From positions 1 to 60,302 of the forward strand of contig JBGUWL010000147.1 in assembly GCA_045221075.1 (NCBI GenBank): a stretch of DNA of 60,302 nucleotides, given 5' to 3'. The stretch is from Acutalibacteraceae bacterium. Lineage in GTDB: Bacteria > Bacillota > Clostridia > Oscillospirales > Acutalibacteraceae. The number at the start of each line of letters is the position of its first letter. Positions within the stretch are counted from its first letter, which is position 1. The notes beneath the pieces were generated by a model. It searched no databases and was not told the origin of the DNA. It saw only the letters and a list, made by a program, of their open reading frames with translations. Made by a program: the position numbers and the translations under genes. Below, in pieces: positions 1 through 60,302 of the stretch.

Positions 1-83
1 TTTTAATATTACTCGATTTCTAATTATAAGTCGCCAACTTTAGGCGGCTTTTTCCTTTTTATATGGGGTTTTTAGAGGTTCCC
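1..83. repeat. Left copy of an 83-bp perfect terminal inverted repeat of the window (partner 60217..60299)
   Basis: Reverse complement of 60217..60299 is identical base for base to 1..83 (checked by hand). The match stops at 84 and 60216. Confidence 0.95.
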
Positions 84-98
84 ATAATGTATATTATC

Positions 99-134
99 AA
101 AAAACCGCTTGCCTGAGCCTCCAGACAAACGGTT
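99..134 (-). terminator. Candidate rho-independent terminator downstream of pduL
   Basis: AACCGCTTGCCTG / CAGACAAACGGTT inverted repeat with G-U wobbles. An A6 run on the plus strand gives a U-run on the minus strand. Confidence 0.5.
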
Positions 135-281
135 TTGATACGGAACACAGTGACATCAAGGAAACACCGGATCACACCCGGGGCGTTTCGCCGCGGCTTT
201 GCGTATGATCTGCCGGAGAATGATCCCCGCCGGAGCGGGAAATATCCGCCGGCCTATCGCCGCTTCCGGGAGGATAAGGGA

Positions 282-848
282 TCAGACGATGATCTCGCCC
301 TCAACGTTGCCTGCAACTGCGGCAGCGTTAGCCTCATCGGTGTCGATGTGCATTGCGGGAGCAAATCTGTCGCTTACTCTTACAACAACGTCACCGAAGA
401 CCAGCTTTCTGCCCTCGCCGCCCAGAGCGACACTTACGATCTGCTTGTCCTTGAAGCCGTTATCCTCTGCGGTCTTTGTATCAAAATGGATATGTCTCTT
501 GGCTGCGATAACGCCCTGAGGAATATCGATCTCACCCTTGGGTCCGATGAGCTTGCATCCGGGTGTGCCGGCAACGTCGCCGGATTCTCTTACGGGGGGA
601 ACAATACCCAGCTTGCGGGCGTCTGTCATAGAAACCTCTACCTGACAGTCGGGTCTTACGGGGCCGAGGATAGAGCAGGTCAGCTCACCCTTGGGGCCGA
701 CTACGGTAACCTTTTCAAAGCAAAGGAACTGTCCGGGCTGGGAAAGGTCCTTTTTGTTGGTCAGCTCTGCGCCCTTACCGAAGAGAGTTTCAAGAGCCTC
801 CTGAGTAACGTGTACATGACGAGCGGATGTTTCAACAAGAATTTTCAT
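282..848 (-). CDS. pduL: PduL-family phosphotransacylase (phosphate propanoyl/acetyltransferase)
   Basis: 188-aa ORF starting MKILVETSARHVHV. The duplicated half-domain signature (SARHVH ... AKRHIH, GPxG) matches PduL as I remember it. The 300-aa plus-strand ORF 135..1037 is its antisense shadow. Confidence 0.85.
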   Translation of the reverse strand: MKILVETSARHVHVTQEALETLFGKGAELTNKKDLSQPGQFLCFEKVTVVGPKGELTCSILGPVRPDCQVEVSMTDARKLGIVPPVRESGDVAGTPGCKLIGPKGEIDIPQGVIAAKRHIHFDTKTAEDNGFKDKQIVSVALGGEGRKLVFGDVVVRVSDRFAPAMHIDTDEANAAAVAGNVEGEIIV

Positions 849-1024
849 AGTGTGATTCTCCCTTTTTATTTTTTCAGCATTGTATGCATTGCTTTATACC
901 TCTATTTTACAACTATTTTACTCAAATGTAAATATCAAACAGCAATAAAACCGCAAAAAATGCGCCCGCTGCCGGACGCATTTTTCTGTAATTTATCAGT
1001 CGTTCAATTGTCTGCGGTCACACA

Positions 1025-1708
1025 TCAGGGAGTATAGTCTGACCATGCGCCGGCATTGTACTTGTACTTTGTCTTTTCAACGCCGCGTCCGGCCTTTGCG
1101 GCAACGGAGATGTCTACCTTGTAGATCTTTCCGCCGTAGTCATTGCCAAACTCGGTATCGCCGGTCTGATAACCTTCCTTGCCTGCATAGATGTCCTCAT
1201 CCGGCACACCGGAGTTGAAGATGATCTTTGTGGCCTCTACGGGCATTACACAGCGGTAGATATCGGTGTCGCCTACCTTTTCCATCTGAACGCCGGGCCA
1301 TGACTTGTCAAGCACCTGGGTGCCGTTCTCGCCGTTGGCGGGATAGGCCTCGCCGGTGAGCTTGTTGGTAATAAGATGGAAGTCATCATTCCACCAATAG
1401 GCATATACGTTCTGCCACTTGGTCTCACTGTTGTCAAAGTATACATAATCCTTTACGTCCGCTTCGGCGGCGCTGTTGTCTGTCTTGCTCTCGTCAGTTG
1501 TGCTTTCGTCAGTCGTACTCTCGTCGGTCGTGCTTTCGTCAGTCGTACTCTCGTCGGTCGTGCTCTCGGTGGTGTTATCTGCAGAGGCCTCTACGGATGA
1601 ATCCGCTGTTGAGGCGGTGCTTGTGCTGTCGTTCTTTCCGCATCCGGACACTGAAATAGCCAGCATCAGAGCAAAGACAGCCATGCCGTATTTTGTGATT
1701 TTTCTCAT
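1025..1708 (-). CDS. Secreted lipoprotein with an acidic STTDE-repeat linker and a C-terminal CBM25/26-like carbohydrate-binding module
   Basis: ATG at 1708 is preceded by GGAGGAG. Signal peptide with lipobox ISVSGC. The (E)STTD repeat occurs 5 times. The C-terminal part is DYVYFDN..W.NVYAYWW...SWPGVQM....IYRCV.P....KIIFNSG....YQTGD, the aromatic/WPG/IFN/QT pattern of starch-binding CBM25/26 modules. Confidence 0.75.
   Translation of the reverse strand: MRKITKYGMAVFALMLAISVSGCGKNDSTSTASTADSSVEASADNTTESTTDESTTDESTTDESTTDESTTDESKTDNSAAEADVKDYVYFDNSETKWQNVYAYWWNDDFHLITNKLTGEAYPANGENGTQVLDKSWPGVQMEKVGDTDIYRCVMPVEATKIIFNSGVPDEDIYAGKEGYQTGDTEFGNDYGGKIYKVDISVAAKAGRGVEKTKYKYNAGAWSDYTP
1486..1575. 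repeat. Six tandem 15-nt units encoding the STTDE linker, including an exact 30-nt duplication (1501..1530 = 1531..1560)
   Basis: Read directly: TGCTTTCGTCAGTCGTACTCTCGTCGGTCG occurs twice in tandem, flanked by diverged 15-mers. Confidence 0.9.
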
Positions 1709-1855
1709 TGGAATCTCCTCCGTTCTTTGAGCAGGGCGCTCTTTTGGTGATACCATTATACCACAAAGGAGGAGCTTATGGAACCGAAAACAAAAAAGTT
1801 TACGGTTAGTTCATCACTTTTTTAAAATTTCCGGAACAAGAAAACAGCCGAAGGA

Positions 1856-2434
1856 TCAATATGTATGGTCGCATATTTCCCTGATCTTCTGCTGCAGCTT
1901 CAGGAAGTCTTCAAAGGCCGCAGGCTTGTTATTGGGATTTCTGAGCAGGGCTGCGGGGTGCAGTATGGGCATCATGAGGACGCCGTTTTTCTCAAAGAAC
2001 ATTCCGTGTTCCTTCATGATCTTGATGTCGGGCTTGATGATCTTTGCCGCTGCGATACGCCCAAGGCACACGATGATCTTGGGACGCAGTATTGCAAACT
2101 GCCGTCTCAGCCAGGTTATGCACTGCTCCTGTTCCTCGGGAAGGGGATCACGGTTCTTCGGCGGGCGGCACTTGACTATGTTTGCAATGTAGATGTTTTT
2201 GTGACGGTCAAGGTCCACCGCCGCCAGCATTTTGTCAAGAAGCTGACCGCCCCTGCCCACAAAGGGCTCGCCCTTCAGGTCCTCGTTTTCGCCGGGACCC
2301 TCGCCGATGAACATGACCTCGGCATTGTCAACTCCCACACCGAACACCACATTGTTCCGTGTTTCACAAAGTCCGCACTTGCGGCACTCAAGACATTCCT
2401 GTCTCAGCGCCTGAAATTCTTCGTTCTTTATCAT
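1856..2434 (-). CDS. Uracil-DNA glycosylase, family 4
   Basis: 192 aa. Has an N-terminal Cys cluster [10 protein letters not shown] plus the GEGPGENED and [10 protein letters not shown] motifs typical of family-4 UDG. Confidence 0.9.
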
Positions 2435-2777
2435 TGTGTTTTTCCTCCTCTTCTGCCGGAAGATATATAGAGGATATATAGTAGTTTCCCTCCGACATTC
2501 CGCTCCCGCCGGCAGTGCATATTATGCAATTAATAACGCCTGAAATCCGGAATCCGCTCTCTGAAAACAGTGGTTTCATTCCGCTTTTCAGCCCAGGTAA
2601 GACTATCACGCCCTCGGGTTTTCAATATCTTTCAGGCATGCGCCCTCCCCGCAGGTTCCGCCCGCCGGAACGGCGCATGGATCTTGTATTGCTGCACACA
2701 GGACACCTGTGCCCGGAAAAGCTGATATTGACCACTCCGGTTCAAGATCCGGTCCTGCTGTCTGACACAAGCGTTAT

Positions 2778-3437
2778 TCATCCGATTTTTACTATATCCG
2801 TAAACAGGCAATAAGCCTTCGGGGTCTTTTTGTTCCTGTGAAGGCTGCCGAAAAACCACTTCTTGTACTCAACCTGATGAGAAAGCTCGTCAAGGAAGGT
2901 GGACGTGGGGGTTTTTGTGCAGCGCCGCTCCACAAGCGCCATATCCGTCATTGAGGGCTGATGGGTCACGATATAGTCCACCCTGCGTCCCACGGAGTTG
3001 AGATTCTCAACGGCGTAGGCCATTTCCTCAAGTGTGGGCTGTTCCTCTTTCCACCATGTCCCGTTTTCGATCCTGATGTCCTTGTCGGCGCTCTCGCCTC
3101 CGCCAAAAACAAAGAAGGTCTTGTTTTCGATGGTGAATATCTCCCCCCTGAGCAGGCGGTAGACGTTATTCGCCACCTTCTGCACTCTGCCTCCGTACAG
3201 TTCCCCCACGGGGCAGGATTTCAGCATGGAAAAGTTCTCGTGTGTTCCGTCAATAAAAAGAGTCTTGAACCGCTTTTCACTTATCCTTCTCAGAGCGGCT
3301 CTTTCCCCGGCAGAACCGTCCCACAAAAAACCAAAGTCGCCGCACACCAGCAGCACGTCGTCTTCACCCAGCTTTTTCAGCTTTTTGTTTTCATAGCGGC
3401 TGTATTCGCCGTGCATATCTCCGGTAATGTATATCAT
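2778..3437 (-). CDS. Metallophosphoesterase family protein
   Basis: 219 aa. The motifs ITGDMHG ... VCGDFGF ... GTHENF fit the calcineurin-like phosphoesterase metal-binding pattern. Confidence 0.7.
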   Translation of the reverse strand: MIYITGDMHGEYSRYENKKLKKLGEDDVLLVCGDFGFLWDGSAGERAALRRISEKRFKTLFIDGTHENFSMLKSCPVGELYGGRVQKVANNVYRLLRGEIFTIENKTFFVFGGGESADKDIRIENGTWWKEEQPTLEEMAYAVENLNSVGRRVDYIVTHQPSMTDMALVERRCTKTPTSTFLDELSHQVEYKKWFFGSLHRNKKTPKAYCLFTDIVKIG

Positions 3438-3740
3438 TTTTTCACCTATCCTTGGCGGTCATATACCGCAAGAGCTTTTTGCCGTAATATCAGCTTTCCC
3501 CTTTTTTCGCGAAACTTCCAAAGCAGCTGCAAACAGTATCACTACATTTCGGTAATTTAATCGCAATAAATTCTTGCATTATTCCATTTGAGTTTTCACA
3601 TCAAATCAGGTAAAATAATAGTTGGCAAGGGCTGTGCCGCCGATGCAAAATGCCGGCAGCACCGGCCGCCGCGGTACGTCAGACCCTCCTGCGGAGCTTA
3701 TCCGCTTACTCAATTATATCACGGGAGCAGTGGTTTTTCC

Positions 3741-5075
3741 ATGAAAAAAATAGTTACAATTTTTCTCTCTGCTGTGATCCTGCTGTCTGCTTTTATCATA
3801 CCCGCAACAGAGGTCAGGGCAGCGGAATACAACATTGATTTTAAAACAAACTGTACGGCATTGTACCTTGAAAACATAGACACCGAGACCGTTGTCTATA
3901 CAAAAAATCCTGACGAGCGCCGCTATCCGGCCTCTACCACAAAGATAATGACCTACATCATCACCGCCGAAAACGTCAAGGACATAAAAAACACCTATGT
4001 CACCGTCAAAAGCAGCGTGCTTCACATGCTTGACGGCACGGGAAGCTCCATGGCCGGACTCAAGGAGGACGAAAAGCTGACGGTATATCAGCTTCTCCAC
4101 TGTCTGATGATACCCTCCGGCAACGATGCCGCCCTTGTTCTGGCGGATTATATCGGCGGCGGAAACATCAGCAAATTCGTTGATATGATGAACAAAAAGG
4201 CAAAGGAGCTGGGCTGTGAGAACACACACTTTGCAAACCCCCACGGACTCAGCGATCCCGACCATTACACCACCGTCCGTGATATGGCCGTTATCACAAA
4301 GCACGCCCTTTCTCTTCCGGAATTCCTGAATATTTCCAACACCGTTACCTCCGACATCATCGGTGAGGACAGATATCTTGTCACCACCAACTCAATGATA
4401 GACGAGAACAGGGGCGGCGATCTCTACTACAGCCCCGCAAAGGGCATCAAGACCGGCTCTACAGGAAACGATTCGGGCTTCTGCCTTGTTTCTACCGCTT
4501 CAAAGGGCGGATATACCTATCTGTGTGTTGCCTATGGCGCTCCATACGAAAACGACAAGGGCGAGGAATACGAAAACGGCGCAATGCAGGATTCCATCAA
4601 TCTTTACGAATGGGCCTTTGACAACCTGAGCATCAAGACCATCATGGACAAAAACGACCTTGTAAAAGAGATCAGGCTGGAATTTGCCTGGAACAAGGAC
4701 ACACTTCAGCTTGCACCTGCCATCACCTATTCCACCATTCTGCCGGATGATGTTGACATCTCAAGCATCGACCGCACCTATAACCTGCCCGACAGCATCG
4801 AAGCCCCCATCAAAGAGGGGGACATTGTGGGTACCGTGACCCTGAGCTATGCAAATCAGGAGCTTTGCACCATTGACCTTATCGCAACGGAGAACATCGA
4901 CCGCAGCGAGCTGCTCTCCGCCATTGACGCAATCAAAAATGTTGTGACCTCAAAGTGGTTCATCATTTCCGTTATATCCATCGCAGGTCTTATTTTCATT
5001 TACATTATCATATTCATGGTTTACAAGCGCAAGAAAAAATCCCAGCGCCCCGTCAGAAAATACCGCAAATTCTAG
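3741..5075 (+). CDS. D-alanyl-D-alanine carboxypeptidase (peptidase S11) with a C-terminal membrane anchor
   Basis: Start moved to ATG 3741 (MKKIVTIFLSAVILL signal). Active-site motifs are PASTTKIMT (SxxK), PSGND (SxN) and KTGST (KTG). The C-terminal TM is FIISVISIAGLIFIYIIIFMV followed by a basic tail. Confidence 0.85.
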   Translation: MKKIVTIFLSAVILLSAFIIPATEVRAAEYNIDFKTNCTALYLENIDTETVVYTKNPDERRYPASTTKIMTYIITAENVKDIKNTYVTVKSSVLHMLDGTGSSMAGLKEDEKLTVYQLLHCLMIPSGNDAALVLADYIGGGNISKFVDMMNKKAKELGCENTHFANPHGLSDPDHYTTVRDMAVITKHALSLPEFLNISNTVTSDIIGEDRYLVTTNSMIDENRGGDLYYSPAKGIKTGSTGNDSGFCLVSTASKGGYTYLCVAYGAPYENDKGEEYENGAMQDSINLYEWAFDNLSIKTIMDKNDLVKEIRLEFAWNKDTLQLAPAITYSTILPDDVDISSIDRTYNLPDSIEAPIKEGDIVGTVTLSYANQELCTIDLIATENIDRSELLSAIDAIKNVVTSKWFIISVISIAGLIFIYIIIFMVYKRKKKSQRPVRKYRKF

Positions 5076-5194
5076 CCAGCGTGACGCTGGGGTCTCGCCT
5101 GTCGGCTCGGTCGGCGCTGCTGCTGCGCAGCGGTGTCCACCGGACACCCGCGCCCCTCCGGGAGGGAGTTAAATGCCGCATATAGCGGCACTTT

Positions 5195-5225
5195 CCGGCT
5201 GTCTTCTTCAGGCAGCCGGATTTTT
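5195..5225 (+). terminator. Hairpin plus T-run inside repeat unit B1; probable terminator of the upstream carboxypeptidase gene
   Basis: CCGGCTG-N11-CAGCCGG followed by ATTTTT. Confidence 0.6.
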
Positions 5226-5598
5226 GCGCTTTTCATAGTTTAGCGTGCCTGGTGCGTGACCGGCGCAGAGCCTGCGCTCCCGTGTTCGCGGCGGTCGCTT
5301 CGCTGACGCTGCGCTCTGGGCTCGGGCAGGACACTTTTACTCCCGCGGTTCCCTCCCTCAGTCAGCTTCGCTGACAGCAGTCTCGCCTGTCGGCTCGGTC
5401 GGCGCTTCTGCTGCGCAGCGGTGTCCACCGGACACCCGCGCCCCTCCGGGAGGGAGCCTTGAAGCCTCCCTCTTTGAGGGATGAGTGACGCCCCAAGAAG
5501 CGGAGCCGAAGGCGAACGCTGATTGGATTGCGGAACTTATGCAAAGCTGGTGGCGCGCAGCGCCGGAGGGAGTTAAATGCCGCATATAGCGCCACTTT

Positions 5599-5630
5599 CC
5601 GGCTGTCTTCTTCAGGCAGCCGGATTTTTT
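5599..5630 (+). terminator. Second copy of the same hairpin plus T-run (repeat unit B2)
   Basis: CCGGCTG-N11-CAGCCGG followed by ATTTTTT. Confidence 0.5.
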
Positions 5631-5955
5631 GCGCTTTTCATAGTTTAGCGTGCCTGGTGCGTGACCGCGCTGGACGAGTGCCAACGCATTCAGCTCCATC
5701 ACTCCCGCCCGCGTCGTGAACCATAAAGGTTCACTTTGGCTGTTTTATTCCACGTCTTACCTTTCTTCGTATTGAGAATAAAGATGTTCATACAACACTT
5801 CCGTGTCCCGACCCGAGAAAAGCCGTATCCGCGGCACATGACTGCAGGATGCAGCTGAACCGGAGCGCGAAGCAGGGTGCGGCAGCTTGCCGCCGGTGAA
5901 CCTTTTGGCTTGTGCTTCATAGTATGGAATATAAGAAATAAAAGGAGGAATAATA

Positions 5956-6801
5956 ATGACAGATAATGTTCTGTGCAGCGGCTGTGACGAATGTGAGCAG
6001 ACCGGCAGGATAAAAGAGGCTGTCTGCATAAACGCTTCACGCATCTATGATTCATGTTCGGACAAGGACTGCCTTGAGGATCTTCCCGTGCTTCTGACAA
6101 AGCCCGGTCAGTGCATGATCGACAAGGCCGCCGGAGTGCGGCTCAATGACGTCAGTGTAGGCAGCGTCTCCATAGGTCTGCAGCCCATACCCTTCAACAA
6201 GGGCTTCTATGCGGTGGATATGACATTCTATTTTGATGTGTGTCTTGATGTGTTCATGGCGCCCAACGCTCTGCCCATGCCCGTAAAGGGTCTTGCTGTG
6301 TTCTCTAAGAGAGCCGTGCTTTTCGGCAGCGACGGCAGCGTCAAGGTGTTCACTTCGGAATGCGGCGCAGACGCTCCCGACGGTCAGAGCCTTCCCACAA
6401 GGACCTGCCCCAAGGCCGTTGTACAGGTGGCCGAGCCTATCCCGCTTTGCGCAAAGTTAGCCGACAAAAACACCTGCCCCTGTGTGCCTCCCTGCCGCAT
6501 ACCCGAAAGCATAATGAGACGCTACGGCGGCGAGTTCGTCAGCACGGAAGCCGACAAACAGGTGCTTGTCTCTATAGGTCTGTTTTCTATCGTACAGCTT
6601 GAGCGCAATGTCCAGATGCTTATTCCCGCATACGACTTCTGCATCCCCCATAAGGAGTGTGTTTCAAGCTCTGAGGACCCCTGTGAGCTTTTCAGCAGTA
6701 TTGAATTCCCCACAAACGAATTCTTTCCCTCAAAGCTCTCCTGTGACAGCACACCCCCCTGCGGCTGCCGCAGCGCTTCAAACCAGGACGGTATGATCTG
6801 A
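5956..6801 (+). CDS. Cysteine-rich hypothetical protein (20 Cys in 281 aa)
   Basis: Strong SD AAGGAGG lies 8 nt upstream of the ATG. N-terminal CSGCDEC...C...C....C cluster and C-terminal CPCVPPC / PPCGC motifs. I cannot name a family. Confidence 0.7.
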   Translation: MTDNVLCSGCDECEQTGRIKEAVCINASRIYDSCSDKDCLEDLPVLLTKPGQCMIDKAAGVRLNDVSVGSVSIGLQPIPFNKGFYAVDMTFYFDVCLDVFMAPNALPMPVKGLAVFSKRAVLFGSDGSVKVFTSECGADAPDGQSLPTRTCPKAVVQVAEPIPLCAKLADKNTCPCVPPCRIPESIMRRYGGEFVSTEADKQVLVSIGLFSIVQLERNVQMLIPAYDFCIPHKECVSSSEDPCELFSSIEFPTNEFFPSKLSCDSTPPCGCRSASNQDGMI

Positions 6802-6953
6802 CTGGACAGAACTAAAACACAATACTGCAAAGTCAGTCAGATCCCGATGCTTAGCAGACGCCGCTTTCCGGAATCGAACCGAAAGACGCGAATTATTCAG
6901 TGGTACCATGATATTCCGCCCTTGCAAAAGAAATAACAGCGTTCCGTCAGGAC

Positions 6954-7002
6954 GGAAAAACGGCGCATCCCGATCTTATGCGGGATACGCCGTTTGTTTT
7001 TT
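6954..7002. terminator. Bidirectional rho-independent terminator between convergent genes
   Basis: 12-bp GC-rich stem CGGCGCATCCCG / CGGGATACGCCG with one mismatch. It is flanked by an A-run upstream and TTTGTTTTTT downstream. Confidence 0.8.
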
Positions 7003-7023
7003 GTGTTTGATTTTGTGTCATAA

Positions 7024-8799
7024 TTACCGGAGTACCTGTACTTCCGGGGTGTCATAGCTGTCGCTTGCGCCGATCAGTTTTTTGAGATCAGCAGCTGAAG
7101 CGGTAAGGATGTTGTTGTCTGATGTAAGCTCAACGATCTCCGCCTTTGTGGACACATAGTACTCATAGGTGGTATTGGTACCATACCGTGTGTCCTTGTA
7201 GGTAAGGGTCATTGAATCATCGGTTATCTGCAGATTGCCGGTAACGGTAAAGTTGGGAGTAGCAGACTCACCGCCTACAGCAGTAAGCTGCGTTCCGCTT
7301 GAGCCATAACTGCTCATGGGGCTGGACATATTGTTGGAAAGGGTAAAGTCGCCTGTGCCGGTATCTCTTACGAATGTGGTGCTGCCGGTAACAAGCAGGC
7401 CGGAATAGGTGATGACATACTTGTCAACGGAAGAGTCGCTCTCGTCGGTAAGGACTGCGGACTGTACGGTCACATCGTTGCCGTTTGATCCGGTAAGAGC
7501 CTTGACGGTGATCTTCTTTGAGTTTTCGGGATCTGCGCCGTAGGTCATGACGAGCTTCATGGTCTGACCGTTAGCTTCAACAATGAATTCGGCCTGCATA
7601 AGCGCGCCGTTCTTGTTGGTATAGTGCTTAAGTGTGACCTTTACGCCGCCCAGACCGTTTGCAGAGCTGAGAAGCTGCTGGAGATCCACCTTTGAAAGAG
7701 CCTCGTCAATGGCAAGATTGATCTGGCCGTTGATGTTTACGTTGCTTCTTACCCAGTCGGTAAAGTGACCGTAAACGGTAGTGATTATATCGGTATTCTC
7801 AAAGGTGTGGGTGATAACATAAGCGTCGGTCTGTGTGCCGTCGATGTCGGCCTTCTCCTCGCTGACGCTGACGTTGCCGCACTTGTCAAAGTCCTCACAG
7901 AGGGTCTTTCCGAAGGCTTCAAGACCAAAGGGATCCTCAGCCTTGAGGTTTTTGAAGACATACTCATAGACATCCATAAAGGTATCGTACTGAGTGCGGT
8001 TGATGTTGAGGATGTTTTCTCCCTCGGGACCGAAGGCGGAATTGAGTGCGTTCTCTCTCAGTCCTTCATAGTCAAGGTAATAGTCAAAAGACTTTCCGTT
8101 GTAGTCGGCCTTAATAACGCCTCTGTCAAGGGTGGAGTAGAACTCTCCTGTGGCATCAGTATAATCCTCCCCGAAGTCAGGGCTATACTTAATGTTCTGC
8201 TTTACATAGAATTTGTTGTTCACACCGTCAACAGAGAACAAGGTCATGTTGGTGGAGTAATCGTTAGTAACGGTAAGACGGGTGGTCTTCTGTTTGGTGC
8301 TGCTGTCGGCAAAAGTCTTGGTCAGCTTGTTGTTTCCGGCAAGGGAAGCGGCGGTAGTGCGGTAGGAATCCGCAACGTACTTTGTGGGGTCGTCCTTGAT
8401 CTTGCCCAGGGCCATGGAGCTGAGAATAGCCCGTACAACGAAGAAGGTGGCAATGCCCAGAGCGATCACACCGGCAATTACAATAAGCCAGATGATCAGC
8501 TTCTTGTGGCTCTTTTTTGCCACAACGTCTGACATTGTATATTCCTGATATCTGGACTGGTCATTGTTTATTTCGTTCATCTGGTCGGCAGAAAGCACAG
8601 GGGTCTGGTTATAGAAATTATCCTGTCCTGCGCCCTGAGGGTACATAGGCTGAGCCGGATTAGGCTGAGCCGGATTAGGCTGGGCCTGGGTCTGGCCGTT
8701 TGAAAACTCCGGAGAAGAAATGTCCGGAATGAAAGTTCCGCAGCTGCTGCAATAACGGAATGAGGGGTCGTTATCCTTTCCGCATTTTGGACAAAACAT
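7024..8799 (-). CDS. Zinc-ribbon membrane protein with a large extracytoplasmic domain (function unknown)
   Basis: SD AAAGGAG. The N-terminus CPKCGKDNDPSFRYCSSCG is a zinc ribbon. Then an AQPNP repeat low-complexity region and one TM (LIIWLIVIAGVIALGIATFFVV), followed by about 460 aa outside. Confidence 0.7.
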   Translation of the reverse strand: MFCPKCGKDNDPSFRYCSSCGTFIPDISSPEFSNGQTQAQPNPAQPNPAQPMYPQGAGQDNFYNQTPVLSADQMNEINNDQSRYQEYTMSDVVAKKSHKKLIIWLIVIAGVIALGIATFFVVRAILSSMALGKIKDDPTKYVADSYRTTAASLAGNNKLTKTFADSSTKQKTTRLTVTNDYSTNMTLFSVDGVNNKFYVKQNIKYSPDFGEDYTDATGEFYSTLDRGVIKADYNGKSFDYYLDYEGLRENALNSAFGPEGENILNINRTQYDTFMDVYEYVFKNLKAEDPFGLEAFGKTLCEDFDKCGNVSVSEEKADIDGTQTDAYVITHTFENTDIITTVYGHFTDWVRSNVNINGQINLAIDEALSKVDLQQLLSSANGLGGVKVTLKHYTNKNGALMQAEFIVEANGQTMKLVMTYGADPENSKKITVKALTGSNGNDVTVQSAVLTDESDSSVDKYVITYSGLLVTGSTTFVRDTGTGDFTLSNNMSSPMSSYGSSGTQLTAVGGESATPNFTVTGNLQITDDSMTLTYKDTRYGTNTTYEYYVSTKAEIVELTSDNNILTASAADLKKLIGASDSYDTPEVQVLR

Positions 8800-8987
8800 A
8801 AAAACATCTCCTTTTTATGAAATTGAACAGTTGTTCTGTTAATAGTATGTTAACAGAATTTTCTGATAAAAGCAATAGAATCATACAAATTTTTTCTGAA
8901 TAATAGCCGAATTTTTTCGATTTTTCAATTGACAAAGAGGGCTTTTCATCTTACAATTATTATGTTATTTTTATACGAGGTGATCAG

Positions 8988-9758
8988 GTGAACATACTTG
9001 CAATAGGCGATGTTGTGGGCTCTGTTGGCTGCCGGTTTCTCCGCAGCAAGCTGCCTGCACTTAAAAAAAATGAGAATATCGACCTTGTCGTCTGCAACGG
9101 TGAAAACACCGCCGACGGCAACGGCATAACCCCCTCCTCTGCGGACTATCTTTTCAGCAGCGGCGTTGACGTGATAACCGCCGGCAACCACACCTTCCGC
9201 AGACGGGAGAGCTACGAAAAGTTTGACGAATGTCCCTGTCTTATAAGACCCGCCAACTACCCCGAGGCCACCACCCCCGGAAGGGGATATACTGTATATG
9301 ACTTCGGACGGCAGCAGGTGACGGTAATTAACCTGATGGGCTGTTTGTTCATGGAGCCCCTGGATGACCCCTACCTGACCGTGGACAGGATCCTCAGCCA
9401 GACGGAAACAAAGATAATCATACTCGACTTTCACGCAGAGGCCACCGCCGAAAAGCTGGCAATGGCCTTTTACCTTGACGGCAGGATATCGGCAATGTTC
9501 GGGACCCACACCCATGTCCAGACTGCCGACGAGACCATCCTCCCCGGCGGTACAGGCTATATCACAGATGTGGGCATGACCGGACCCCTGCTGTCCGTGC
9601 TGGGGGTAAAGCCCGAGCTTGCCATACGTAGTTTCAAAGAAAAACTGCCGGTGCGCTTTGAGGTTGGCAGCGACCCCTGCTGTATGGATTGTATCAAATT
9701 TTGTATTGATGACCAGACCGGAAAAACGACCATGGTAAAGAGAATAAAAGTTTTATAA
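8988..9758 (+). CDS. ymdB: YmdB-family metallophosphoesterase (2',3'-cyclic-nucleotide phosphodiesterase family)
   Basis: GTG start with GAGGTG SD. N-terminus is MNILAIGDVVG...NGENTADGNGIT...GNHTF. The conserved ymdB-spoVS adjacency is present. Confidence 0.85.
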   Translation: MNILAIGDVVGSVGCRFLRSKLPALKKNENIDLVVCNGENTADGNGITPSSADYLFSSGVDVITAGNHTFRRRESYEKFDECPCLIRPANYPEATTPGRGYTVYDFGRQQVTVINLMGCLFMEPLDDPYLTVDRILSQTETKIIILDFHAEATAEKLAMAFYLDGRISAMFGTHTHVQTADETILPGGTGYITDVGMTGPLLSVLGVKPELAIRSFKEKLPVRFEVGSDPCCMDCIKFCIDDQTGKTTMVKRIKVL

Positions 9759-9891
9759 AAATTCATAAAATTATAACATTTTCTTTATACTATGCACTTG
9801 AATAATATCTGCTTTGTTTATATTATATTAGTGTATGTTTTAATGGCGAAGTATCAATATTTTTACCATACGATTCAGGAGGGCATTAATA

Positions 9892-10152
9892 ATGGAAGTA
9901 TTAAAAGTTTCATCAAAATCCGCACCAAATTCAGTGGCAGGCGCAATTGCAGGTGTTGTAAGAGACTACGGCTGTGTTGAGGTACAGGCCGTAGGCGCCG
10001 GAGCTACCAACCAGGCGCTCAAATCCGTTGCAGTTGCAAGGGGATATCTTGCTCCTATGGGGATCGACCTTGTGTGTATTCCCGCTTTTACCAGCATAGA
10101 GATCGAAGGTATTGAACGCACAGCGATGAAGCTCATCGTTGAGATCAGATAA
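9892..10152 (+). CDS. spoVS: Stage V sporulation protein S
   Basis: 86 aa, MEVLKVSSKSAPNSVAGAIAGV...AVGAGATNQALKSVAVARGYLAPMGIDLVCIPAF. This is near-colinear with SpoVS as I remember it. Confidence 0.9.
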   Translation: MEVLKVSSKSAPNSVAGAIAGVVRDYGCVEVQAVGAGATNQALKSVAVARGYLAPMGIDLVCIPAFTSIEIEGIERTAMKLIVEIR

Positions 10153-10182
10153 TCACATTATTTTAAGGAAGTGCAAGCAACT

Positions 10183-11874
10183 ATGATAAACGGCTCTTAC
10201 TACAAGAATGCGCTGATATCCGGTGCCAACAACATTATCAAGCAAAAAGACGAGATCAACTCTCTCAACATATTCCCGGTCCCTGACGGCGATACCGGTA
10301 CCAATATGTCCATGACCATCGAGGCCGCAGCAAAGGCTCTTGCCGAAAGCAGCGCCCTCAGGATAGACGAAGTGGCAAGTGAGGCCGCATCCGCAATGCT
10401 CAAATCCGCAAGAGGAAACTCCGGCGTTATTCTGTCCCTGCTGTTCAGAGGCATTGCAAACGGACTCAAGGACAAGGGCGAGATCGATGGCAAGGACCTT
10501 GCCGCAGCCCTCAAGATCGGCGTAGATACCGCATACAAGGCCGTAATGAATCCCACCGAGGGCACCATCCTCACAGTTGCCCGCATGGCTTACGAGGCCG
10601 GCAAGGTAGCTTCCGAAGTGGAGTCTGACCCCATCATCGTTTTCAGCTCTGTGGTTTCCGCCGCAAACGACGCCCTCAACCGCACCCCCGATATGCTGCC
10701 GGTACTTAAGAAGGCAGGGGTTGTAGACGCAGGCGGCAAGGGCCTTTGTGTGATATTTGAAGGTATGCTTTCAATGCTGCGTGACGGCATCATGATAAAG
10801 AACGAAGAGCCTGTAGGCATGACCGCCGAGAAGGAGGACAGCGCCGCCGAGTTCTTCCGCAATGCCGCAGCAGAGTTCGATGCAGTTATCAACTTCACCT
10901 ACTGCACCGAGTTCATCATCGGCAAGGACAGAGAGACCGAAAAGGATCCTCAGGAGCTGAGAGCTTTTCTTGAGACCATGGGCGACTGTGTTGTTGTTGC
11001 CGACGACGATGACATCATCAAGGTCCACGTTCATACAGAGCATCCCGGCAAGGCTATTGAGGAAGCCCTTACCTACGGACAGCTTCTGACCGTAAAGATA
11101 GAAAACATGAAGGAGCAGCACAGAAAGGCTGCCGAACAGTATGAAAAGGAAAAGGCAAAGCAGGAAGCCGAAGAGAAAAAGCGCGAGTCCCTCAAGCCCG
11201 TTTCTCCTGTTGAAGAGGTCGGCTTTATTGCCGTTGCCGCAGGAAAGGGTCTGGAGTCCGTATTCAAGGATCTGGGGTGTATCCACGTTGTCAGCGGCGG
11301 TCAGAGCATGAACCCCAGCACTGACGACATCTATCAGGCTGTTATGGCAACTCCCGCTAAGACCGTTTTTGTACTGCCCAACAACAAGAATATTATCCTT
11401 GCCGCAGAGCAGGTAGTTCCCCTTGTAACGGACCGTAAGGTGGTAATCATCCCCACAAAGACTATCCCCCAGGGACTGGTTGCAATGCTGTCCTATTCCC
11501 CCGACGCTACCGTTGAGCTGAACAGCGAGTTCATGCTCTCCGCAGCAAAGAACGTATCCACCGGCAAGGTAACATACGCCGCAAGAAATTCCGAATTCGG
11601 CGGCACCAAGATCAAGGAAGGCGACATCATCGCCCTCAACAACGGCAAGCTCACCCACAAGGACAAGGATCCCGTCAAGGCCGTCATCAAGCTTGCAAAG
11701 GATATGGCGGACCGCGACACCTCATACATCTCCGTAATATACGGCGAGGGCGTCAGCGAAGCCCAGGCCAATGCAGCCTTTGAGGGTATCAAGGCAAAGG
11801 TCGGAGGCGACATCGAGGTAACCCTCATCGACGGCGGACAGCCCATTTACTACTTCATGCTCTCCGTTGAATGA
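10183..11874 (+). CDS. yloV: DAK2/DhaL-domain protein, YloV family
   Basis: Start placed at ATG 10183 (AAGGAAG upstream). The DhaL motif is FPVPDGDTGTNM. The C-terminal DegV-like half and position upstream of recG match Bacillus. Confidence 0.85.
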   Translation: MINGSYYKNALISGANNIIKQKDEINSLNIFPVPDGDTGTNMSMTIEAAAKALAESSALRIDEVASEAASAMLKSARGNSGVILSLLFRGIANGLKDKGEIDGKDLAAALKIGVDTAYKAVMNPTEGTILTVARMAYEAGKVASEVESDPIIVFSSVVSAANDALNRTPDMLPVLKKAGVVDAGGKGLCVIFEGMLSMLRDGIMIKNEEPVGMTAEKEDSAAEFFRNAAAEFDAVINFTYCTEFIIGKDRETEKDPQELRAFLETMGDCVVVADDDDIIKVHVHTEHPGKAIEEALTYGQLLTVKIENMKEQHRKAAEQYEKEKAKQEAEEKKRESLKPVSPVEEVGFIAVAAGKGLESVFKDLGCIHVVSGGQSMNPSTDDIYQAVMATPAKTVFVLPNNKNIILAAEQVVPLVTDRKVVIIPTKTIPQGLVAMLSYSPDATVELNSEFMLSAAKNVSTGKVTYAARNSEFGGTKIKEGDIIALNNGKLTHKDKDPVKAVIKLAKDMADRDTSYISVIYGEGVSEAQANAAFEGIKAKVGGDIEVTLIDGGQPIYYFMLSVE

Positions 11875-11887
11875 TACAGTGTCCTTC

Positions 11888-11925
11888 AAAGCACATTATC
11901 CGAAAGGGTAGTGTGCTTTTCTTTC
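11888..11925 (+). terminator. Terminator after yloV
   Basis: AAAGCACA ... TGTGCTTT stem followed by TTCTTTC. Confidence 0.6.
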
Positions 11926-12354
11926 ATAGACGGATCTACCTGTGATTTGCCCGGGAGAAAAGAGTTATCCCCATACTCATGATAAAACGTAATATAGTCA
12001 GGATATATGGCAGCAGGATGGAACGGGCTGTCCTGCTCATGACAAAACATACCCTCTGCCCTGACCGCCGGAACACGGCAATATGATTTTGCGCCACCCC
12101 GGACACGGCAGGCAGATGAGGTTTTTCCTACGTTGGCCCCGCCGCACCAAGTCATGAGAAAGACCGACGGATAAGTTCATTATTTCCGCCTTTAATCTCC
12201 CGGGCGAGCTCCGTCACCTATCCGCCGGCTGTGTTGAACCCCGCTTGCAGCTTTGTATCAGGGGCATTATTTGCCGATTCGGAAAAAACAAAAGAACACT
12301 CAAATATTTATCCGTCAAACTATAATAATATCCATCCCAAAGGAAGGTGATGCA

Positions 12355-14406
12355 ATGCCGTCACTTTATAATATTCCGGTCAGTGCCCTTAAAAAGATCG
12401 GTCCCAAAAAGGAACAGCAGTTTGAACGTCTTGGGGTCAGAAGCGTAGGTGACCTGCTGCGCTTTTATCCCAGAACCTACGAAGACTGGAGCAATCCCTC
12501 CGGAATTGCGGACGCTCCGGCCGACAGACCCTGCTGTATCAGAGGACGTATCATCGGAGGGAAAAGTCCGGTACGGCTGAAAAACAAAATGACCCTGTTC
12601 AAGCTCCATGTCACAGATGAAAAGGACTATATGAACATTGTGTTTTTTAACAGGGACTATCTTTACGAAAAGATACGGGACGAAGATGAGATGCTGTTCT
12701 ACGGAACAGTAAAGCTCACATCCAACGGATATGAGATGACCTCCCCCCAGGTCTGTCCGGTAGATCGGGCCATCATCAGGCCTGTCTATCCCCAGACCGC
12801 CTCTCTGTCCTCAAAGGATATCGAAAACGCCGTGTCTCAGGCACTGAAGATGCTGCCTGATCATATAAAAGACCCCATCCCTCTTGAGATAAGAAAGGAA
12901 TTTGACCTTTGCGAGCTTGGTATAGCCCTTCACAACATACACTTCCCCAACACCGCCGAATCAGCCGTAAGAGCAAGAAAACGCATGGTATTCGAGGAGC
13001 TTCTGCTGATGCAGCTGGGAATAATGATGAAGGGAAATCAGCAGCTTGTGACAAAGACTCTTCCCATTCATACGGACTATACTGATTCCTTTCTGAAGCT
13101 TCTGCCCTACACCCTGACGAAGGCACAGTCAAGGGTCATCAGCCAGTGCATTGAGGACATGAAGCGCAGCGGGATACCCATGAACCGACTCATACAGGGC
13201 GACGTGGGCAGCGGAAAGACCATGGTGGCCGCAGCCGTCTGCTATACCGCAGTAAAAAACGGTCTGCAGTGCGCCTTTATGGCTCCCACCGAGCTCCTTG
13301 CGGAACAGCATTACAATACCCTCTCCGCTCTGTTTAAGGATACAGGTATTACCCTTGCCCTTCTGACCGGCTCTACAAAGGAGTCCCGGCGAAGGATAAT
13401 ATCCGACGGGCTTGAAACAGGCAGCCTGCAGGCGGTAATAGGCACCCACGCTCTTCTTTCGGACAATGTAAGATTCAAAAGGCTGGGACTGGTCATCACT
13501 GACGAACAGCACCGTTTCGGTGTGGCTCAGAGGGCTTTACTCACCTCCAAAGGAGAATACCCCCACACCATGGTCATGTCAGCAACTCCCATACCAAGGA
13601 CGCTCGCTCTCATGATCTACGGCGACCTCGACGCCTCTGTGATAGACGAGATGCCCCCAGGCAGAAAAAACGTCCGGACCTATCTTGCAGACGGCGAAAA
13701 ACGAGGCCGGATATACGGATTTATAAAAAAGGAAGTGGATAGGGGTAGGCAGTGCTATATTGTATGCCCCCTTGTGGAAGATAATGAAACGGAGCTTTTT
13801 TCCGCAGAGGAATATAAGAGTAAGCTGATGAAAACTCAGCTCAGGGACTGCCGTATCGGTCTGCTCCACGGCCGGATGAAGGCAAAGGACAAGGAAAGCG
13901 TCATGAAGGATTTCTCTGCGGGGAATATCGACATTCTGGTATCCACTACCGTTATTGAAGTTGGTGTGGACGTACCCAACGCTTCCGTAATGGTGATAGA
14001 AAACGCTGAGCGCTTCGGGCTTTCCCAGCTCCACCAGCTCAGGGGCAGAGTTGGCAGAGGCGCCGAGCAGTCCTACTGCATTATGATATCCGACAACGCG
14101 AACCCACAGACTATCGACCGGCTCAAGATCATGTGCATGACAAACGACGGATTTATCATTGCCGACGAAGATCTGAGGATAAGAGGACCCGGAGACTTTT
14201 TCGGCACAAGGCAACACGGACTGCCGGAGCTTAAGGCCGCAAAGCTGACGGACATTCAGTCCGTTGCGGAAGCTCAGGACGCCGCGCGTCAGATAATCCT
14301 CAACGACCCTCATCTAACTGACAAAGCACATTCCGTGCTGCGCTCCGAAGTCAGGCGTGTTTTCGGGTACTCCGGAAACGGTCAGGGACTTTTCGGTACA
14401 GGATAA
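12355..14406 (+). CDS. recG: ATP-dependent DNA helicase RecG
   Basis: Start moved to ATG 12355 (AAGGAAGG SD). Motifs are GDVGSGKT (Walker A), DEQHRFGV and QLRGRVGRG, with an N-terminal wedge/OB region. Confidence 0.92.
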   Translation: MPSLYNIPVSALKKIGPKKEQQFERLGVRSVGDLLRFYPRTYEDWSNPSGIADAPADRPCCIRGRIIGGKSPVRLKNKMTLFKLHVTDEKDYMNIVFFNRDYLYEKIRDEDEMLFYGTVKLTSNGYEMTSPQVCPVDRAIIRPVYPQTASLSSKDIENAVSQALKMLPDHIKDPIPLEIRKEFDLCELGIALHNIHFPNTAESAVRARKRMVFEELLLMQLGIMMKGNQQLVTKTLPIHTDYTDSFLKLLPYTLTKAQSRVISQCIEDMKRSGIPMNRLIQGDVGSGKTMVAAAVCYTAVKNGLQCAFMAPTELLAEQHYNTLSALFKDTGITLALLTGSTKESRRRIISDGLETGSLQAVIGTHALLSDNVRFKRLGLVITDEQHRFGVAQRALLTSKGEYPHTMVMSATPIPRTLALMIYGDLDASVIDEMPPGRKNVRTYLADGEKRGRIYGFIKKEVDRGRQCYIVCPLVEDNETELFSAEEYKSKLMKTQLRDCRIGLLHGRMKAKDKESVMKDFSAGNIDILVSTTVIEVGVDVPNASVMVIENAERFGLSQLHQLRGRVGRGAEQSYCIMISDNANPQTIDRLKIMCMTNDGFIIADEDLRIRGPGDFFGTRQHGLPELKAAKLTDIQSVAEAQDAARQIILNDPHLTDKAHSVLRSEVRRVFGYSGNGQGLFGTG

Positions 14407-14415
14407 TTCTTACTT

Positions 14416-14570
14416 TTTTCCGATTAAAAGCAGACACTTTTAATCGGAAAAGGCGCCGCCACAGGCTGCGCCCATCTGTGCATACGCCCAGATGAAGTCT
14501 CATGCAAACTCCGATGCGCTGACGCGCTATTAAATGCAGACTATGTCTGCTTTTAATAGAAGTTTAGTAT
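14416..14570 (+). repeat. Copy 1 of a ~155-nt five-hairpin MITE-like element (element E)
   Basis: It lies about 10 nt after the recG stop. Hairpins include TTCCGATTAAAAG/CTTTTAATCGGAA, ATCTGTGC/GC(A/C)CAGAT and TTAAA(A/T)GCAGAC/GTCTGCTTTTAA. Other copies are at 36011..36165 and 48841..48995. Confidence 0.85.
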
Positions 14571-14734
14571 CAGATCCTGTCTGAAATATAACTTCCTGTC
14601 AGACGGCATCTCATATCTGCACCTGCTTCACATCCGGTCAATTCATTACTTGAATGCTTCCCTTGAAGACGCATTAACCTGACTGAAGTTGTTTACTGCT
14701 GTTCAGTCAATTACAACCTGATATAATCAATTCA

Positions 14735-14776
14735 GCCCTTCCTGACATCAAGTTTTGTCCGGAAGGGCTTTTTTTG
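14735..14776 (+). terminator. Plus-strand hairpin plus T7 (distal recG terminator)
   Basis: GCCCTTCC ... GGAAGGGC followed by TTTTTTT. Confidence 0.6.
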
Positions 14777-14807
14777 CAAAAAACAGCCGCACCCGAAGGT
14801 GCGGCTG
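14777..14807 (-). terminator. Terminator of the giant pilin-like gene
   Basis: Minor-strand read: CAGCCGCACC-TTCG-GGTGCGGCTG followed by TTTTTT. It lies 22 nt after the stop. Confidence 0.75.
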
Positions 14808-14828
14808 AAGTCAGCACATAAAATATTA

Positions 14829-17800
14829 TCAGTTGCTGTACGTGGGTTTCTTAAGAGATCCGCCTGTGCCTGTACCGCCTTCGTTAGCAGTAGCACGGCC
14901 GATGTACTTAACATGGAGGAAGCTCTTCCAGTAAGTCTCGTCATAGAGATCCGCAATATACTTCGAGTTGTTGTTGCTCTTCTCAATGAGATACTTACCT
15001 TCACGGATACCGAAGTTATGGATCTTACCCATCTCATCACGGTACTTGACCGCGATGTCGGTCCTGAACTCTACAATCATACTGTTGGCAGTATTATCAC
15101 AGCTGTAGAGATAGAAGTGTGCTCTGTTAAGTGACTTTGAAGCACCGTCCAGTGTACCCTCAAATGCAAACTTGAACTCGGTTGCATACATCTTCACGGT
15201 AGGCTTGGTATAGAGAGGATCCGTAGAATCCCATCTGAAGCTAAGACCCTTGTTAGAGAAGAAGTCATAACGAATGGTAGAAGCTGCGAGGTTACCGCTG
15301 TCAGCAGTGATGTTGACATAGGATCCGTTGGGTGCAGTATTTGTACCGGACTGGAAGGTGAATCCGTTGTGCCATGTTGTAGAAGCGTCAAATACTTTTC
15401 CTGCTCCGATAGTCTTTCCATTAAGATCAGCCTCGCCCTCCACATAGTCACCTATGTTCTTGGACTGGGTGAAGTAGTTCTTTGCAGCCTGGCTGAACAG
15501 GTTGATCTTTCCGCTACCATATACAGGTGAGTCTTCATTCTGCTTAACATCGGCATTATCGAAGAAGTAGGAGCCTGCCTTGATAACATAGGAATCACCG
15601 CCAAAAAGTTCAACTGTTGCCGTGGTGTTGAACAGAAGAGTCATAGACTGATAGGTATTGCTGGAGCTCTTCTTCATGTTGTACATCTGGGTTTCAGAAG
15701 CAGTATCCTGAACAAAGATATCCGTTGTGATCTCACGGTAGTCAGAGGTTGTATTCTTTGACCAGTAGGGGTTGCTGGCAGTGTCAACATAAACCCATAC
15801 TTCATCCATATTGATCTCACTCTTGGACTTGCCGCAGGGTTTATAGGAGGAATCTGTACGGCTCTTTTCCAGGAACTCTACGTTGTAGATGGTGTCTACG
15901 CCGGGATGCAGGGTGATACAGGGATATCTTTCGGGGTTGTACTCTGTCAGCTTTTCTTCCTTGAAACCGGTAACAGAAGAAGAAAGGGTATAACGTACCT
16001 TGAAGTTAGAGCCTTCATCGACCTTCTTCTGGGCATCGTAGAATATCAGGATGATACCGCCTTCAGATTCTGTCTCAAGTCCGTCTATTGCTCTCTTAAG
16101 ATTATCAATTGCAGATATGAGCTGAGCGTTGGTGCTGTCGTTGAGGAAGACTTCTTCTGCAGCAGCCATCTTTCTCTTGAGAGACTCCATAGAGTCATTG
16201 GTGTACCTTCTTGACATAAGACCGCTGGCAAGGTATTCGGGATAATTTCCTCCGCCGCCGCCGTGGATCTTATGGTTAGTCATATAGCTATTACTCAGAG
16301 GAGCGGAAATAGCAGATCTGGCGTCTCCAAGCAAACTATACAGTGTGGTATAGTTTGTGAGCCTTGCTTCGATAGTGTTCAGCGCACTATATGCATCGCC
16401 CTCTGACCAGCTATCAACATTTGTGGTAATAAAGAATGTACCGCCTGATGTCTCCTTGATCGTTGAATAATTGCTGTACATATTAAGCAGACCATTGGAA
16501 TAGTAACGCTGTGAGGAAGAAGAAATACCGCCTTCATCGTTGTACTGACCGATAAGGTTGCAGCCATAGTAGCTGGAACGCAGCTTCTGAATGGCCTTTT
16601 TCAGTTTCATCTGGTCAGATTCAAATTCCACCCATGCACCCTTTGCGCCGTATTCGTCATCAGCCTCGGGATCAAAGAGAAGCATAGAACCTCCGCGGAG
16701 TGATGTTTTGAATTCCATCGGTGTGGATGTACCGCCTTCTGCGGGCTTATTAACATTAAAGGTAATGAAGGGAGAATTCTTCGAAATATTATTGAGATAA
16801 TAATAATTCGTATGACCGTATCTTGTAAGATGGTTGGTCATATTAACGGGCTGAGGATCACTGATGAAAGGTCCGTTTACCGTAGCGGTGAGGTTTGACC
16901 ATCCTTCGGGCAGTCTGAAATATACAGTCAGATTATCACCGATCTGATCCTCTTCCGGATCAAAGGTGTAGAGGTTGAGATTCTGATAGTGACCTGAGCC
17001 GCCGTTGTAGTTTGAAAGCATTTCAAGCCATACGTCTCCCACCGCATTCTTCACTATCTTGGTCTGGGTGGTCGGACTGGAGGGGTTCATACCGGTAAGG
17101 GTAAAGGTATAGGTTGCTTTTGAAGATACGGGGATCTTGAAGTCATACCAGTCAAAGTAGGGGCTGAGATCAGCAAGACCGAGACGTCCGTCGGACTCTT
17201 CGTTTCCGTTGGTACCGCCGAAGCGGTTGCCTGAACCGATTATATGTTTGTTGGAGTTCAGCTTGTTACCCTCGCCGTATACATCCATATAAGACTTATT
17301 CTGTACACGGACCTTGAATCCACCTACAAACGCCATCTTATAATCTGTTGCGTTATAGTCGGCTTCGTTAACTCCGGGCTGGCTATAGGTTCCGCCGCCT
17401 GTACCGCCGGTGCTGCCGCCGGTGCCTCCGGGATTGCCGCTGGGCCACGGCTGCATATCATGAGCGCTGCCCGATCCGCCGGTAAAGTAGTAGCCGTTGC
17501 CAACTGTAAAGGATATATCCTTTGTCTGCTTATCGGATGTACCGTTGTTTACGACAAATTTCTTTGCAGCAGCAGGAGGCTTGATCTTATAAACGGTCTG
17601 GTTATACTCATTGGTCTTATAAACTTCGGTAAGTTGATAGCCCGGGAAGGCCGCGCCTACTGTTGTGCCATCAAAGAAATAGATATGAAGGTTCTCAAAG
17701 TTGTAGTTGTTAGTAATGTAGATATAGTCATCTGCATAAGTTACATCCGGTGTAACGACCTGGTTGGCGATTTTTACAGAGCCGACGGTGTGTTTACCGC

Positions 17801-20800
17801 CTGACGTACCGTTTTTATAAAAATCAAACCCGTTCATCTTACCGTTTTCAATGTCAATATTTACTGTCTGCTTGCCGTTATTATTATTATTGAAGATCAC
17901 ATACTTTGCGCCTGAAGGAGGAATAACCTTATAGATTTTCTGTCCTTGATCGTTAGTCTTGAAAAATTCAACACTTCTGCCCGGCCAGTCATATCCGAAC
18001 TTATTTTCACCGTTCCAGAAATATGCTTTTACGGTTCCATACAGACCATAGCCGTCATCATTATCGGTAAAGTAGATATAGTCACCGTCTGCATACATAT
18101 CACCGATAAGAAGGTCATCTTCATTTGCAAGAGTGGGTTCGGGCTCGGGCTCGGGATCCTCCGGAGGAGCCTCTACCACGCCGTACTTGGGATAAACATC
18201 ATCGGTAGGAATAACTGTGGGAGCTTCGGTGCCGATATTTCTGTCAAGGAAGATATACTCACCGGGTTCAAGCTTTCCGACAGTATAGGGTACTATTTCA
18301 GGATCACCGCCTGTAGCAGAGCCTGTTACGGTAGATATCTTGAATTCGCTGTTCTTATACTCCTGAACATAAACATACTTGAATACAGTGTAGGGATCTT
18401 CAAATGTAGACATTACCAGTTCATCGTTGATCTCGCCTCTTAAAGCGTCACCCTGAAGTGTTGAATAAACGGTAACCATTTTTCCGAAGGAGACAACGTT
18501 AATGTCATTGATAACAGCCACAAGATTATCGTCTGCAACGTTGCTGAGTTTTATGGTTGAGCCGGCAGTAACGCCACTTGGAAGAATAACCTTTACGGCA
18601 ACACTGCTGTACAGTTCTTTACTGATATCCACATAACTGCACTTATATTCGGGCTTGCCCCATGATACGAAATCAGTATCATCAGCGGGAGTAGAGGTCA
18701 TTGAACCTTCGGGATAACGTTCAACGGTCATTCCGTTGGTACCAACGGAATTGTCAATGATCCAGAGTCTGACGCTCTTATTTTCAGTTTTGATCTGAGA
18801 GATAGTGCCCGCAGGCTTCTTAATGGTATAAGCCTTGATTGCAGCATCAAGTTTATCTGCAAGTGCATTAAGCTCTGACTGGGTGGTAACACCGCCTGAC
18901 TTGCCGCTTACTGCATCCGAAACAGCTTTGTCAAGTGCTGTAAAGGTATCTTCTGTGCAGTCGACCTTTTCGGGATTCTCCGCAGTAGGCAGAAGGGTTC
19001 TTGCCTGGTCGATGAGAGGATCAATAACAGATGTATCAAGTGACACAACGGCATGCTCAGTCAGTGCAGTATACTTGTCCTGAAGATTATTCTTTGCGTT
19101 ATCGATAGCTGTCTGACTTGTAAACTTCAGATTCTTTGCAGCTCTTGCCTCATCGTAAGCAGTCTTGAATTCTGAAAGATAAGGCTCCTCAAAATCTGAA
19201 GAGGTTTTGTTATAGAACTCGAAAGTAAGGTCAAGGAGAGCCTTCAGATCGTTCCTGTAGATCCTTGAGTTGTTCATCAACTGAAGATCCTGGGACAGAG
19301 CTGTACATACGCTGTTTACTTCCTCGATCGTAGTACTGGAGTAATCAGCCTGAATCGTCTTTGCACGCTGGTATGCGGAGGGCTCAGGAGTACCTTCGCC
19401 TATAAATTTCTTGTAGGTATCATAGTCGAAGGAACCGTTTGCTTCCATTGCGGTCACGGTATTGTCACCGGATACAACAAGGCTGTTGAGCCATGTAAGA
19501 TCATCACCGGTAACACCGCGGGGTACGAGCTTGTGTTCACCTGTACCGTTAATAATGTCAAGGATGACTTTTTCAGCTGCATAATACTTTTCATCAGCCT
19601 GCTGGATCCTCAGGGAATCTGTAGGACCGGGCTGATTGACAATGAAGTTCTTATCATCAAGAAGAGCACGAGCGGCAATAATCGCATCGGTCAGATACTG
19701 GAAAGACTCGGGTGTATACTCGTTGGGGTCATAACGTCCTGCCTCTGAACAGGTTTTGTTCAGAGCGTTACGGCCGCTGGTGGAGTTAAGACCAACATCA
19801 CCATAGCGGACACTGGGTGTTGCCTTTGTGGTGAAGTCGGCGATCTTTGCATGGATGGTTACATATTCATCCTTGCTTCTGTTTTTGCCAAGAGATGTCA
19901 TTGCATCGTTCTCAGAGCTGTATTTCTCAAGGCTGGAGCCGTTAAAAACAAAGAAGAACTCTTTGTGCTCTGAGCTGTTCTCAATACCGTAAGCGGACTT
20001 TGCGGATCCCACGGCGGAAAATGTAATATTGAAGTCTTTGTTTGTTTCTATATTTGCTGCCCACCAACCGCAGCCTTCGTACTCCATGGTAATGGGGCCG
20101 GCAGTTTTGTTGCCGGAATGGAGGAAGCTCTGGCCTGTGATTGCAGATCCGTCTGCATTGGCATAAGAAACAGAGGGAGCCGCAATGGAGGGTGTAACTG
20201 CATTGTCATCGATTCCCTTCATACGGAAGTGTACGGTTGTCTTGGGGTTCTTTACATATACAAGAACGGTGTCTTCAAGACCCTTCTTTCCGTCCCAACC
20301 GGGGCCCTTGAAATACTGGGTGTAATAGGTTCCGTTAGGTCCGCCGGACTTGGGTGTGTCAAAGAACTCAAAGTAGATGTTTCTGTCGCTGGAGTCAAGG
20401 TACCACAGATGGAACATTTCGTTGGTCTGTGAGTCATAGACGTTCCATGCGCCGCCCGTTGTTCCGGGAGGACAGAGAAGTGAGCCCTGACGTGCGAAAA
20501 TGATATTGAACCACGGAACCAGTCCGGGTTTAACGAAATACTCACCTGTGAACCAGCCGTTACCCATATCGGCAAGAATACCGTTAGGACCCTGCTGGAG
20601 CTTTTTGGATTCGTCATCGGTGAGACGCCACTCTGCATTAGGCTTTACTGCCTCGCTGGAGGTATCATCGTTGAGCTTTTGGACCTCATTTCTGCTTTTT
20701 ATAACAGAGTCATAGAAATAGCTGTTGTCGCCGTTGCTTTCATCGTAATCTCTGTAAACACCGTTATCCACATCATCACGGTATGTCCAGATGTAGTAAG

Positions 20801-21380
20801 TAAGCTCATAGTCCATGCCTGTGGGCTTTTTAACGTTAAGGGTAATACTCGGATCATATCCGTCGCTGCCCTTGCCGCGTGATCCCGGGGGGATCGTAAG
20901 TCTGTTGGGGCCTGAGGAACCAACAGTAAAGGAGACGGAGAGACGAGCCATCTTATTCTTGTTGCCATAGGCATCGGAATAGCGGCTGTATGCCGTCATG
21001 TGAAGTGTGGCAGGATTGGAGTTCACGGCCTGAACGAACTCAACATGAACGTATGTTACAGCGTTTTTGGTTTCGTTAACGTTCTTGGTAATATCAGCGC
21101 CCTGTGAAGTGGTACCGCTGGGATCTTTCATTACCATGTACTCAACAGAAATGGTTGAATAATCATCGACATTTGTCGAATAGTAAGACCGGGCATATTC
21201 CAACGCGCTCTTTACATTCATATAAGCCTGTCTTCCGCTGATATCAACCGATGTTGTCGACATACTGTTAAGTGCGATAAACAGAAGCGAACTTGATATC
21301 AGTATCAGAAAGCAGCTTATTGCAATGGCAAGCGGCAAGGAAAAACCCTTTTTACTGTTTTTTACAACAGTATTCTGCAT
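14829..21380 (-). CDS. Giant (2183-aa) modular pilin-like protein; putative pilus-tip adhesin with CBM25/26-like and FIVAR-like modules
   Basis: The N-terminus KKG|FSLPLAIAISCFLILISSSLLFIAL is a prepilin-type leader plus hydrophobic helix, with Leu instead of Glu at +5. It starts 25 nt after the second minor pilin gene. Internal modules are described in the findings. Confidence 0.8.
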   Translation of the reverse strand: MQNTVVKNSKKGFSLPLAIAISCFLILISSSLLFIALNSMSTTSVDISGRQAYMNVKSALEYARSYYSTNVDDYSTISVEYMVMKDPSGTTSQGADITKNVNETKNAVTYVHVEFVQAVNSNPATLHMTAYSRYSDAYGNKNKMARLSVSFTVGSSGPNRLTIPPGSRGKGSDGYDPSITLNVKKPTGMDYELTYYIWTYRDDVDNGVYRDYDESNGDNSYFYDSVIKSRNEVQKLNDDTSSEAVKPNAEWRLTDDESKKLQQGPNGILADMGNGWFTGEYFVKPGLVPWFNIIFARQGSLLCPPGTTGGAWNVYDSQTNEMFHLWYLDSSDRNIYFEFFDTPKSGGPNGTYYTQYFKGPGWDGKKGLEDTVLVYVKNPKTTVHFRMKGIDDNAVTPSIAAPSVSYANADGSAITGQSFLHSGNKTAGPITMEYEGCGWWAANIETNKDFNITFSAVGSAKSAYGIENSSEHKEFFFVFNGSSLEKYSSENDAMTSLGKNRSKDEYVTIHAKIADFTTKATPSVRYGDVGLNSTSGRNALNKTCSEAGRYDPNEYTPESFQYLTDAIIAARALLDDKNFIVNQPGPTDSLRIQQADEKYYAAEKVILDIINGTGEHKLVPRGVTGDDLTWLNSLVVSGDNTVTAMEANGSFDYDTYKKFIGEGTPEPSAYQRAKTIQADYSSTTIEEVNSVCTALSQDLQLMNNSRIYRNDLKALLDLTFEFYNKTSSDFEEPYLSEFKTAYDEARAAKNLKFTSQTAIDNAKNNLQDKYTALTEHAVVSLDTSVIDPLIDQARTLLPTAENPEKVDCTEDTFTALDKAVSDAVSGKSGGVTTQSELNALADKLDAAIKAYTIKKPAGTISQIKTENKSVRLWIIDNSVGTNGMTVERYPEGSMTSTPADDTDFVSWGKPEYKCSYVDISKELYSSVAVKVILPSGVTAGSTIKLSNVADDNLVAVINDINVVSFGKMVTVYSTLQGDALRGEINDELVMSTFEDPYTVFKYVYVQEYKNSEFKISTVTGSATGGDPEIVPYTVGKLEPGEYIFLDRNIGTEAPTVIPTDDVYPKYGVVEAPPEDPEPEPEPTLANEDDLLIGDMYADGDYIYFTDNDDGYGLYGTVKAYFWNGENKFGYDWPGRSVEFFKTNDQGQKIYKVIPPSGAKYVIFNNNNNGKQTVNIDIENGKMNGFDFYKNGTSGGKHTVGSVKIANQVVTPDVTYADDYIYITNNYNFENLHIYFFDGTTVGAAFPGYQLTEVYKTNEYNQTVYKIKPPAAAKKFVVNNGTSDKQTKDISFTVGNGYYFTGGSGSAHDMQPWPSGNPGGTGGSTGGTGGGTYSQPGVNEADYNATDYKMAFVGGFKVRVQNKSYMDVYGEGNKLNSNKHIIGSGNRFGGTNGNEESDGRLGLADLSPYFDWYDFKIPVSSKATYTFTLTGMNPSSPTTQTKIVKNAVGDVWLEMLSNYNGGSGHYQNLNLYTFDPEEDQIGDNLTVYFRLPEGWSNLTATVNGPFISDPQPVNMTNHLTRYGHTNYYYLNNISKNSPFITFNVNKPAEGGTSTPMEFKTSLRGGSMLLFDPEADDEYGAKGAWVEFESDQMKLKKAIQKLRSSYYGCNLIGQYNDEGGISSSSQRYYSNGLLNMYSNYSTIKETSGGTFFITTNVDSWSEGDAYSALNTIEARLTNYTTLYSLLGDARSAISAPLSNSYMTNHKIHGGGGGNYPEYLASGLMSRRYTNDSMESLKRKMAAAEEVFLNDSTNAQLISAIDNLKRAIDGLETESEGGIILIFYDAQKKVDEGSNFKVRYTLSSSVTGFKEEKLTEYNPERYPCITLHPGVDTIYNVEFLEKSRTDSSYKPCGKSKSEINMDEVWVYVDTASNPYWSKNTTSDYREITTDIFVQDTASETQMYNMKKSSSNTYQSMTLLFNTTATVELFGGDSYVIKAGSYFFDNADVKQNEDSPVYGSGKINLFSQAAKNYFTQSKNIGDYVEGEADLNGKTIGAGKVFDASTTWHNGFTFQSGTNTAPNGSYVNITADSGNLAASTIRYDFFSNKGLSFRWDSTDPLYTKPTVKMYATEFKFAFEGTLDGASKSLNRAHFYLYSCDNTANSMIVEFRTDIAVKYRDEMGKIHNFGIREGKYLIEKSNNNSKYIADLYDETYWKSFLHVKYIGRATANEGGTGTGGSLKKPTYSN

Positions 21381-21405
21381 TCATAAAACCCCTTTCTTTA
21401 TGATT

Positions 21406-22014
21406 TTACTGAACAAAAGCTATAGCCTTTGTTGTACTGTCATTCTCGATCTTACATACATCACCGACATCATCAAACGAAGTGTTTATCTGGGTCATAG
21501 GAGTATCGGAATCCGCATTGTTCATAACGATGGTTCCGTCAAGCTTATAACCCTCGTTCATCTCGATCACATAATCGACGTACATGAAGCACTTTTCGGA
21601 CAACGAATCATCCTTCTGAGGCTTATGCTTCTTGACCTGTACCTGAACACTCTTTGCCTTATGATAGGAGATCGTCGTTACAACGGGAGGCTGTCCGATA
21701 GCGGTAACCTCACTTCTCACGGTCTTCAATGTTCCGTCGTTATCAAAATAAATGTAATACGCTGAGACATCGTTCAGCGGAACGGAACTGGAATTGACAA
21801 GGGACACTGAAGCGCCTACCTTTGATGCGCTGAGAAGAAAATCCTCTATTTCAAGGGCGTTATCCTGTTCGGTTGAGGTTGTCTGTGCAGTGGAGTAATT
21901 CTTGATAGCCTGCGCCACCATGCCGACTCCCAGTCCGGCAACAATACTGAGCACGCCTATGGTAACTACAAGCTCTACGAGAGTAAAACCACTCTTAGAT
22001 CTGAATTTGTTCAT
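21406..22014 (-). CDS. Minor pilin (prepilin-type N-terminal cleavage/methylation domain)
   Basis: The N-terminus MNKFRSKSG|FTLVELVVTIGVLSIVAG has the canonical G/F-x-x-x-E motif. Confidence 0.8.
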   Translation of the reverse strand: MNKFRSKSGFTLVELVVTIGVLSIVAGLGVGMVAQAIKNYSTAQTTSTEQDNALEIEDFLLSASKVGASVSLVNSSSVPLNDVSAYYIYFDNDGTLKTVRSEVTAIGQPPVVTTISYHKAKSVQVQVKKHKPQKDDSLSEKCFMYVDYVIEMNEGYKLDGTIVMNNADSDTPMTQINTSFDDVGDVCKIENDSTTKAIAFVQ

Positions 22015-22032
22015 GATTTACTACCCCCTTCA

Positions 22033-22578
22033 TCAGCCCGGATCCTGGTGCTCATAGGGAATGAACGAATGGTTCACCAAGGATCCCCTTGAACTGTAAA
22101 CATAAGACTGAACATAGATTCCCTTTATGGTGTACTGTTTTGCGCCCTTCTGCACCTTGCTGGATGCATCAAGATCGATGGTGTACTGTGTCTCTACTCC
22201 TGCAGCAGGGAATACATTCTTGTCATAGTAAAGAACAGTGCTGTCGAAAGTCTTTGCAGCAGCGTGTACAGCATTGCCCGGATCCGAATTCGGGCTCTTG
22301 TTGCTGGCAGCGCCGAAGAAATACTCCTGAGCCTCTGCCTTATCGTAGAATCCCAGCTCGCTGATGCTCTGAAACAGAAGTTCATTCAGCGAACCGCCTT
22401 CAACAGCGCTTTTGTTCACGTCTGCATTATAGAGAGTTGTCGAGTAGCCGTTTGTCATTGCGCTGAGAGTTGATCCAAAAACAATGACAATGATAGTTAT
22501 GCCGACAACAAGCTCTACCAGAGACATACCTTTTTTGGAACGCAGCTTCGGGATCTTTTGCCGTAATCTTTTTTTCAT
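22033..22578 (-). CDS. Minor pilin (prepilin-type N-terminal cleavage/methylation domain)
   Basis: The N-terminus ...LRSKKG|MSLVELVVGITIIVIVFG has Glu5 present. Confidence 0.8.
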   Translation of the reverse strand: MKKRLRQKIPKLRSKKGMSLVELVVGITIIVIVFGSTLSAMTNGYSTTLYNADVNKSAVEGGSLNELLFQSISELGFYDKAEAQEYFFGAASNKSPNSDPGNAVHAAAKTFDSTVLYYDKNVFPAAGVETQYTIDLDASSKVQKGAKQYTIKGIYVQSYVYSSRGSLVNHSFIPYEHQDPG

Positions 22579-22644
22579 TTACTCGTCCTCCTTTTGATAG
22601 TTTGCGAAGTAACCCACTCTTCGACTTATATTTATTCATATATT

Positions 22645-22672
22645 ATTATACTATAAATAGAAATCAATTCAA
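22645..22672 (-). promoter_or_regulatory. Candidate sigma-A promoter of the minor-pilin/giant-adhesin operon
   Basis: Minus strand reads TTGAAT-N16-TATAAT, about 60 nt upstream of the ATG at 22578. The AT-rich context raises the false-positive risk. Confidence 0.45.
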
Positions 22673-22849
22673 TATTTTTCGAGTATCTTTTTCTACAAAC
22701 ATTAACTCAGATTTTTGTGCATCTTTCCGTATGTTAAGAATGGGGTTGTTATTATCAACACCTATCAACAGCTATTTATGTATGTATTATATATAATTTC
22801 AGGCATTTTCATTATTTGTACAATTTATTACCCATCGTTAACAAAAAGT

Positions 22850-22881
22850 AAAAAAAGAGACCGGACAAACGCCCGGTCTCT
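22850..22881 (-). terminator. Strong terminator after pilC
   Basis: Minus strand reads GAGACCGG-GCGTTTGT-CCGGTCTC followed by TTTTTT. Confidence 0.8.
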
Positions 22882-22894
22882 ATGAAAATCAAAA

Positions 22895-24151
22895 CTATGA
22901 GGCTGCGGAATCGGCTGCGCCGCCAACCAGACTGTACATACCGAACATGGGAAGGATCATGGAGATTACCAGTGTTGCAACAACTACACCAATAACAACA
23001 GTCATGATAGGAGTCATCATGTCAGTAAGCTTCTGGGTAGACTCATCTGTCTGGGATTCAAACAGATCAGCCATCTTGTGAAGTGAATCGCCAAGCATAC
23101 CGGATTCCTCACCGACTCGGATCATCGAAACGAGGATCGCATCAAAAACAGGATGCTTTGCCATAGCGTCGTGAATGGTAACACCGATCTGTACGTCGTC
23201 AAGGACTGCCTGGACCTTTTCACGGACAAACAGGTTAGGAACAACGTCTCTTGCAAGACCCATGGCCTTATGGATCGGGATACCGGCATCTGTCAGAGTT
23301 GACATCAGTCGGCAGAACCTTGCAAGGGAACTCTGACGGATAATGGGACCAACAAGCGGGATCTTAAGCTGAACCTTCGCCCATCCCATGGCAAAATCCG
23401 CATTGGTTTTCTTCAATGTTCTGAGTCCGATAACGATACCGGCTATAACAATGATTATCAGCCACCACCAATTTATAAGCAGGTCTGAGAAGCCCATCAT
23501 GAACTTTGTAAGTCCCGGCAGATCGCCGCCGAAGGCCTCATAAACGCCCGCAAAGGTGGGAAGAACGAATACTGTAAGGATGATAACAACGATAATAACG
23601 AGAGCCATCAGGAAAGCAGGATACATAAGAGCGCCTCTGATCTTACCGGTCAGAGCCATATCCTTCTTACATATCAATGCGCACTGCTCAAAGGCTTCGT
23701 CAAGTCGACCGTTTGCCTCACCGGCTTCAACAATGCTGATATAGATAGGGGGGAAACCGGCAAAGTTTCTCATTGCCTGAGAGAGAGTAAAACCACTGTA
23801 GAGATTCTCGTTGATCTCTCGGAGGATCTTTCTCATGCTGACGTCCTTTTCGGAGTCGATCATGATCTGCATCGAAAGAGACAGGTTGATACCGGCCTTC
23901 ATCATCATACCCAGCTGGTTCATAATCATAAGAAGCTTCTTGGGTTTAATCTTTTTGGTATGGATATCGCCGCCCAGGTCCATCTGCCAGATACTGGTGG
24001 GTTCATCATCTCCGCCGCCGACGCCGACGAGGTCCTGAACAACGAGTCCTTTTTCACGGAGTATATTGGTAGCCTCGGCCTGGGAATCAGCTTCGATGGT
24101 ACCTTCTTTTTTCTGGTTTCTGGCGTTCATCGCCACATATTTATACTTCAA
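22895..24151 (-). CDS. pilC: Type IV pilus platform protein PilC (T2SS F family)
   Basis: 418 aa. It has duplicated GspF-type domains and three TM regions, and sits after pilT/pilB. Confidence 0.9.
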   Translation of the reverse strand: MKYKYVAMNARNQKKEGTIEADSQAEATNILREKGLVVQDLVGVGGGDDEPTSIWQMDLGGDIHTKKIKPKKLLMIMNQLGMMMKAGINLSLSMQIMIDSEKDVSMRKILREINENLYSGFTLSQAMRNFAGFPPIYISIVEAGEANGRLDEAFEQCALICKKDMALTGKIRGALMYPAFLMALVIIVVIILTVFVLPTFAGVYEAFGGDLPGLTKFMMGFSDLLINWWWLIIIVIAGIVIGLRTLKKTNADFAMGWAKVQLKIPLVGPIIRQSSLARFCRLMSTLTDAGIPIHKAMGLARDVVPNLFVREKVQAVLDDVQIGVTIHDAMAKHPVFDAILVSMIRVGEESGMLGDSLHKMADLFESQTDESTQKLTDMMTPIMTVVIGVVVATLVISMILPMFGMYSLVGGAADSAAS

Positions 24152-24165
24152 AGCTTTTCACTCCC

Positions 24166-25212
24166 TTATCTTCTTGCGTCAGTATCGCCGATATCAAAGT
24201 TCCATGCTCTTGCGATCTGTTCGGTGATAAGTCCCTGAGCAAGGAGGTTATCGATACTCTTGCTCATGGTGATCATACCGTACTGCTGACCAAGCTGGAT
24301 AGACTGCTGGATATTTGCTATCTTGTTTTCACGGATAAGGTTACTTATAGCGGTGGTAACGAACATGATCTCAAACGCAGCAACACGTCCGCCGGTTGCA
24401 CGGGGAAGAAGTCTCTGAGAGATAACAGCCTTAAGTGAAGTAGAAAGCTGTACACGGATCTGCTGCTGCTGATCCGGCGGGAAGATATCAACAAGACGGT
24501 CGATGGTCTTTGCAGCACCCTCTGTATGTACGGTTGAGAATACAAGGTGACCTGTCTCGGTTGCGGTAAGGGCGATCTGGATTGACTCACGGTCACGCAT
24601 CTCACCTACGAGGATGATATCGGGGTCCTCACGCATTGCAGCACGAAGAGCCATAGGATACGAACGGCTGTCAAGACCGATCTCTCTCTGGTTAATAATG
24701 CAGCGCTTGGGGGTATGAAGGAACTCAACAGGGTCTTCAATAGTGATAATATGGCGGCTCTTGTACTTGTTGATCTCATTGATAAGAGCAGCCAGAGTTG
24801 TAGATTTACCGGAACCGGTAGGTCCGCACATCAGAACAAGACCAGAGTTAAGGTCAAGGGTCTTTCTGATGGAATTCGGCAGGTTGAGGGTCGAAAGCTC
24901 AGGAACCACGCTGTTGATAACACGAAGTACAAGAGCTGTGCCGTTACGCTGTCTGAAAGCGTTGGCTCTGAAACGGCCGCACTCACCGATCTCTACGGCG
25001 GCGTCGGCCTCACCTGTCTGAAGGAAGGTCTCAAATCTTGACTTGTTGAGCACCGCCTTGATAATAGCGGTTACCTCTGCTTCATTCAGCGCAGGGTCAT
25101 TGGTAAAGAACACATTACCATGAAGACGATAAGCCGGATGGTTACCGGATGCAATATGAATGTCGGAAGCACCCTTTGTTACGGCTTCTTTGACAAGGCT
25201 GTAAAAATCCAC
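24166..25212 (-). CDS. pilT: Twitching-motility retraction ATPase PilT
   Basis: 348 aa with a GTG start. Motifs are ASDIHI, Walker A GPTGSGKSTT and GHLVFSTVHT, with PilT-size architecture and no N-terminal extension. Confidence 0.88.
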   Translation of the reverse strand: MDFYSLVKEAVTKGASDIHIASGNHPAYRLHGNVFFTNDPALNEAEVTAIIKAVLNKSRFETFLQTGEADAAVEIGECGRFRANAFRQRNGTALVLRVINSVVPELSTLNLPNSIRKTLDLNSGLVLMCGPTGSGKSTTLAALINEINKYKSRHIITIEDPVEFLHTPKRCIINQREIGLDSRSYPMALRAAMREDPDIILVGEMRDRESIQIALTATETGHLVFSTVHTEGAAKTIDRLVDIFPPDQQQQIRVQLSTSLKAVISQRLLPRATGGRVAAFEIMFVTTAISNLIRENKIANIQQSIQLGQQYGMITMSKSIDNLLAQGLITEQIARAWNFDIGDTDARR

Positions 25213-25327
25213 TTAAATCTACCCCATTCGTTTTAAAATTTGAATAACTCAGGAACACGCCGCAGAACAGGCACAGCAGCCGGCGATAGCGACAGCCGGA
25301 CTGACCTGACTCAGCCGGACCTGAATA

Positions 25328-27034
25328 TCAGTCTGTGTTATTGATGGTCATATCAACAAACTCTTCATAGGAGGTAAGTCCCTGAAGAACGTTTCGTCTT
25401 ACGTTTTCCTTCATCGGTATCATGCCCTCTTTTAAGGCCAACTCACGGATCTCGTCAGTACTCTTGTTTTCCGTAATGGCACGCTTAAGAGTGGTTGTGA
25501 GCAGCATGATCTCATGAACGGCGATACGTCCCTTATAACCCTTTTTGTTGCATTTCTCGCAGCCTTTTCTGCGATAGAGGGTGATATCCTCATTCTGATC
25601 AAGGTTAAGAGCGATCCGCTCATTCTGATCCGGCGTGTAAGCCTCTTTACATTCAACGCAGAGACGACGCGCCAGTTTCTGAGCGATAATACCGAGAAGA
25701 GCAGAGGAAACCATGTAAGGTTCAATTCCCATATCTACAAGACGCGCCACAGAGCTGGGGGCGTCGTAGGTATGCAGTGTTGAAAGAACCAAGTGACCTG
25801 TGATAGCTGCCTGTACCGCAATACCGGCGGTCTCACCGTCACGGATCTCACCGACCATGATGATATCGGGGTCCTGACGAAGAATGCTTCGCAGGGCTGC
25901 CGCAAAGGTCATGCCGGCTTTTTCGTTGGTTTGAACCTGGGTGATTCCTTCCTGCAGCATTTCGACAGGGTCCTCAACCGTGATGATATTGATATCTTCA
26001 CTTTTGACCTCATTGAGAGCCGTATAAAGGGTCGTCGATTTACCGGAACCGGTAGCACCGGTTACAAGGATGATTCCACGGTTACTTTTGATAAGATGGT
26101 TGAATTTTTCAAGGTTCTCCGGCAGGAAGCCTATGCTTTCCTTTTTAAGCTCCATGCCGAGAGAGGTGGTAATACGCATAACGATCTTCTCACCATATAC
26201 GCTGGGGAGAACCGAAATACGGAAGTCTATTTCTTTTCCTGCAACACGGTAGTTAATACGACCGTCCTGAGGAATACGTTTTTCTGCGATGTTCATGTTA
26301 CCGATGAACTTGATACGGGATGTTACCGAGGGGATGAGCTCAGGGCTTGTCTCCATATAGATCTGCAGCTTACCGTCGATACGGAAGCGGATCCTCAGGC
26401 ATTTTTCCATAGGCTCCACATGAATATCGGAGCATTTTGCAAAGATAGCCTCTTCGATCATGGTATTTACAAAACGGATGATAGGCTGGTCATTACCGTT
26501 GGCATCCTGTTTTGCAGCCTCTTCAGCCTCCTGCTGAGCCTTGGATTTACCGCCCTTTGACTCAAGGAATTCCTTTGCGTCATCGATAGCCTTCTGGGCG
26601 GCATAAAGCTCACGGAGCTTTGCCGAGATCTTTGAAGGTTCGGCGATGACCGGCTGGATCTTCAACTTAGTGGCAATGGATATATCCTTGATTCCTTTAT
26701 AGTTAAGGGGATCGCCGATGGCAACGGTGAGGATACGTCCTTCCTGTTCGATAGGAACGACCATATTCTTCTGAGCCATATCCTCAGGGATAAGGCCTCC
26801 CAGTTCATCGGGAATAGTAACTGAATCAAGATCAATGTAAGGCATAAAGAGCTGTTTTTCCAGCGCTCTGCACACCTGCTGCTCGGTTACTATCTTGTCT
26901 TCAATAAGAATGTCGGCAATACGGCGTTTTTCATCAGAGCTACGCTGTTTTTCCAGCACAGCCTCAAGCTGTTCTTCCGTAATGTCGCCAGAATTGATCA
27001 AAATTTGTCCGATTTTCAAGTTGCCGGCTTTCAT
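25328..27034 (-). CDS. pilB: Type IV pilus assembly ATPase PilB (GspE family) with an MshEN-like N-domain
   Basis: 568 aa with AAGGAG SD. Motifs are Walker A GATGSGKST and the C-terminal tetracysteine CVECK...CEKC. The N-terminal tandem 24-aa motifs are described in the findings. Confidence 0.9.
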   Translation of the reverse strand: MKAGNLKIGQILINSGDITEEQLEAVLEKQRSSDEKRRIADILIEDKIVTEQQVCRALEKQLFMPYIDLDSVTIPDELGGLIPEDMAQKNMVVPIEQEGRILTVAIGDPLNYKGIKDISIATKLKIQPVIAEPSKISAKLRELYAAQKAIDDAKEFLESKGGKSKAQQEAEEAAKQDANGNDQPIIRFVNTMIEEAIFAKCSDIHVEPMEKCLRIRFRIDGKLQIYMETSPELIPSVTSRIKFIGNMNIAEKRIPQDGRINYRVAGKEIDFRISVLPSVYGEKIVMRITTSLGMELKKESIGFLPENLEKFNHLIKSNRGIILVTGATGSGKSTTLYTALNEVKSEDINIITVEDPVEMLQEGITQVQTNEKAGMTFAAALRSILRQDPDIIMVGEIRDGETAGIAVQAAITGHLVLSTLHTYDAPSSVARLVDMGIEPYMVSSALLGIIAQKLARRLCVECKEAYTPDQNERIALNLDQNEDITLYRRKGCEKCNKKGYKGRIAVHEIMLLTTTLKRAITENKSTDEIRELALKEGMIPMKENVRRNVLQGLTSYEEFVDMTINNTD

Positions 27035-27058
27035 GTCTTCAGCTCCTTACCCGTTTGA

Positions 27059-28000
27059 TTAGAATAGTTTCAGATACATTTCAACTAAGCCAAAAATAAA
27101 GTCATAAAAACAAACATAGCATATCAGCGAAAATGTGATATAAGGACCAAAGGCGAGGTACGAACCGCCCGAGGTCTCCTCCTGTGTATCCGCAGAAGTC
27201 TGCTCTCCGGCATCAGTCTCCGCTTCCACGGCAGCGGCAGCATCCTTCACGGAAACGCTTGCTTTTGTGTCACCGTCAGCGGTACCCTCTGGGTCAGCAT
27301 CATCAGCCGCAGACTGATCCTGCTGAGGAGCTTTCCTGCCGATTATGCGGACCACGATCAGTATCACCACAAAACATATCATTGCGCTTATCATAGATAT
27401 GATAAACGACAGTATGGTTCCGGGAAAACCCGTTGCAATACCGACGGCCGCAAAGAGCTTTACGTCTCCGAAGCCCATTCCGCCTCGCTTGTATACTAAC
27501 ATTCCGATAAGGTCAATAAATATCATGACCCCGGCGCCAATAGCGGCACCCGCCAGAGGTGACCACCAGGCGGTATGGAGTATGCCGTAGCCCCTTGCGA
27601 TGTCATAAATGCTTATGGCAAGGGCAAGCAATCCCAGTGCTATGGTGAACTGGTCCGGAATGATGGTATATTTGATATCACAGATAGCTATCATAAGGGA
27701 TACTATTATCATCAGTGAGAAAACCACAAAATAGATATCGTAGCCCTTGTTGAACTGCAGCCTGCAGCAAACCAGGCAGACGGCAGTCACTATGGACATA
27801 ACAATACCCGATCCGGCATATCTGACACGGTTTCCGGAGAGAAGCTCCGGCGAAGGGGTCTCGTTGTAATCGCACAGCCATTTGGCCGGGATACGGTTGA
27901 TGACCCTGTAGTACAGCCATGTCAGGAGCACGCCGGACAGGACACAGACGGCAGTCCATATAACGCCGGCTGTGCTTGTCAGGTATTCAAAAGGCTGCAT
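27059..28000 (-). CDS. pilD: Prepilin peptidase PilD (peptidase A24)
   Basis: Polytopic membrane protein. Aspartate motifs are IIPDQF and GMGFGDVKL, with C-terminal AFGPYI. It contains a 58-aa acidic insertion. Confidence 0.85.
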   Translation of the reverse strand: MQPFEYLTSTAGVIWTAVCVLSGVLLTWLYYRVINRIPAKWLCDYNETPSPELLSGNRVRYAGSGIVMSIVTAVCLVCCRLQFNKGYDIYFVVFSLMIIVSLMIAICDIKYTIIPDQFTIALGLLALAISIYDIARGYGILHTAWWSPLAGAAIGAGVMIFIDLIGMLVYKRGGMGFGDVKLFAAVGIATGFPGTILSFIISMISAMICFVVILIVVRIIGRKAPQQDQSAADDADPEGTADGDTKASVSVKDAAAAVEAETDAGEQTSADTQEETSGGSYLAFGPYITFSLICYVCFYDFIFGLVEMYLKLF

Positions 28001-28021
28001 AAATATCAGTCCTCTGATTCA

Positions 28022-28702
28022 TCAGGTTGAGCTTTGGGAAGAAGATACAGCCGCCTCAAGATCAACCATCTCAAAGTAATACAGACTCATGGAAACCGTA
28101 TAGTCATACTTTGCGGTCTTGCTGGTTGTGGTAGCAACACTGGTCACTGAATTATCTTCTCCGGAAGTGGTGCCGGCAGCGGAATTGCTGGCGATGTAAG
28201 GCTCTGCATCGATTCCGTTGATGTAGTATGCACCGTCGGCCTTCAGCTCAAGATAATCGAGAGACTTCTTAAGGTCTTCCTTTGTTCCCGAGAATCTGAA
28301 GTTGATGCTGGTTGAGAAAAGACGTCCGCCTTCAACGGTAGTTCTTCCAAGAGCGTCCTCGTTACCTGTGCTGATAGACAGCGAGGTGATCTCGAACTTG
28401 AGATTCTTGAGGATGGATCTGATCTCGTTAGGAGTCTTGGTAGCGTTTGAATAGAGGATGGGGTTCTTTTTCTGATATTCTTCCATCATGCTGGCGATAT
28501 TGCTCTCAACAGTGGCAGAATTGTCCAGATAAGAATTGTAGTAATTGATCTTGCTTGTGGCAGAAGCATGGTTGTCCTGATAACCGTCATAATTCTGTAT
28601 AAAGGGTACCTGCACAGCGATCAGAAAGATGATACTCATTACCAGTATGACCGCTATTGCAATAATAAAGCCTGAAATTTTGAGCTGCTTTTTATTATTC
28701 AT
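28022..28702 (-). CDS. PilO-like bitopic pilus assembly protein
   Basis: GGAGGT SD. It has a short cytoplasmic N-terminus, one TM (ISGFIIAIAVILVMSIIFLIAV) and a ~170-aa outside domain. The call rests on position between pilM/N and pilD, with no motif-level support. Confidence 0.5.
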   Translation of the reverse strand: MNNKKQLKISGFIIAIAVILVMSIIFLIAVQVPFIQNYDGYQDNHASATSKINYYNSYLDNSATVESNIASMMEEYQKKNPILYSNATKTPNEIRSILKNLKFEITSLSISTGNEDALGRTTVEGGRLFSTSINFRFSGTKEDLKKSLDYLELKADGAYYINGIDAEPYIASNSAAGTTSGEDNSVTSVATTTSKTAKYDYTVSMSLYYFEMVDLEAAVSSSQSST

Positions 28703-28785
28703 TATTGTTTACCTCCGTCAAGAATTGATCTTTGCTTTAGATCCTTTGGGCTTTCCGATGTGAAACCGTTCCGTCAGTCAGTCCG

Positions 28786-30636
28786 TCAGGATGCAGAACT
28801 CTCAGCGGAAGACGCAGACGAAGCATCCGAGGTCTGTGAAGTCTCGGTGGTGCCAGCAGCAGTACCGTTTGCAGCTGCTCCGCCGCTCTGGAGCTTCTCC
28901 TCCTGAGCCTTCTGCTCTGCATCTGACAGCTTGGCTGTTTCAAAGCCCTTTTCGGTCACGTTGAGCTGCATCTCAAGATCGTATGTGATGTTCTTGGCCT
29001 CGGGGTTGAGGTCGTCGTTCTTTGCGATTGTGAGCTCCTCGCTGACGCTGAAGAATCCGGCGCTTTCGATCTTATCCTTGAGAGCAACAAACGAGTCGTA
29101 GTTTTTGACATTTGTTTCGACATCAACGGAAACGAATTCTTTTTCGGTCTCCGTATTTGTATCCTTGATGAGGGAAATGCTTTTGGTTACCAGTGTCTTT
29201 TCGACCACTTCTTTGTAGATATGGTCAACGATCACGGACATTTTATATTTTGTCGTGGGAAGTGTTTCAAGGTTGGTAGCCATATTGGTAGTCAGCTCTG
29301 TAGCCGTCTTTTCTCTTGCAATAAGATCCTCGGCATACTTGAAACGCTCGTCCTTAAGGGTATTTTCGTCATTGTTCTGCTGGATCTGAAGAGCGATCCA
29401 CCAGGCAGAGATGGCGATCATCCAGACTGCTGCAACGAAGCCCAAGGCTCCGGCCACGAGATTGCCCACCTTGCTGCCGCTGTCCTTAGCCATTGCGGAA
29501 AGGATGTTTGTCTGGCCCTGAAGCAGGTTAGCTTCGCCCAGAGGCATGGTAAGAATGCCGTTAAGAGTGATGAAGGAAACGGCGTCAAATCCACGCTGTG
29601 AAGCGGACTGGGTAACTCTCGGGGGCTGAGACTGACCGGAGAAGAGGTTGGTTACCTTCTCCATAGGAGCGGTCAGACCTACCTGACGGCAGAACGCGCT
29701 GATGCTGGGCAGCTTTGCCAGGGCATCGCAGAGAACAATCTGGTCGATGTCAAGACGCATGGTAGAGATGACCATTCTGAGGTTTCTGAGTATCTCGCCG
29801 GCAGCGCTTTCCAGCATTGACATGGTCTGCTTTCTGGTTGTTGCGTTATTGCACTTGTTACATACGCCAAGACCCTCCTGACGGATAAGGTCGATAGCGC
29901 CCAGCTTGCTGATACCGAACTCAAGCATGAGCATTTCGGCAACATCCTCAAGCACACTGGAGAAGGACTGCTGGAAAACGGGAGCGCCGTTGTGAAGAAC
30001 CACCAGTCTTGTTGCGGCAAAGTCCATGCTGATAAGAGCGATGGCTCTTGTTGCGGAGTTAAGATCGGCCTTTGCGGTAAAGAGCATACCTGCGATAGGC
30101 GGAGTGACCTTGATGATCTTAAGGCCGGCTGCAGAGAAGTTTGCGCGGATATCGGTAAGAAGTCCGGTATTCATTGCAAACAGGGATGCGGAAACATCCT
30201 CGGTCTTGTTGGCCTTGCCGTACTGCTGGCCGTATTCAAAGTTAAGAATAGTGTACTTTTCAACTTCGGCATGAAGAACAGCCTCTGCTTCAACACGGGC
30301 GTATGTAAGCAGCAGTTTGTCTTTTGATTCTACATGATGCTTGTATTCCTTGGTGATAAGGATGTCTTCATCCTCGATACAAAGGAAGATTTCGCCGAGA
30401 TCCATGTTTACGCTTTCGGCACAGCGTTTTACAAAGGCTGCGAGCTCCTCGGACTTTTCAAAGGGACGCTCCTTAAGGGATTCGTTCAATTCAAAGATCT
30501 GAGGAACACTGAAGTTGGTAGGCACTGCGCCTCCCCTTTTTTTGCTGGACATGCCGCCCTCGGGCTTATCGTACTCGGCAGGAGTAAGGATAAGCAGGCT
30601 TCGTGTCAGCTGCATTACAGTTGCTACACTTTTCAT
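28786..30636 (-). CDS. pilM: PilM-like actin-fold assembly protein fused to a PilN-like TM/outside segment with a Ser/Ala/Thr-rich tail
   Basis: The central region (ALISMDFAATRLVVLHNGAPVF...; DALAKLPSISAFCRQVGL) resembles PilM. A TM follows (VGNLVAGALGFVAAVWMIAISAWWIAL), then a coiled/outside region. The start is ambiguous (30642 GTG, 30636 ATG or 30552 ATG). Confidence 0.65.
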   Translation of the reverse strand: MKSVATVMQLTRSLLILTPAEYDKPEGGMSSKKRGGAVPTNFSVPQIFELNESLKERPFEKSEELAAFVKRCAESVNMDLGEIFLCIEDEDILITKEYKHHVESKDKLLLTYARVEAEAVLHAEVEKYTILNFEYGQQYGKANKTEDVSASLFAMNTGLLTDIRANFSAAGLKIIKVTPPIAGMLFTAKADLNSATRAIALISMDFAATRLVVLHNGAPVFQQSFSSVLEDVAEMLMLEFGISKLGAIDLIRQEGLGVCNKCNNATTRKQTMSMLESAAGEILRNLRMVISTMRLDIDQIVLCDALAKLPSISAFCRQVGLTAPMEKVTNLFSGQSQPPRVTQSASQRGFDAVSFITLNGILTMPLGEANLLQGQTNILSAMAKDSGSKVGNLVAGALGFVAAVWMIAISAWWIALQIQQNNDENTLKDERFKYAEDLIAREKTATELTTNMATNLETLPTTKYKMSVIVDHIYKEVVEKTLVTKSISLIKDTNTETEKEFVSVDVETNVKNYDSFVALKDKIESAGFFSVSEELTIAKNDDLNPEAKNITYDLEMQLNVTEKGFETAKLSDAEQKAQEEKLQSGGAAANGTAAGTTETSQTSDASSASSAESSAS

Positions 30637-30913
30637 AAACACACCACACTCTTAAAAATTTTGTACGATTGTTGTTGTTTCATCCGACAAATATCAGAAC
30701 CGCATCATGCTCTGCAAAAGCCGCAGGACATAGGTGCAGTTATAATATCCCTTTTGTTATCTTATCACAAAAAAATATATATTTCAATAATTAATTTTTG
30801 ATTCTTGGTATTTTGTGCATATAGTTAGTTTTTAAAGCTATTATTTATGCAATAAGACACCTGACTATGTTTTTTCCCACAAACAGACACGGACCTTTCT
30901 GTTTTGTCTTGTT

Positions 30914-30952
30914 CAAAAAAACAAAGACCCGGAAATCAATTCCGGGCCTTTG
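30914..30952 (-). terminator. Terminator after pilA1
   Basis: Minus strand reads CAAAGGCCCGGA-ATTGATT-TCCGGGTCTTTG followed by TTTTTTT. Confidence 0.75.
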
Positions 30953-30981
30953 TATGTAGCTGTTAAATAATCCGTCAGGAA

Positions 30982-31464
30982 TTATTTGTAACCAAGATCA
31001 GACATCTTTGTGGTCAGAGCAACTACGTTAGTAGCAGCTGCGGGCTTGCCGCTGTCGTCCTTACCATAGATTGTGCCGGTGTTCTTGTCATAAACGAAGT
31101 CGCCAACCTTGCCCTTAAGGGTATCAAGACCTGCATAGGTGATAGCGTCGGTAACAGTAAGAGCCAGAGCCTTGGTCTTCTTTGCAGAAGCGGAAGCATT
31201 GGCAGGCGGCAGACCGGTGAAGGCCTTGGGTGAGCTGGAGTTCAGAGTGCCTGAAACAACTTCAGCGTACATGTCCTTGCATGCGTTACTGAGTGAAGAA
31301 GCGTCTGACTTCTGCTGTGATTCGTTAGCGCTGTTGATGATACCGATAACTGCGGGGATAGCGATTGCAGCCAGGATACCGAGGATAGCGATAACAACTA
31401 CGAGTTCAACGAGGGTGAAACCTTTTTTGCTCTGCTTAGCGAGCAGTTTCTGCTGGAGAGTCAT
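30982..31464 (-). CDS. pilA: Type IV major pilin (paralog 1)
   Basis: The N-terminus MTLQQKLLAKQSKKG|FTLVELVVVIAILGILAAIAIPAV is a canonical class III signal peptide. 160 aa, monocistronic, with its own promoter and terminator. Confidence 0.88.
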   Translation of the reverse strand: MTLQQKLLAKQSKKGFTLVELVVVIAILGILAAIAIPAVIGIINSANESQQKSDASSLSNACKDMYAEVVSGTLNSSSPKAFTGLPPANASASAKKTKALALTVTDAITYAGLDTLKGKVGDFVYDKNTGTIYGKDDSGKPAAATNVVALTTKMSDLGYK

Positions 31465-31548
31465 GATGAATTACCTCTTTCTTTAATAAATTTTTTTTTC
31501 GAACCCGATCCTCTGAAGGGTGGAGCACCGTGTTCATTTGTTGATTAT

Positions 31549-31577
31549 ATATTAACTCTTTATTAACAAAATGTCAA
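31549..31577 (-). promoter_or_regulatory. Candidate promoter of pilA1
   Basis: Minus strand reads TTGACA-N17-TAATAT, preceded by A-tract-rich DNA. The predicted leader is about 80 nt. Confidence 0.55.
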
Positions 31578-31934
31578 TACTTTTTTTCGAAATTTTTTCA
31601 AATTTTTAGTAAAACATAAGCTTGTATTTTTGTGCACACTGCCAAGTGTTTGGCTGCGAGCAGTTAAACATTACCCCTTTTTAGTTTGTATTGCACCACA
31701 CGTCGATGAATTTTTGTTTTATATGACGAATTCTATTTATGAATCATTTGTTAACTGTTAATATCGTGTTCATATTTAATCGATTTTTCTTTAGAAATTT
31801 TCAATATTTTTTTAAAATTTCCTTCCCGATTTCTGTTCAGAAACCCTTTTGGCAGCATTTCCCTTCAAAAATCAGGTTCACATTTACGCAAAATCACCGG
31901 TCTTTACCATCCCGGAAACCGGACCGGTTCCCGT

Positions 31935-31962
31935 CAAAAAAGGAGAGCCGCCCGGCTCTCCT
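31935..31962 (-). terminator. Terminator after pilA2
   Basis: Minus strand reads GGAGAGCCG-GGC-GGCTCTCC followed by TTTTTT. Confidence 0.75.
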
Positions 31963-31970
31963 CTGCAGAT

Positions 31971-32432
31971 TCACATTATTTCCGAAAGCTTTGTACTCGC
32001 CGTGATAAGCTTGTTTGAAGCGGTCTTCTGCTGAACGGTTCCTGTGCTGTCATAGCCGTAATTGTTCTGTCCCGACTGGATCTGGGTTTTGATCTTGTCC
32101 AGTCCCGCAAACTCGCAGGCATTGATCACCGTCGCATTGTCAGCCGCCGCTTTTCTCTGGGAGGCAGAGGCATTCGGGCCGGGAAGTCCGCTCTGTGATG
32201 AACCCTGGGGGGATGAGGAATTAACCGATCCGGCAACGACTGCGGCATAATAGTCCTTGCAGGCCATATTGAGCGCCGAAGCGTCACTCTTCTCTGCGGT
32301 CTCCGATGAATGGCCCAGTATGTTGTATACTACCGGCACAGCGATTGCCGCAAGTATGCCAAGGATGGCAATAACCACCACAAGCTCAACCAATGTAAAA
32401 CCCTTTTTGCTGCGATACTTACTTTTGTTCAT
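31971..32432 (-). CDS. pilA: Type IV major pilin (paralog 2)
   Basis: Start moved to ATG 32432 (AGGAGGG 7 nt upstream). The N-terminus is MNKSKYRSKKG|FTLVELVVVIAILGILAAIAVPVV. It shares the SDAS.L..ACKD.YA.VV.G..NSSSP and NASAS motifs with paralog 1. Confidence 0.88.
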   Translation of the reverse strand: MNKSKYRSKKGFTLVELVVVIAILGILAAIAVPVVYNILGHSSETAEKSDASALNMACKDYYAAVVAGSVNSSSPQGSSQSGLPGPNASASQRKAAADNATVINACEFAGLDKIKTQIQSGQNNYGYDSTGTVQQKTASNKLITASTKLSEIM

Positions 32433-32491
32433 ATTAAGCCCTCCTGTCATAATCTCACTTCATAACGCCGTCAACTGCCCCTTTTTATATT

Positions 32492-32519
32492 ATTGTATCT
32501 CATATTTCCGTTTTGTCAA
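32492..32519 (-). promoter_or_regulatory. Candidate promoter of pilA2
   Basis: Minus strand reads TTGACA-N16-TACAAT. The predicted leader is about 50 nt. Confidence 0.5.
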
Positions 32520-32644
32520 TAGATTATTCATGAATACGTCATATTGTAGAAATTATTTTATGTTATGGCTCCCTTTATATAATCTTTCCGACTTTATTAT
32601 GAAAAAAGTAGGACCACAGCGTTCCGAAAACCCGGGTCATCCAG

Positions 32645-32690
32645 AAAAAAAGGCGTACAGCCCAAAATAAGCCATACGCCCGTAAATAAA
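32645..32690 (-). terminator. Candidate terminator after glyA
   Basis: Minus strand reads GGCGTA ... TACGCC (6-bp stem, large loop) followed by TTTTTT. Confidence 0.5.
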
Positions 32691-32700
32691 TATCCGTTAA

Positions 32701-33954
32701 TTATTTGTAAAGGGGGAACTTCTCGCAGATCTCGTTTACGCCGCTGCGGATATAGTCTGCCTTTGCGTCGAAGTCGTTGAGAGCAAGAGTGATGAACTCT
32801 GCGATCCTGTCCATCTCCTCAACGCCCAGACCTCTTGTTGTGACTGCAGGAGTACCGATGCGTACGCCGCTGGTAACGAAGGGACTTCTCTGCTCGTTGG
32901 GAACAGTGTTCTTGTTTGCGGTGATCTGGACCTCATCCAGTCTGCGCTCCAGCTCCTTGCCTGTGACCTCGCTCTCGGTCAGGTCAAGCAGCATAACGTG
33001 GTTGTCGGTACCGCCGGAGACCAGCTTGTTTCCTCTCTTGAGAAGTCCGTCGGCAAGAGCTTTTGCGTTCTTTACGATGTTCTCGCCGTAAGTCTTGAAC
33101 TCGGGCTTCAGAGCTTCGCCCAGGCATACGGCCTTTGCGGCGATAACGTGCATCAGGGGGCCTCCCTGTGTTCCGGGGAATACTGCCTTGTTGATATCCT
33201 TTGCATATTCTTCTCCGCAAAGGATCATACCGCCTCTGGGACCTCTCAGGGTCTTGTGGGTGGTGGTGGTAACAAAGTGAGCATAGGGTACGGGATTGGG
33301 ATGTACGCCTGCAGCAACAAGACCTGCAATATGGGCCATGTCTACCATAAGGTAAGCTCCGCAGGCATCGGCGATCTCACGGAAGCGTTTGAAGTCGATG
33401 ATTCTGGGATATGCACTGGCGCCGCATACGATCATCTTCGGCTTGTGCTCCATTGCAAGCTCATATACCTTGTCATAGTCGATAACGTGAGTTACCGGGT
33501 CAACGCCGTAGGATACAAAGTTGAAGTATTTGCCGGAAATATTTACCGGTGAGCCGTGGGTAAGGTGACCGCCCTCGGAAAGGGTCATGCCCATTACGGT
33601 ATCCCCGGGCTGCAGCATAGCAAAATAAACCGCGGTATTTGCCTGAGCGCCGGAATGGGGCTGCACGTTTGCAAACTCTGCTCCGAAAAGCTCACAGGCG
33701 CGCTTGCGGGCAATGTCCTCTACCACGTCAACATACTGGCATCCGCCGTAGTATCTCTTGCCGGGATAACCCTCGGCATACTTATTGGTCAATACCGAAC
33801 CCATTGCAGCCATTACTGCCGGTGAAACGATGTTTTCGGAAGCTATCAGTTCAAGGTTTCTCTGCTGTCTGAGCAGCTCGTCATTCATTGCCGCAGCTAC
33901 GTCGCTGTCATATCCGGCAACAAAGCCTATGGTATCCATCAGATCATTATACAT
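32701..33954 (-). CDS. glyA: Serine hydroxymethyltransferase
   Basis: Start moved to ATG 33954 (AGGAGAGG SD). Motifs are [11 protein letters not shown], the PLP-site [14 protein letters not shown], and a colinear SHMT sequence. Confidence 0.95.
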
Positions 33955-33988
33955 TGGTCTTACCTCTCCTATAAAAAAATTCATTGCT

Positions 33989-34017
33989 ATTATACACTAT
34001 AATCCCGCTTAAATCAA
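33989..34017 (-). promoter_or_regulatory. Candidate glyA promoter
   Basis: Minus strand reads TTGATT-N17-TATAAT, about 30 nt upstream of the SD. Confidence 0.55.
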
Positions 34018-34130
34018 GAAGAACCGTCCCTGATGCGTCAGTTTTTTACTGTTTTTTCTTTTTTTCGCAGGCAGTAACGATAAATCTTTAAAACTTATTT
34101 ACAGCCCATTAACAATTGTACGCATTATTG

Positions 34131-34139
34131 TGCTATAAT
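34131..34139 (+). promoter_or_regulatory. Extended -10 element (TGcTATAAT) of candidate sRNA 1
   Basis: TGCTATAAT read directly on the plus strand. No plus-strand CDS lies downstream. Confidence 0.4.
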
Positions 34140-34145
34140 TTAATT

Positions 34146-34251
34146 ATACAGAGGCAAACAGTTGTGGTTTGTCCTGGACCTCCTCCATCCCCTTACTTTA
34201 TATTTATTCAAAGTTTAGCACCCCGACGAAGACCGGGGCGCTTTTCTTTTT
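34146..34251 (+). ncRNA. Candidate small RNA 1 (~105 nt) with a C-rich anti-SD-like single-stranded stretch
   Basis: An extended -10 lies upstream. There is a 5' hairpin GGCAAAC/GTTTGTCC. The stretch CCTGGACCTCCTCCATCCCC spans 34173..34192. The terminator GCACCCCG-N8-CGGGGCGC is followed by TTTTCTTTTT. It is antisense-oriented relative to both flanking genes. Confidence 0.4.
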
Positions 34252-34326
34252 GATCCGTTTTCTCAGCCTTACAAAAAACAAGCCGAAAATTTGTTGATTA
34301 TTTTGAGCCGGATCTTCGCCTTTCTC

Positions 34327-34355
34327 TTGACCCGGGGAAAGAAATGCAATATAAT
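34327..34355 (+). promoter_or_regulatory. Near-consensus promoter of candidate sRNA 2
   Basis: TTGACC-N17-TATAAT on the plus strand. Confidence 0.5.
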
Positions 34356-34361
34356 GTATAC

Positions 34362-34493
34362 ATGATATCCACAACAAAGTTGTTCCACGCACAACATATT
34401 GTGTCCGCGCAAAAAACGCTGACCCACTCTTTCTTTAATATAGTTGGAGGCATTTCAGGGGCGCCGAAATATCGGCGCCCCTGAAGTTTTTTT
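34362..34493 (+). ncRNA. Candidate small RNA 2 (~130 nt)
   Basis: It starts about 7 nt after TATAAT. It has three small hairpins. It ends in a 13-bp GC-rich stem (TTCAGGGGCGCCG/CGGCGCCCCTGAA) followed by T7 on the plus strand only. The internal 41-codon ORF has no SD. Confidence 0.4.
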
Positions 34494-34500
34494 ATATTAT

Positions 34501-35487
34501 TTACAGCAGGTTCCCTGAGATCTTCATAGGACGGGTCAGCGCCCTTTTGAGGAAATACACCGCTCCTGCCGCCAGTATCACAATAATGCCAATACTGACC
34601 TCGGGCAGCAGGGTCGCCGCAGCCGATGCATCCATAAGACCGGAATTTGTAATGCCTATAGATTCTGAAACGGCGATGCCGCCGCCCTCTCTCTCAATGT
34701 ATATCGCAGTCTCCAGCACCATTGCGGCATACTCCGATACCGCAAATATCAGAACTGAAATGATGCTGCATATCACGCCGCTCTTTTTGGTGGCCCTTCG
34801 TCCCGTCACCACAAATCCGCAGAAGGAAAGTATAACAATAAAAATACTCCACGTCCCTCTTGCCCCGGGAATATTATTATAGATAAACTGAGGCGTGAGC
34901 TGGTACATCAGAATATAGATCATTGCACCCAGCATGGCGCCGAAAACGGCTCCCGCCAGTCCTCCGGCCATGTGCTGCTTTTTCTTTTCAAAAAGATCTC
35001 TTCTCTTTTCATAGAGACGGCGCTTGCGCACGACACATGCGTCGCAAATAGGCATGGCCTCCGTGCCCACGATATACACTCCGGTTTTTCTGCTGCGTCC
35101 GCATACACGGCACAGGGGGATGATCTTTCCGCTTTTGCACAGCTCCGTTATAAAATGCACCAGGGTCTTGAGGGACTCCCGGTCTATTCCGGAGTCGATG
35201 GTCTTTTTCAGCTCGATAACGATATATCTGCGCTTGAGAGCGGTATGCGAAACACTCTCTTTGAATTCGCTGTGGAACTGCCGCAGAAGCTCTTCCACCT
35301 CATCCGGCTGCACTCCCTCGGCAAGACCGCATTCAAGGCGCATCAGATAGCGGCTTTCTGCGCCGCCGAAGTTTATCAGATTATGAAAGCCCTCAAAGGT
35401 ATTGAAGGCCGTTTTTGATTTTTCGTTGTAGCGATATCCCATTGTAATAATACATTCCTGAAACTCGCTTTCTGTCAAACCGATCAC
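34501..35487 (-). CDS. Hypothetical membrane protein: cytoplasmic domain with a zinc-ribbon-like CxxC...CxxC, plus four C-terminal TM helices
   Basis: 328-aa ORF containing CRVCGRSRKTGVYIVGTEAMPICDAC, followed by hydrophobic helices. The start is uncertain (GTG 35487 or ATG 35442). Confidence 0.6.
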   Translation of the reverse strand: MIGLTESEFQECIITMGYRYNEKSKTAFNTFEGFHNLINFGGAESRYLMRLECGLAEGVQPDEVEELLRQFHSEFKESVSHTALKRRYIVIELKKTIDSGIDRESLKTLVHFITELCKSGKIIPLCRVCGRSRKTGVYIVGTEAMPICDACVVRKRRLYEKRRDLFEKKKQHMAGGLAGAVFGAMLGAMIYILMYQLTPQFIYNNIPGARGTWSIFIVILSFCGFVVTGRRATKKSGVICSIISVLIFAVSEYAAMVLETAIYIEREGGGIAVSESIGITNSGLMDASAAATLLPEVSIGIIVILAAGAVYFLKRALTRPMKISGNLL

Positions 35488-35796
35488 CGCCGTTCACAGA
35501 CCGCTCCGCCGCTGCAGCCGCAGGAGCCGCCGACAATTTACAAGTACGCTGATTCCATATTCGTTAATTGTATCACAAACCATACTTTATTTCAACATTA
35601 TTTTACCCGTTACGTGGCGTTTCGTAACATTTTCCCAAAAATCATTCCGTCATGCGATATGACTTTTTTTATAATACTATGAACAATGAGTTTATCTGCG
35701 GCAGTGCGGTCATTCTCTTAAGGACCGGCGGAGAATATTTATACTGATCCTCTACAACAGACTTCGATGTCCCCGGATCTCATCTGTCTGATGCGT

Positions 35797-36000
35797 AGTC
35801 TCACCTGTCGGCTCGGTCGGTGATTCTGTACCCCAAGGGCACTTCCTTCGGGCGCCTACGGCAGAGGTGTCCACCGGACACCCGCACCCGCACCGGACGA
35901 TTATGTTTTGGTAACAAGCTTTGTATCGCTGCCTTATCCGTTTCCAAAGCAAAATTGAAAGTGTAGGCTCTCCGTCCGGCGCTTCTGCCTTTGGCAGCCC
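35797..36000. repeat. GC-rich mosaic repeat block R2
   Basis: Contains GTCTCACCTGTCGGCTCGGTCGG, ACCCCAAGGGCACTT and the GGTGTCC-ACC-GGACACC hairpin, all shared with R1, R3 and R4. Confidence 0.75.
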
Positions 36001-36010
36001 TCTGATGCTG

Positions 36011-36165
36011 TTTTCCGATTAAAAGCTGACACTTTTAATCGGAAAAGGCGCCGCCCGAGGCTGCGCCAATCTGTGCATACGCACAGATGACATCTCATGC
36101 AAACTCCGACGCGCTGACGCGTTATTAAAAGCAGACTATGTCTGCTTTTAATGGGAGTTAAGTAT
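36011..36165 (+). repeat. Copy 2 of element E
   Basis: About 95 percent identical by eye to the reverse complement of 48841..48995, with the same five hairpins. Confidence 0.85.
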
Positions 36166-36245
36166 GACTTCTATGACTATAAAATTTTTCTGAACAGATC
36201 GATCACTTGCTGAATCGACTTGATACCCATATTTTTCAGCAAATA

Positions 36246-36294
36246 TAAAAAACAGGAGCAAGCCCCATTGAGCCTGTTCCTGCTTTTGTTTTTG
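36246..36294. terminator. Bidirectional-looking terminator downstream of malQ-glgP
   Basis: The CAGGAGCAAGC / GCCTGTTCCTG imperfect stem is flanked by A6 on one side and CTTTTGTTTTT on the other. Confidence 0.6.
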
Positions 36295-36336
36295 TCAGAT
36301 CATTGAACCGGCCTGGGCATTACCCACAAGGTTCAA

Positions 36337-39300
36337 TTATTTTACCTTCCACAGCTCAGTAGCATACTGGAGGATGGTACGGTCTGATGAGAACTGACCG
36401 GAATTTGCGGTGTTCATCAGGCACTTTCTTGCAAATGCTCTTCTGTCCTTATAGTCGTTGTTGACACGGACCTTGGTCTCGATATATTCGGGCAGGTCTC
36501 TGAGGATGAAGTAGTGGTCAGCCTGATGCCAGCTTGCGCCTTCAAGCAGAGAATCATGCAGCTCCTTGAAGGAACCCTCGCCGGTTGCGCCGTCGTCGGA
36601 GAAGCGGCCGTCGATAAGGGTATCGATAACTCTCTTGACCTCATCGTTCTCGTCATAGATCTTCTTGGGATCATAGGTATCCTTGATCTCGTTGATCTCT
36701 TCAACTCTTGCGCCGAAGATGTACTCGTTCTCGATGCCTGCGTTCTCGGCGATCTCGATGTTAGCACCGTCCCATGTACCGATAGTAACGGCACCGTTGA
36801 TCATGAACTTCATGTTACTGGTACCGGAAGCCTCTGTACCTGCGGTAGAGATCTGCTCGTGGATATCGGCAGCGGGAATGATCTTCTCGGCATAGGATAC
36901 GTTATAGTTGGAAACGAAGACGACCTTCATTCTGTTGTTTACTTCGGGATCATTGTTTACGAGGTTAGCTATCTCGTTGATGAACTTGATGATAGCCTTT
37001 GCTCTTGCATAGCCGGGAGCGGCCTTTGCGCCGAAGATGAATGCGGTGGGAGTGAAGTTGGGCAGCTTGCCTTCCTTCAGGCGGAAGTAGATAGCCATGA
37101 TGGAGAAGGCGTTCATGAGCTGTCTCTTGTACTCATGCAGACGCTTTACCTGGATGTCGAACATAAAGTCGGGATCGATATAAACGCCGTCATGCTTCTG
37201 GATGAACTCGGAGAGCTCCTTCTTCTTCTGATACTTGATGCCGTTGAACTTGTCAACGTTCTCGTCGGTGATATGAGCTTCAAGTCTCTTGAGGTCGTCA
37301 AGGTTCCTGATCCACTTCTTGCCGATGAGGTCGGTGATGAACTCGGAGAGCTCGGGGTTGCACAGTGCAAGCCAGCGGCGCTGAGTTACGCCGTTTGTCT
37401 TGTTCTGGAAGCGCTCGGGATAGAGCTCGTACCACTCTTTGAGGGTATCGTCCTTAAGGATCTGGGTATGGATAGCGGCAACACCGTTAACATAGCTGGA
37501 GCAATAGGTAGCCATACGAGCCATGTGAACTCTTTCGCCGTCGATGATGACCATGTTGTCCATCTTGGTCTTGGGGGTCTCGCCCTTCTTTACCTTGCCG
37601 ATGGGCTCTGCATAGCCTCTTGCGGTAAGATCGGCAACCAGACGGTCGTTGATCTTTACGATAATATCATAAACATCAGGAATGATGCTCTTCATCAGGT
37701 CAATGCTCCACTTCTCAAGAGCCTCCTGCATTACGGTGTGGTTGGTATATGCAAAGGTCTTCTGAGCAACGCCGAGAGCCCAGTCAAAGTCACAGCCTTC
37801 CTTTGTAAGAAGTCTTACAAGCTCGGGGATGGAGATGGTGGGATGTGTATCGTTAAGCTGGATAACGGTCTCCTCTGCAAAGTGTGAGAGGTCTGTGCCG
37901 TGTCTCTGCTTGTATCTCTTGAGGATATCCTGCAGTGATGCGGATGAGAAGAAATACTGCTGCTTCAGTCTGAGGACCTTGCCCTCGTGGCTGTTGTCGT
38001 TGGGATAGAGTACCTTTGAGATATTCTCGGCGGCGTTCTTGTCCTTAACGGCAGCGTCATACTGACAGTTGTTGAACTCAAGGAAGTTGAAGTCGCTTAC
38101 GGCCTCTGCCTCCCAGAGACGCAGGGTGTTGATGTTGTCTGTGCCGGTACCGATAATGGCCATGTCATAGGGAACAGCCTTTACACTCTGGTCGGCGAAA
38201 TCAACAATAACGGTATCCTCGGCTCTCTTGATGCACCAGGGATCGCCAAAGCGCTGCCAGTCGTCAGCAACCTCTACCTGATAACCGTTGCGGATCTCCT
38301 GCTTGAACAGGCCGTACTTATAGCGGATGCCATAGCCGTCAAGAGGAACGTCATGAGTTGCAGCGGAATCAAGGAAGCAGGCAGCAAGTCTGCCAAGACC
38401 GCCGTTGCCGAGAGCGGCGTCGTCGATCTCTTCAAATACGTTGATGTCGATATCCTTCTCTGCAAGCAGCTTCTTGGTGTGCTCCAGAACGCCCATTGCA
38501 TAAAGGTTGTTGTACATCATACGGCCCATAAGGAACTCAGCGGAGAGATAGTATGCACGGCGGTGTTCGGCGTGATTTCTCTTGCTGTCAGCCCATTTTT
38601 CAGAAATGGCGCCCATCATTGCTTTACCAAGTGCTTCGTGAAGCTCAGCGGGTGAAAGCTCATTGAGCTCTTTACAGTACTCGTTCTTTGCGGTAAGCAC
38701 GAGGTTGTCGATAATGGCATTTTTCTTCATTTTTTTGTCATCCTCCAGCCTTCTGTATATTTTTGACAAATGATATAGTTTTTTAGAGATCTTGGAGTTG
38801 ATGGCTCCTGCCTTCATTCTCCATGTCCAGTTGCCGCCAAGGGTGGAAGGCTCGTTCATTCTTGCCTCGCCCCCAAGACCCAGAACATCCTGCATCTGAA
38901 CTATTGCGTAATCGCTGACGCTTGCATAAGCGGTGCGGATAAAGCCCCAATTGTAACCCTCGGTCTTGTTCAGGTGGCAATACTCCTTTGCAAACTCAAA
39001 GTCCCTTCTCTTGATGGTCTTCAGCCAGCCCATGATGGTATCGTTATCGTGGGTACCGGTATAGCAGACACAGTTCTTTGTGTAGTTGTGGGGCAGATAG
39101 TTGCTGTCGGAGCGTGAATCAAAAGCGAACTCCAGGATCTTCATTCCTGGATAGCCTGATTCCTCAAGCAGCTTGATAACGCCGGGAGTCATGTGGCCAA
39201 GGTCCTCTGCGATGATCGGAACATCGCCCAAGCGCTGCTTCATCCTTCTGAAGAACTTCATGTTGGGGCCGTCAAGCCACTCGCCGTTGATGGCGGTCTC

Positions 39301-40224
39301 TGCGCCGTAGGGGATGGCGTAGAACTGATCGAATGCGCGGAAGTGGTCGATCCTTGTGATGTCGAACATCTTTGATGCGCACTCAACACGTCTGATCCAC
39401 CAGTCAAATCCGGTCTCCTCAAGATAGATCCAGTCATACAGCGGGTTGCCCCAAAGCTGACCTGTCTCTGAGAAATAATCCGGAGGACATCCTGCAACAC
39501 ATACAGGCTTGAGCTCGTTGTCAAGCCAGAAGACTTCGGGGTTTGCCCAGGTGTCTGCGCTGTCCATTGCAACGTAGATGGGCATATCGCCGAAGAGCTT
39601 GATGCCGTTGTCGTTTGCGTACTGCTTCAGCTCTTTCCACTGCTTGTAGAATACAAACTGTACGAATTTCCAGAACATTACGTCCTCAAAGAGGTAGTTC
39701 AGGTAGTGATTTATGGTATCTGGGTTTCTGTACTTGATAAGGTGATCCGGCCACTCTGTCCAGGGCTTGTCGTCAAAAAGCTTCTTGACGGCCATATACA
39801 GAGCATAGTCGGTCAGCCAGCGATCCTCGTCGCGCATGAAGTCCCAGTATTCCTGCTGGTCCCTTGACTTGAAGTTTTCATACGCCTGCCTGAGTACCTT
39901 GAAACGCTCATTGTAGATCTTTTCGTAATCTACATACTGCTCGTTTGATCCCCAGTCGATCTTTCTCAGATCCTCCTTGACGAGAAGCTCTTCATCACAG
40001 AGCTTGTCAAGGTCGATCAGATAGGGATTGCCCGCATAGGTCGAGAATGACTGATAGGGTGAATCGCCGTAGCTGGTAGGACCTACCGGCAGCAGCTGCC
40101 AGTATTGCTGACCCGAAGCCTTAAGAAAGTCTACGAAGTCATACGCCGCCTGTCCCATGGTACCTATGCCATAGGGTGACGGAAGGGCTGTGATGGGCAT
40201 GAGTATACCCGCACTTCTTGCCAT
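36337..40224 (-). CDS. Fused 4-alpha-glucanotransferase (GH77 amylomaltase, aa 1-498) and alpha-glucan/maltodextrin phosphorylase (GT35, aa 499-1295)
   Basis: The N-terminal half (MARSAGILMPITALPSPYGIG...GDSPYQS...) is MalQ-like. The C-terminal half (YLSAEFLMGR...GNGGLGRLAAC...EASGTSNMKF) is GlgP/MalP-like with the PLP-lysine region. It is a single uninterrupted ORF. Confidence 0.88.
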   Translation of the reverse strand: MARSAGILMPITALPSPYGIGTMGQAAYDFVDFLKASGQQYWQLLPVGPTSYGDSPYQSFSTYAGNPYLIDLDKLCDEELLVKEDLRKIDWGSNEQYVDYEKIYNERFKVLRQAYENFKSRDQQEYWDFMRDEDRWLTDYALYMAVKKLFDDKPWTEWPDHLIKYRNPDTINHYLNYLFEDVMFWKFVQFVFYKQWKELKQYANDNGIKLFGDMPIYVAMDSADTWANPEVFWLDNELKPVCVAGCPPDYFSETGQLWGNPLYDWIYLEETGFDWWIRRVECASKMFDITRIDHFRAFDQFYAIPYGAETAINGEWLDGPNMKFFRRMKQRLGDVPIIAEDLGHMTPGVIKLLEESGYPGMKILEFAFDSRSDSNYLPHNYTKNCVCYTGTHDNDTIMGWLKTIKRRDFEFAKEYCHLNKTEGYNWGFIRTAYASVSDYAIVQMQDVLGLGGEARMNEPSTLGGNWTWRMKAGAINSKISKKLYHLSKIYRRLEDDKKMKKNAIIDNLVLTAKNEYCKELNELSPAELHEALGKAMMGAISEKWADSKRNHAEHRRAYYLSAEFLMGRMMYNNLYAMGVLEHTKKLLAEKDIDINVFEEIDDAALGNGGLGRLAACFLDSAATHDVPLDGYGIRYKYGLFKQEIRNGYQVEVADDWQRFGDPWCIKRAEDTVIVDFADQSVKAVPYDMAIIGTGTDNINTLRLWEAEAVSDFNFLEFNNCQYDAAVKDKNAAENISKVLYPNDNSHEGKVLRLKQQYFFSSASLQDILKRYKQRHGTDLSHFAEETVIQLNDTHPTISIPELVRLLTKEGCDFDWALGVAQKTFAYTNHTVMQEALEKWSIDLMKSIIPDVYDIIVKINDRLVADLTARGYAEPIGKVKKGETPKTKMDNMVIIDGERVHMARMATYCSSYVNGVAAIHTQILKDDTLKEWYELYPERFQNKTNGVTQRRWLALCNPELSEFITDLIGKKWIRNLDDLKRLEAHITDENVDKFNGIKYQKKKELSEFIQKHDGVYIDPDFMFDIQVKRLHEYKRQLMNAFSIMAIYFRLKEGKLPNFTPTAFIFGAKAAPGYARAKAIIKFINEIANLVNNDPEVNNRMKVVFVSNYNVSYAEKIIPAADIHEQISTAGTEASGTSNMKFMINGAVTIGTWDGANIEIAENAGIENEYIFGARVEEINEIKDTYDPKKIYDENDEVKRVIDTLIDGRFSDDGATGEGSFKELHDSLLEGASWHQADHYFILRDLPEYIETKVRVNNDYKDRRAFARKCLMNTANSGQFSSDRTILQYATELWKVK

Positions 40225-40305
40225 TTGTCGATCATCTCCATTCCAATAGTATCAATTTTTCATATTTGGTTTTCGAATACATGAAAGCATGATAATTCAA
40301 TTAAC

Positions 40306-40334
40306 ATTTTAACACAATGTCGCTCGTTAATCAA
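40306..40334 (-). promoter_or_regulatory. Candidate promoter of malQ-glgP
   Basis: Minus strand reads TTGATT-N17-TAAAAT with TGt immediately upstream of the -10. Confidence 0.5.
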
Positions 40335-40402
40335 TAGCTTTTCACACATTTTTACAATATTTTTAATAAAAACATTTCATTATTTAGCTTATTTGTTACA
40401 CC

Positions 40403-41070
40403 GCCAGCGTGACGCTGGGGTCTCGCCTGTCGGCTCGGTCGGTGCTTCTGCCTGCGGCAGAGGTCTCCACTGGAGACCCGCACCCCATGTTCGCGGTGCG
40501 TGACCGCACTGGACGATTCGCGGCGGTCGCTCCGTTAACACTCCGCTCTGGGGTCGGGTCGGAAAGTTTACTCCCACGGCAATCATATAAAAAATGCCGA
40601 CACTGATAAAGCCGTAACCGCGGCACATGACTTCCGGATGCTGCTGAACCGGAGCGTGAAGTCACCACCGGCGGCTCGCCGGTCGCGCTGTCGCTCAACT
40701 GCCGTTTCGCTCTGAATTCGGACAGAATACTTTTATTTCCGCACCAATAATAAAATATTCCTATTCTGCTAAAGCCGTAACCGCGGTACATGACTTCCGG
40801 ATGCTGCTGAATCGGAGCGTGAAGTCACCACCGGCGGCACCCCAAGGGCACTTGTTTCACTGCGCTCGCCGGTCATTGAGCGAACGAAGTGAGCGTTTCT
40901 CTTTCCAGCTGCTTTCTACAGGACTTACCTATGTCCTGACACTCTTCACTTACCTATGTCCTGACTTTACACTTTACACGTCTCACTCCTAACTCCTCAC
41001 TCCTAACTCATAACTGATATAATTCCACTTTCCAAATTCCACATTTTATAACTCCTCACTCCTAATTCCT
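40403..41070. repeat. GC-rich mosaic repeat block R3 with a pyrimidine-rich low-complexity tail
   Basis: It has an internal direct repeat (40608..40675 and 40771..40838). About 165 bp is colinear with 59088..59255. The CATTGAGCGAACGAAGTGAGCG motif is followed by CTTACCTATGTCCTGAC x2 and TCACTCCTAACTCC-type tracts. Confidence 0.85.
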
Positions 41071-41073
41071 AAC

Positions 41074-41595
41074 TCAAAATTCAAGGGTTATTGCAAGCTT
41101 CAGCGCCGCCGCAGCGGCGGCCATCCGTATCCCGCTGCGTCCCAGTGAGCCGTCAATGTTCAGAAGATATGTTCTTTTGTCATTTTTTGCGGCTATTCCT
41201 ACATATACTGTACCCACAGGCTTTTCCGGAGTGCCGCCGCCGGGACCGGCGATTCCCGTGGTGGAAATACCGATGTCGGCTCCCGCAAGAGACCGCACTC
41301 CCTGTGCCATCTCAAGGGCGCACTGAGGGCTGTATTCGCTGTACAGTTTCAGCGTGTCCTCATTCACTCCAAGAACCTCATGCTTGATGCGGTTGGAATA
41401 AGAACACACTCCGCACTCAAGCACCTCAGACGCCCCAGGGACCGACGTGATGAGCTGTGATATGAGACCTCCGGTCAGGCTTTCGGCGGTCGAGACAAAA
41501 AGATGTCTTTCTTTCAGCAGAGATACCAGCTCTGCGGCAAGAGCGGCGGCTTCATCCGCCGATGCCGGTTCCGTGATAATTATTCTGTCGATCAT
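41074..41595 (-). CDS. pncC: CinA C-terminal-domain protein / nicotinamide-nucleotide amidohydrolase PncC
   Basis: Start moved to ATG 41595 (GGAGGTG SD). The sequence FVSTAESLTGGLISQLITSVPGASEVLECGVCSYSN matches the CinA_C/PncC signature. Confidence 0.8.
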   Translation of the reverse strand: MIDRIIITEPASADEAAALAAELVSLLKERHLFVSTAESLTGGLISQLITSVPGASEVLECGVCSYSNRIKHEVLGVNEDTLKLYSEYSPQCALEMAQGVRSLAGADIGISTTGIAGPGGGTPEKPVGTVYVGIAAKNDKRTYLLNIDGSLGRSGIRMAAAAAALKLAITLEF

Positions 41596-41718
41596 AGACC
41601 CACCTCCACAGGGTGCAAGCGGTCCGGACCCCAAAGGAGCACCGGATAAATTCACTGTTTCTTAACAATTATGGACATGAAATGGATTATAATGTTTTAT
41701 CAGCCGGGAGGTCATGCC

Positions 41719-42231
41719 ATGCTGAGCGGATGCCCATTCGCTGCGGTAATCATCGTCAACACAGTATCCTGCGGGATATGGCACCTTGTTTCCTTTCTTA
41801 TTTGTATAGGAATGAATGAAGAGGCCCTTTCTCCCCGCAGACGTATGTTCAGACCCCGTACATGGGAACGGGACGGAAGATTCTATTCCTCCGTTCTCAG
41901 AATAAACCGGTGGAAGGACCTCCTGCCCCAGCATGTGGGTAAAAACGGGTTCTCAAAGGAACATCTGGACGATGTATCGGCGGAATACCTTGACGAATTC
42001 ATAGCGGAGACCTGTCGGGGCGAATGGAACCACAGGATGAACAGCCTGTGTGTAATTCCTGTACTGATAATAAACAGGCTTCCCGCCGGACTTATAATAA
42101 GTCTTCTTGTACTTCTGGGCAACCTGCCCTTTGTGTTCATTCAGCGCTACAACCGGCTGCGGCTGCAAAGACTGAAAAAACTCATAAGTAAAAAAGAATC
42201 CCGCCGGTCTGAAAGGCTGGGGGAACAATAA
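41719..42231 (+). CDS. CrtO-like membrane acyltransferase family protein (glycosyl-4,4'-diaponeurosporenoate acyltransferase family)
   Basis: Start placed at ATG 41719 (GGGAGG 7 nt upstream). W.RDG.FY...L.I..WK, ETCRGEWNH and QRYNR.RL resemble S. aureus CrtO as I recall it. Confidence 0.6.
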   Translation: MLSGCPFAAVIIVNTVSCGIWHLVSFLICIGMNEEALSPRRRMFRPRTWERDGRFYSSVLRINRWKDLLPQHVGKNGFSKEHLDDVSAEYLDEFIAETCRGEWNHRMNSLCVIPVLIINRLPAGLIISLLVLLGNLPFVFIQRYNRLRLQRLKKLISKKESRRSERLGEQ

Positions 42232-42333
42232 ACTATACCGAGGAACCGCTGAAATAAACTTCCCTGAACAGTACGGACTCACCGGTCTGCGCCGGACAGG
42301 TACAGCACTTCCGAAAAGAACGGAGAAATTAAA

Positions 42334-43056
42334 ATGGACTGGTTTTTTACTGACACCATGGAAGAGACGCATCTCATCACCGGCGAAGACGCCCGTCATA
42401 TCTCAAAGGCCCTGAGAATGTCCGTGGGCGAGGTCATCACCCTGTGCGACAGCAGCAGGACGGAGCACCTTTGCAAAATCGAGCGCATAAGCCCCGAAGG
42501 CGTACTGGTTCGTGAGGTGTCAAAAGAGGAATGTACCCACGAGCCGAGTGTAGAGGTGACACTGTTTGCCGCTCTTACAAAGGGCGACAAGATGGAAAGC
42601 GTCATCCAGAAGTCGGTTGAGCTGGGAGTATGCCGCATCGTACCGGTGCTTACCGACAGATGCATCTCCCGTCCCGACGGCGCCGCGGCTCACAAGAAAA
42701 TAGAGAGATACCAGAAAATAGCTCACCAGGCCGCCATGCAGTCACAGCGCGCCATCATTCCTGAGGTCGACGAAATGATGACCCTCACCGCCGCCGCAAA
42801 AGAGCTGGGCTCCTTTGACCGCTCCATAATGTTCTATGAAGGCGGCGGAAAGCCCCTTGACCGTGCGCTTCTTCCGGAGGACAAAAGCATCGCCATATTC
42901 ACCGGACCCGAGGGAGGATTTGAAGAATCCGAAGTCGCTCTGCTCACTCAGAGCGGTGCCGAAATAACGACCTTAGGTCCCCGTATCCTGCGGGCAGAGA
43001 CTGCACCCCTTGCGGCTCTTGCGGCAATAATGTTCCATACCGGAAACCTTTCGTAG
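42334..43056 (+). CDS. rsmE: 16S rRNA (uracil1498-N3)-methyltransferase RsmE
   Basis: 240 aa. It has an N-terminal PUA-like region, KGDKMESVIQKSVELGV, and GPEGGF.E.E...LGPRILRAETA. Confidence 0.9.
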   Translation: MDWFFTDTMEETHLITGEDARHISKALRMSVGEVITLCDSSRTEHLCKIERISPEGVLVREVSKEECTHEPSVEVTLFAALTKGDKMESVIQKSVELGVCRIVPVLTDRCISRPDGAAAHKKIERYQKIAHQAAMQSQRAIIPEVDEMMTLTAAAKELGSFDRSIMFYEGGGKPLDRALLPEDKSIAIFTGPEGGFEESEVALLTQSGAEITTLGPRILRAETAPLAALAAIMFHTGNLS

Positions 43057-43306
43057 TACATTCTGATTACCGGACACTCCCCATTGCGTCCCGCTGCCAA
43101 CATTCTGCCGGCTCCGGATGACTGTATCGGAAGATCCCCGGACTGTAATTCGGGCTGTAAGTATGTCACGTTCACTCACCCGCACTTACGGCGTGACACC
43201 GCTCTTACAGCCATTCTATTAATATGGTATATCTGACCTGCATTAATCAGATGGACTTGATATATATACCTGACCTGCTGTCATAGGCGGACACAGTATC
43301 TATTAT

Positions 43307-43945
43307 TTACAGCCACTCGATAGATGTGGTATAAATTACCTCGCAGGCTCCGTTTCCGCTGTCGTACCGGCTGGTGCTGGAATGCCAGGTAAAGATGCCT
43401 CCGCTGGGTGTGTAGCCGTCAATGTCAACAAGGTAGCCCTTAAGACGGATATGGTCGCCGGTGCGCACGGTCATCAGCTTCCATCTTATCTCATCGTTGG
43501 CGGGGACGATATGATTGTTTGACAGCATCGTACCCACATCGCCGTATTCCGAGATCATGGAAAGATCCTTGTTTGTACTGAAATACACGAACCTGTTGTT
43601 CTGCCACCACTTGAAGTCATAATAGGTGTTGTACTGCGCAACGGCCTCCCAGGCAAGGGCAAGATCCCTTGGGGCCATCTTATCACCGTAGCTGCCCGAA
43701 TTGTAGTCATGGGTGCTTACAACAAGGGCCTCGATGTCATATTCATATTTATATTCCACTGCCGCCCTCATATCGTCTATTGCTATGGCGTTATAGTCAT
43801 GAACCGGAGTCTGTACGGGCTCGGGTATATTTGCGATGGAACGCTGTCTTCCCACCTTGTCAATTATATTGAAGCCCAGACCGGTTATCACTCCCAACAG
43901 CGCCGTCAGGATACAGACCTTTTTCAGTTTGTTTTCAAAGCTCAT
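43307..43945 (-). CDS. Hypothetical membrane-anchored protein
   Basis: The ORF has an N-terminal TM (VCILTALLGVITGLGFNII) right after ATG 43945. I cannot name a family. GTG 44005 is an alternative start. Confidence 0.55.
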   Translation of the reverse strand: MSFENKLKKVCILTALLGVITGLGFNIIDKVGRQRSIANIPEPVQTPVHDYNAIAIDDMRAAVEYKYEYDIEALVVSTHDYNSGSYGDKMAPRDLALAWEAVAQYNTYYDFKWWQNNRFVYFSTNKDLSMISEYGDVGTMLSNNHIVPANDEIRWKLMTVRTGDHIRLKGYLVDIDGYTPSGGIFTWHSSTSRYDSGNGACEVIYTTSIEWL

Positions 43946-44180
43946 ACAAACACCGGACCCTTTCTTTATTATTCTGTTATCCAGTGATAACACGGAAACG
44001 CTCACTTTGCTCTCTCAATTAACAGTGAATAATATTTACGTAAATATTGATTTCATCAAAGCAGGAAGAAACCCTCACTGCGGCCGCTCAATGAAATTTT
44101 AACAGTGTGAAGTATCTTATGGATCCGCCCTGCAATTGCCGTCACGTCATTGCCCCGACCCATGGTATATCGGTGCAGTT

Positions 44181-45137
44181 TCAGCATTCGACAGTCCGGC
44201 AAAGCTCTATAAGATCGTTATATGTAACAAGCTCTACCGCTCTTTTCCGCAGAGCGGCGGCTCCCTTCATGCCCTTGAAGTACCATGCGGCGTGTTTGCG
44301 GGCTTCACGCATAGCCACCGGTTCGCCCTTGTATTCGCACATGGTGCGGACATGGCGCAGAAGTACAGTAATACGCTCCGCCGCCGAAACGGGCATCGAA
44401 GGTCTGTCGTGACCGATGAGCATTGAGGTCTCACGGAATATCCACGGGTTGCCAAGCGCTCCCCGTCCTATCATGACCATATCGCACCCGGTCTGCTCCA
44501 TCATAGCGGCGGCATCGGCGGCGCAGGTCACGTCACCATTGCCGATCACCGGAACGCTGACGGCCTTTTTGACCTGTCTGATAATATCCCAGTCGGCGGA
44601 GGGCATATACTGCTGCTCCCGGGTACGGCCGTGAACGGCAACGGCGTCCGCGCCGCTGGCCTCGCAGATCTGCGCCACCTCAACGGCATTCACGGAATTT
44701 TTGTCCCAGCCCTTGCGTATCTTTACCGTCACCGGCACAGGGACGGCGTTCTTTACAGCCTTTACAATTTCCCCGCAAAGAAGCGGGTCCTTCATGAGAG
44801 CCGAGCCGCAGCCGTTTCCGGCGATCTTCGGCGCAGGACAGCCCATGTTGATGTCTATTATATCCGGATGATACTCCATTGCGATAACTGCCGCCTGTGC
44901 CATTGTGTCGGGTTCGTTTCCGAAAAGCTGCACGGCGGCGGGTCTTTCACCGTCAGAAAGCTCCAGCAGTTCACGGGTCTTTTCGCTCTGATACACCAGC
45001 CCCTTTGAGCTGACCATCTCGCCCACAACGTATGCCGCGCCAAAGCTGACACAAAGCTCACGAAATGCCCTGTCTGTCACTCCCGCCATAGGTGCCAGCG
45101 CTGCAAAGCCCTTTATCTCTACGTTTCCTATTTTCAT
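44181..45137 (-). CDS. dusB: tRNA-dihydrouridine synthase (DusB-like)
   Basis: The N-terminus LAPMAGVTDRAFR, the NMGCP catalytic-Cys motif and the VHGRTREQ motif are present. Confidence 0.9.
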   Translation of the reverse strand: MKIGNVEIKGFAALAPMAGVTDRAFRELCVSFGAAYVVGEMVSSKGLVYQSEKTRELLELSDGERPAAVQLFGNEPDTMAQAAVIAMEYHPDIIDINMGCPAPKIAGNGCGSALMKDPLLCGEIVKAVKNAVPVPVTVKIRKGWDKNSVNAVEVAQICEASGADAVAVHGRTREQQYMPSADWDIIRQVKKAVSVPVIGNGDVTCAADAAAMMEQTGCDMVMIGRGALGNPWIFRETSMLIGHDRPSMPVSAAERITVLLRHVRTMCEYKGEPVAMREARKHAAWYFKGMKGAAALRKRAVELVTYNDLIELCRTVEC

Positions 45138-45202
45138 CCGGTCATCACCTGCATTATTATTTTCCGCTCCTATTATACAACACTTTTCCTATTTCTGCAA
45201 CT

Positions 45203-45765
45203 TGCGGCGCAGAGCCTGCGCTCCCAATTCGCGGCGCAGAGCCTGCGCTCCCAATTCGCGGCGGTCGCTCAACTGCCGTTTCGCTCTGGGCTCGGACGGG
45301 AAAGTATTTTTCCCGCGGTTCACGGCACGTCATATACCGTACCCATCCGCCGCCGTGACCCTTAATCGGGTCACTTTCCGGCTGCTGTCATCGGGATTTT
45401 TATATTTCTTACGCTGTCCATGCTCTGGCGTGCCTGTTTATGCGGGAGTCAAATACAGATAAGCATTATTCACTGTTCATTATTCGTTATTCATTATTCA
45501 TTGAGCGAACGAAGTGAGCGTTTCCGGCGCAGAGCACCCCAAGGGCACTTGTTTCACTGCGCCTGCGCTCCCTATTTCGCGGCGCAGAGCCTGCGCTCCC
45601 GATTCGCGGCGGTCGCTCCACTGCGTTTCGCTCTGAACACGGGCAGATTACTTTTACTCCCGCGCCAGACGGCACGGGAATAATATTATCCTGTTCGAGT
45701 TCAGGTGTAACGCAGTGGAGCGACAGCGCGAAATCACCACCGGCGGCTCGCCGGCAGTAACATCT
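45203..45765. repeat. GC-rich mosaic repeat block R4
   Basis: It has a tandem 27-bp duplication GCGGCGCAGAGCCTGCGCTCCCAATTC x2 (45205..45258). The motifs CATTGAGCGAACGAAGTGAGCG and ACCCCAAGGGCACTTGTTTCACTGCG occur in the opposite order to R3. A low-complexity tract TTCATTATTCGTTATTCATTATTCA precedes them. Confidence 0.85.
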
Positions 45766-45772
45766 TTGTAAA

Positions 45773-45801
45773 TTGACATTAAAGTATTGATGTAATATAA
45801 T
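45773..45801 (+). promoter_or_regulatory. Consensus sigma-A promoter of the GT2/TagF-like gene
   Basis: TTGACA-N17-TATAAT (perfect hexamers), 55 nt upstream of ATG 45856. Confidence 0.6.
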
Positions 45802-45855
45802 GGTATAGACGATGTACGGAATTGATCGACCTTTGTTTCTGTTTTGGAGGCTGCC

Positions 45856-48606
45856 ATGCCCAGAGAGTTTTTTTACAGTATCAACCTGCTTATCAAAAGC
45901 GAATCTCACCTTGAAAAGGCAGTCGGCTCTATCACAGCCGATGAAAACTATTTCAAAGAAAACGTTCAGCTCATACTGATAGATTCGCTTTGCAACGAAC
46001 AGACACTAAAGCTCTGTACCGAGTATAACAAAAAATATCCCGAAAACATCTACTTTGTAGACGCCGCCGGACAGTCCGAGGCTCAGGCGTACAATGATGC
46101 CCGCTCACTCTGTACCGGAAGCTATATCGTATATACTGACAACTACGGCGAGTATTCAAAAAAGACTTTCAGCACACTGCAGAACAAGACCCTTAAGACA
46201 GGAAGGATACCCGTTCTTGCAATACAGCCCGTTATATCCCCCTCCGGCGAGGAGCCGCGTCCCTATGTTGAAGGTTTAAAAAACGGTATCGTCAAGCTTA
46301 AGGAAACGCCGGACAGGCTGGTGCTTATGCTTGGATGTTATTTCCTTCACAGAAGGGTCGCAATGCAGCTCAGCTTTGACGAAGGACTGGCTTTTCAGTC
46401 AGACCTGAAATTCATAACCGAGGCCCTGCTTCATACATATTCATACATATTCTCAACATCCCATTATTATACCACTACACTTCCGTCAGACCATGAGCCA
46501 TTCCGCTACGACCCGCAGTACAGCAGACTGTTCTATACCCAGACGATAAACGATCTCGTTATCCCCATGATGATAAATTACCCGGGATCCGTGCTGGCAC
46601 AGAACGTCATGGTATATGCCATAGCCATGAGATTTGCGCTGAACTCCGACGAACGGTTCAAGCACGTTATCATAGGCAGCTTTATAGACGAGTTCTTTGA
46701 CAAGGTATCGGAGGTACTCAAATACATCGACGACGCCGTGATACTCAATAAGGCGATCTACAGACTCTGCGACCTTGACGAAGAGATGTCATTCCGGCTT
46801 CTGCGGCTTAAGTACAAGCAGCCCGAGCTTCGGCCTGACATTGACCTTGTACTGCCGAAGGAGTCAGCAGAAAAAAGCTATCTCAATTCTGCCGGACGGC
46901 TTGAAAAAAGGACTCTCAGCGGCGAGATGGTCGCTCATTACAAGAAAGCCGTTGTGGGCACCTCCAAGGAAATAACCGCCGACATCACGGCCATAAACTA
47001 TGACAGCAGCGGATTGTATATCGACGCGCGGCTCAACGGCTGTTCCTTCCTTGAAAGCAATGAGTTCAGCGTCTTTGTCACGGTTAACGGCGAACGCACC
47101 TCCGTTCTCAAGTCGGATGTCTACACACTGAGAAAATTCTTTGATATACCATTCCTCAAGCGATATTCCTTCCGGTTCTTTGTGCCTGTAAGCAGCGGCA
47201 AAAAGATCGACATGGTATATCTTACCGTAAAGTACCGCAACCTTTCCTTCCGTATCGGAATGACCTTCAACGGCACTTTCTCACGTCTTTCGACCGCCGT
47301 CAAAAGCAGCTACTGGACCTTCCTTGACAGGGTGCTGACCTACGACAGAAAGTCACAGTCGCTGGTAATACGCCGCTCGACCTCCACCCTGCTCAGGATG
47401 TGCGAAAGCAAGTTCATGTCAGATGCGGGGGCTTTTGTAAGTCTTTCCGAATCCCTGTATTACCGCCAGCTGAGAAAAAACGTTCAGAGTATGCTTGCGG
47501 AAAAGGCGGACGCAAAATACCTTATGTTCTATGACGAAACGGGCATAAACGGCAACGGGAGCGTTCTGTTCCGCTATATTGCAAAGCGCAAGCAAAACGA
47601 AAAAGTCAGTGTGTTCTTCTGCGCAAGGCGCTGGACCGAGGAGTACGATCATCTTAACGGAGAAGAATACGGCAGCGTGCTTGAGATCGGTTCAAAGAAG
47701 GCAAAGCAATACGCGCTCTGCGCCGATATCATCTTTGCGTCTGACTGCGACGTCTATGAGTCGCTGCAGTTTTCAAAAAAGGACCTGCTGATGCTGAAGG
47801 ATCTGTTCAGGGCAAACATAGTCTCCGTAAAGAATTTCTTTATCACCTATGCCTCTGCACAGTTCGATAACCGTATCCGGGACAACACTCAGCTTTTCTT
47901 CTGCGCATCACAGAAGGAAAAGGAACATATCCTCAAAAGCGTGTACGACTATGACCCCTCTATGGTCCGGGTCACAGGGTACCCCAGCCTTGACAGACTG
48001 ATCGATGAAAAAGAACGGCTGATACTGCTTTCCCCCGGGGACAGGAGACAGTTCTGTATATATGAGAACTCGGATTATTACAAATTTTCCGAAAGCAGAT
48101 TTTTCCGCGCGTATAACGCTCTGCTGTCTGACCAGAGGCTGCGTGACGCCCTTGAAAAATACGGATATCATCTCGGCGTGCTGATGCCCTATTCTGTTGA
48201 AAAGTTCATCAAGCTGTTCCAGACCGGAGACAGGATAAGCTTTTATTCATACTATGACACAGACCAGAACGAGCTTGTAAAAAAAGCATCCCTGCTTATC
48301 ACCGACTTCTCGGACCTGCAGTACCGCTTTGCATATCTTGACAAGCCTGTTGCATATTATTTTCCGCCGGGACTTCCCGTACCTCAGGAATTCAAGAACG
48401 AGGGTCTTTCAAAGAACAGCTTTGGCAGGATGTTCTTTGACCAGGACAAGCTGACAGAATACCTTGCAAAGGAAATGGCCGATGCGTTTCCCCAGCCCGA
48501 GGCATATTCAAAGATGACCTCAGAGTTCTTTACGTACAAGGACAAGCACAACTGCCAGAGGGTATTCCAGGATATCAAAAACACATTCCTGTCCGACGTA
48601 TACTGA
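45856..48606 (+). CDS. Bifunctional glycosyltransferase family 2 / CDP-glycerol glycerophosphotransferase (TagF-like) protein
   Basis: ATG 45856 with GGAGG 5 nt upstream. The N-terminal GT2-like region is ...LILIDSLCNEQT...YIVYTDN. The C-terminal part ...VTGYPSLDRL...LLITDFSDLQYRFAYLDKPVAYY fits the TagB/TagF family. Confidence 0.78.
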   Translation: MPREFFYSINLLIKSESHLEKAVGSITADENYFKENVQLILIDSLCNEQTLKLCTEYNKKYPENIYFVDAAGQSEAQAYNDARSLCTGSYIVYTDNYGEYSKKTFSTLQNKTLKTGRIPVLAIQPVISPSGEEPRPYVEGLKNGIVKLKETPDRLVLMLGCYFLHRRVAMQLSFDEGLAFQSDLKFITEALLHTYSYIFSTSHYYTTTLPSDHEPFRYDPQYSRLFYTQTINDLVIPMMINYPGSVLAQNVMVYAIAMRFALNSDERFKHVIIGSFIDEFFDKVSEVLKYIDDAVILNKAIYRLCDLDEEMSFRLLRLKYKQPELRPDIDLVLPKESAEKSYLNSAGRLEKRTLSGEMVAHYKKAVVGTSKEITADITAINYDSSGLYIDARLNGCSFLESNEFSVFVTVNGERTSVLKSDVYTLRKFFDIPFLKRYSFRFFVPVSSGKKIDMVYLTVKYRNLSFRIGMTFNGTFSRLSTAVKSSYWTFLDRVLTYDRKSQSLVIRRSTSTLLRMCESKFMSDAGAFVSLSESLYYRQLRKNVQSMLAEKADAKYLMFYDETGINGNGSVLFRYIAKRKQNEKVSVFFCARRWTEEYDHLNGEEYGSVLEIGSKKAKQYALCADIIFASDCDVYESLQFSKKDLLMLKDLFRANIVSVKNFFITYASAQFDNRIRDNTQLFFCASQKEKEHILKSVYDYDPSMVRVTGYPSLDRLIDEKERLILLSPGDRRQFCIYENSDYYKFSESRFFRAYNALLSDQRLRDALEKYGYHLGVLMPYSVEKFIKLFQTGDRISFYSYYDTDQNELVKKASLLITDFSDLQYRFAYLDKPVAYYFPPGLPVPQEFKNEGLSKNSFGRMFFDQDKLTEYLAKEMADAFPQPEAYSKMTSEFFTYKDKHNCQRVFQDIKNTFLSDVY

Positions 48607-48840
48607 TATCGGACACTTGGGCTATAAAGATACGAGCTGCGCTGCATCAGCGCCAAAGACCGTTGTCAAGGCTATATGATATCAGTACTATATCAGGAAT
48701 AATAATACCGCCTTTATTGACAGGGCTTCGGAAGGCTGATCCTCAGTCTTTCAGAACAGAGTCAATAAAGGCGGTCATTTTAATATGTTGATTTTTTAAG
48801 GGTATGAGCATTGACGTTTTTTCAGTTCGTCCTGTTCCTC

Positions 48841-48995
48841 ATACTTAACTCCCATTAAAAGCAGACACAGTCTGCTTTTAATAGCGCGTCAGCGCGTCGG
48901 AGTTTGCATGAAACGTCATCTGTGCATATGCACAGATGGGCACAGCCTGGGGCGGCGCCTTTTCCGATTAAAAGTGTCAGCTTTTAATCGGAAAA
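48841..48995 (-). repeat. Copy 3 of element E (inverted orientation)
   Basis: It is the reverse complement of copies 1 and 2. It begins about 6 nt downstream of the stop of the minus-strand gene 49001..49873. Confidence 0.85.
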
Positions 48996-49000
48996 CAGTA

Positions 49001-49873
49001 TCAGTGCCGGAATACGGATGCAAGCCGCAAAAAGACTGCGCTGTGAGCAGGTTCTGTAAAATAGCTCACTGCAAAAAAACACAGCGCCGCCGAAAGAAAC
49101 ACCGCCGACCAGATCACAAAGCCACGGCTGTAGGCCCTGACCGAGGCATCTCCCGACCTGCCGAAGGACAGTACAAGCGCCGTCACAAGATTAATGACGG
49201 GTATCATAAATACCAGCTGCAGCAAAAACGCCCGGGCTGTGGTGAAAGGTTTCTTTTCAGTTCCCTTCTCCTGCTCATGAGCTTTTGCGGTGTCCGCAGG
49301 AACAGACAGAAGTGTTTCCGCCTCCGCCTTTGCCTGCCTGTCAAGCTCCTTTATCCGGTTTCTGTCAAACACGCGTCTGAAAGGAGGCTGAGCGAGAGCC
49401 TCGATCTCGGTGGCGGTTTTTTCACGCCGGTACAGATCATCAGCGATCTCGTAGATTATACCCGACGCCTCAGGCATAGTACGGCGGTTGTCAGGAAAGG
49501 GAAGCTCCCCGTCGGTCCTGACATATTCGTAACCCATTGGGATAAAAACGTCGTTCCGTTCTTTACTCACAGGCTCCGGTGAACTTTCTGCAGTTTCAGA
49601 AACAGGACTTTCCCGGGATATTGCAGTTTCATCTTTGGCTTCGCCCATGATGACCGACAGAGGTCCCGGTGACAGAACAGGCTGTGCCTGCTGAACGGGA
49701 CTGTCAGTAACGTCGGAAGAATTACGGACACTTTTCAGTTTGTTTCTTTTGCGTTTTTGCTTTGACGGGTGCTTGTCGGTAAGCTCGTCGATATCCTTCG
49801 GTGAAAGAGCCGAGGTCCCGTCGCACACCATTGCGGCAACCGAGGGGTCAATATTGATGGGATCATGTATCAT
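49001..49873 (-). CDS. Hypothetical protein: disordered basic/acidic N-terminal region and two C-terminal TM helices
   Basis: ATG 49873 is preceded by GGAGGA. The TM segments are LLQLVFMIPVINLVTALVL and FVIWSAVFLSAALCFFAVSYF. No family recognised. Confidence 0.55.
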   Translation of the reverse strand: MIHDPINIDPSVAAMVCDGTSALSPKDIDELTDKHPSKQKRKRNKLKSVRNSSDVTDSPVQQAQPVLSPGPLSVIMGEAKDETAISRESPVSETAESSPEPVSKERNDVFIPMGYEYVRTDGELPFPDNRRTMPEASGIIYEIADDLYRREKTATEIEALAQPPFRRVFDRNRIKELDRQAKAEAETLLSVPADTAKAHEQEKGTEKKPFTTARAFLLQLVFMIPVINLVTALVLSFGRSGDASVRAYSRGFVIWSAVFLSAALCFFAVSYFTEPAHSAVFLRLASVFRH

Positions 49874-49923
49874 AGTATATCCTCCGGAAAAGATTCGGCA
49901 GAACGGAGGGATATACTGCATCA

Positions 49924-51195
49924 TCAGAATTTGTTCATAACAAGTCCGGTAATGAGCTTGGGATAGAAATATGTGGATTTCTGGGGCATTTTTTCGCCGG
50001 CCGCAGCAACGTCACGGATCTCTGTGACCTTTGTGGGATTCAGGATAAAGGCGCACTGTGCCTTACCCTGTCTTACGGAATCAATAGCGTCCTCAAACTG
50101 CTTTACATAAGTCAGGTTGATCTGCTTTGCCATGTTTTCGGCGTCTATACCGAGTATCCTTTCAAGCACAAGGGTATGGAGTACGGTAACGTCAAGTCCC
50201 TGTGAAGCGGCGCTTTTTCCGGGAAGAAGCTCCTTCAGTATTCCTTCGTCATTCAGAACAAGAAGACTGTAACCGCTGCCGCCGGTGTAGAAAGCAAAGG
50301 CCTTTTTGCCGTTATCATAGAGCTCCCTGAGCCTTGCTTCGGCTGTGGCAACGTCATCTGCGGATTCAACGTCAAAATACTTTTTGCAGCCCTCGAGTAC
50401 AGCATTGCTGTCGAAGCCCTCGAGATCACGCACAAGACGGTGTGTGGGAAGAACAACAAGTCCGGGATGCTCCATATCCACAAGCATCATCATAACGCAG
50501 TCCTCGCCGCCGGGATTATGACCGGTCTCACGGCAATAGTTGCGGTAGTTGAGAGCGGTCTCGTAGCGGTGGTGACCGTCTGCGATATAGAGCTTTTTAT
50601 CGGCAAAGGCCTGACAGATAAAGCCGATCTGCTCAGGGTCGGTAACGATCCAGAGACGATGTGTAACTCCGTCACGGTCGGTAAGCTCGTTGGCCGGTTC
50701 GCCCTTTGAAAGCTCATCCAGACGTGATGTGATCTCATGCTCCGGATCCATATAGAGAGAATAGATCTGGCTGAAATTGCAGTCGGTGGCCTTCATCAGA
50801 TTGAATCGGTCCTCCTTTGCCTTTGAAAGTGTTTCTTCATGGGGAAGTACAACTCCCTTTGAGAACTCTTCAAGTCGTACCCTTACTATGCAGCCCTTGA
50901 AGCTGGTGTGGAGACCGTTTACGGTAAACTCCTCCTCATAGATGTAGACACCCTCTTTTTCGTCCTGCTGCAGTATGCCTTCACTGAGCCAGCGGTCAAG
51001 AGTGGCGCCTGCCTCGGCGTAGGGATCTTCGCCCTTGGGCAGCTCCAGTCTGATGATGTTGTTGGGGTTCTTTTTGAGGTATTCAAGCCTTTGTTCGTCG
51101 CTGATGATATCGTAGGGCGGACATACAAGATCGGATATCTCCCCTGCTTTCTGAGTGTTGAATCTGAGCGCTCTGAACGGTCTGATCTCTGCCAT
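49924..51195 (-). CDS. DUF1015 family protein
   Basis: ATG 51195 (GGGAGA SD). The N-terminus MAEIRPFRALRFN....DLVCPPYDIIS and the ADGHHRYETAL motif are characteristic of DUF1015/COG4198. Confidence 0.8.
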   Translation of the reverse strand: MAEIRPFRALRFNTQKAGEISDLVCPPYDIISDEQRLEYLKKNPNNIIRLELPKGEDPYAEAGATLDRWLSEGILQQDEKEGVYIYEEEFTVNGLHTSFKGCIVRVRLEEFSKGVVLPHEETLSKAKEDRFNLMKATDCNFSQIYSLYMDPEHEITSRLDELSKGEPANELTDRDGVTHRLWIVTDPEQIGFICQAFADKKLYIADGHHRYETALNYRNYCRETGHNPGGEDCVMMMLVDMEHPGLVVLPTHRLVRDLEGFDSNAVLEGCKKYFDVESADDVATAEARLRELYDNGKKAFAFYTGGSGYSLLVLNDEGILKELLPGKSAASQGLDVTVLHTLVLERILGIDAENMAKQINLTYVKQFEDAIDSVRQGKAQCAFILNPTKVTEIRDVAAAGEKMPQKSTYFYPKLITGLVMNKF

Positions 51196-51212
51196 TGTTT
51201 TTCTCCCTTTCA

Positions 51213-51235
51213 AAAATAGAATACTATTCTATTTT
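51213..51235. promoter_or_regulatory. Perfect 23-bp palindrome (possible operator) just upstream of the DUF1015 gene
   Basis: AAAATAGAATA-C-TATTCTATTTT lies 18 nt upstream of the start codon. Confidence 0.35.
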
Positions 51236-51628
51236 AACCGCTGCAAGGCAGTAATGTCAATGGTTTTGTGGGTATTATATTCAGAATATCCCTCCGTTCT
51301 GCCGTATGTGTACTATAACACAGCAGGCGTAAAAATCTACAGGAAAAATGTATGGCGGCAAACAGTTCAAATTGTCTTTTTCTGAACTATAATACATATC
51401 TTTCAGTAAAGTACAAAATCATTGCAGAAAACGGTATATATTTTTCCTCAGAGAAAAAAAGATAAACGCAGGCACAAAAAACTCCCGGTAAGCTGCATTA
51501 AATTCTGTCGGAATAACGCTTGACAGCATGGCAATTATATTGTAAATTGATATATAAGACATTATGGATACTTTTTTACAAGGTCAGTCACCGTGAATTA
51601 TATGATTGTTTCCGGAAGGAGTTTTATT

Positions 51629-53050
51629 ATGCAGCCAGGCAATCAGAGCCGTCCCCCTCAGAGACCCGCCGGATCTCGTCCCCCAAGACCGGCTCCCCAG
51701 AACTCTCATCAGCCAAACCGCCCTCAGCCCTCACAGAGGCAGAGACCGCCAAAAGATGATATGGAGTATCAGTTTATGAAATACAAACAGAAAAAACAAA
51801 AAAACATGAAGTTCAAAAGAACGGCGCTTCTTGTTGGTCTTGTGGTGCTGATTGCAGTGGTCCTTGTTATCTCCGGTGTCTCATGCTCAAAGTCCTCTTC
51901 CGGGGATACGAAGGAAACGGCCGCAGAAAGTCAGCAGGTCAATTCCACTGCCGCTGAGGGAGAAGAAGCTGCCGAGTCTTCCCGGAAGAACGGAGAAATC
52001 TCCGATACTTCAAAAACGGAAGCTTCGGAAGCATCGGCCCAGACAAAAAATCTCAACTCACACATTTATTCAGTCCAGACCGGACGCTTTACTCCCGAAG
52101 TCATGAATGCGCTTGAGGGCAGTATCAGTTCAAAGTATGTTGTGCTTTATGACGTTACTGCCGACCAGATAATCTTTACGAAGAACGCCGACGATAAGTG
52201 CTACCCCGCAAGCACAACAAAGCTTCTGACCGCTATAACCGCCTGCGGCATCATAACCGACCCGCAGAAGGTCATTACCGTCGGAGATGAGATTTTCATG
52301 ATAGACGAGGAATCCAGCACGGCCTACCTTGAAAAGGATATGCAGCTCACCTTTGAAATGCTCATCGACGCACTTCTTATCCCCTCCGGAAATGACGCGG
52401 CCTATACAATCGCCGTCAACTGCGGAAGGATACTCAAGAATGACACCAAGCTCTCCAACGAAAAGGCCCTTGAAGCCTTTATGGAGCAGGTGAATAAGGT
52501 AGCCGCCGATATAGGCGCTTCACATACCCACTTTGTAACTCCCGACGGTATACATGACGACAACCACTATACATCTGCCCATGATCTTGCAGTCATCGGA
52601 GATTACGCAAAGACCATCCCCCTCATCAGCAAGTCCTGCGCAAAATCCTATTCCGAATGGAAGCTGGTAAAGGGCGGCACCCTCGGATGGCTCAATTCAA
52701 ACAAGATGCTGCAGTCGAATTCGGGACAGTATTCCGAATACTGCGACGGACTGAAGACAGGATTTACCGATGAGGCAGGCTCCTCTGTGGTTTCATCAGC
52801 CACCATCAACGGACACACCTTCATTGCTGTGGCAATGTTCGGAGACTATTACGGAAAGTATGACGACTGCAACCTGCTTTTCCAGAAGGGCTTTGAGCTT
52901 TATAACCTGAAATACACCTTTGACGGGTTCTCATACGGCGGCGGGGACGACACCGGAAATGACACCGGAAACTATACCGATAATGATTACAACAACGATG
53001 AGCCCGCTGAGGAATGGGACGACGATTACTCAGAGGATTATGCGGCCTGA
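51629..53050 (+). CDS. D-alanyl-D-alanine carboxypeptidase (S11) with a Pro/Gln-rich cytoplasmic N-terminus, a TM anchor and an acidic C-tail
   Basis: ATG 51629 (GGAAGGAG SD). Active-site motifs are PASTTKLLT, PSGND and KTGFT. The N-terminus is QPGNQSRPPQRPAGSRPPRP.... Confidence 0.8.
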   Translation: MQPGNQSRPPQRPAGSRPPRPAPQNSHQPNRPQPSQRQRPPKDDMEYQFMKYKQKKQKNMKFKRTALLVGLVVLIAVVLVISGVSCSKSSSGDTKETAAESQQVNSTAAEGEEAAESSRKNGEISDTSKTEASEASAQTKNLNSHIYSVQTGRFTPEVMNALEGSISSKYVVLYDVTADQIIFTKNADDKCYPASTTKLLTAITACGIITDPQKVITVGDEIFMIDEESSTAYLEKDMQLTFEMLIDALLIPSGNDAAYTIAVNCGRILKNDTKLSNEKALEAFMEQVNKVAADIGASHTHFVTPDGIHDDNHYTSAHDLAVIGDYAKTIPLISKSCAKSYSEWKLVKGGTLGWLNSNKMLQSNSGQYSEYCDGLKTGFTDEAGSSVVSSATINGHTFIAVAMFGDYYGKYDDCNLLFQKGFELYNLKYTFDGFSYGGGDDTGNDTGNYTDNDYNNDEPAEEWDDDYSEDYAA

Positions 53051-53055
53051 GTCTC

Positions 53056-54216
53056 CTATCCCGCCAGGCTGCGGAACATGAGTCCCGCCACATCACCAAA
53101 ATTCACTTCTTTTATATCTTCTGCGGCAGTGACCGGATATTCAGCTATCCTGTCACTGCCGTTTTTGTATATCAGCTTGCCTATGACCTCCCCCTTTTTA
53201 ACGGGAGCATCAAGCTGTGACGGCAGGTAAATGTCACACACAATGCTGCTGACGCTGCTTTTGCTCACAAGGAGCTGTTTGCTTACATCTGCCGAGAGAC
53301 TTACGCTGTCATCCATTCCGTTCTTTACCGGAAGCTCCGGGGGCATCTCATCCGGAAGAGTGGGAGTATACATTCTGTAGCCGTCAAAACCGTAGTCAAG
53401 AAGCGCCGAGGCATCTGAAAATCTGGCCTTTCCTGTACTGCACCCGAGTACGACCGCGATCAGACTGACCCCGTCACGCTCTGCGGTGGCGCTTATGCAG
53501 CTTCCCGCCTTTGAGGTGGTCCCCGTCTTAAGACCGGTAATGCCCTTGTAGCTTTTCAGCAGCTTGTTGGTATTCACAAGCTGGGTTTTTCCGCCCCTCA
53601 GCTCATCCATCCATATACCGCTGTATTCAAGTATCTTCGGGTGTTTCAACAGCTCTCGTGACATCAGGGCAACATCATATGCGCTGGTGACATGACCCTC
53701 CTCATCCAGTCCGTTGCAGTTTTTGAATACCGTTTCCTTCATTCCTATCTTTTTTGCCTTTTCGTTCATCATACCCACAAATTCATCCTCAGAACCTGCG
53801 ACTGTCTCTGCAAGAGCGACTGCGGCGTCGTTTGCGCTGGCAACAACCGTCGCCTTTATCATCTCGTCTACGGTCATCGTTTCACCCTGCTCCAGCCAGA
53901 TATCCGACCCTCCCATGGAAGCAGCGTGGGCGGATGTGACCACCTTATCATTCAGGTGAAGCCTGCCCTGGTCGATAGCCTCCATCACAAGAGTAAGGGT
54001 CATCACCTTTGTGATGGAAGCGCAGGGTCTCACCTGGTGCATGGCCTTATCAAAAAGCACACGCCCTGTAGAAGCATCTATCAGAACCGCTGACGGCGCT
54101 TCAAGCTCCTTTTCCGTCAGAGCCTTTGCACTGAATGACGGCAGGGATAAAAGAAACACGCTGACCGCCGTAAAAACCGAAAACATCCTCATCACTCTGT
54201 TTTTTCGCTTAATCAT
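53056..54216 (-). CDS. D-alanyl-D-alanine carboxypeptidase (S11, DacA/DacF-like, with a PBP5 C-terminal domain)
   Basis: It has a signal peptide. Active-site motifs are CASITKVMT (SxxK), ASAND (SxN) and KTGTT (KTG). A C-terminal beta domain is present. Confidence 0.85.
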   Translation of the reverse strand: MIKRKNRVMRMFSVFTAVSVFLLSLPSFSAKALTEKELEAPSAVLIDASTGRVLFDKAMHQVRPCASITKVMTLTLVMEAIDQGRLHLNDKVVTSAHAASMGGSDIWLEQGETMTVDEMIKATVVASANDAAVALAETVAGSEDEFVGMMNEKAKKIGMKETVFKNCNGLDEEGHVTSAYDVALMSRELLKHPKILEYSGIWMDELRGGKTQLVNTNKLLKSYKGITGLKTGTTSKAGSCISATAERDGVSLIAVVLGCSTGKARFSDASALLDYGFDGYRMYTPTLPDEMPPELPVKNGMDDSVSLSADVSKQLLVSKSSVSSIVCDIYLPSQLDAPVKKGEVIGKLIYKNGSDRIAEYPVTAAEDIKEVNFGDVAGLMFRSLAG

Positions 54217-54278
54217 CAGACAATTCCCCCCAAAAGGTTTCTGTTGATATATATGCGCGCAGCCGGTTTTGATACTGC

Positions 54279-54320
54279 TTTCTGATTAAAATCAGAAATT
54301 TTTAATCAGAAAGTCGCCGC
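54279..54320. repeat. Partial, diverged copy of element E (first hairpin plus GTCGCCGC)
   Basis: TTTCTGATTAAAA-N8-TTTTAATCAGAAA is a perfect 13-bp stem. C-to-T and G-to-A changes relative to the full copies keep the pairing. Confidence 0.6.
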
Positions 54321-54381
54321 TTGACACATCCCGAAAAAAAGCAGCCATTCCCTGAGGAATGACCGCATAATGTCTATAATA

Positions 54382-54990
54382 TTATCTTCTGGGTTTCTTA
54401 TCCTTTTCGGCAGGGGCGTCAACGCTGAAATCCTGGGAAAGAAATTCGTCTATCTCACGCTTGAGCCGTGCCACAGGCAGACCCACTACATTGTAATAAT
54501 CTCCCTTGATCCCCTTGATGAACAATGCACCCTTGTTCTGAATTCCATAGCCTCCCGCCTTGTCATAGGGCTCGGTGGTGTTGACATACTCTTCGATCTC
54601 CTGCTCCGAAAGAGGAAAAAACTCCACCTCAGTGACCTCCGAGAAGCTTGTATGCTTTCCCATATAATAAAGGCTGCAGCCGGTTATTACCTTGTGTGTC
54701 TTGCCGGAAAGGAGCTGCATCATGGTTCTTGCGTCATTTGTGCTGCGGGGCTTATTGAGTATCTTTCCTTCGATTATAACGGATGTGTCGCAGCCGATGA
54801 CAAGGTATTTGTCGTAGCCCCTTGAAATATTCTCGGCCTTCATGTTTGCAAGGTATTCGGGACATTTTTCAACAGGCAGGTCACGAGGCACAAGCTCTCT
54901 TATGTCTGATGAGATAACTCTGTAGTTGTCATATATAAGTGACAGCAGTTTTTTTCTTCTTGGTGATGCCGATGCAAGTATGATCTCCAT
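54382..54990 (-). CDS. maf: Maf-like nucleoside triphosphate pyrophosphatase (septum formation protein)
   Basis: The N-terminus MEIILASASPRRKKLL and the later GAYGIQ-like GGYGIQ motif are present. Confidence 0.9.
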   Translation of the reverse strand: MEIILASASPRRKKLLSLIYDNYRVISSDIRELVPRDLPVEKCPEYLANMKAENISRGYDKYLVIGCDTSVIIEGKILNKPRSTNDARTMMQLLSGKTHKVITGCSLYYMGKHTSFSEVTEVEFFPLSEQEIEEYVNTTEPYDKAGGYGIQNKGALFIKGIKGDYYNVVGLPVARLKREIDEFLSQDFSVDAPAEKDKKPRR

Positions 54991-54992
54991 AA

Positions 54993-55835
54993 TTATTCCT
55001 CCGTTTTCTGCTCGCTGAGGAGCCTTTTATATATCTCGCCCTTTTTGAATCCGGTAATGCCGGCTATCTCTTTTGAGGCGTCCGAAAGGGATCTGCCGCT
55101 TCTGACAAGTGAAAGGGCCATTTTTACAGCGTCGTCAATCGTCTGACTGCCGCTGTCCTCCTGGGGGGCGCCCTCGATTATAAGAACTATCTCACCCTTG
55201 ATCTCATTATCCGAATACTGTTCCGCAGCCTGTGAAAGTGTGGTGCGGATGACTTCTTCATGTATCTTTGTAATCTCCCTGACGATGGATATTCTCCTGT
55301 CTCCGAAGACCCGGTACATATCCCTGAGGGTCGCCGAAAGCTTGTGAGGAGCTTCATAGAATATCATTGTACGCTTTTCCCGTACAAGAGACAGCAGATG
55401 TTCGTTCCTGCCCGGCTTGTTCACACTAAGAAAGCCTTCAAATGCAAACCGTCCTGTGGACAGACCGGATATCGCAAGGGCGGAGGCCATTGCGGTCGGT
55501 CCCGGAACAACACATACCCCTATCCCCTTTTCGTAACAGAGCCGCACCAGCTCTTCTCCCGGATCGGAAATACAGGGCATTCCTGCATCAGTTACAATGG
55601 CGCAGTTTTCACCGGCAAGTATCCGGGAGCAGATCTCCTGGGCCCGTTCATCGGTGCTGAATTTGTGATAGCTGACCATAGGGGTGTTTATATTGAATTT
55701 ATTCAGCAGTTTAATGGTCACACGGGTATCCTCGGCTGCGATAAAATCAACCTGTTCAAGGGTCTGTATCGCTCTGGGTGAAAAGTCCGAAAGGTTCCCG
55801 ATGGGTGTTCCCACCACAAACAGTTTTCCTGACAT
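54993..55835 (-). CDS. rsmI: 16S rRNA (cytidine1402-2'-O)-methyltransferase RsmI
   Basis: LFVVGTPIGNLSDFSPRAI..L..VD.IAAEDTR is the RsmI N-terminal signature. Confidence 0.92.
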   Translation of the reverse strand: MSGKLFVVGTPIGNLSDFSPRAIQTLEQVDFIAAEDTRVTIKLLNKFNINTPMVSYHKFSTDERAQEICSRILAGENCAIVTDAGMPCISDPGEELVRLCYEKGIGVCVVPGPTAMASALAISGLSTGRFAFEGFLSVNKPGRNEHLLSLVREKRTMIFYEAPHKLSATLRDMYRVFGDRRISIVREITKIHEEVIRTTLSQAAEQYSDNEIKGEIVLIIEGAPQEDSGSQTIDDAVKMALSLVRSGRSLSDASKEIAGITGFKKGEIYKRLLSEQKTEE

Positions 55836-55836
55836 A

Positions 55837-56580
55837 TTATAGATAGGCCTCCTTGTACGCTCCGTAAATATTTATCATTTCTTCAGACAGAGAACCGTTG
55901 TCGTTTTCTATCAGCAGAACGGGTTCCGTTACAAGTCCGTTAGGTCTGCCTCCCCTTCTGCCCTCGATCAGAAACAGCTTCGGGGGCTTTGATGAGCGCT
56001 GCTGAACGAACCTGAGACGCTTTGGTTCAATGCCGTGAGCCCTCATGGAGCAGATCATATCACTCAGTCTTTCGGGACGCTGACACATACAGAACCTTCC
56101 GGAAAAGGTGAGCAGTCCTGCAGCCACTCTGATGATATCATCCATTGTACAACCACCCTCATGGCGGGCAATACGATGGGCATCGGCAGGATTAACTATT
56201 CCGGTACCCGCCGCCTTATAGGGAGGGTTGCACACAACAAGATCAAAGGACGACAATGGCACCTTTCCTCTCAGGTCCATAAGGTCGGAATTAATGACGT
56301 TTATCCTTTCCTCCAGCCCATTGAGAACTATGCTTTTCCGGAGCAGGCGACAGGCTTCCTCTTGTATATCCACCGCAGTAACGGCTTTGGGAACATTGTC
56401 ACGGCTCCAGATAAGTGGTATTGCTCCGCAGCCGGTGCCCAGCTCACAGGCGTTGTCACCGGCTTTCGGTTTTGAAAAATTTGCCAGAAGCACGGTATCG
56501 GTGCCGAATCCATGGTCATCGGACACTATCACTCTTATGCCGTTTCCAAGAGGTTCCTCATGCTCTCCTTTTGTCCTCAT
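55837..56580 (-). CDS. SAM-dependent methyltransferase, tRNA1(Val) adenine37-N6 MTase-like (YfiC/YabB family)
   Basis: It has ELGTGCGAIPL (SAM motif I) and the NPPY motif (VVCNPPYK). It sits next to rsmI, as Bacillus yabB does next to yabC. Confidence 0.72.
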   Translation of the reverse strand: MRTKGEHEEPLGNGIRVIVSDDHGFGTDTVLLANFSKPKAGDNACELGTGCGAIPLIWSRDNVPKAVTAVDIQEEACRLLRKSIVLNGLEERINVINSDLMDLRGKVPLSSFDLVVCNPPYKAAGTGIVNPADAHRIARHEGGCTMDDIIRVAAGLLTFSGRFCMCQRPERLSDMICSMRAHGIEPKRLRFVQQRSSKPPKLFLIEGRRGGRPNGLVTEPVLLIENDNGSLSEEMINIYGAYKEAYL

Positions 56581-56767
56581 TATTCCACCGCCTAAAGAAT
56601 CAGATCATTTCATTTAACAATTATACTTGATTATAACATATTTCTTCCTTTTCGTAAAGACCAGTATAAGCGCCGGCGGCAAGTCAGTGCCGCCATGCAA
56701 TGATAGACGTTTAAGCTCAGGGTCCTTCATTATACGGGGATCGTGATTATCTTTCCGATACTTTGAC

Positions 56768-56823
56768 AAAAAAATCAGCCTGTTCATTTGTGACCGGCAT
56801 AATACCCACAAGCAAACAGGCTG
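56768..56823 (-). terminator. Long imperfect hairpin plus U-run after the beta-lactamase-like gene
   Basis: Minus strand reads CAGCCTGTTTGCTTGTG ... CACAAATGAACAGGCTG followed by ATTTTTTT. Confidence 0.5.
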
Positions 56824-56910
56824 CTGCACTTATTATTTTTGTTTTACGGAGAAAACATTATCTTATCTATAGGATGGTATCAGCTTCCGGCCGTCAGTTT
56901 GTATGACAGA

Positions 56911-58035
56911 TCACAGGCCTTCGCCGCAACCCAGTTCTGTAAGGATCTTTACTATCATCTCATTATATGAGCCCATGCCTACCGTATCAGTTGAGAAGAA
57001 AAGTGTGACTTTTTTGTCCGTATTAAAGTAGTCGGCGGCAATATAGTTATTTATAGCTCCGGGATGGCCGATACCGTTAAAATACGGAACAAACAGTCCG
57101 TAACCGTATTTCTGATCTCCGGAATAATTTGTTGTCATGGCCTTATAGCTTTCTTCAGAAACCACCTTACCGCCGGTAAGAGAATTCATCCATGTTGTCA
57201 TATCCTTTGCCGTGGTGATAATATCACCCGCGCCCTTTGTAATTCCGGGCTGAAGGTCTACGTTTTTATAGGATACTCCGCCGGCCCAGTCGGCTGCTGC
57301 GGCCATCTCAGCAATATCACCGGTATGGTCCATTCCAAGTGGAGCAAAGAAGGATTCTCTGAGATAATCTATGTACTTCTTTCCTGACAGCTGTTCTACA
57401 ATAAGACTGAGAAGGAAATAGTTGGAGTTTGAATATGTATATGCAGAGTCCGGTTCAAATATCAGCGGTGTCTCGAATAACCAGTCCTTGATGATCTTAA
57501 TGTTTTCTTCCTCGGTTTTGTCAACCGACACATCCCTTGCGGCGCTGCCCTCAGTATAGTTCGGAATACCTGAGCGCATTGAAAGAAGGTTTTTTATGGT
57601 TATATTCTTTCCGATCTCATATTCTGGAAAGTATTTGTCCAGAGTGTCATCAAGGCTGAGCTTGTTCTGTTCATTAAGGCGAAGTATTGCGCAGGCACAA
57701 AACTGCTTTGACACGGAACCTACGGGCATGGGAGTATCTATCTTGTAATCATCGCCGTCCTCACGGGTACCGGCTGCAAAGGAAACGATGGGGCCGCCGT
57801 CCTTTTCTACATAAAAAACTCCTTCAAATCCGTAGGACTCAAGGATATCGTGGACAGAGGATTCTTCCGGGGTAAACGAGACAGCATCAGAAGCCACAGA
57901 GGTATCGTCTGCCGACGGAACAGAAGACTGAATTTCTGACTCATCCCGGGAAGTGCTTTCGGTTTTCTGAGCAGAACACGCAGCCAACGAACAGACCATC
58001 AGTGCGCAAAGAATAACGGAAATCATTTTTTTCAT
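56911..58035 (-). CDS. Serine hydrolase / class C beta-lactamase-family lipoprotein
   Basis: ATG 58035 (AAGGAG 8 nt upstream). The lipobox is CSLAAC and the SxxK motif is GSVSKQF. Confidence 0.8.
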   Translation of the reverse strand: MKKMISVILCALMVCSLAACSAQKTESTSRDESEIQSSVPSADDTSVASDAVSFTPEESSVHDILESYGFEGVFYVEKDGGPIVSFAAGTREDGDDYKIDTPMPVGSVSKQFCACAILRLNEQNKLSLDDTLDKYFPEYEIGKNITIKNLLSMRSGIPNYTEGSAARDVSVDKTEEENIKIIKDWLFETPLIFEPDSAYTYSNSNYFLLSLIVEQLSGKKYIDYLRESFFAPLGMDHTGDIAEMAAAADWAGGVSYKNVDLQPGITKGAGDIITTAKDMTTWMNSLTGGKVVSEESYKAMTTNYSGDQKYGYGLFVPYFNGIGHPGAINNYIAADYFNTDKKVTLFFSTDTVGMGSYNEMIVKILTELGCGEGL

Positions 58036-58137
58036 AACGTTCACTCCTTTGATTTGATTATAGCGCCGTCAGAACAAAATAACAATAAACCGGTAATGGT
58101 ATGGGTAAACTATTCTGACATCAGGTAAATCATCCGT

Positions 58138-58968
58138 TTAAAAAAGGGGCTTATTTCTGTCAAACTGTAACATAAAGTCCTGTGAATCTGTCCTGACGAT
58201 CTCGTCCGCAAAACAAAGCAGCGGGATGACCGAGCTTTCCTGATGGAACTTGTAGGAATATATCATCCCGTTTTCTGTTGCCACAAAGCTTTTTGTGGCA
58301 AGCTTTACATCACAAAGCATCTGCATACAGCGGTCTACCTCATCCGGTTCGATCCCGGTATTTTTGCTTATGAGGGATGTTGCGATAGGGGTGTTGAGTC
58401 GGGAATACAAATAGAAGATTATCCTGAGCAGTTTTTTGTTTGAAAAGATCTGAAATACTTTACGAAGCTCCTCAGGATCGGAAAGCTGCTCCTTTATACC
58501 GCTTTTTGGCTCCTTCATCAGAAAGAAATAGCGGAAATCCCTGAAGAGCCTTGTGGTAACCATACCGGAATCGGTCATCAGCTTTGACATATAATCGGAT
58601 CTGACGGATATGTCATCGGGATCAAGCATCTTGCTGAGAATATCGTTGAGAAAATCAATGTCCTGCAGAAGACCTATCTCGGATGCCCAGCAGATCCGGA
58701 ACGCGAAATTATACGCTTCCTCCTGGGACATATAGCACAGCTTCCGGGCAATTGTAAGAAAGGTGCTCTGCTCATCCCTTCCGTATAGGGTGTCTATGCT
58801 GACTTCCAGAGCATCGGCCAGGGAGGGGATAAGCTCGGCATCAGGTGTTCCTCCCCTTTCCCATTTTGATACGGCCTGGGTAGTAACTCCGATGATCTGA
58901 CCAAGCTGTTCCTGAGTGATACCCTTCAGGGTGCGGTATTTTTTTATCTGAAGACCTATTATGCTCAT
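58138..58968 (-). CDS. XRE-family helix-turn-helix transcriptional regulator with a ~200-aa C-terminal domain
   Basis: ATG 58968. The sequence IKKYRTLKGITQEQLGQIIGVTTQAVSKWERG is a classic HTH_3. Confidence 0.8.
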   Translation of the reverse strand: MSIIGLQIKKYRTLKGITQEQLGQIIGVTTQAVSKWERGGTPDAELIPSLADALEVSIDTLYGRDEQSTFLTIARKLCYMSQEEAYNFAFRICWASEIGLLQDIDFLNDILSKMLDPDDISVRSDYMSKLMTDSGMVTTRLFRDFRYFFLMKEPKSGIKEQLSDPEELRKVFQIFSNKKLLRIIFYLYSRLNTPIATSLISKNTGIEPDEVDRCMQMLCDVKLATKSFVATENGMIYSYKFHQESSVIPLLCFADEIVRTDSQDFMLQFDRNKPLF

Positions 58969-59037
58969 AATAATCCCCCGATCAATATTCATTAATTATA
59001 TCCTATCAGAAAACAATGAAATTATCAAGTGTTGTGA

Positions 59038-59300
59038 AACCGGCGACCCGCCGGTGGTGATTTCGTGCTGTCGCTCAACTACGTTTCGATGCGTGACCGC
59101 ACTGGACGATTCGCGACGGTTGCTCCACTAACGTCTCGCTCTGGGCTCGGACAGGAGGCTTTTATTCCCGCGGCAATCATATAAAATATGCGACACTGAT
59201 AAAGCCATAATCGCGGAACAAAACTATCGGATGCCATTGAACCGGAGCGCGAAGTAGGGAGCGCAGGCGCAGTGAAACAAGTGCCCTTGGGGTGCTCTGC
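59038..59300. repeat. GC-rich mosaic repeat block R5
   Basis: About 165 bp (59088..59255) is colinear with 40494..40660 at roughly 80 percent identity. It ends with the inverted motif CGCAGTGAAACAAGTGCCCTTGGGGT. Confidence 0.8.
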
Positions 59301-59394
59301 GCGGCAAATAAAATGTTTGCCTTTCCTAATAAAACATGATATAATAGTTCGGTATGGTAATAACATTACCAAATAATATATTCGGAGGTACAAT

Positions 59395-60156
59395 ATGTCT
59401 GAAGAAAAAATTTTTGAAGAAGAAACAAGAGTTTCGGAAACCGATGATGAATCCGAAGCCGGAAAGAAGAAAAAATTCTTTACATCCAACAGGATCGAGA
59501 TCATTGTTGCCATATTTCTTGGCATTACCGCTCTGCTCACAGCATGGGCGACATGGATAGGCTCTCTCCACGGAGCAAACCAGGCGACAAACTACACAAA
59601 GAGCAACAATATTGCCAGCGAGGGAAATGCCGCATACAACTCAGCCCTGCAGCTGTATCTGTCAGACCTTATGGCATGGAATACTGCAATGGACTATGAG
59701 TTTGAAAAGGAGATCGCACAGCTGAACGGAAAAGATAAAGAGGTTGAGCTGATAGATCAGAAACTGACGGCCTATATCAAGCAGAATTGCAGCGCCATAT
59801 TGCTTGAAGGTCTGACATACATAAATGAAAATCCAGGAAAATATGAATCACCCTTCGAAATAGAAGGACTGACAGACAAGTACTTTACAGAAGCCAACAA
59901 GCTTATTGAAGAGTCACAGGATCTTCTCAAAGAAGGTCAGCAGGACAACGCCAACGGCGATGCATACAATCTGGTCAATGTAATCTACTCCCTTGTTCTT
60001 TTCCTTCTTGGTATTGTAGGTATCTTCAAGAGTCTGCCGAACCGTGCAGTGGTCATGATGATCGCAATTGTCGGAGTGATTCTGGCAGCCATCTATATGT
60101 TCACAATACCCCTTCCCACAGGATTCAACTTCCTGAGCTATTTTGGTCTCGGCTGA
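59395..60156 (+). CDS. Hypothetical membrane protein (acidic N-terminus, TM, helical middle, two C-terminal TM helices)
   Basis: The ATG is preceded by GGAGGT. The TM segments are IEIIVAIFLGITALLTAWATWIG and VIYSLVLFLLGIVGIF / VVMMIAIVGVILAAIYMF. No family assigned with confidence. Confidence 0.6.
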   Translation: MSEEKIFEEETRVSETDDESEAGKKKKFFTSNRIEIIVAIFLGITALLTAWATWIGSLHGANQATNYTKSNNIASEGNAAYNSALQLYLSDLMAWNTAMDYEFEKEIAQLNGKDKEVELIDQKLTAYIKQNCSAILLEGLTYINENPGKYESPFEIEGLTDKYFTEANKLIEESQDLLKEGQQDNANGDAYNLVNVIYSLVLFLLGIVGIFKSLPNRAVVMMIAIVGVILAAIYMFTIPLPTGFNFLSYFGLG

Positions 60157-60170
60157 TAAAACCGGATAAA

Positions 60171-60210
60171 CAAGAACCGTCATCCTTCGGGTGGCGGTTC
60201 TTGTTGTATC
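60171..60210 (+). terminator. Terminator-like hairpin after the last gene
   Basis: CAAGAACCGTCA / TGGCGGTTCTTG is a 12-bp stem with one G-U pair. It is followed by a weak TTGT run. Confidence 0.5.
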
Positions 60211-60216
60211 ATTAAA

Positions 60217-60299
60217 GGGAACCTCTAAAAACCCCATATAAAAAGGAAAAAGCCGCCTAAAGTTGGCGACTTATAATTAGAAATCGAGTAATATTAAAA
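60217..60299. repeat. Right copy of the 83-bp terminal inverted repeat
   Basis: See feature 1..83. Confidence 0.95.
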
Positions 60300-60302
60300 A
60301 AA

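Follow-up and report, generated by a model that had tools for sequence, protein, structure and literature searches.

Tandem CBM26 modules encoded by the last gene of a type IV pilus operon suggest starch capture by a retractable pilus in a rumen relative of Ruminococcus bromii

Results

Gene organization of the locus

The window (the whole stretch of DNA analysed, 60,302 nucleotides) originates from a rumen relative of Ruminococcus bromii and carries a complete type IVa pilus operon, including the retraction ATPase PilT, in which a giant gene is the last member. From Pfam and NCBIfam assignments, the order pilA-pilA-p618-p226-PilD-PilB-PilT-PilC-minor pilin-minor pilin-giant was obtained, and the same order was found in 22-34 related loci. 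The following features are relevant here:

28022..32450, minus strand: upstream part of the operon, encoding two conserved proteins (226 and 618 aa; synteny) and two pilins (160 and 159 aa; N_methyl)
27059..28000, minus strand: prepilin peptidase PilD (Pfam/NCBIfam)
25328..27034, minus strand: PilB (Pfam/NCBIfam)
24166..25212, minus strand: PilT (Pfam/NCBIfam)
22895..24151, minus strand: PilC (Pfam/NCBIfam)
21406..22578, minus strand: two minor pilin genes (202 and 181 aa) immediately upstream of the giant gene (Pfam N_methyl, TIGR02532)
14829..21380, minus strand: giant gene (2183 aa), putative PilX-like modular pilin or tip adhesin, last in the operon (open reading frame, homologues)
21345..21380, minus strand: putative class III (prepilin) leader MQNTVVKNSKKG, predicted cleavage after Gly12 (alignment with the neighbours' leaders)
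20925..21344, minus strand: pilin-like module, aa 13-152 (AF2, weak PilX_N signal)
18093..18188, minus strand: Pro/Glu-rich linker (…APPEDPEPEPEPTLANEDD…), which opens the variable cassette (sequence, family conservation)
17811..18092, minus strand: CBM26 module 1, aa 1097-1190 (Pfam, PDB matches, AF2, Foldseek)
17739..17810, minus strand: inter-module linker, aa 1191-1214 (pLDDT <50 at model residues 122-129)
17481..17738, minus strand: CBM26 module 2, aa 1215-1300 (second Pfam stretch, AF2)
17349..17480, minus strand: Gly/Thr-rich linker (…GNPGGTGGSTGGTGGGT…), which closes the cassette (sequence, family conservation)
14832..17348, minus strand: conserved C-terminal region, aa 1345-2183 (aligned in 84 of 86 homologues)
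14784..14807, minus strand: intrinsic terminator hairpin directly after the giant gene (10-bp stem with 8 GC, then T6)
1025..1756, minus strand: surface lipoprotein with one C-terminal CBM26 (Pfam, translation, alignment)

The giant gene begins 25 nt past the minor pilin gene, and its ATG is preceded at 8 nt by a ribosome-binding site. Both minor pilins, which are syntenic in 33-34 related loci, carry canonical G↓F/M-T/S-L-V-E motifs, and for the 226-aa and 618-aa proteins no Pfam family match was obtained. A GH77-GT35 maltodextrin enzyme is also encoded in the window. No GH13 amylase is encoded within it, and we count this against a function of the pilus in starch capture.

Identity of the tandem modules

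The first-pass annotation had placed two tandem starch-binding-type modules of the CBM25/26 kind at 17481..18095 (minus strand). In-frame translation of this segment (205 codons, 0 stops) gave the peptide quoted there, and the two adjacent modules, each about 90 aa long, are located inside the 2183-aa reading frame. When we searched Pfam, CBM26 (PF16738) matched the di-module in two stretches with 47.2 bits (E 2.5e-12) and the whole giant protein with 43.8 bits. Both scores exceed the gathering score of 28.1 bits, and CBM25 gave no match at E<1. The call of an alpha-glucan-binding type thus holds, and Pfam, PDB matches and Foldseek narrow the family to CBM26 specifically. Among solved structures, the closest relatives by sequence were the CBM26 modules of R. 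bromii Amy16 (E 3.4e-31), Amy10 (E 1.6e-14), Amy4 and Sas6 and of E. rectale Amy13K (E 3.4e-9). The AF2 model of the di-module consists of two beta-sandwiches (pLDDT 77.7 overall, ~86-93 for module 1 and ~72-85 for module 2), and Foldseek retrieved with this model the E. rectale CBM26 tandem 6b15 as best match (E 8.6e-8), with CBM41 and CBM25 coming next. A profile of the modules retrieved 4460 clusters among 1.84 billion representatives. The best 10 matches outside the family that we scanned were all multi-CBM26 proteins, seven with a dockerin and two with a GH13 catalytic domain.

The lipoprotein has a lipobox (VSG↓C) and an (STTDE)n linker, and its C-terminal domain scored 33.1 bits against Pfam CBM26 (E 6.4e-8), which is also above the gathering score. 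The similarity of this domain to both giant-protein modules, which had been noticed before, was confirmed by BLASTP (E 1.4e-4 and 2.6e-4, ~30% identity), and the lipoprotein carries an insertion of ~25 residues between the aromatic pair and the WPG motif. Its gene is located ~13 kb away, and synteny with the pilus locus is lacking in relatives (no lipoprotein match in 68 loci).

Taken together, these data indicate three CBM26 starch-binding modules, two in the giant protein and one at the C-terminus of the lipoprotein. A chance or low-complexity resemblance is contradicted by the Pfam, PDB and Foldseek statistics, and an artefact of a mis-called giant reading frame by the intact frame, an identical giant protein in an independent record (ENA assembly ERZ1029114) and 86 full-length homologues; we found no point in favour of either, and consider both refuted.

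Ligand-binding residues

In RbCBM26, the ligand stacks on W63 and Y55 and is hydrogen-bonded via Y53 and Q103. W63 is the counterpart of W32 in LaCBM26, the mutation of which abolishes binding. The motif that the first-pass annotation had named as a hallmark of such modules corresponds, by alignment, to these experimentally defined residues. The canonical ligand residues are retained in module 1 (Y1120, W1122, W1132 of the WPG motif, Q1171) and in the lipoprotein (Y120, W122, W153, Q197). The platform of module 2 is degenerate (Y1234, F1236, F1245 of an FPG motif, Q1285). In module 2, phenylalanine replaces the Trp equivalent to W32 of LaCBM26, a caveat that was absent from the earlier annotation, and since both stacking positions are occupied by Phe, the function of module 2 is less certain. 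The WPG motif of module 1 is invariant in 11 clade members, and the corresponding Trp position of module 2 varies among homologues (W/F/Y/M/A).

Binding of starch or glycogen by the pilus may reasonably be inferred. RbCBM26 itself binds oligosaccharides, and its binding to granular starch was not detectable; an isolated CBM26 module can be a weak binder, which we count against starch capture by the pilus.

The giant-protein family

Homologues form a family of at least 86 giant full-length proteins, all of them unannotated, which is confined to R. bromii-related Acutalibacteraceae of rumen and gut. The ends of these proteins are conserved and enclose a central, linker-flanked cassette with 1-4 CBM26-type modules. 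Family-wide conservation falls immediately after P1064, the last invariant residue, and returns at aa ~1345. The C-terminal region (aa 1345-2183) had no Pfam or PDB sequence match, further beta-rich domains are predicted beyond the modules (AF2), and neither dockerin nor cohesin was detected by Pfam in the giant protein. The only cultured family member, P. massiliensis, is piliated and degrades resistant starch (PMC8726730). Its homologue has no detectable CBM26 module, and for this reason its phenotype is not directly informative on the cassette.

Cassette modules drift in the more distant homologues: the strict WPG signature is kept in 38 of the 86 proteins and Pfam CBM26 is mostly sub-threshold in the distant cassettes. 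This drift, together with the degenerate platform of module 2, its variable Trp position and the further beta-rich domains, would fit modules that are CBM26 by descent and no longer target dietary starch. They might instead recognize another alpha-glucan or glycan (bacterial glycogen-like exopolysaccharide or capsule in cell-cell aggregation, host or fungal glycans) or serve mainly as structural beta-sandwich spacers. We regard this as improbable, since module 1 retains all four mapped ligand residues with a WPG motif that is invariant in the clade, its nearest relatives beyond the family belong to amylosome-type proteins in which CBM26 arrays occur with dockerin or GH13 domains, and lineage and genomic context are starch-oriented.

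The prepilin-like N-terminus

The N-terminus of the giant protein (KKG↓FSLP) aligns in register with the leaders of the adjacent minor pilins (SKSG↓FTLVE, SKKG↓MSLVE), and G12, L15, P16 and A18 are invariant or nearly so across the family. The pilin-like module that follows comprises a hydrophobic alpha1 helix and then beta-sheet (AF2: helices 14-38 and 49-70, then strands up to aa 152), and position 5 of the mature protein is Leu instead of Glu. The only recurring family hint for the giant proteins was a weak match to Pfam PilX_N below the gathering score, seen in 2 of 21 members and in the P. massiliensis homologue (E 4.6e-4). Pfam N_methyl did not match the giant protein, which counts against a pilin, and Foldseek with the N-terminal model (pLDDT only 66) gave no significant match and no pilin. 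The earlier description as a pilus protein is supported at the level of prediction by operon position, prepilin-like N-terminus and helix-plus-sheet module. The tip complex of type IV pili is capped by a subunit without Glu5 (review PMC10191384), and because the giant protein lacks Glu5 we propose that it may be this capping subunit.

Alternatively, the protein could be a starch adhesin that is expressed together with the pilus without becoming part of it, with the CBM26 modules tethering starch at the cell surface. In that case, its N-terminus, cleaved or uncleaved, would anchor it in the membrane, or else it would be set free and associate non-covalently with pili or cell wall. There is a precedent in the cellulose-binding tapirins encoded beside a type IV pilus locus (bioRxiv 10.1101/359786); the missing N_methyl and Foldseek pilin matches, a size that is extreme for a pilin, and more distant paralogues that sit away from any pilus genes point in the same direction. 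However, even these orphan paralogues retain the prepilin-like N-terminus. The register with the neighbours' cleavage motif, the near-invariance of G12, L15 and P16, PilX_N as sole recurring hint, and the loss of Glu5 directly after two Glu5-containing minor pilins, as expected for a tip cap, also argue against such an adhesin. On balance, we consider it unlikely, albeit less so than the loss of starch as target.

Discussion

CBM26 modules in the product of the gene that ends a type IV pilus operon point to starch capture by this bacterium by means of a retractable pilus. Probably, the tandem cassette resides inside a giant modular minor pilin of the PilX/GspK type, which is displayed at the pilus tip and tethers cells to alpha-glucan. 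According to this model, PilD would cut the giant protein after Gly12, and the Glu5-less protein would act as cap, prime assembly with the two Glu5 minor pilins encoded upstream and come to occupy the type IVa pilus tip. The extracellular part of ~2000 residues, including FIVAR-like helical spacers, might keep the CBM26 pair off the filament. Module 1, and perhaps module 2, would bind alpha-1,4-glucan of starch granules or soluble alpha-glucan via the Tyr/Trp/Trp platform and Gln. PilT-driven retraction could then draw the cell onto its substrate; at that point, the amylases of the cell and the lipoprotein CBM26 would take over. A further point against the model is that a subunit of 230 kDa would have to pass through the Gram-positive wall while sitting at the tip of the pilus. 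In the literature searched, we found no description of such a starch-grabbing retractable pilus.

Several known systems share parts of this arrangement. With the CBM26 modules of the R. bromii amylosome (Amy16, Amy10, Amy4, Sas6) and E. rectale Amy13K, the giant-protein modules have Pfam family and predicted fold in common. The Tyr-x-Tyr/Trp … Trp-Pro-Gly … Gln ligand residues recur in module 1 and the lipoprotein, and the tandem arrangement in Amy16 and the CBMbc part of Amy13K. In contrast to the amylosome modules, those of the giant protein belong to a pilin-like protein of a pilus operon, which is neither a GH13 enzyme nor a dockerin protein. Caldicellulosiruptor tapirins are likewise non-catalytic polysaccharide adhesins encoded beside a Gram-positive type IV pilus locus in a polysaccharide degrader, but are unrelated in sequence; they bind cellulose via a unique beta-helix fold and no pilin-like N-terminus has been described for them (bioRxiv 10.1101/359786).

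The PilY1/PilC tip adhesins of diderm type IVa pili resemble the giant protein in being large (>1000 aa), modular and encoded with minor pilins, and in combining a variable adhesive part with a conserved remainder. PilY1, however, is a non-pilin defined by its C-terminal beta-propeller (IPR008707/PF05567), which Pfam did not detect in the giant protein. With the GspK/PilX/PilK caps, the protein shares a prepilin-like leader without Glu5, the position as largest minor pilin encoded after Glu5 minor pilins, a weak PilX_N signal and the expected role in filament capping and priming; the homology suggested here concerns the N-terminal helix. GspK and PilX comprise ~200-350 aa and are not known to bear glycan-binding modules.

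It is established that modular pilins can display adhesive or lectin modules as grafts, examples being PilB (vWA module) and PilC (lectin module) of Streptococcus sanguinis (PMC8179133, PMC9934059). Like these, the giant protein combines a pilin module at the N-terminus with ligand-binding modules grafted behind it, and its gene accompanies those of minor pilins in a PilT-containing type IVa pilus operon of a monoderm. It differs in that the described modular pilins carry a canonical IPR012902/N_methyl signature with Glu5 (Leu at +5 and no N_methyl match here) and a C-terminal graft, whereas the CBM26 modules form an internal cassette between large conserved regions. With 2183 aa, it is also ~4-5x larger than the described modular pilins (~460-490 aa), the largest multi-domain example in the published survey having 860 aa (PMC8179133). 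The text supplementary files of that survey yielded no entry for CBM26 or starch; carbohydrate-binding grafts are known for this class of pilins, and a location at the pilus tip has been proposed for it.

The tandem modules belong to CBM26

When we translated the minus strand between positions 17481 and 18095, we found 205 open codons lying within a single reading frame of 2183 amino acids (14829..21380), and the peptide quoted in the first-pass annotation, which had proposed CBM25/26-like starch-binding modules for this pilus-locus protein, is the exact translation of this stretch. An HMM seeded from the three modules of the window (two in this giant protein, one in a lipoprotein) gave the positions of modules 1 and 2, which are listed here together with the lipoprotein.

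17811..18092, minus strand: CBM26 module 1, aa 1097-1190 of the giant protein
17481..17738, minus strand: CBM26 module 2, aa 1215-1300 of the giant protein
1025..1756, minus strand: 243-aa lipoprotein with the N-terminus MRKITKYGMAVFALMLAISVSG↓C, an (STTDE)n linker and then CBM26

The Pfam profile CBM26 (PF16738, "starch-binding module 26") matched the di-module formed by modules 1 and 2 in two stretches with 47.2 bits (E 2.5e-12), the whole giant protein with 43.8 bits and the lipoprotein with 33.1 bits (E 6.4e-8). All three queries exceeded the curated gathering score of 28.1 bits, and the CBM25/26 call was thus narrowed to CBM26. The likeness of the tandem modules to the lipoprotein domain was also borne out, since both modules of the giant protein were matched by the lipoprotein in BLASTP at about 30% identity (E ~1e-4) and both proteins carry CBM26. 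NCBIfam gave no match for either protein. Because the open frame, the Pfam and BLASTP matches and the HMM placement agree, coordinates and observation are confirmed far beyond chance, and we consider the probability of a chance resemblance or an artefact to be negligible.

When a profile of 22 module sequences was compared with the PDB, the best match was Ruminococcus bromii Amy16 (9qf9, E 3.4e-31), and further sequence matches involved R. bromii Amy10 (9qf8) and Amy4 (9qf3), Sas6 (7uwu) and the CBM26 tandem of E. rectale Amy13K (6b15/6b3p). CBM26 modules are borne by R. bromii amylosome enzymes (PMC12663171; PMC4611034). AlphaFold2 modeling of aa 1085-1310 from an 11-sequence alignment (mean pLDDT 77.7) yielded two beta-sandwiches with a disordered linker between them. 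Among PDB entries, Foldseek placed this model closest to "CBMbc (family CBM26) from E. rectale Amy13K" (6b15, E 8.6e-8), with tandem structures of CBM41 and CBM25 next in rank, and a CBM25/26-type beta-sandwich fold is predicted for both modules.

With the module profile, a word-indexed search for homologues returned one protein only, and an exhaustive HMM search was used instead, which yielded 4460 clusters among 1.84 billion representatives. All ten of the top matches scanned outside the giant-protein family proved to be strong CBM26 proteins with several copies of the module (E 1e-41 to 1e-111), of which seven also have a dockerin and two have a catalytic domain of GH13. We regard the assignment of the modules to CBM26 as solid.

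The lipoprotein gene lies about 13 kb from the giant gene and shows no synteny with the pilus locus in relatives. Its low-complexity (STTDE)n linker (1456..1600, minus strand, aa ~53-100) separates the lipobox from CBM26, and a spurious repetitive reading frame (1476..1730) runs on the strand opposite the linker.

Conservation of the ligand residues

In RbCBM26 of Sas6, W63 and Y55 provide the stacking surface for cyclodextrin, while its hydrogen bonds come from Y53, K101 and Q103, and mutation of W32 in LaCBM26, the counterpart of W63, abolished binding (bioRxiv 10.1101/2022.11.20.514607). We mapped these residues by HMM alignment to Sas6, which was in register with the motifs of the window.

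Table. Counterparts of RbCBM26 ligand residues in the modules of the window
Y53: module 1, Y1120; lipoprotein, Y120; module 2, Y1234
Y55: module 1, W1122; lipoprotein, W122; module 2, F1236
W63: module 1, W1132; lipoprotein, W153; module 2, F1245
Q103: module 1, Q1171; lipoprotein, Q197; module 2, Q1285

It can be seen that module 1 and the lipoprotein module retain all four mapped residues (Y/W/W/Q), whereas module 2 has Phe at both stacking positions, which keeps the aromatic character. Conservation of the ligand aromatics, a point raised in the first-pass annotation, therefore holds in full for module 1 and the lipoprotein, and in module 2 for the aromatic character of the positions. Among ten close homologues compared, the WPG of module 1 was invariant, and the module 2 equivalent of its Trp varied (W, F, Y, M or A). 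Because of its full residue set and the invariant WPG, module 1 is a canonical CBM26; the two Phe residues and the variable Trp position mark module 2 as a diverged copy of uncertain binding competence.

This residue pattern suggests that module 1, and perhaps module 2, may bind starch or malto-oligosaccharides. Alternatively, the modules might have taken on a different glycan as ligand or a spacer function, with which the divergence of module 2 would be compatible; in view of the complete ligand set of module 1, we consider this improbable.

The giant gene closes a type IVa pilus operon

Upstream of the giant gene, on the same strand, we found a complete type IVa pilus operon, of which the giant gene is the last member. 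In the order of transcription it comprises the following features.

31971..32450, minus strand: pilin (Pfam/NCBIfam)
30982..31464, minus strand: pilin (Pfam/NCBIfam)
28786..30642, minus strand: conserved 618-aa protein, no assigned family
28022..28702, minus strand: conserved 226-aa protein, no assigned family
27059..28000, minus strand: PilD, prepilin peptidase (Pfam/NCBIfam)
25328..27034, minus strand: PilB (MshEN / c-di-GMP motif)
24166..25212, minus strand: PilT, retraction ATPase (TIGR01420, 442 bits)
22895..24151, minus strand: PilC (Pfam/NCBIfam)
22033..22578, minus strand: minor pilin, canonical G↓(F/M)(T/S)LVE
21406..22014, minus strand: minor pilin, canonical G↓(F/M)(T/S)LVE
14829..21380, minus strand: giant gene, starting 25 nt past the preceding stop
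14807..14784, minus strand: GC-rich terminator hairpin (10 bp) directly after the giant gene

The giant gene is preceded by a ribosome-binding site, and the order pilA…PilD-PilB-PilT-PilC-minor-minor-giant is kept in 22-34 loci of closer homologues. The genes of the 226-aa and 618-aa proteins, between the pilin genes and PilD, are syntenic in about 22 loci. Neither protein matched Pfam at E<=0.01, nor did the 226-aa protein match NCBIfam, and we presume that the two take the place of PilM/N/O. In the extension ATPase PilB, an MshEN domain and a match to the c-di-GMP-binding motif model NF053729 (E 9e-14) hint at a possible control of piliation by c-di-GMP.

A prepilin-like N-terminus that lacks Glu5

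The giant protein begins with MQNTVVKNSKKG↓FSLPLAIAISCFLILISSSLLFIAL, a short positively charged leader ending in Gly and followed by a hydrophobic stretch of about 20 residues. This leader is in register with SKSG↓FTLVE and SKKG↓MSLVE, the leaders of the two minor pilins encoded next to it, and G12 is nearly invariant across the family of the giant protein. Mature position 5 is Leu, not Glu, and neither N_methyl (PF07963) nor TIGR02532 matched the giant protein. Tip-capping subunits are a known exception to Glu5 (review PMC10191384), and the Leu therefore argues against an ordinary pilin and not against a capping minor pilin. A capping role would fit the gene order, in which the Glu5-less pilin-like protein comes after two minor pilins that have Glu5.

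In an AlphaFold2 model of aa 1-520 (pLDDT 66), helices at aa 14-38 and 49-70 precede a beta-sheet that extends to aa 152, and a disordered linker and beta-rich domains lie beyond. The predicted N-terminal topology is pilin-like. Foldseek found no significant match of this model in the PDB, so that the pilin fold is proposed from topology and motif only. PilX_N (PF14341) did not match the giant protein of the window, matched two of 21 N-termini of the family (E~0.09) and reached 20.5 bits (E 4.6e-4), below the 25.5-bit cut-off, for the homologue of Pseudoruminococcus massiliensis; it is the only recurring family-profile hint for this N-terminus. A word-indexed homologue search with a 165-aa N-terminal profile returned truncated copies of the same family only and linked no annotated minor pilins.

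The unmatched N_methyl models and the lack of a Foldseek match would also suit a tapirin-like surface adhesin that is co-expressed with the pilus and located outside of it. Given the leader in register with those of the minor pilins and the nearly invariant G12, we consider such an adhesin unlikely, and a pilin-like capping subunit remains our preferred reading.

The beta-rich domains (~19860..20850, minus strand, aa ~178-505) show CBM-like patterns (YYIWTY…GNGWFTGEY…WFNIIFA; MEYEGCGWWAANIE) with an invariant YEGCGW; they gave no family match, and their AlphaFold2 confidence was low. A whole-protein profile matched the PDB in the CBM26 region and in a weak FIVAR-like helical stretch (aa ~690-820) and nowhere else, including the C-terminal 840 residues (aa 1345-2183), which had no PDB sequence match. 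The FIVAR-like region would be consistent with a spacer stalk.

A family of giant proteins with a variable central cassette

At least 86 full-length relatives of the giant protein (2000-2900 aa, 27-48% identity) were found, all of them without names, and a cluster look-up of the NCBI-sourced members gave none either. The 67 loci in GTDB species genomes come nearly all from rumen or gut MAGs ("uncultured Ruminococcus sp." or Acutalibacteraceae), with P. massiliensis as the only cultured carrier. An identical giant protein is present in the ENA assembly ERZ1029114.

Conservation is bipartite: residues 1 to ~1064 and ~1345 to 2183 align in about 84 of the 86 homologues, the centre in only about 25-29. 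This centre is a cassette of 120-560 aa with one to four modules; a PEPEPEP linker lies at one end and a GGT-rich linker at the other. In distant members CBM26 was the top and usually the sole Pfam match of the cassette, mostly below threshold. The strict signature [YF]x[YWF]…WPG was found in at least one module of 38/86 proteins. Our iterative module HMM rose from 18 to 64 proteins and had not converged after five rounds, and these 64 of 86 are therefore to be read as carriers of related beta-sandwich modules, not of proven CBM26. The homologues of P. massiliensis and of one further locus (L064) had no detectable module.

In four MAGs, the gene is split across two contigs (L015/L016 in RUG757, L023/L026 in RUG669, L028/L034 in RUG633, L042/L068 in RUG12914). 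The break lies between the conserved N- and C-terminal blocks, a position suggesting that assembly broke down at a cassette that is repetitive or varies between strains. One protein of 2915 aa (P0085) has, in addition to its central module, a CBM26-like module near the C-terminus (aa ~2503-2617), so that module acquisition is not confined to the central cassette.

No genes for pilins or pilus machinery lie ahead of those for the most distant homologues (~29% identity, 2400-2900 aa; L040, L043, L045, L046, L049-L053, L055-L063, L066 and L067). These proteins retain a prepilin-like KxG(F/V/L)(S/T)LP N-terminus and may be orphan alternative tip subunits. In P. massiliensis Marseille-P3876 (L065, 9974..15733), the 1919-aa homologue, which gave the best PilX_N signal and has no CBM26-like module, has pilin genes upstream and the genes for the 618-aa protein, the 226-aa protein and PilD downstream, instead of the single operon of the window.

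Starch context

A starch lifestyle of the lineage is supported by three points: R. bromii is the sister of the host lineage, resistant starch is broken down by P. massiliensis, on which TEM revealed pili (PMC8726730), and the window encodes a GH77-GT35 fusion. The latter is a single 1295-aa reading frame (36337..40224, minus strand) in which a GH77 4-alpha-glucanotransferase (aa 9-474, E 5e-184) is joined to a GT35 alpha-glucan phosphorylase (aa 588-1294, E 1e-287), and it looks like a maltodextrin catabolic unit on one polypeptide. As direct support for the cassette, P. massiliensis fails because its homologue is without the module.

Proposed mechanism

The best-supported model, which we consider probable, is that the Glu5-less giant pilin sits at the pilus tip and that its CBM26 cassette tethers the cell to alpha-glucan. 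PilD would cleave the giant protein after Gly12, and the Glu5-less subunit together with the two minor pilins would prime the filament, with the giant subunit staying at the tip. Its long extracellular part would display the cassette on flexible linkers, module 1 would bind alpha-1,4-glucan, and retraction driven by PilT would bring the cell up against the granule; there the lipoprotein and other CBM26 proteins of the surface might act together with amylases.

A wider reading is tentative when all of its parts are taken jointly, and we rate it as somewhat short of an even chance. Rumen and gut relatives of R. bromii would have a dedicated "starch grappling hook" that can be retracted: a Glu5-less pilin of ~230 kDa, with one to four CBM26-type modules in its linker-flanked central cassette, would cap their type IVa pilus. 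Exchange or diversification of the cassette among strains, and in unlinked orphan paralogues, would retune which alpha-glucan, or other glycan, is captured. If true, this would be a route to resistant starch independent of cohesin-dockerin amylosomes. The idea is biologically appealing and lends itself to testing. What the analysis establishes is the CBM26 identity, the conserved ligand residues, the operon context, the Glu5-less prepilin-like N-terminus and the cassette architecture; PilD processing, the place at the pilus tip, the ligand and the use of retraction are inferred.

Comparison with known systems

CBM26 is a well-known starch module. The first attachment of specialist Firmicutes to insoluble starch granules is understood only in part, and work on it has centred on R. 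bromii amylosomes and Sas proteins. Amylosome-type CBM26 proteins, the closest relatives of the modules outside the family, bear dockerins, whereas Pfam detected neither Dockerin_1 nor cohesin in the giant protein or the lipoprotein, and we rejected an amylosome component. Similarly, PilY1/PilC tip adhesins have a C-terminal beta-propeller (PF05567/IPR008707), and a PilY1-like adhesin was rejected since Pfam detected no propeller in the full protein at E<=1. In Caldicellulosiruptor, attachment to polysaccharides has been associated with type IV pili and with adhesins encoded beside them (bioRxiv 10.1101/359786).

It is well documented that pilins can carry grafted modules for adhesion, among them carbohydrate binders of the lectin type (PMC8179133; PMC9934059), and one survey counted more than 1200 proteins with 264 architectures (PMC8179133). 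The text-form supplementary files of this survey hold no entry for CBM26 or starch, and among type IV pilus proteins our full-text literature search found none described as carrying CBM26 or a module that binds starch. With 2183 aa, the giant protein is about 2.5 times as large as the largest multi-domain pilin noted in the survey (PMC8179133), which would also have missed it for want of the IPR012902 motif. The at least 86 unannotated giant proteins of rumen and gut Acutalibacteraceae form a newly defined family, whose variable cassette may serve as a marker of substrate specialisation. If true, a CBM26 adhesin at the pilus tip would add an active, force-generating capture mechanism and carry the idea of modular pilins over to foraging on dietary polysaccharides, with a far larger subunit than any described.
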